Below are positions 1 to 24,000 of a DNA stretch of 24,000 nucleotides, piece by piece. The position numbers and the translations under genes are program-made. The notes below the pieces were generated by a model. That model searched no databases and was not told where the DNA came from. It saw only the letters and a list, made by a program, of their open reading frames with translations. This DNA comes from Marinomonas sp. IMCC 4694 (GTDB lineage: Bacteria; Pseudomonadota; Gammaproteobacteria; Pseudomonadales; Marinomonadaceae). Location: contig NZ_VSRV01000001.1 of assembly GCF_008122525.1 (NCBI RefSeq), forward strand, positions 738,611 through 762,610. Reading direction: 5' to 3'. The first letter of the stretch is position 1. Every line of letters starts with the position of its first letter.

Positions 1-1
1 A

Positions 2-583
2 CACCCGGAATTTGCAGATGCAATCCGGCGTGCGCTGTCACCCATCGAAGACGTGGAACAACGGCTTCAGTTCGATTATGCCATCTATCGAATGCAACCG
101 GCTGAACAAGCTGGTGGCTTAGATGACAAGGTCAATGGCATGGGACACACCCTCTTTAGGGAGGTGGCTCGTGATGCCAATGAACTGTTTGAGCGTTCCG
201 TTGCAGGTAAGAATCAAATCAGCCAGCGAGCCCTTAATCCTCTGAAACGGTTAAGAGACAAGTTGGATGGTTTGTCATTCCTGGATCATCGAGTCCAGCC
301 GATGGTTGAAGCGATGGACAATTTATTTGTTCGTCTGCCGAAGACCGGCCCTGTGACAGACAATCTCTATCACGAACTGATGGCGACCATTTTAATTTTG
401 TCTGATCCAGACAAGATGAGAATGCACGGTGAAGGTCAATTGGATATCAGACAACTGATGCCCAAACCTGAACCTAAACCCGCACAGCCAGTATCTGCTC
501 AGCCAGATAACTTACGTGCAATACCACAACCAACCGTCAGACCAAACCTTGGTTCGACTGTACCAAACTCATTTTATTTTTAA
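2..583 (+). CDS. C-terminal part of a conserved ICE core protein (possibly DUF3150-like); 5' end lies outside the window
   Basis: The frame is open from nt 2, with no stop upstream of the GTG at 53 that the ORF track uses. It ends at TAA 581-583. The tail is Pro/Gln-rich. It lies upstream of the CobT-like vWA gene, as in SXT/R391 backbones. The family name is recalled from typical annotations and is not verified. Confidence 0.55.
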   Translation, partial: HPEFADAIRRALSPIEDVEQRLQFDYAIYRMQPAEQAGGLDDKVNGMGHTLFREVARDANELFERSVAGKNQISQRALNPLKRLRDKLDGLSFLDHRVQPMVEAMDNLFVRLPKTGPVTDNLYHELMATILILSDPDKMRMHGEGQLDIRQLMPKPEPKPAQPVSAQPDNLRAIPQPTVRPNLGSTVPNSFYF

Positions 584-586
584 CGT

Positions 587-611
587 CCTTGAGGGTATGT
601 TGCCCTGAAGG
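587..611 (+). other. GC-rich hairpin immediately after the stop codon (CCTTGAGGG-N7-CCCTGAAGG)
   Basis: 9-bp inverted repeat with one mismatch, read directly. No U-tract follows, so it is not a classical intrinsic terminator. Confidence 0.35.
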
Positions 612-644
612 GTGCATGTCCTCTGAACTATGTAAGAGGAAATT

Positions 645-1085
645 ATGCAATCAACCATCCATAACCCCAGCCAACTGAAGCAGTTTGAAGCACATTTTCG
701 TGGTGTGACTGATGCGGTTGAAAGTGAATCGATACCAGAAGTGGCGTGTTGTCGAACGTTAGTACAACGGTCGTACTCAACACATAGTGTCGTGATCCCA
801 AAGAACCCTGTGCTGATTGCAGATGCGGAGGCACAAGGAGCTTGGGTAACGGCCATGGTGTTTGTTCCAAACATGGCATTGCAGCAAACCGCTTTTGAGC
901 GGGCCTGGCTGCAATATCAACACGAGGTGTCTACTCAGTTACAAGATCAGTACGGTCTGACATTGGATGACATCCTGAGTTTAGACCAGCTTAAAACGTC
1001 ATTTGAGCAGCACGAGAGTCCAGCTCAATTGGTGGCTTGGTTAGGTCAAAAATACGACCTGGATAAGCTAAAAGCACAGGTTTAA
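645..1085 (+). CDS. Hypothetical protein of the conserved ICE backbone (146 aa)
   Basis: ATG preceded by AAGAGGAA. Co-directional with and tightly packed among its neighbours. I recognise no motif. Confidence 0.6.
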   Translation: MQSTIHNPSQLKQFEAHFRGVTDAVESESIPEVACCRTLVQRSYSTHSVVIPKNPVLIADAEAQGAWVTAMVFVPNMALQQTAFERAWLQYQHEVSTQLQDQYGLTLDDILSLDQLKTSFEQHESPAQLVAWLGQKYDLDKLKAQV

Positions 1086-1096
1086 ACACTTACATT

Positions 1097-1124
1097 CCCA
1101 GCGGGGAAACGCTCCCGCTGAGGG
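1097..1124 (+). other. GC-rich hairpin after the stop codon (CCCAGCGGGG-loop-CCCGCTGAGGG)
   Basis: About 10-bp stem with one bulge, read directly. Its sequence is related to the hairpin at 2828-2858. Confidence 0.35.
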
Positions 1125-1154
1125 AGTATTCCCCCTAATGATTAGGAGACTCCC

Positions 1155-2810
1155 ATGAATCATCCATTAAAAAATGCACTGCCAATCGTTGCCGCCGCTT
1201 ATGGCGAAAAGTTTGGTGTGAAGGTGCTTATTCAAGGACAAGATGCGTTTACCGATGGTGAGCGGATTGTGATCCCAACAGCAAACCCAGACGACCCACA
1301 CTATCAACAGATAGCTTGGGGTTATCTGGCTCATGAAGCGGCGCATATTCGGCATACTAATTTTGAAATGGTGCAGAAGGCGTCGTCCAAGCCGATCCGT
1401 AAGACACTTCTCAATATCATTGAGGACGTTCGCATTGAAAACGAATTGGCAAAGGATTACCCCGGAACCCGGCGCAGTATTTTGCAAGTGATTGAGTACA
1501 TGGTGGACACACAGCAAATGTGTGTACCTGCACAGCTTGAGCCTGCATCTAACTTGCAAGCCTGGTTGTTGTTCCGCTTGAGATGCCATTTTCTGGACCA
1601 GAAAGCGCTGACGCCTTTGTATCAAGCAGTTGATGAAAGAGTGAGGCAACTCTTTCCTGCCGCAGCGATGAGCCGGTTAAGCGCCATGCTGACAGCAGTA
1701 CCTAGCCTAGCATCTACAGGTGAAGTGCTAAAACTTGTCGATGCTATCGTTGCCATGTTGGAAGAAGAATCTCGTCCACCACAGGATGAGTCTGATGCTG
1801 ATAGCGGTGATGACATTGGACAAGCTGCGAGTAATGACAGCAATAACAGTAGTGACAGTCAAACCCCGGAAGCAGACTCGTCTGCAATGGTGGATGCTGC
1901 TGAAACGGGGGATTCAGATAACTCTGATCAAGCTGACAATTTGCGACAAGCCTTAGAGGCCAGTGCCGCTCAGTTTGAGCCCGATACCTTTGCACAAGTG
2001 GCAGAAGTGTTGTCGGAACAAGCTGAAGGACATCAGGGCGTCACTCCACTCAGTTTGCCCCAAGCAGAGCAAGCCATGTTGGGTGATGAGGCCATCTTGA
2101 CCTTATCGGCGTCTGAGTCCGCTCAAATTCGAGCCCGAATTAGAGGCATGGTTCAGTCCAGTCAGGACAATCGGAATCATGCCCAAAGGCACGGTCTTCG
2201 AGTTGCAACCCATCGTCTTGCCGCTTCACAAGCAGGTGAGTCGAGATTGTTTATTCAAAGGCAACCTCGCATTGTCCCCAATGCTGCTGTGCACTTGCTG
2301 GTCGATATATCGGGTTCAATGGGTAAACCCATCGGAGAAGGTAATCGAAAGTACTTTCATATTGCCAATGAAGCCGCTTTGGCTTTGGCCATGGCACTGG
2401 AAGGCATACCGGGTGTTGTACCTGCGGTCAGTTATTTTCCTGGTATTCATCAGGAAGTTTCTATCGCGTTATTACCCAAGCAATCGGTTCGACATCGGGC
2501 CGCCTGTTTTGACCAAAAACCACGAGGTTGTACGCCTATGGCACAAGCGATGTGGTTTGCGGCAAACAGTTTGTTAGCACAAAAACAGAAGCGAAAGCTA
2601 ATGATAGTGCTAACCGATGGTGACCCAGATGATTGGGCTGCCACGCATGACATTGTTGACCGGTGCAGACGAAGTGGCTTTGAGCTGCTGGGGATCGGGA
2701 TTCAAACACGCAGTGTTGAGAAATTCTTTCCTCAAAGCATTGTGATTAATGACGTCAAAGATCTAAAGCGTGAGTTATTCGAAGTAACGCAACAACTGTT
2801 AATTCAGTAA
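1155..2810 (+). CDS. CobT-like protein: N-terminal HExxH region, acidic/Ser-rich linker, C-terminal von Willebrand factor A domain
   Basis: SD GGAGAC 6 nt upstream of the ATG. Contains the LAHEAAHIRH motif and a D/S/E-rich low-complexity tract (about aa 205-260). The vWA MIDAS motif is VDISGSM, with a later LTDGDP. The position matches the CobS/CobT-like pair of SXT/R391 ICEs. Confidence 0.85.
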   Translation: MNHPLKNALPIVAAAYGEKFGVKVLIQGQDAFTDGERIVIPTANPDDPHYQQIAWGYLAHEAAHIRHTNFEMVQKASSKPIRKTLLNIIEDVRIENELAKDYPGTRRSILQVIEYMVDTQQMCVPAQLEPASNLQAWLLFRLRCHFLDQKALTPLYQAVDERVRQLFPAAAMSRLSAMLTAVPSLASTGEVLKLVDAIVAMLEEESRPPQDESDADSGDDIGQAASNDSNNSSDSQTPEADSSAMVDAAETGDSDNSDQADNLRQALEASAAQFEPDTFAQVAEVLSEQAEGHQGVTPLSLPQAEQAMLGDEAILTLSASESAQIRARIRGMVQSSQDNRNHAQRHGLRVATHRLAASQAGESRLFIQRQPRIVPNAAVHLLVDISGSMGKPIGEGNRKYFHIANEAALALAMALEGIPGVVPAVSYFPGIHQEVSIALLPKQSVRHRAACFDQKPRGCTPMAQAMWFAANSLLAQKQKRKLMIVLTDGDPDDWAATHDIVDRCRRSGFELLGIGIQTRSVEKFFPQSIVINDVKDLKRELFEVTQQLLIQ

Positions 2811-2827
2811 CCACATCCATTTTACCA

Positions 2828-2858
2828 CCCTGCGGGGACGATTCCGTCTCCGTCAGGG
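2828..2858 (+). other. GC-rich hairpin after the stop codon (CCCTGCGGGGACG-ATTC-CGTCTCCG(T)CAGGG)
   Basis: 13-bp stem with one G-U pair and one bulged T, read directly. A second CGTCTCCG copy (2867-2874) is followed by T8 and then by the radC SD. Confidence 0.4.
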
Positions 2859-2893
2859 CATGGGTTCGTCTCCGCTTTTTTTTGGAGACTCCT

Positions 2894-3391
2894 ATGAAAA
2901 ACAGAAAGTTCTTAGCTGGCGAAGAAGCCGGTACTTACATCGTTCCTAAGCAAGTGACTGAAGCGGATATTTTAGATATGGCGCTTAAGCTTGCCCGTGG
3001 TCGATTGAGTAAAGGTCGCAAAATTGAACAGCCATCGTCGGCGTTCTCATACCTGCAAACTTTGATGCACGAGTATGAGCACGAGGTTTTTGGTGTGCTG
3101 TTTCTTGATACAAAGCATCGTGTTATTCGATTTGAAGAGCTATTCAAAGGTACTTTAGATGCGGCGAGCGTGTATCCAAGGGAAGTAACAAAGCGAGCGC
3201 TAGAACTTAATGCGGCAGCAGTGATACTGGTTCATAACCATCCATCGGGTGATCCTGAGCCAAGTGAAGCTGATAAACGCATTACTCATCGACTCCGTGA
3301 CGCCTTGTCACTTGTTGATATTCGAACGCTTGACCATGTTGTGGTCGCATCCGAGGGCTGCGTTTCGCTTGCCGAACGCGGTTATCTTTAA
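2894..3391 (+). CDS. radC: RadC-family JAMM/MPN+ domain protein
   Basis: Motif HNHPSGDPEPSEAD is the JAMM H-x-H-P-S-G...S-x-x-D signature. I prefer the ATG at 2894, which has SD GGAGAC at 2884-2889, over the TTG at 2882 used by the ORF track. Confidence 0.9.
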   Translation: MKNRKFLAGEEAGTYIVPKQVTEADILDMALKLARGRLSKGRKIEQPSSAFSYLQTLMHEYEHEVFGVLFLDTKHRVIRFEELFKGTLDAASVYPREVTKRALELNAAAVILVHNHPSGDPEPSEADKRITHRLRDALSLVDIRTLDHVVVASEGCVSLAERGYL

Positions 3392-3732
3392 TGAATGGGC
3401 GCATTGCCCATTCTCCTACATCACAAAAGCAGTCACATCAACACACATCATCACAGCTCGAATTTCTATTTGAGTTTGATGATGCCCCAGTCACTTGGTC
3501 TGACACGGAAATCTGGCAGTTACGCGAAGGCATTCTATTGGATGCGATCCGTGTATTGCTGGACGGTCGTGTCAGTACTCGATTGCGAAAGGATGTGTTG
3601 TCGTGGATTCAAAATGACGAAATAGCGCCATTTTGCTTTCGTGTTTGCGCGATGGCTGCGGTTGTCGATCCTGATGTGCTTCGTGATTCCATCATGTGGC
3701 TATTAAGACGACATGGTATCCAGCTTGACTAA
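3391..3732 (+). CDS. Hypothetical protein (113 aa), translationally coupled to radC
   Basis: Its ATG overlaps the radC stop (TAATG). I recognise no motif. A competing overlapping ORF at 3395-3625 is less likely. Confidence 0.5.
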   Translation: MNGRIAHSPTSQKQSHQHTSSQLEFLFEFDDAPVTWSDTEIWQLREGILLDAIRVLLDGRVSTRLRKDVLSWIQNDEIAPFCFRVCAMAAVVDPDVLRDSIMWLLRRHGIQLD

Positions 3733-3822
3733 CGCTCCTGTATTAACCGAACGGCTAATGCAGGACCTAAGCTGACTTTTACCACCTGTGGTAGGAGTCG
3801 GCATTTTACTTAAGGAGGTTAT

Positions 3823-4890
3823 ATGGCGTTACCTTTACAGATTGAAACAGTAAGGCCATATCTTAATGGCCAATGGCTTCAAGTCTTGGCGGCATTGGTG
3901 CCAGAACTTGATGCCGCTATTGCTCGAAAAGGCCGTCATGTGGCTTGTCCTGTTCATGGCGGTCGTGATGGCTTTAGGCTGTTCAAAGATGCTGAATATA
4001 CCGGTGGTGGCGTTTGTAATACCTGCGGTATCTTTCATGATGGCTTTGAACTGTTGTCTTGGATTAATGGATGGAACTTTGCTCAGTCTATTGAAGCAAT
4101 CGGTCAAGTTCTAGGTATTCAACCCGGACAAGTACCAACTCGGGCAATACCGAGTAACGCTGTTGACTGGAAGACTAAAAAGCAGGAAGAGGACAAAGCG
4201 ATTATCCATCGTTTGAATCAAACGTGGGAAGAAACGTTACCTCTTGCAGATACTCGTGCGCAACCTGTTTGGAACTACTTGCATCGTCGTGGCATTGTTA
4301 CCCGGCTTCGTTCTGAATGGGATTCGGTGCTGAGGTTTCATCCAAATTTGCCTTACCATGATGAAGATGGCCTGTTTATCGATACCTACCCAGCGCTGCT
4401 AGGTAAAATCGTTACTCAGCAAGGGCGTTCGGCCACGTTCCATCGGATCTACCTAAGTAAAGATGGATTCAAAGCGCCGGTTGAAAAGCCTAAAAAGATG
4501 ATGCCGATACCAAGTGACAGAACAATCACAGGTGGTGCCATTCCGATAGGTGAGCCTGGTGAAGTACTAGGTGTTTCTGAAGGTATTGAAACAGCTTTAG
4601 CGGTTACCAAAGCTACGGGACAAACATGTTGGTCGGTTGTGAATGCAACGCTACTGGCTAGGTTTGAACCACCAAGTAATGTGAAAATGCTGTACATCTG
4701 GGCAGATCACGATCTCTCTGAGACCGGCCTGAACGCAGCGAATGAACTAAAGAAAAAAGCCTGGCAAAAAGGCATTCTGACACAAGTGTTGATCCCTCCG
4801 ATACCAACGTCACTCGGCGTGAAAAATTGGGATTGGAATGATGTGCTGAATGTTTACGGTGCTATGGGCTTTCCGAAAGTTCATATCTGA
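3823..4890 (+). CDS. Zinc-ribbon plus Toprim domain protein (primase-like), conserved ICE core gene preceding the variable hotspot
   Basis: Strong SD AAGGAGG. N-terminal CPVHGG...CNTCG is a 4-ligand zinc motif. The C-terminal half has the Toprim-type motifs SEGIETALA and WADHD. Confidence 0.8.
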   Translation: MALPLQIETVRPYLNGQWLQVLAALVPELDAAIARKGRHVACPVHGGRDGFRLFKDAEYTGGGVCNTCGIFHDGFELLSWINGWNFAQSIEAIGQVLGIQPGQVPTRAIPSNAVDWKTKKQEEDKAIIHRLNQTWEETLPLADTRAQPVWNYLHRRGIVTRLRSEWDSVLRFHPNLPYHDEDGLFIDTYPALLGKIVTQQGRSATFHRIYLSKDGFKAPVEKPKKMMPIPSDRTITGGAIPIGEPGEVLGVSEGIETALAVTKATGQTCWSVVNATLLARFEPPSNVKMLYIWADHDLSETGLNAANELKKKAWQKGILTQVLIPPIPTSLGVKNWDWNDVLNVYGAMGFPKVHI

Positions 4891-4893
4891 TCC

Positions 4894-4917
4894 AAGGGGC
4901 TTCGGCCCCTTTTTTTT
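4894..4917 (+). terminator. Rho-independent terminator closing the core-gene operon
   Basis: AAGGGGC-TTCG-GCCCCTT followed by a T-run, starting 4 nt after the stop codon. Confidence 0.8.
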
Positions 4918-5306
4918 GCGCCTTGCATATTTGAAAAAACATGGAGAATGAAAAATAGATAACCAATAGGAGAAACAAACATGATGGTATTAACCCTGTT
5001 AACAAAGCAGATTGATGGTGAGTTTACGGTTTACTGGAAGACCGGCCTTCGAAGATGTGGTGAAGATAAAGGTCGATTTAGGAGAGCAAGACAACAATCT
5101 ACCTGAGCAGCAAAAGCCAATTGCAGCGATTCTTAATTTGGGTCAGCTGACTCGGGATATCGTAGAGTAGAGAAACGATAGGTAACCGAAGGTAAGAAGC
5201 TTGAGTGGTTAATTGCAGAGATACCAAGCAAGGTAAGGGAATAGAAGAAGCATCCCAGTATTAATAAAAAATCTCATTAATACTGTGTATAAAAGACAGT
5301 ATTAGA

Positions 5307-5463
5307 TCAAAAGTAAAGAATCGATTTCGGTACTGAAGCGCAAGTTTGGCTTCCATAAATTGGTCTATAAAGGCCTATCAAAAAAGAAAAATAGATAGCA
5401 TTATAGTTTGCTCTGGGAAACTTGTTGTGAGCGGAGCAGATGATACGGTCTGCACGGAGTTAA
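5307..5463 (+). pseudogene. Remnant of the C-terminal end of an IS5-group (DDE_Tnp_1) transposase
   Basis: Across two frames with internal stops it reads SKVKNRFR / VLKRKFGFHKLVYKGLSKKKN* / FALGNLL*AEQMIR. This parallels the E. coli IS5 transposase tail, recalled as ...RVEHVFRIIKRQFGF..YKGL.KN....LFTLANLFRADQMIR. There is no N-terminal part. Confidence 0.45.
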
Positions 5464-5589
5464 TCTGTCTAAAAGGAAGTATTTAAAGCTTCTTAGCTTC
5501 TAACTAGGGTGTAAATGGAAGCGCGAATTACGTCTGCTATAAATTAGGTCGACTTAATCGCATGTTCCTTAAGCATGGATGCAGGTGAA

Positions 5590-6505
5590 GGGAGTTGTTT
5601 CCTAAATCATTGAACTAATCATCAGAACCTCGAGCAGATCATTAAAACTTATAGATGGGTGACTATGATGGGTAAGGCTAAGTACAGAATCAACAACTGG
5701 AAGCAATGCAACCAAGTATTAATTAACCGTGGGTATATCATTTTCTGGATAGATGATACCGCCGTGAATTCCTGGCACTGCAACGAGCATCATGGAAGCC
5801 ACGGAAGAGGCTTCCAATTTACCGATGTCGTCATCGAACAGCCCTGATGAATAAAGGCGTTTTTAAGCCTCCGTTGCGCGCCTTACAAGGCTTTATTGAC
5901 TAAATATTCATCATTGTTGTATGTCTGTCCCTCTTAAGTTGCCGTCTTACATACGTATCAGTAAGCAGGTATAGACAGTTGAGATTCATTACCGCCTGCC
6001 AAGTAGCGGTCCAGCTGCTCACGAAGTTATTTATGCAAGTCTTCGGTGAAGGAGAATGGAAAATGCGTAAGCATGGTAAAGAAAAACGCCGAGTATGGCG
6101 TAAATTGCACCTCGCTATTTATGCCGCTACGCAAGAGAACATTGCTGCTGAAGTGGGCTTGGATTGTGTCGGTGATAATGAAGTCTTACCGACGTTGTTG
6201 AACCCGCTTCGTCGAAAAATAAAGCAAGTAAGCGCATTAAAATCGGGTGATCTCGCCATGTGGAAATAGGACAGTGACTATCATAAGCGGTTATTGTCAG
6301 AAACGACGATGTACCGTTCTAAGCAGTTGCTCAGTCTAAAATTGACGTTGAGAGATTACAACGCACAAGTCGGAGAAGTGTTAGCAAACGTCAAGGTAAT
6401 AAACAAAGTCATAAGACTCGGTATGCGTGTTCGAAAACCAACTGGCTAGGCTGTTAAAACCAAACAGGATCAGTTCGTTAGCTTAATGATTTGTTTAACA
6501 AGGCC
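5590..6505 (+). mobile_element. Degenerate IS5-family, IS903-group insertion sequence (about 916 bp, internally deleted)
   Basis: The left end GGGAGTTGTTTCCTAAATCATTGAAC matches the reverse complement of the right end, GGCCTTGTTAAACAAATCATTAAGC. Both resemble the IS903 IR, recalled as GGCTTTGTTGAATAAATC. The flanking 9-mers differ, so there is no target duplication. Confidence 0.7.
5665..6447 (+). pseudogene. IS903-group transposase pseudogene (stops, frame changes, about 140-bp internal deletion)
   Basis: Fragments MGKAKYRINNWKQCNQVLINRG, PPLRALQGFID*, FGEGEWKMRKHGKEKRRVWRKLHLA and WK*DSDYHKRLLSETTMYRSKQLL..LTLRDYNAQV..LGM are collinear with the IS903 transposase. TAG at 6267-6269 replaces a conserved Trp codon. 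Confidence 0.8.
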
Positions 6506-6623
6506 TTTCAAAAATGATGAATTTTCTCAAGCTTGGAGTTAGGCATAATGCAAATTTAGAACTTTATTTGTATTATGGATATAGATATATGCAAAAAAGT
6601 TATTAAAATTAACATTTAAAAAT

Positions 6624-6652
6624 TTGACTATTATTGCATTTAATTGTATTAA
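6624..6652 (+). promoter_or_regulatory. Candidate sigma70 promoter for the tna-like cassette
   Basis: TTGACT (6624-6629), a 17-nt spacer, then TATTAA (6647-6652), about 45 nt upstream of the leader-peptide ATG. This is a pattern match only. Confidence 0.3.
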
Positions 6653-6697
6653 TTAATCATCATAGTTTTTAACAACCAAACAAAGAGGGGGAAGAAA

Positions 6698-6811
6698 ATG
6701 TCTTTTTTTAAATTTATTTATGCTTTCCCTTTAATCATATCGGCGGTTGCACACTTCAACTGGTTTACAGCCGATCCTCAAATTAAAAATCCATCCAAAA
6801 ACTCTATTTAG
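6698..6811 (+). CDS. tnaC: Candidate tnaC-like regulatory leader peptide (37 aa)
   Basis: SD AGAGGGGGAAG lies 5-8 nt upstream of the ATG. The peptide is MSFFKFIYAFPLIISAVAHFNWFTADPQIKNPSKNSI*. It has one Trp followed by Phe, and Asp at W+4, as in E. coli TnaC (KWFNID). It sits 115 nt upstream of tryptophanase. The ORF track does not list it because it is too short. Confidence 0.45.
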   Translation: MSFFKFIYAFPLIISAVAHFNWFTADPQIKNPSKNSI

Positions 6812-6926
6812 TCTAAGAATCCCCTTTCTTTCGAATTAAAGTCATTCCGTTTTTCGTTTCTGCTTTAGCAGTATGCGTGTGACTTTTAGATTAAATATTC
6901 AATTATTTTTGATTAAGAGTTTTATT

Positions 6927-8327
6927 ATGAAAAATCTACCTCAACCTTATAAAATCAAGGCCGTTGAGCCGATCAAGTTATTATCTTCAGAACAGCGTTT
7001 AGCCGCATTAAAAAGCGTTGGCTATAACCCATTCTTGTTAAAAAGTGAGGATGTTTTTATCGATTTATTAACAGACTCTGGTACCGGTGCTATGAGTCAA
7101 GCTCAATGGTCTGCAATCATGAGTGGCGATGAGGCGTACGCTGGTAGCCAAAGTTTTTATCGATTAGAGTCTGCTGTAAATAAAGTTTTCAATTACAAAT
7201 ATGTCATACCTACCCATCAAGGCCGAGGGGCAGAACAAATTCTTTTTCCAGTTTTAATAGACAAAATGAAAAAAGAGAAAGGGGGTAGTAAACCTGTTTT
7301 CATCTCAAATTATCATTTTGACACAACTGCCGCTCACGTTGAGTTAAATAGTGCAAAAGCGGTAAACGTCGTGGTTGATGAGGCTTTTGATTTAAGTAAA
7401 CACTTTGATTGGAAAGGAAATTTCAACCTATCAAAGTTGCGCGAAACAATAAGCAAGTATGGTTCAGAAAATATTGCCGCTATTATTATAACCATTACAT
7501 GCAATAGCATGGGGGGGCAGCCTGTTTCACTTGAAAATATGAAAGCTGTTTATGGCATAGCACAAGAATTTAACATACCTATTGTAATGGATGCAGCCAG
7601 ATTTGCAGAAAATGCCTATTTTATTCGTGAGCGAGAGCCCCTTTTTGAAAATGTAAGTATTGAAGATATTGTTTTAAAAATGTTTCAGTATGCGGATATG
7701 TTTACTATGTCTGCAAAAAAAGATGCCATGGTAAACATCGGTGGACTTTGCTGCTTTAAGTACGATGAAGCTATTTATCGTGATGTACAAGCTTTATGCA
7801 TTCCAATGGAAGGCTTTGCTACGTATGGCGGGTTAGCAGGGCGAGATATGGATGCGTTGGCAGTCGGCCTGTTTGAAGCTATAAACCTAGAATATTTAAC
7901 CGCACGAATTGAGCAAGTCGACAAATTAAATCAGCAGCTTAGTAAAGCAGGTATACCCGTTCAAAATCCAAGTGGTGGCCACGCTGTTTTTATTGATGCA
8001 AAAGCTATGTTACCTCATATTCCAGCAGAAGAATTCCCAGGGCATGCTTTAGCTATAGCCTTATACCTTGAAGCAGGTATTCGTTCGGCTGAAATTGGCT
8101 CACTTCTTTTGGGTAGAGATCCAGATACTGGAGAACAAAAGCCATCTCCAACAGAGTTATTGCGTTTAGCTATCCCTAGACGAACATACACAAATGAACA
8201 TATGGACTATGTCGCAAAAAGTGTAATCAGCCTTCTAAAAGTAAAAGAGAACATCCCAGGGTGTCGTTTTACTTATGAACCGAAGATCCTTCGCCATTTT
8301 TTAGCTCGTTTTGAGCCAATAGCCTAA
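6927..8327 (+). CDS. tnaA: Tryptophanase (tryptophan indole-lyase), PLP-dependent beta-eliminating lyase
   Basis: Collinear along its whole length with E. coli TnaA as I recall it: [23 protein letters not shown], the [11 protein letters not shown]-lysine motif, LLGRDP.TG.Q.P..ELLRL.IPRR.YT, and TYEPK.LRHF. I prefer the ATG at 6927 ([11 protein letters not shown], matching the TnaA N-terminus) to the upstream ATG at 6873. Confidence 0.9.
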
Positions 8328-8345
8328 CACAACCCAACCACTCTA

Positions 8346-8375
8346 ATAGCCATTCTGCTTTAACTGAATGGCTAT
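8346..8375 (+). other. Perfect 10-bp stem hairpin between tnaA and the permease gene
   Basis: ATAGCCATTC-N10-GAATGGCTAT followed by the T-rich TATTTATAAT. It could be a partial terminator or an mRNA-processing or stability element. Confidence 0.4.
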
Positions 8376-8399
8376 TATTTATAATAATTAGGGGGATTT

Positions 8400-9659
8400 A
8401 TGAATGAACTAAAGAAAGTTTCTATTGTTTATGGTGCCACCGTTGTTTTTAGTACAGCTGTTGGTGTCGGAATGACTAGCCTACCAATAATAAGTACTGG
8501 AATGTGGTTTACGCTGAGTGTTGCAGTCATATTTTTAACTGCATTCTATCTTGTTTCAGCAGGAGCTTTGTTACTAGAAGTAAACATGAAGTATCCGGCA
8601 GGAACTGGAATTCACATGATGGTACATGACTTACTTGGCCCAAAGCATGCTTTTTTAAACGATTGCATGATGCTTTTTAATGGTTTTATTCTTTTATACG
8701 CTTATCTAACTGTTGGCTCTGAGGCTATACAATTTTACTTTAATAAAGTGTTAAGTATTGATTTAAACCATTCCTTAGCAGCTATATGTTTTGCAATTTT
8801 GTTTGGAGTTATTTTTTACTTACCGCCTTTAATCATTAGTCGATTTTTAACAGTCTTTATTGCTTTGATGCTATTGTTGTTTTTGTGTATATCGTATGTT
8901 TTAGCTTTAAATTTCGATATCAAAAATGCGTTTACTCCCGCTTTTGCATCTTCGGGGCCTGAGTCCACCAGTTTATTCCCATATATCTTCATTGCACTCC
9001 CTTATTTTATGGCTGCAATGGGTTTTCAGCAAACGATCCCAATGTTAAGGGAGCTTTATAACAATGATGCAAAGAGAGTTTACAAAAGTATTCTATTGGG
9101 AATCACAATAGTCTCTGTACTCTATTTAGTGTGGCTTTTTGTCATAATGGGGGCGCAATCACAAAGCTATATGATTACGTCGCTCTCTTCTGGAGAGAGT
9201 AAGTTAGAGAATATTGTCTCTACACTAAGTGAAAATAATAAAGTACAGGCATTGATGTATTTTTTTATTCAGGTTGCTATTGTCACTTCTTTTATTGGTG
9301 TAGCAAAGGGGCTGCTGGACTACTTAAAAGATCTCTGTGTTACTCATTATAATCTACAAGAAATCTATCCTAAACTTCTGGTTATTTTACCTCCTCTAGT
9401 TCTCTCAATATTTTTTCCCTATGGCTTTTTAATTGGTATTGGCTTTGCTGGATTAGCTGGCGCCATTTGGGGTGGCTTTTATCCTGCATTAATGGCAATC
9501 AAGAGTAGGGAAATAATAGCCGGGAACGCTAAAGATTCAACGTTTGAAACAATAGGTCATTCCTTCACCCCTAAGTTCACCTTGTTTTATAGCGTTTTAA
9601 TTGTACTGGTAATGATCCTTAGTTTATTCAATTTATTACCAAATTACCCAAATTTATAA
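8400..9659 (+). CDS. tnaB: Aromatic amino-acid permease of the HAAAP (Mtr/TnaB/TyrP) family
   Basis: SD AGGGGGA. A 419-aa polytopic membrane protein with about 11 hydrophobic segments, located directly downstream of tnaA as in tnaCAB operons. The family call rests on size, topology and context. Confidence 0.75.
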   Translation: MNELKKVSIVYGATVVFSTAVGVGMTSLPIISTGMWFTLSVAVIFLTAFYLVSAGALLLEVNMKYPAGTGIHMMVHDLLGPKHAFLNDCMMLFNGFILLYAYLTVGSEAIQFYFNKVLSIDLNHSLAAICFAILFGVIFYLPPLIISRFLTVFIALMLLLFLCISYVLALNFDIKNAFTPAFASSGPESTSLFPYIFIALPYFMAAMGFQQTIPMLRELYNNDAKRVYKSILLGITIVSVLYLVWLFVIMGAQSQSYMITSLSSGESKLENIVSTLSENNKVQALMYFFIQVAIVTSFIGVAKGLLDYLKDLCVTHYNLQEIYPKLLVILPPLVLSIFFPYGFLIGIGFAGLAGAIWGGFYPALMAIKSREIIAGNAKDSTFETIGHSFTPKFTLFYSVLIVLVMILSLFNLLPNYPNL

Positions 9660-9670
9660 GAGATATTATT

Positions 9671-10779
9671 ATGTTTACTTCAACTATTGATTTTAAATTT
9701 CTGATTAAGGTTATGTTTTTAACTTTTTTTCTTTTGGAGTTTTAGCCAAAGAAACAAATAGTAATGGTTTTCAAAATATAGATGCCGATTATTACTCATA
9801 TTCGACCTCAGCAACAAATACAATACCCGAGCAAAGTAAATTCTCATCTTCAGGTATTTTCCGATTGTATGGTAACTATGCGCTTGAAAATACGGACATC
9901 ATAAAGTTTAAAGTCGAGTACAGAGACACTTATACTACTGTTACTCCGAAAGATTTTGTCATAAATAATGTGGGAGCAGTTGGTTTAATTGAGCCTCAAT
10001 TCAGTGATATCGGATTTAGATTGACCAATTTGTATTGGCATAACAATTTAACTGAAAAAACAGAAATTGATATTGGCTTTTTAGATACAACTAATTACTT
10101 AGACACCTACATTTTAGGTAATCCTTGGGCTGGATTTAATAACTTTATCTTTAGTACGGGTTCTGGGACATTGACCATGCCAGATGAGGGAACTTTAGGG
10201 GTATCGATTAAGCATATATTCGATAATAATTACTATGCGTTGGCAAGTATTGCAGATGCGAATGCTTTGTCTAGCAGGCCATTTGACAACCTTATACAGG
10301 GAGAGTTTTTTAAGTCAATTGAATTAGGTTGGGTTCAAAGCGTAGATGAATTTTACACAAAAAACATACACCTTTTATATTGGGAGTTAGACGGAGGTAG
10401 CAGGCTAAGTCAACAAGATAGTTCTGGTTATAATTTTTCATTGGCTTATCAGGTTCAACAATTTTTGCCTTTTATTAGAGCCGGTATTAGTGAGGGTGAT
10501 GCAAGCTTGCTCTCTAGAAATATAACCTTAGGTACGGGGTATTTTCTTAATAATTCTCAAAACTCAACACTCGGCTTTGCGATAGGTTTCGGGGTGCCAA
10601 ATAAAGAGTTATTTAAGCGTCAATTAGAACATCAAACTACTACGGAAGTATTTTTAAAAACCACGGTTGGACCAAACCTAACTTTAACTCCGAGCCTTCA
10701 ATATTTGCGTGGCCTCCCTTTTAACTCTGAGGAAAATAACGCGTTAGTAATTGGGTTAAGAATAAACCTAACGCTATGA
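9671..10779 (+). pseudogene. OprB-family (carbohydrate-selective-type) outer-membrane porin, reading frame broken in the signal peptide at a T7 run
   Basis: ATG 9671 encodes MFTSTIDFKFLIKVMFLTFF and then stops at 9743-9745. The long frame, open from 9709, continues SFGVLAKETNS... to 10779. One extra T in the 9724-9730 run joins them into a signal peptide with a VLA/KE cleavage-like site. The C-terminal beta-barrel signature is LTPSLQYLRGLP......ALVIGLRINLTL. Confidence 0.7.
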
Positions 10780-10893
10780 TAAGTAATAATTTAAATATAT
10801 CTAAAGTGTAACCCCACCCAATTTAGCTTTAGCTAGCTTTTTAATTTACAGGTTGTGTAAGTTGCAATTAATTTAAATTTTACGGAATAAAAT

Positions 10894-11316
10894 ATGAGAG
10901 AAAATAAAATGAATATTTTACTAGTAAAGACTCAAAAAATTTTGAAGGAAAGTATAAAAGAAAAATTAACTTTCTTCTTTCCTGATTGGAAATTTAATTT
11001 CAAAGAAGCTGGAAGCGTAACTCAGGCAATTGTTCAACTAAGCGCCTGCAATATAAAAGACACTGATTTGGTAATTTGTGATTTGAACTTGCACAAGGGA
11101 GACGGGTTAGAGTTAATTAATTATTTAGCAATAAGTAAATTTAAAAAAATCCCTCTAGCAGTCACTAATGTAACCGACTTTAGGACTTTTCAATTAGTTA
11201 AGTCAATCATTTCTGGTTTCCAGCTAAATTGCGTCGGTGTTTATCAGTTCCCTGTAAACTGTAAAATCTTGTTTAAGGACTTTTTAAAAAAACATCAAAG
11301 GAGGAGACTACGTTAA
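10894..11316 (+). CDS. Degenerate (pseudo-)receiver domain protein; probably the N-terminal half of a REC-EAL protein
   Basis: It aligns to the CheY fold. ILLVKT replaces the acidic DD pair. DLVICDLNL retains the phospho-acceptor Asp. AVTNV retains Thr. QFP replaces the conserved K-P. The frame ends just after an A7 run. Confidence 0.6.
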   Translation: MRENKMNILLVKTQKILKESIKEKLTFFFPDWKFNFKEAGSVTQAIVQLSACNIKDTDLVICDLNLHKGDGLELINYLAISKFKKIPLAVTNVTDFRTFQLVKSIISGFQLNCVGVYQFPVNCKILFKDFLKKHQRRRLR

Positions 11317-11369
11317 CAGCATTAGCTTATAAGCAGAAACATATTTTAGACCTATTAAATGAAGAAAAT

Positions 11370-12113
11370 TTGTTTTTGGATTATCAGCCCAAGATTGACT
11401 TATCTTCTGGGAGTATTATTGGTTTTGAGGCATTGGCTAGATTGCGTTCAACTGATAATAAAGTTATATACCCTGAGGAATTTGTACCTTTATATGAAAA
11501 GGTCGGCCTAAATACCCAACTAACTATGCTTGTTTTAGATAAAGCGATTACTCATTGGAAAATGCACCCTTTTTTAAAAAAATACTCATTATCGATAAAT
11601 ATAAGTCCTAATGATTTACTGTCAAAGGCTTTTTCAGAGTTTGCCATTAAAGCACGTTCAGACTCTATGGATATAAAGCTTTTATTCGAATTAACAGAAT
11701 CACAGACAATTATTGATCAGTATCAGGCTAATAAAGTGCTCAACGAATTCATAGGTTACGGAATTTTAGTTTCCTTGGATGACTTTGGTAAGTGTCATTC
11801 TAACTTTTCTCGTTTAGATAGTTTTTCATTTAGTGAGATAAAAATAGATAAGTCATTCGTTAGTGATATCGACACAAATAAAAAACATTTTGCAATTATT
11901 GAATTGATTTTAAATTTAGCAAAAAAATTAAATGTTCAAGTGACAGCTAAAGGCATTGAAAGCTCGGTTGTTTTGAATAAATTGATAGATCTAGGCTGTA
12001 CTATTGGACAAGGCTATTATTTTAGTAAGCCTATCACAGAAGATTTGCTGCATGATTGGATCGAAAAACATACTAATAATCTGAAAGTAGAATCACTCAG
12101 TTTATGTGAATAA
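11370..12113 (+). CDS. EAL-domain c-di-GMP phosphodiesterase (frame open from 11277; no convincing start codon of its own)
   Basis: Motifs YQPKIDL, GFEALARL, SINISP, FELTES, LDDFGKCHSNFSRL, KIDKSFV and QGYYFSKP. The 11370 start in the ORF track is a TTG with no SD. Upstream in-frame sequence (LTALAYKQKHILDLLNEENL) already looks like the beginning of an EAL domain. Confidence 0.8.
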   Translation: MFLDYQPKIDLSSGSIIGFEALARLRSTDNKVIYPEEFVPLYEKVGLNTQLTMLVLDKAITHWKMHPFLKKYSLSINISPNDLLSKAFSEFAIKARSDSMDIKLLFELTESQTIIDQYQANKVLNEFIGYGILVSLDDFGKCHSNFSRLDSFSFSEIKIDKSFVSDIDTNKKHFAIIELILNLAKKLNVQVTAKGIESSVVLNKLIDLGCTIGQGYYFSKPITEDLLHDWIEKHTNNLKVESLSLCE

Positions 12114-12253
12114 ATACTTTTATTTCATAGCTAAAAACGCTTAGATAATTTTAAGAGGTTTAGTTTAAATAACTGAACTCTGGTAAGAGGAAATTAACCC
12201 AAAAATTAAACTTATTCGAAAGAGTAGTTTAAATAACTTTATGAGGTAACCCT

Positions 12254-12610
12254 ATGTCAATTAATCGTAAACAAATAACCCAAAGGATGAGTGCCAGTGT
12301 CACACACAACGGTACAGTTTATTTATGTGGGCAGGTATGTAAAGATGCCAATGAAGGAATTACAAATCAAACAATTTCAATGCTAGAAAAAGTAGAAGAT
12401 TTACTTGAAGACGCAGGAAGTGATAAATATCATTTATTAAGTGCTACTATTTTCATAAAAAATATGGCCTTATTTGAAGAAATGAATGATGTTTGGGATA
12501 AATGGGTGCCACAGGAAGCCCCCCCCGCAAGGGCATGTGTACAAGCTAAAATGGCTCGTCCAGAATTATTAGTTGAAATATCTGTTATAGCCGCAGTTAT
12601 AGATTTTTAA
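12254..12610 (+). CDS. ridA: RidA/YjgF/TdcF-family reactive enamine/imine deaminase
   Basis: SD GAGGTAA. 118 aa, with the family pattern G.VYL.GQV...QT...L.K...LL..AGS....LL...IF......F..MN..W..W and the C-terminal P-A-R-x-C-V motif containing the catalytic-type Arg. Confidence 0.8.
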
Positions 12611-12863
12611 CAGTTTTAAAAGTACATTAATTAGAGAATTAAGACCAATTTGGCGTAGTTGTTTTTTATCTATTTTAATGTCTATCAAGCTATGGGAAGT
12701 CCAGTTAGGTTGATTTCTTCTAGCCAAGGGCAGATAAGGTTTGTATATTATGCTAGTAATATCTCACTAGTCAGAAACACTCACAATTCCTTCATCTATC
12801 TGGCCAATCGCACTTACGGGGATCTTTAGGATGTTAGCTCTATGAAATTTTCTGGAGCTGACA

Positions 12864-13808
12864 ATGAGAACCCCTTTGTTACCTTGGTTCATCCTATGGG
12901 TGACCATCCCAATCATTATTTTCTTTCTATTCATCTTGCCCGCCCATGCCAGTGAGGGGCCATTCTATCAGCGTAGTCAGGAAGGTTGGTTTTGGTATCA
13001 GGTCATTCCCGAACCTGAACAGCCTGATGAGCTTACAGAGCCTGAATCTGGTGTAGTGGAGTCCAGTCAGAGCGAACTAAAGCCCTTCAGTGCGGCATGG
13101 TTCCGAGTGCATATGCAATCGTTTATGGACAAGGCAATTGATGAGCCAACGAGTGAGAATGTCAGAGCGTATCAGTATCTTCAGCGCGTCATGATGGATA
13201 AGGGCTCACTATTTGCTGATGTTAGTCAGCAAGTGGTCATGGGTGATCCTGTTTTGGATGAAATCAGTCGCAGACCCTTGGCGACCTACGCTGCCAATCG
13301 GATGGACAGAGAAGCTGGCGCCCAACGGGATTTTGCTTTAAGTGAAGTAGCAAAACAGGCTGGTTTGTTCTTTTTCTATCGTTCGGATTGCCCTTACTGC
13401 CAAGCTCAAGCGCCTATCATCGAATCAATGGCTTTGAACTACGGTTTCGAGGTGTTTGCTATTGCTGTCGATGGCTTGCCTTTACCGGGTGGAGAATTTC
13501 CTAATTACAAAGTCGATTCAGGACAAGCACAATCCTTGTCCGTTACGACTGTCCCCGCCATGTTCTTAGTTGACCCGCCTAACGTCATTACTCCGATTGG
13601 CCAAGGCGCAATGAGCCTTGATGAGCTCAATAATCGAATCATTCTCGCAGCCCATCAGGCCGGTTGGATTGACGATCAAACTTACTATGCCACCAGACCT
13701 GTTCAACCCGGCGTGTCACTCGCGATGTCAGCCCAAGAGCTTAACGAAAAGATATTACAGGACCCTGAGTTCCTTGTTCGCTATCTGCGTGCACAAGGTG
13801 GGTTATAA
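12864..13808 (+). CDS. traF: Conjugative transfer protein TraF (thioredoxin-fold, CxxC)
   Basis: N-terminal signal/TM segment, a CPYC motif within FFFYRSDCPYCQAQAP, and a position immediately upstream of traH-traG as in SXT/R391. Confidence 0.85.
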   Translation: MRTPLLPWFILWVTIPIIIFFLFILPAHASEGPFYQRSQEGWFWYQVIPEPEQPDELTEPESGVVESSQSELKPFSAAWFRVHMQSFMDKAIDEPTSENVRAYQYLQRVMMDKGSLFADVSQQVVMGDPVLDEISRRPLATYAANRMDREAGAQRDFALSEVAKQAGLFFFYRSDCPYCQAQAPIIESMALNYGFEVFAIAVDGLPLPGGEFPNYKVDSGQAQSLSVTTVPAMFLVDPPNVITPIGQGAMSLDELNNRIILAAHQAGWIDDQTYYATRPVQPGVSLAMSAQELNEKILQDPEFLVRYLRAQGGL

Positions 13809-13810
13809 CG

Positions 13811-15199
13811 ATGAAAAAAGTACTACGAGTAACGCTAATCGCCTGTGCGATTGGTTTTTCGTCTATGAGCCAAGCAAGCTTGCAACAGGAGATGAACCAG
13901 TTGTTTGGTTCAATGACCAACACCACTGCGCCTGGCGTATTTGAGAGTCAAAGGCGTGGCGTGATATCTGGAGGAAGTGTTGTTGTTCGTAACAGGATCA
14001 TGAACGAGAACCTCGTCTCTATGGTGCCACCGTCATTCCAAGCAGGTTGTGGCGGCATTGATATGTTCGCTGGAAGTTTGTCATTTGTTAATGCAGATCA
14101 GTTTGTTCAATTACTTCGCTCTGTAGCGGCAAATGCCAAGGGATACGCATTCCAATTGGCGCTCAGTGCTATGTGTGAGAAATGCTCCCAGCACATGGAG
14201 ACACTGCAAAAGAAAATCCAGCAGTTGAACGAGTATTTTGGCAATTCCTGTCAAATGGCTCAGGGAGTCGTGAACGATACCCTGACTGCCTTTGGTAAAA
14301 AGGGGCAAACAGAAGCCAGCATGTTGAGCTCACTTAAAGGGGCTGGAGACGTTTTTACCAGTTGGAGTGAATCCAATGGTAAGAACCCATATGAGAACGC
14401 TTCGAGTGTCGCGGCATCTGATGTGAACAAAACGATTAAAGGTAATTTGGTTTGGCGAGTATTGAAACGTCATTCGGCATCAAGCTGGTTTGCATCGGGG
14501 GATGACCGTTTTCTTGAAGCGGTTATGTCGGTGACGGGTTCGATCATTGTTGGTGATCTAGCTAATGCCGCTGATGGCCAGGGTAAAGCCCCAAAACTGA
14601 CCCGGCTGAATGGCAATAAAGTGACTATTGAGCATTTAATTCATGGCGGCAACGTCGCTATGTACCGATGTGACACAGTGACGCAAGACGGTTGTCTGAA
14701 CCCAACAATCACTATCGTGACTCTTACCGGGTTATCAACTCAGGTAGAAAATTTGCTTCTAGGTACAGGTTCTAGTAACGGCATTATTTTTAAATTTGCT
14801 CGAAATACAGGGGCTGCTAGCACCACCGAAAAGGCTTTTATGACCTCGGCTCCTGCGAGTATTGGCGGCATGATTCGAACACTTTCTGTATTAAATGAAG
14901 GGGCCGCTAGATCGTTTGCTTCAAGAGCGGCACCATTTATTGCTGTTGAGATGGCCCGAGCATTGGTTGAAGACATGCTCTATGCAGCTAGAAGTACCTC
15001 CGGTGTGGAAGATCATGCCTATGCGAAGTTATTAACGGAAGACCTTGAACGTGCACGTCGCCAAATTAATGAGGAGTACGCTGCTTTGCAGCGAAGATAC
15101 GGCTCAGAGCAAGAGTTGCTGGCGCATTTTAATCAGGTGATTCTGACCATTCGCAAGCAGCGTTATTACACCGTTAAATCTACGGCGCTGGGGGAATAG
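13811..15199 (+). CDS. traH: Conjugative pilus assembly protein TraH
   Basis: Signal peptide MKKVLRVTLIACAIGFSSMSQA. Conserved F-type TraH N-terminal block (MTNTTAPGVFESQRRGVISGGS...PPSFQAGCGGIDMFAGSLSF). The gene starts 2 nt after the traF stop. Confidence 0.9.
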   Translation: MKKVLRVTLIACAIGFSSMSQASLQQEMNQLFGSMTNTTAPGVFESQRRGVISGGSVVVRNRIMNENLVSMVPPSFQAGCGGIDMFAGSLSFVNADQFVQLLRSVAANAKGYAFQLALSAMCEKCSQHMETLQKKIQQLNEYFGNSCQMAQGVVNDTLTAFGKKGQTEASMLSSLKGAGDVFTSWSESNGKNPYENASSVAASDVNKTIKGNLVWRVLKRHSASSWFASGDDRFLEAVMSVTGSIIVGDLANAADGQGKAPKLTRLNGNKVTIEHLIHGGNVAMYRCDTVTQDGCLNPTITIVTLTGLSTQVENLLLGTGSSNGIIFKFARNTGAASTTEKAFMTSAPASIGGMIRTLSVLNEGAARSFASRAAPFIAVEMARALVEDMLYAARSTSGVEDHAYAKLLTEDLERARRQINEEYAALQRRYGSEQELLAHFNQVILTIRKQRYYTVKSTALGE

Positions 15200-15202
15200 G
15201 TC

Positions 15203-15331
15203 ATGTGGGAAATCTATTCCATCGGGGATTCGGCTTTTTTAGAGCAGGTCCTGAACGCTGTCGCGATGATCACTGGTACAGGCGACTTTACTGCGTATTC
15301 TCATGCATCGCGATCACCTAATACTATCTAA
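15203..15331 (+). pseudogene. traG: traG 5' fragment (30 native codons, then read-through into the IS to a TAA)
   Basis: The ATG lies 3 nt after the traH stop. MWEIYSIGDSAFLEQVLNAVAMITGTGDFT is followed by IS-derived residues. It joins the 17927-21412 frame exactly once the IS and one TTTAC copy are removed. Confidence 0.85.
15287..15291. repeat. Target-site duplication TTTAC (left copy)
   Basis: An identical pentamer directly abuts both IS ends. Confidence 0.8.
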
Positions 15332-15414
15332 GCCGATCACCTAATACCATCCATCAAGATCACTCAATACCATCGATGCCGATCACTTTTCGGTCAAAAT
15401 GGTATTGAGTGATC
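15312..15414. repeat. IS21-type multiple subterminal repeats at the left end (23-bp phasing)
   Basis: GATCACCTAATAC at 15312 and 15335, GATCACTCAATAC at 15358, and GATCAC at 15381, each exactly 23 bp apart. An inverted copy, GTATTGAGTGATC, lies at 15402-15414. On the complementary strand the right end has GATC repeats with the same 23-bp spacing. Confidence 0.8.
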
Positions 15415-15491
15415 GGCTTGAATGGTATCGTTCAATTTGTACACGTTTTTGTCTAGCCAGTAGGTGTTTTTAACCGTTATTCTTTTCATTT

Positions 15492-17054
15492 TTGATGATG
15501 AGAATGACCATGCCAACGGCACCTATTTCAATGCGTAAACTTAAAGAGATTTTAAGACTAAAATACAGCTGTAAACTCAGTCATCGTCAGATAGCAACAA
15601 GCTTATCTGTTTCACCCTCAATCGTGTCTAAATATGCCTGTAAATCAGCAGAGTTAGATATTACTTACTGGCCGCTTGATGAGAAGTGGGATGATCACGC
15701 TCTGCAACAAGCGTTCTTCAAAACAAAGCCTCGATTAAAGGGCTTTACCATTCCTGACTGGTCGTTAGTTCAGCAAGAGCTTCGGCCTAAAACCATGACG
15801 TTGTTGCTGCTTTGGGAAGAATACAAAGAGCGGCACGCGGAAGGTTTTTACAGTTACACTCACTTCTGCCGTCAGTACAAGGCATGGCTTAAATGCCAAA
15901 AACCCTCCATGCGACAAAATCATAAAGCAGGTGAAAAACTGTTTGTGGATTACTGTGGCCCAACCATGAGTATTGTTGATACAAGTACAGGCGAATGTCG
16001 TACTGCACAAGTGTTCGTTGCGGTCATGGGTGCATCAAATTATACCTATGCCGAAGCGACTTACAGCCAGAAACTCGAAGATTGGGTGATGAGTCACGCC
16101 CGTTGTTTTGAGTTTCTTGGCGGTGTTCCTGAGCTAATAATTCCTGACAACCTTAAAAGTGCCGTCACCAAACCGTGTCGATATGAGCCTGACTTAAATC
16201 CAACCTACCAACAACTAGCGACACATTACGATACGGTCATTGTGCCCGCTAGACCCTATAAACCAAAGGATAAGGCTAAGGCTGAAGTGGGTGTGCAAAT
16301 TGTTGAACGTTGGATAATGGCGCGCCTTCGCAATGAAACCTTCTTTAGCTTGCGTCAATTGAACCTGAAAATACAAGCATTACTGGTCGATTTAAATCAA
16401 CGTAAAATGAAAAAGCATCCTGGCTCACGGCTCAGTCAGTTTGATGCTATCGACAGACCTGCACTCAAACCACTGCCTACACAGCCTTACAGCTATACCT
16501 TAGTAAAACAGGTGAGCGTGCATATTGATTATCATGTGGAAATTGAAAAGCACTACTACTCAGTGCCACATACCTTAATTAAACAAAAGCTTGAAGCCCA
16601 TGCCTCCGGGAAGTTGGTGACACTCTACCATCAAGGCATACAAGTCGCTGTTCACCCCAGATCATACCGAGAAGGTGCGCACACCACGCTTGATCTGCAT
16701 ATGCCTATCGCTCATCAAAAGCAGCAACAATGGGCACCACAGCGGTTCGAACGCTGGGCGAGTAAATTTGGCACATCAACTGAGCAGTTTGTTATGCAAT
16801 TGATGCAAGCTAAAAAACATCCAGAGCAAAGCTACCGTGCTTGTATGGGGTTATTAAGCCTAGGTAAAAAGTTTAGTGATCAACGTCTTGAAGCCGCCTG
16901 TCATCGCGCATTAACCACAGGTGTTACTCGCGTTAAACAAGTAAAGACTATCTTAGAAAAAGGCTTGGATAAACAACCCTTGCCACAAGCTCAAGGTGAT
17001 TTACTACAAGATATTGATCATAAAAATATCCGTGGCAACCACTATTACCATTAA
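15492..17054 (+). CDS. istA: IS21-family transposase IstA
   Basis: N-terminal HTH region (MRKLKEILRLKYSCKLSHRQIA), a DDE-type core, and the size and position typical of IstA. The true start may be any of several Met codons between 15495 and 15531. Confidence 0.9.
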   Translation: MMMRMTMPTAPISMRKLKEILRLKYSCKLSHRQIATSLSVSPSIVSKYACKSAELDITYWPLDEKWDDHALQQAFFKTKPRLKGFTIPDWSLVQQELRPKTMTLLLLWEEYKERHAEGFYSYTHFCRQYKAWLKCQKPSMRQNHKAGEKLFVDYCGPTMSIVDTSTGECRTAQVFVAVMGASNYTYAEATYSQKLEDWVMSHARCFEFLGGVPELIIPDNLKSAVTKPCRYEPDLNPTYQQLATHYDTVIVPARPYKPKDKAKAEVGVQIVERWIMARLRNETFFSLRQLNLKIQALLVDLNQRKMKKHPGSRLSQFDAIDRPALKPLPTQPYSYTLVKQVSVHIDYHVEIEKHYYSVPHTLIKQKLEAHASGKLVTLYHQGIQVAVHPRSYREGAHTTLDLHMPIAHQKQQQWAPQRFERWASKFGTSTEQFVMQLMQAKKHPEQSYRACMGLLSLGKKFSDQRLEAACHRALTTGVTRVKQVKTILEKGLDKQPLPQAQGDLLQDIDHKNIRGNHYYH

Positions 17055-17082
17055 TAAAAATTAACAAACCATAGGAAGACTT

Positions 17083-17847
17083 ATGCAAAATATCAATCAA
17101 CAAGTTAATAATCAGTTAAGTAATTTAAAGCTAAGCGGCATACGTGATGCGCTATTGCAGCAATACGAGCAACCCAATTTATACGTTGAACAAAGCTTCG
17201 AAGAGCGGCTAAGTTTATTGCTTGAACATGAAATAACGCAGCGTGATCAGCGTAAAATAGATCGCCTAACGCGACAAGCAAAGTTCAGAGTTGGCGGCAC
17301 ACTTGCCCAACTCAACTATGGCGCAGCACGACAACTCGATAAAGCTCAGATCCGTTCATTAGCACAAGGTGAATGGCTTCGTCTTCACCAAAACATCTTG
17401 ATCACAGGAGCAACAGGTTGTGGCAAAACTTACCTCGCTTGCGCGCTTGGTCAAAACCACTGCCAACAAGGGAGTAGCGTTTATTATTTTAGGCTCAAAG
17501 AGCTATTAGAAAAGATGTTTCTAGCGCAAGCCGATGGTAGTTATCGAAAACTGATCAACAAGCTTAGCTCTGCCAATTTACTGATCTTAGATGATTGGGG
17601 ATTAGAGCCATTAACGGCTCAACAACGGAGTGATTTACTGGAATTAATTGATGCAAGATATGATACAAAATCGACCTTAATAGCGAGTCAATTACCGATA
17701 GAAAATTGGTATGAAATGATCGGAGAATCGACACACGCGGATGCGATTCTAGATAGGCTTGTGCACGGGGCGATAAAGTTGAAATTAAAAGGCGAGTCGA
17801 TGCGAAAAAAACTAAATTTCTTGACTGATGCCGATCACTCAAGTTAG
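17083..17847 (+). CDS. istB: IS21-family helper ATPase IstB (AAA+)
   Basis: Walker A GATGCGKT, Walker B LLILDDWG, and ADAILDRLVH at the C-terminus. It lies immediately downstream of istA. Confidence 0.9.
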   Translation: MQNINQQVNNQLSNLKLSGIRDALLQQYEQPNLYVEQSFEERLSLLLEHEITQRDQRKIDRLTRQAKFRVGGTLAQLNYGAARQLDKAQIRSLAQGEWLRLHQNILITGATGCGKTYLACALGQNHCQQGSSVYYFRLKELLEKMFLAQADGSYRKLINKLSSANLLILDDWGLEPLTAQQRSDLLELIDARYDTKSTLIASQLPIENWYEMIGESTHADAILDRLVHGAIKLKLKGESMRKKLNFLTDADHSS

Positions 17848-17926
17848 ATTTTACTGAGGTCTACTGACAGACAAAAAAGTGATCGGCTTGAATGGTATTG
17901 AGCGATCGGCATCATGGTATTACGCA

Positions 17927-17931
17927 TTTAC
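17927..17931. repeat. Target-site duplication TTTAC (right copy)
   Basis: An identical pentamer directly abuts both IS ends. Confidence 0.8.
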
Positions 17932-20900
17932 TTCAATGGTTCGGATTGGCTTGCTCATTGGGGTATTGATGGTCTCTGTCCAGGCCTTAATGCAAGGCGG
18001 TCGTGGGATTAACTTTCAACACGTTTTAGTCTCATGGCTAGTCTTTGCAACTATGTTTGGACCCAGTACCCGAGTGAGCATTGAGGATGCGTACACGGGA
18101 CAAGTTCGAGTGGTTGATAATGTGCCCATCGGTGTTGCTGCCGCAGGCAGTACGATTTCGACTGTTGGCTTTCAAATCACGCGATTGTTTGAAGCCGCCT
18201 TCTCAACTCCCGCGATGACGGAATACGGCTTTGCATCCAGTTTACAGTCACTGATTAAAGTGAGAAAACAGGTGATGGATCGCTCTGGGTTGGGTGATGC
18301 AAATCGTGTCGGCGGCTCGGACATCGAGCAATCGTGGTTTAACTACATCAAAGAGTGCACCTTGATTGGTATCGACATTGGCCAAAAGAACCTCGATCAG
18401 GTGCTGAGTGATCCTAACCCGATGACTGCGATTAGGTTTGATTCGCGCATTTATGGCACTCGAATCATGCTCAGTGGTAGCCGTAGCGATCTGGACTGCA
18501 CCGATGCCTATAGCCAACTGAAACTCATGACAGAATCAACCTTCATTCCAAGGCTTAAACAGGTTCTGTCAGCCTCATTGGGGACTTCGTCAGCAACGGA
18601 CACTGATGACGTGATCCGAAATGCACTGAATAACCTTGGTTTGGCTTCAGTAAACACCCAAGAGTACATGACCGCGTCGGTGCTTTTGCCTATTTATGAG
18701 CAAAGCGTGACGGGCAAATATATGGATGATCAAGCTTTCACCGCAGCCGTTATGGTTAATCAAGCGATTGAGCAGCGCAATACGCAATGGGCGGCGGAGC
18801 AGACCCTGTTCCAAAGTATCGTTCGTCCGATGATGACGTTTTTTGAGGGGTTCATTTACGCCATCACCCCTTTGATGGCCTTTGTGATAGCCCTTGGCCA
18901 AATCGGGATGCGAATGGCCGGGAAGTACTTGTTAATTCTGCTTTGGATTCAACTTTGGATGCCTGTCATGGCCATCATTAACCTGTATATTCATTTAACC
19001 GTTGCAGGGAAAATGTCGGCTCTTGATGCCTTTGCAGGTACAGAAGTGCCATCTTTTGCTGGGATGATGCAGATGGATTCAGTGCTGCAAACCTGGATAG
19101 CTACTGGCGGCATGTTGGCGTCGAGTGTTCCGGCGATTTCGCTCATGCTCGTGTATGGCTCAGCAATAACCGCTACCCACTTGGCTGGACGTCTTCAAAA
19201 CGGTGATGCCATTGATGAAAAGATGGCAAGTCCAGATGCCGCGAAAAATGCCCCGGTAATGCAATCACAGTCAATGTTCCAAAATTCAGCCCTCACTGGT
19301 TCTGCTATGACCGGCGCGTCAAACCTACTAAGCAGTTTCTCTGTTGGAAACGCAGTGGGTTCAATGGTCGGCTCTGCAAAAGAATCCATGACTCAGGCAA
19401 CTCAAGCCTTTAGCCGTCAGGTTGGCAATACCATGAGTCGAACCTTTGGTGAAAAGCTAAGTTACGACAACCTGTCTTCGGTTGGACGTCAGATCAGTTC
19501 TTCTAATTCCTCATCTAGCGCCGTTGTTAATCAGGTCACTGATGACCTTCAAACTCGGTATGGTTTCGGAGACGATAAAAAAGACGCTGTACGTGGCTTA
19601 GTATCTGGCGTGTTATCGGGAGGCCTAAGGGTCGGTGGAGATGGAACCATTACAAATACCGATGATAAAGAAGTAGCAGATAAAGGGTTCTTGGGAAGAT
19701 TACTTGGTACAGGGGGGAATGACTCCCGACAAGGTAACTTGCCTGGAGTCGATAATCCCGAATCCTCAAGAGTGCCAAAGATATCACGGTTACGAGCAGG
19801 CTTGGATTTAGGTGGAAACTTTAGTGGCCAAGTTGAGTCGTCAGAAGGCAGTTCTCGATCTACGACCGCAAATACGCTCACTGGGGAGATGCAAAGCTTG
19901 GCATCGAGTGATTCACGACGTGCTGAGTTTCGCGATGCCATGGTTAAGGACCTTTCAGATTCAAGACGTTCTGGCGTTGAAATGTCGTTGTCTAACCAAG
20001 ACTATCAGTCACTTCAGAGTTCAGCACAAGACGTTATCACGGCATCAAACCGCTTTAGTGAGCTTGATCAGGCCAGCTACAGTCTATCAGGACAAAGGAA
20101 CACGGATGGTGCGACGTTAACTCGATTAGCAGCGGATAATCCTGATGTCATGGATTATTTAGGTCGCTATATGAACCAGCATGTTGAAGCAGGTAACCGA
20201 TTACGTGAAAACCTTCCAATGTATCAGCGCTTGCTACCTGATGATAATCAGGCGTATGTGGCCGCAGCTATGGAGTCTTTAACCTATAGCAACTCATCGA
20301 CGCCCGCTGAACGCGACAATGATTATCAAGCAGCAATGACTGTTATGGCCATGGCTACCGGAGCCGATTTACGATCAATTCAACCGCGCTCTAATGAAGG
20401 CTTGTCATCAGCTGCACCTACTTTTGGTGGCACTCAAAGCCAAGTGGAATCGGGTGTATTGGACGGCTACGAGGATGCTGCAACTGTTCGAACTCAGTTC
20501 AACGCAGCTCAATCAGCTTACCTAACTAATTTATCTGGTGTTGATGGACAACTAAATGCGCATCAACAACAAGCCCAACAGGCCGTAGTTTCTGACACAA
20601 GTACCTATCAATCTGGACTAAACAGTGAAGCTGGGTCTCAGTGGCGAGCACGCATTATGGCTGATGATAGCGGAGTTTCTGGTGCTGAAATGTTCTTCAA
20701 CAGCGCCAGTGCTATTGGTGATTTCAGTGGCAAGCATACTGATGCAGCACTGCATACCTTGAATCACTTTGGCGAAGACTATGAGAGTTACAAAGAACAA
20801 GCGCTTGAAGATGCTGGCTCACGAGGTTTCTTGCACAATGCAACGCTGGCCAGTAAATCAACCTGGGATGGCTTAAAAGCAGCCGTTGACGCCGGAACCT

Positions 20901-21412
20901 CTTTGGAGAATCCTTTGACGGCGTTTAATGATGCATACAGTGGATCGAGTTCGCAGTATGCCTCCGAAGTAAACTGGGGTACTAAGTCTGAAGCCATGTT
21001 GGCTGGGGCATTCGGTGCGGCAGTTAACAATCGATATGGTGAGTTCTTAGAACAGTATGCCTATGATTTTAAACAGGAAGCATACAGCGAAGGGCAGAGA
21101 ATGGGATTGACCCCGATTCAAAGTCAAGTGTTAGCTCAAGCTTTCAATGAAGGTTTGGCGGGGCGCGTTTTCAACTCTGAAGATTCATCGAGTTGGTCGC
21201 CTGAAATGCTTGGTCTAAGGGAGCAAATGCTAAATGAGTATCGTCAAAAAGATGAGAGCGGTGCTTACATCCCCGACAGTGTGTCCGAAGAAGATAAAGC
21301 ATTTGTGGATAAGCAGATTGCAGTGATCTCAAATGCATCCCTTGCTGGAGATTATGCTCAGAACAACTTGATCGATATTAGGGCCTATAACCAGGCTTCA
21401 GGAAGGAACTAA
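17927..21412 (+). pseudogene. traG: traG 3' part (native codons 29-1189), mating-pair stabilisation / exclusion-target protein
   Basis: Long ORF with N-terminal TM segments and a large Ser/Gly/Gln-rich C-terminal region. The ORF-track start at 17879 is a GTG inside the IS right end, so its first 16 residues are IS-derived. Position after traH and length match SXT/R391 TraG. Confidence 0.85.
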
Positions 21413-21422
21413 AAACAGAAGG

Positions 21423-21454
21423 TAGCCAGCTTGTGATGGGCTGGCTATTTTTTT
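21423..21454 (+). terminator. Rho-independent terminator between convergent traG and eex
   Basis: TAGCCAGC-N9-GCTGGCTA followed by T7, 11 nt after the traG stop. The eex stop codon (21445-21447) lies inside the 3' stem arm. Confidence 0.7.
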
Positions 21455-21876
21455 GGCCTTTTGGGGAGGATAGATGAGCGACCGTCTGCAAATTCGTTTA
21501 CCCAGTACCAATATTTTTTTTCGCTCAGGCTTAGTTCTCGACCGGTATCTTTCAGTTGTCTTTGAAATAAATGGATTAGTCCGCTTAAGCCTAAGAAAGC
21601 TAAACCGACACATAAAATTGCCCAACTCGCTTGCCAATATGCGATTGCTAAAAACATAGTGGTGATGGTTATAAGGCCGATAGGACTAGCAGTTGCTTTG
21701 AATCCCAAGTAGCTGAAAAAAACGATGGTGCAAATCAGAAATGGCAAAGCCGCTAACTTGGCAGATGCCGTAAATATTTCTGATGGAAAAAAATGAGCCG
21801 CTGCCAGAGTCGCTAGAAAAAGCCCCAGTGATATAACCCAGCAGCGTGCTGGTAAAGATTTAAGTAAGTTTGTCAT
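21445..21876 (-). CDS. eex: Entry-exclusion inner-membrane protein Eex (143 aa from ATG 21876)
   Basis: Small protein with several hydrophobic segments, convergent with traG and downstream of setC, which is the SXT/R391 arrangement. I prefer ATG 21876 (GAGAG SD-like sequence upstream) to GTG 21897. The resulting 143 aa agrees with the Eex size I recall. Confidence 0.75.
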   Translation of the reverse strand: MTNLLKSLPARCWVISLGLFLATLAAAHFFPSEIFTASAKLAALPFLICTIVFFSYLGFKATASPIGLITITTMFLAIAYWQASWAILCVGLAFLGLSGLIHLFQRQLKDTGRELSLSEKKYWYWVNEFADGRSSILPKRPKK

Positions 21877-21930
21877 CTTAGTACTCTCAAAGTGCACGGG
21901 AGGTGCACAATCAAATCATGCATCAGCATG

Positions 21931-22464
21931 TTAGTTTTCAAAAAGTGCTCTAGTGGTTTGCTCGGCCATAATCTCACACACAGGACATTTAAGCTGAATG
22001 CGCTGTTGTGATACCGTCAAATACAGACTGCCGCATCGACACCGGTGTAAGGATGCCAGCTGTGATCTTAAATCACGAGCTAGAACCCAACCTTCATTGA
22101 TGGTCAGTTTTTTCCAGGGGAGCTCAGCTGGAAGATCTGCTTCTTCCCTGGCAACCAGGTACGCATCGTAAGCCTTCATCAAAGTATCAATATTTAATTG
22201 CTTGTAAACATTGTCACCACCAATATTGACATAAAGAGCCATCAGCAGAGAGCCTTCAACTAATGCTCTTCTGCTTTTAACGATAGCATCAGATTCTGGC
22301 AATTGACCAGGACAAGGTGACTTGCCAGTCACTTCTTTGTAAAGCCTTCTGATAATGTGGATTGGCAAACCAGTATCGAGCGCGATAATGGTTGTTCGAA
22401 ATCCGTATTTAATAAGCAGTGAGGCTCGGGTAAACAGCTCACTTTTGGACAGGTTATCAATCAT
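21931..22464 (-). CDS. setC: FlhC-like transcriptional activator subunit SetC
   Basis: FlhC-like blocks (RRLYKEVTGKSPCPGQLP, MKAYDAYL) and a C-terminal zinc-type cysteine cluster (CRCG...CPVC). Its start overlaps the setD stop by 4 nt. Confidence 0.85.
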   Translation of the reverse strand: MIDNLSKSELFTRASLLIKYGFRTTIIALDTGLPIHIIRRLYKEVTGKSPCPGQLPESDAIVKSRRALVEGSLLMALYVNIGGDNVYKQLNIDTLMKAYDAYLVAREEADLPAELPWKKLTINEGWVLARDLRSQLASLHRCRCGSLYLTVSQQRIQLKCPVCEIMAEQTTRALFEN

Positions 22465-22760
22465 GCATCCCCCTTGTTGTTTAGGGTTGATAATAAATAA
22501 GCGATTCTTGGGATACCTGTACCTTTGCTCTTCACCATCTCAATCAGTTGGCTTTGGTTACCCCTGGGTTGAAACAGCATGAATGATGAGGTCGCCACTC
22601 GTTGCAGGTCGTCAACACCAGCATTAATCAGTGCATCAACCACATCGCGTGTAAGTCCAAAGCGCAAGACAGCCTCTTGAGGATCAATTCGCGCTAATTC
22701 TCGTGCTGCGTGTAGGTACGCCAAATTTAATTGATAGAAGTCTTGTTGATTGGTTGTCAT
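22461..22760 (-). CDS. setD: FlhD-like transcriptional activator subunit SetD
   Basis: 99 aa. The N-terminal LNLAYLHAARELAR...RFGL pattern parallels FlhD (INLSYLLLAQRL...FRLGI). It lies immediately upstream of the FlhC-like gene, mirroring flhDC order. Confidence 0.8.
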   Translation of the reverse strand: MTTNQQDFYQLNLAYLHAARELARIDPQEAVLRFGLTRDVVDALINAGVDDLQRVATSSFMLFQPRGNQSQLIEMVKSKGTGIPRIAYLLSTLNNKGDA

Positions 22761-23305
22761 TGAAGGACCTCCAGTTCATGTAAAATATTTCGATAAATAG
22801 AAAGCACTCTTTGTCCATACCAGCGTGCACGCTCTTCGTTCCAACTGTGATAGCGGCCTATGCCAAGCTCTAAATCGTTTGGTGAAGACTTGATTGCTTC
22901 GGCCAAAATACTTGAGCCGACGGTAAGGTTGCTGATGGGGTCTAGCAGTTCCGCCGCTGAGCTCACCCGATGTCCGTGCCAATGCAAATTGATTTGCATT
23001 AGGCCAATATCGAGCTGGTATTTTTCACTCTCTTGAAGTGCCTGGTTTAACAGTTGCTCCGCTTCTGTCTTAGATTTGGCGTAGGTTGCGTTTGAACCAT
23101 TGCGAATTGCGTATGGCCATGGACTGGTCATGTTAAGACCTCGATGTGAGGCCGACTCAGCCAAGGCAACGGCGTAGAGCATGACTGGATCAATACCAAC
23201 ACTTTGTGCTGCTTTTTCCCACTGATAGCCTGGAAACGCATAGACTGAAGTGCTTGCGGACATGGCTATCACTAGGGCAACGGTTTTTGCTTTAATGGTT
23301 TTCAT
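22757..23305 (-). CDS. Lytic transglycosylase (SLT domain) with signal peptide
   Basis: Signal peptide MKTIKAKTVALVIAMSASTSVYA. The SLT catalytic-Glu context is AVALAESAS, followed by GLMQIN and a downstream Y-rich block. Overlaps setD by 4 nt. Confidence 0.85.
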   Translation of the reverse strand: MKTIKAKTVALVIAMSASTSVYAFPGYQWEKAAQSVGIDPVMLYAVALAESASHRGLNMTSPWPYAIRNGSNATYAKSKTEAEQLLNQALQESEKYQLDIGLMQINLHWHGHRVSSAAELLDPISNLTVGSSILAEAIKSSPNDLELGIGRYHSWNEERARWYGQRVLSIYRNILHELEVLQ

Positions 23306-23999
23306 TTTTGTCCTCTAATTGATTTCCGAGAAGCGCCTGAATGGCTTTCGGGCTTATTCTTTTCAAAGGCACTGCGCTAAAGTCGGTGATGCCTCTTGTA
23401 TAAACTTGTGCTGCTTTTGACCAGTCGCCCACGGCAACCGGCGCTTGCATATCAAATCCTTTTTGCTGGTTCTGATGGTCTGCAATACCTTGTAATAGCC
23501 TTGGGTATTCACCCACTTCGTCCCGCAACAAGTAAGCCTGGTAGCGTGTTAAAAACTCTTTTTGTTTAAAGGGGTATTCCCTGTCATCTACCTTGCAGAG
23601 TTCAACCCATCCCCCCATGTCTGAAATAACGCGGTGAATAAGCGCATCGTCAAACATCACGGATGTCCAAGCGCCAACCTGACGAACAGCCTTGTCAACT
23701 TTGTTCCAAGCAACCATGGCTCTTGAACCCGAGTTGCCATCGATATGCTTGATGACGTCAGCGGGCTTTGGGAAAAATTGCCCAGTATCCGGTGATTGAA
23801 TATGCCGAGTCAGACCGATTCGCACTTCTTCAATGCTATAAGCACGAAGGGCTTCAAATGCGATGGATAGCAATTGTGGTGATACGCTTTTGCCATACAT
23901 GGCCCAAGCAGCTCCCCAAACTTCAGCAAACTCGCGTTTATCAACCTCCTGCACTTGAACGAACCTCCCGAATACCTGGTCCGGCCCAGCTTTCAGCAA
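23292..23999 (-). CDS. Conserved protein of the SXT/R391 setDC-containing operon, 5' end probably outside the window
   Basis: The frame is open to the window edge, and the TTG at 23999 is only an ORF-caller start. Function is unknown. The FEALRAYSIEEV...FFPKPADVIKHI segment loosely recalls phage helicase-loader N-terminal domains, but that similarity is unverified. Confidence 0.6.
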   Translation of the reverse strand: MLKAGPDQVFGRFVQVQEVDKREFAEVWGAAWAMYGKSVSPQLLSIAFEALRAYSIEEVRIGLTRHIQSPDTGQFFPKPADVIKHIDGNSGSRAMVAWNKVDKAVRQVGAWTSVMFDDALIHRVISDMGGWVELCKVDDREYPFKQKEFLTRYQAYLLRDEVGEYPRLLQGIADHQNQQKGFDMQAPVAVGDWSKAAQVYTRGITDFSAVPLKRISPKAIQALLGNQLEDKNENH

Positions 24000-24000
24000 T

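Follow-up and report, generated by a model that had tools for sequence, protein, structure and literature searches.

A predicted tryptophanase operon of Pseudoalteromonas type in hotspot HS4 of an SXT/R391 element from Marinomonas sp. IMCC 4694

In the tdc operon of E. coli, a PLP enzyme that releases an enamine or imine (the dehydratase TdcB) is combined with a HAAAP substrate importer (TdcC) and a Rid-family protein (the RidA-family protein TdcF), an arrangement shared by the cassette described here. The tdc operon differs from this cassette in enzyme family, substrate and Rid subfamily, and it contains neither a porin nor an EAL gene nor a leader peptide of the cassette type. Rid2 imine deaminases like PSPTO_0102, PA5083 and YoaB act in vitro on 2-aminoacrylate as well as on further imines. 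In SXT/R391 ICEs, the hotspot between s073 and traF is named HS4 (PMC5122569), and dgcK and dgcL are genuine cargo of these elements (PMC10672970), in agreement with the original statement that they carry diguanylate cyclases. For EAL proteins, residue E352 of RocR belongs to the Mg-chelating catalytic set and is one of the seven residues required for an intact catalytic site (PMC2952852).

The window analyzed here is a stretch of 24,000 nucleotides from Marinomonas sp. IMCC 4694, the host of the ICE, and the TnaA, TnaB and Rid proteins it encodes are identical to those of this strain. Its cassette is made up of a TnaC-like leader, tnaA, a tnaB-like permease gene, an OprB-family porin gene, a pseudo-receiver-EAL (REC-EAL) gene and a gene for a predicted Rid2-type imine deaminase. 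The best explanation, with a probability of roughly 75%, is an extended predicted tryptophanase operon that HS4 acquired as a whole from a chromosome of Pseudoalteromonas type.

Insertion site, origin and spread of the cassette

BLASTN showed the backbone to be homologous to SXT/R391 ICEs borne by E. coli at positions 1-5127, 12768-15292 and 17927-24000, with 94-96% identity. The first two blocks place the insert between the Toprim/DUF7146 gene and traF, and thus in HS4 (PMC5122569), as predicted. The left border is formed by the Toprim/DUF7146 primase-like gene at the s073 position (3823..4890, + strand; Pfam Zn_Ribbon_Prim, DUF7146 and Toprim_3), which shows synteny and about 96% identity with two other ICEs (L001 and L002), and the right border by the conserved traF upstream region and traF (12768..13808, + strand; Pfam TraF), with backbone homology starting at 12768. 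The content of this gap varies among ICEs, with one hypothetical gene in L001 and McrBC in L002.

The variable stretch (5128-12767) starts within the truncated 5′ remnant of a hypothetical gene that opens the hotspot in other ICEs (5012..5170, + strand), identified from BLASTN breakpoints and junction sequences, inside which the left backbone homology stops at 5127. It further contains a degenerate IS5-family element (5590..6504, + strand) with Pfam DDE_Tnp_1 and NCBIfam IS5 matches on a fragment, transposase pieces in several frames (5659-5847, 5979-6269 and 6294-6449) and a DNA identity of 72% to IS5-family copies from Salinivibrio, reaching position 6505. The right end of this element adjoins the imported AT-rich DNA (6505..12682, + strand, G + C content 0.34), which is followed by an 85 bp segment of unassigned homology (12683..12767, unstranded) that matches neither the donor-type locus L018 described below nor L001/L002. 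The predicted composition of about one third G + C versus nearly one half for the backbone was confirmed (0.342 for 6505-12767 vs. 0.473), and so was the orientation, all cassette genes sharing the + strand with traF, traH and traG. The predicted insert at 6506-12850 is real, whereas its extent was revised to the coordinates given above. Read-through from the cassette, for which a check had been suggested, is not needed for traF because traFHG forms an operon structure of its own that depends on SetCD (PMC4542580).

Downstream of the cassette, traG, which is intact (1189 aa) in other ICE copies, is interrupted in the window after codon 30 by an ISShfr5-family IS21 element (15292..17926, + strand; Pfam rve, Mu-transpos_C_2 and IstB_IS21). 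It comprises istA (15492-17054) and istB (17083-17847), has the terminal repeats TGCGTA/TACGCA, is flanked by a 5-bp target duplication (TTTAC at 15287-15291 and 17927-17931) and is 99.6-99.8% identical to copies carried by plasmids of Pseudoalteromonas and Alteromonas.

Window positions 6505-12682 match positions 5615-11738 of the chromosomal locus L018 with 94.8% nucleotide identity over 6.2 kb, and the matching DNA is contiguous in this chromosome. The locus adjoins rplM-rpsI, its flank has an equally low G + C content (0.355), and the L13 protein encoded beside it is 100% identical to L13 of Pseudoalteromonas sp. 3J6. Because of this match to a contiguous Pseudoalteromonas chromosomal locus, the AT-rich block is recognized as foreign cargo from a Pseudoalteromonas-type donor in a known SXT/R391 hotspot; at about 5% divergence between L018 and the ICE cassette, the donor is shown to genus level. 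The left end of the imported segment lies within the 3′ end of the ParB_N-like gene of the donor, and a longer ICE form (L012) shares 8 kb with the chromosomal locus at 95.7% identity. The gene combination did not arise on the mobile element; the cassette is a predicted operon that already existed on a chromosome and was taken over whole. The block would have entered HS4 as one piece, with its junction beside the IS5-family element.

In the proposed comparison for other carriers and the donor lineage, the cassette was found, besides this chromosome, in at least seven contigs from metagenomes (L008-L011, L013, L015 and L017), joined there to traF and further backbone genes with 99.3-99.9% identity. 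The ICE resides in Marinomonas sp. IMCC 4694 as well as in other hosts sampled by metagenomes. The Rid protein was found in 33 blocks of the collection searched. Tryptophanase was not found described as a cargo of ICEs in the literature searched, in line with the expected novelty, and the cassette is a real and, within that search, undescribed SXT/R391 cargo.

The tnaC-like leader, tnaA, tnaB and oprB are syntenic in four lineages (Pseudoalteromonas, Shewanella psychropiezotolerans, a Pseudomonadales MAG and a further lineage known from metagenomes), of which three have rid next and two have REC-EAL. TnaA identity among them is 70-79%, and dN/dS between ICE and chromosomal alleles ranges from 0.17 to 0.49 across all five genes. 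This synteny bears out the view that the cassette genes form a coherent unit, as judged from their sequence and arrangement. A promoter and terminator scan of the cassette gave nothing above chance. The L004 cluster also contains an HD-GYP response regulator and a hybrid kinase.

Predicted functions of the leader, enzymes and transporters

The first ORF of the cassette is a TnaC-like leader of 37 aa (6698..6811, + strand) with a strong Shine-Dalgarno sequence (GAGGGGG) and the core WFTADPQIK. Seven loci, drawn from five lineages, carry leaders of the type W[FY]TxDPx[IL]K upstream of tnaA, with the core kept in all of them, and comparison of the leader with Pfam gave no family match. The core agrees with E. 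coli TnaC in W, F/Y, D and I/L at 0, +1, +4 and +7 (W12, F13, D16 and I19). Unlike E. coli TnaC, the cassette-type leaders have 37-46 instead of 24 aa, end 18-21 instead of 13 residues past the Trp, lack the Pro-stop and carry a Pro directly after the Asp, and the spacer to tnaA is 54-131 nt instead of 220 nt. Such a Trp-containing leader peptide would allow tryptophan-responsive expression.

The tnaA gene (6927..8327, + strand) codes for a predicted tryptophanase of 466 aa (Pfam Beta_elim_lyase, 283 bits), which scores 717 bits against the NCBIfam tryptophanase model NF009709 (cut-off 285), contains the PLP-lysine motif SAKKDA, as does E. coli TnaA, and would convert tryptophan to indole, pyruvate and ammonia. 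It is followed by a gene for a TnaB-like HAAAP aromatic amino-acid permease of 419 aa (8400..9659, + strand; Pfam Trp_Tyr_perm, 251 bits), just 31% identical to E. coli TnaB, and by the OprB-family porin gene (9671..10779, + strand), whose Pfam OprB match of 44.5 bits covers the C-terminal third of the profile only and which in all other copies is intact, encoding a signal peptide-bearing protein of 369 aa. Porin and permease could together import tryptophan over both membranes.

The last gene encodes a Rid-family protein of 118 aa (12254..12610, + strand; Pfam Ribonuc_L-PSP, 88 bits). Its assignment to RidA had to be abandoned, since with 59 bits it remains below the NCBIfam RidA cut-off of 106 (TIGR00004) and is thus Rid2-like and not an archetypal RidA. 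In the PDB search, PSPTO_0102 was the best match (E = 1e-32), followed by PA5083, both Rid2, and the Arg equivalent to RidA Arg-105 is kept (PARACV). With these features and the in vitro activity of Rid2 proteins, the predicted clearance of aminoacrylate stays plausible, its physiological substrate being derived from the gene neighborhood only; the protein would accelerate the hydrolysis of aminoacrylate/iminopropionate released by TnaA. In the literature searched, no instance of a Rid2 protein linked to tryptophanase was found.

The REC-EAL protein and alternative readings

The pseudo-receiver-EAL gene (10894..12113, + strand) matches Pfam EAL with 195 bits and Response_reg with 26 bits, the latter under the cut-off, and codes for 406 aa in the other, intact ICE copies. 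Like the RocR/PvrR-type REC-EAL regulators of Pseudomonas aeruginosa, the protein consists of these two domains and has a comparable length. Among solved structures, RocR gave the best match (E = 2.5e-34, covering residues 37-389), and its residues for recognition of c-di-GMP (Q161, R179, D296 and D318) are retained. In contrast to RocR, the receiver is degenerate, with K-T in place of the acidic pair and F in place of K109, and, as predicted, it would not be phosphorylated normally. A further difference is a Lys codon (AAA at 11949-11951) in place of the catalytic Glu E352: Lys is present in 11/11 ICE copies and Glu in 5/5 chromosomal copies. In 17 Shewanella and Moritella homologues, E352 is intact throughout, and the receiver is fully canonical as well in 15.

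It was originally proposed that the ICE brings an active EAL phosphodiesterase together with indole, lowering c-di-GMP in opposition to the known ICE diguanylate cyclases. The high EAL score, the six of seven catalytic residues and four of four residues for recognizing c-di-GMP kept in the ICE allele, the full catalytic set of the chromosomal allele P0158, a dN/dS of 0.36 for the EAL part (ICE vs. chromosomal) and the existence of dgcK and dgcL as real SXT/R391 cargo (PMC10672970) speak for this reading, which is nevertheless unlikely. The Lys at a required position (PMC2952852) in every ICE copy makes c-di-GMP hydrolysis doubtful, the gene is frameshifted in the window, and the orthologue in L004 is strongly degenerate (N233K, D295G, D296C and Q372L), so that a need for catalysis is not conserved in the cluster. 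By its residues, a role in c-di-GMP binding or in regulation is more likely for the protein than phosphodiesterase activity. The frameshift is one of three one-base homopolymer deletions private to the window, at 6797 (A6 to A5), 9724 (T8 to T7, about codon 18 of the porin) and 11286 (A8 to A7). The first changes the C-terminus of the leader, and the other two split the porin and REC-EAL genes (two of the six cassette genes), whose predicted families were confirmed by Pfam and which do not read as single ORFs in the window. Together with the IS element in traG, these deletions suggest that the copy is decaying or immobilized, or that the assembly contains homopolymer errors. True decay, with pseudogenes for porin and REC-EAL, an altered leader, transfer lost through the broken traG and a stranded remnant in which at most tnaA-tnaB-rid work, is a tentative reading with slightly less than even odds. 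Three deletions against just six substitutions relative to the cassette of L008 agree with it, and the clean IS21-family insertion with its target duplication is impossible as a sequencing artifact. However, all indels shorten homopolymers, which is typical for base-calling errors of long-read or flow chemistry, the longer run stands at all three sites in the rest of the copies, on ICEs and chromosomes alike, and no frameshifts were seen in the backbone genes.

Concerning the enzyme itself, another beta-eliminating lyase (a tyrosine phenol-lyase or a cysteine/serine desulfhydrase type) with a permease and porin for a different aromatic substrate would be compatible with a TIGR02617 tryptophanase equivalog score of 712, under the cut-off of 826, and with a permease under all NCBIfam equivalog cut-offs. 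This is very improbable, given that the tryptophanase models score 712-717 vs. 538 for the tyrosine phenol-lyase model, that full-length identity to E. coli TnaA is 54%, and that the gene is preceded in every lineage by a leader whose TnaC-like core has an invariant Trp. The module may chiefly be nutritional, serving high-affinity scavenging of tryptophan and its catabolism to pyruvate and ammonia where seawater is poor in nutrients; indole would then be a side product and not a signal. Such a catabolic flux fits with the presence of an outer-membrane channel dedicated to it, together with a permease and a Rid2 deaminase, and the cluster occurs in ordinary chromosomal settings in several marine genera. 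The linked REC-EAL gene and the signaling genes of the L004 cluster, in contrast, hint at lifestyle signaling, and as sequence alone does not distinguish the two, the nutritional role is a possibility with somewhat less than even odds.

Comparison with known operons and ICE cargo

The predicted tryptophanase operon shares with E. coli tnaCAB the order of a short leader ORF, tnaA and a HAAAP permease gene. Unlike tnaCAB, it has three added genes downstream (porin, REC-EAL and Rid2) and is ICE-borne. With HS4 cargo and the DgcK/DgcL ICEs, it has in common the identical insertion point and a cargo that is co-directional with the transfer genes, and it represents a further signaling-related cargo in the SXT/R391 family (PMC10672970). 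In contrast to DgcK/DgcL, its protein is of the EAL and not the GGDEF type, with a mutated catalytic Glu. The HS4 of described Marinomonas ICEs contains nucleases or hypothetical genes and no tna genes. The cassette differs from the known cargo also in being a complete predicted metabolic operon with a traceable chromosomal origin.

Position and origin of the cassette

The DNA surrounding the cassette is SXT/R391 backbone, an assignment made from gene order and sequence inside the 24-kb window: DUF3150, VWA, radC, Toprim/DUF7146, the variable stretch, traF, traH, traG, eexS and the FlhC/FlhD-like setCD follow each other as in the ICEs of seven E. coli chromosomes, at 94–96% nucleotide identity. 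Backbone homology to other ICEs spans window positions 1–5127, 12768–15292 and 17927–24000. It ends at 5127 and restarts at 12768, and two ICEs of E. coli chromosomes (L001 and L002) hold different genes in between. These breakpoints bear out the original prediction of a foreign block between the Toprim gene and traF, in an SXT/R391 hotspot. The s073-traF hotspot is termed HS4 in the nomenclature for Marinomonas ICEs, and HS4 of the three ICEs described in that study contains no tna genes (PMC5122569). The limits first given for the block, 6506–12850, had to be revised, since the variable stretch is longer (5128–12767) and its AT-rich DNA begins exactly at 6505. The predicted break in composition is real, with an overall G + C content of 0.342 for 6505–12767 vs. 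0.473 for the backbone; in 500-base windows the values are 0.29–0.40 over 6501–12500 and 0.45–0.51 on both flanks. The reported genes were found at family level with Pfam and NCBIfam, and all are located on the + strand, as are traF, traH and traG.

The gene order leader-tnaA-tnaB-oprB-REC/EAL-rid was also found in the Pseudoalteromonas-type chromosomal contigs L018–L022, where it is preceded by rpsI-rplM, an ABC ATPase, a PAPS-reductase/DUF3440 gene and a ParB_N gene. Window positions 6505–12682 are 94.8% identical to L018, and a longer ICE form of the cassette (L012, L014, L016), which includes the PAPS-reductase/ParB_N pair, is 95.7% identical to it over 8 kb. The L13 protein beside the L018 block shares 100% identity with its counterpart in Pseudoalteromonas sp. 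3J6 and 94–99% with those across the genus. As the flank of L018 has a G + C content of 0.355, as low as the block, the AT-richness of the cassette is simply that of its source. From these alignments we conclude that the operon was captured as a whole from a Pseudoalteromonas-type chromosome, the cassette still diverging from L018 by 5%.

At its left end, the variable stretch holds the first ~140 nt of a truncated hypothetical gene with which the hotspot opens in other ICEs, as delimited by the homology breakpoints. A degenerate IS5-family element is located at 5590–6504; its transposase is broken into pieces that lie in different frames, and it is 72% identical at the DNA level to copies from Salinivibrio, a match that continues to position 6505. 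The left end of the cassette lies within the 3′ end of the donor ParB_N gene, adjoining this remnant. That the remnant stops exactly where the imported Pseudoalteromonas DNA starts suggests either IS-mediated capture or an adjacent deletion, and an IS probably took part in the capture of the operon. When repeats that might frame the cassette, either target duplications or inverted repeats, were searched for, only AT-rich matches turned up, as chance predicts. On the right, the Pseudoalteromonas homology is separated from the ICE backbone by 85 bp (12683–12767) that match neither of the two.

Gene by gene (window 6927–12610), the nucleotide identity to L018 is 99.0% for tnaA, 97.9% for tnaB, 96.5% for oprB, 92.0% for REC-EAL and 95.8% for rid, and the metagenome ICE copies diverge from one another mainly in tnaB and oprB. 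This spread hints at recombination among alleles, before or after capture. Furthermore, L012 contains two copies of a 361-bp tna leader region, arranged as a direct repeat (1505–1859 and 3730–4090; window 6505–6865), as do L014, L016 and L003, and the L012 repeats flank the PAPS-reductase/DUF3440 and ParB_N genes. The first copy in L012 has 91% identity to the Pseudoalteromonas locus vs. 96% for the rest. The window holds the single-repeat form, so that one cassette form may derive from the other via repeat recombination. A PAPS-reductase/DUF3440 and ParB_N pair of this kind, which resembles the IbrA/IbrB-type pair, is linked to the tna cluster at two positions: it precedes the leader in Pseudoalteromonas (L018 3807–5652) and separates oprB from rid in a Pseudomonadales MAG (L005 14233–16073).

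Recurrence of the cassette and state of the window's copy

The TnaA, TnaB-like and Rid proteins of the window are identical to Marinomonas sp. IMCC 4694 proteins, and the exact Rid protein is present on many metagenome contigs. In seven metagenome contigs (L008–L011, L013, L015, L017), the cassette is joined to traF and further backbone with 99.3–99.9% identity to the window; these junctions indicate that the ICE with tna cargo is recurrent. The search for the cassette in other ICEs was thus successful for the metagenome contigs, whereas megablast searches of plasmids and of complete E. coli genomes returned backbone matches only. In the literature, no paper could be found for PRJEB22097 (environment of the metagenomes), for the ICE of Marinomonas sp. 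IMCC 4694 or for tryptophanase as cargo of SXT/R391 or any other ICE. The anticipated novelty of the tna cargo therefore holds in the sense that the sequence is public and no describing paper was found. The parts of the cassette are all of known kinds; new are the architecture of the extended operon, the variant of TnaC and the carriage of the operon on an ICE, with a chromosomal source that can be traced.

Compared to every other copy, the window carries three one-base deletions, all of which shorten homopolymers. The deletion at 6797 (A6 to A5) alters the C-terminus of the leader, the one at 9724 (T8 to T7) severs the porin signal peptide from the remaining gene, and the one at 11286 (A8 to A7) parts REC from EAL. 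Because of the second frameshift, the main porin ORF of the window has no signal peptide. Over the cassette, the window differs from L008 by only 6 substitutions. For the deletions, base-calling error would fit as well as recent decay. The lesion of traG, on the other hand, is certainly real: a 2635-bp ISShfr5-family IS21 element (istA, istB; 15292–17926) is inserted after traG codon 30, with perfect ends TGCGTA/TACGCA and a 5-bp target duplication TTTAC at 15287–15291 and 17927–17931. It is 99.6–99.8% identical to copies on plasmids of Pseudoalteromonas sp. KG3 and Alteromonas macleodii. A GTG-initiated ORF starting at 17879, inside the right end of the IS, reads on into the remaining traG. 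In the metagenome copies traG is intact, and the ICE copy of the window is probably impaired for transfer.

Gene products and conservation of the operon

The cassette TnaA scores 717 bits with the NF009709 tryptophanase subfamily model (cut-off 285), matches Pfam Beta_elim_lyase and is 54% identical overall to the E. coli protein, with whose motif its SAKKDA PLP-binding lysine motif aligns. It stays below the NCBIfam equivalog TIGR02617 (712 bits vs. cut-off 825.8), and the tyrosine phenol-lyase score is only 538. The TnaB-like permease matches Pfam Trp_Tyr_perm over its full length (251 bits, cut-off 22), is 31% identical to E. coli TnaB and falls under the NCBIfam TnaB/Mtr equivalog cut-offs (193 bits vs. 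497 and 217 bits vs. 515). The putative porin reaches 44.5 bits with Pfam OprB (cut-off 22.9), aligning just to profile positions 243–371 of 372, and by sequence no relative was found among solved structures. Intact porin copies open with MFTSTIDFKFLIKVMFLTFFSFGVLA-KAT, which was judged by eye to be an N-terminal signal peptide. For the last gene, assigned to RidA in the original prediction, the logic of aminoacrylate clearance stands as an inference, whereas the subfamily changes to Rid2: with 59 bits the protein is below the cut-off of the NCBIfam RidA model TIGR00004 (106.25), and its best matches are the Rid2 proteins PSPTO_0102 (E = 1e-32) and PA5083 (E = 2e-23). The equivalent of RidA Arg-105 is kept, PARACV aligning with PARATV. 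The Rid2 assignment of PSPTO_0102 and PA5083, the Arg rule and the in vitro deamination of 2-aminoacrylate and other imines by both proteins are described in PMC5619798.

The closest solved structure to the REC-EAL protein is RocR, with which it shares the REC-EAL architecture. An intact EAL site requires all of the RocR residues E175, N233, E265, E268, D295, K316 and E352, and c-di-GMP is recognized by Q161, R179, D296 and D318 (PMC2952852). The ICE protein has all four recognition residues and six of the seven catalytic ones; E352 is replaced by Lys (AAA, window 11949–11951). This codon is AAA in all 11 ICE copies vs. GAA (Glu) in all five chromosomal Pseudoalteromonas copies, and E352 is kept in 17/17 Shewanella/Moritella homologues, 15 of which are fully canonical (receiver D, D, D, K) and two deviate in the receiver only. 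The predicted c-di-GMP phosphodiesterase is therefore unlikely for the ICE allele, and its role as a c-di-GMP-degrading counterpart to the diguanylate cyclases of other ICEs is the weakest of the earlier claims. A better guess is that the protein would bind c-di-GMP without hydrolyzing it. The idea of a non-phosphorylatable receiver is reasonable, with K, T, D and F at CheY D12, D13, D57 and K109, i.e., K-T at the acidic pair and Phe for the conserved Lys. The Pfam Response_reg match (26.3) is under the cut-off of 30.2; that of EAL is strong. The chromosomal Pseudoalteromonas receiver is likewise degenerate (I-A at the acidic pair, S at the conserved Lys), and in the orthologue from L004, a tna locus of a metagenome lineage, the phospho-acceptor is Asn and the EAL domain is badly degenerate.

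Leader, tnaA, permease and OprB-family porin are adjacent in Pseudoalteromonas, Shewanella psychropiezotolerans, the Pseudomonadales MAG and the L004 lineage, with rid downstream in three and REC-EAL in two of these four; Vibrio mediterranei has leader-tnaA-tnaB only. By this conserved synteny the core of the cassette is predicted to be a functional unit, as had been proposed for the whole. The porin-pattern scan of species-representative genomes detected the Pseudomonadales MAG alone and missed the tnaA-tnaB-oprB trio of Shewanella psychropiezotolerans, so it understates the distribution. Between ICE and chromosomal alleles, dN/dS values of 0.20 (tnaA), 0.49 (tnaB), 0.17 (oprB), 0.41 (REC-EAL; 0.65 for REC by itself) and 0.18 (rid) are consistent with each of the five genes being under purifying selection. 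In L004 (10003–14678), the tna-porin-EAL-rid cluster is directly followed by a response regulator with an HD-GYP-type domain (Pfam HD_5), along with a large hybrid histidine kinase, a second putative tie between the tna operon and c-di-GMP signalling.

The gaps between the cassette genes amount to 72, 11, 114, 140 and 253 nt. A promoter/terminator consensus scan of 6300–13000 gave counts at chance level, with no terminator after rid, and was uninformative on co-transcription; an Rfam scan of the whole window gave zero family matches. Immediately ahead of tnaA lies a 31-nt stretch (6858–6888, TTCTGCTTTAGCAG...) that recurs directly before tnaB (8353–8383) with 71% identity and may reflect chance in AT-rich DNA or a common regulatory element. 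Read-through from the cassette into traF may occur; traF should be independent of the cassette, since traFHG forms an operon of its own that is controlled by SetCD, the sites of which are confined to the conserved backbone (PMC4542580), and the window retains the 96 conserved bases that precede traF.

The leader peptide and the meaning of the module

A short ORF precedes tnaA at every locus. In the window it encodes 37 aa (6698–6811) behind a strong Shine-Dalgarno sequence, and the likely start of tnaA is at 6927. The core of the leader is W-[FY]-T-x-D-P-x-[IL]-K, of which W-[FY]-T-x-D is kept in seven loci from five lineages and has its E. coli counterpart in W12...D16. A Pfam search of the leader (E <= 10) gave zero matches.

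Taken at its widest, the reading is that a self-contained indole module consisting of a dedicated tryptophan porin, permease, tryptophanase, Rid2 aminoacrylate scavenger and a TnaC variant stalling in elongation instead of at the stop codon moves among marine genera on SXT/R391 ICEs and thereby spreads the capacity to release an interspecies signal. The fixed Glu-to-Lys exchange in the ICE REC-EAL would then be adaptive, making the protein a c-di-GMP sensor or disarming it so that new hosts tolerate the module. We consider this reading in its entirety improbable, at roughly 15%.

SXT/R391 ICEs have been studied mainly for the carriage of antibiotic and metal resistance. Here, a traceable case is found in which such an element took a complete metabolic/signalling operon from the chromosome of another genus into Marinomonas. 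Should the intact form produce indole, a signal acting on biofilm, persistence and neighbouring species, conjugation could convert non-producers to producers.

How the leader compares to E. coli TnaC (MG1655, MNILHICVTSKWFNIDNKIVDHRP) bears on its mode of action. Trp, Phe, Asp and Ile are found at equal relative positions (0, +1, +4 and +7), and we regard the leader as a putative TnaC-like variant. The cassette-type leaders differ in stopping 18–21 residues past the Trp instead of 13 and in lacking the terminal Pro, which in E. coli is the last codon, 12 residues past the Trp and directly before the stop; their Pro residues are located at +5 and, for some of the loci, at +10. Due to the later stop codon and the missing terminal Pro, any tryptophan-dependent stall would have to happen during elongation, as is reportedly the case for TnaC of Proteus vulgaris.

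In the TnaC mechanism, a ribosome stalling in response to tryptophan relieves Rho-dependent termination. No intrinsic terminator was found by the scan in the leader-tnaA spacer, the fold of which is only modestly stable (z = -2.56). Masking of the tnaA ribosome-binding site by the 3′ coding region of the leader, released by a stalled ribosome, was not supported: minimum-free-energy folds contain this pairing in all five lineages, but it did not exceed that of shuffled leaders (observed sum 55 vs. 37 ± 12 for leader-only shuffles, 7% of which reach 55). In total, the comparison defines a TnaC variant that is conserved, as well as an extended marine tna operon with porin, Rid2 and sometimes REC-EAL, and the two offer direct handles on how the sensing of tryptophan by nascent peptides varies beyond the enterobacterial system.
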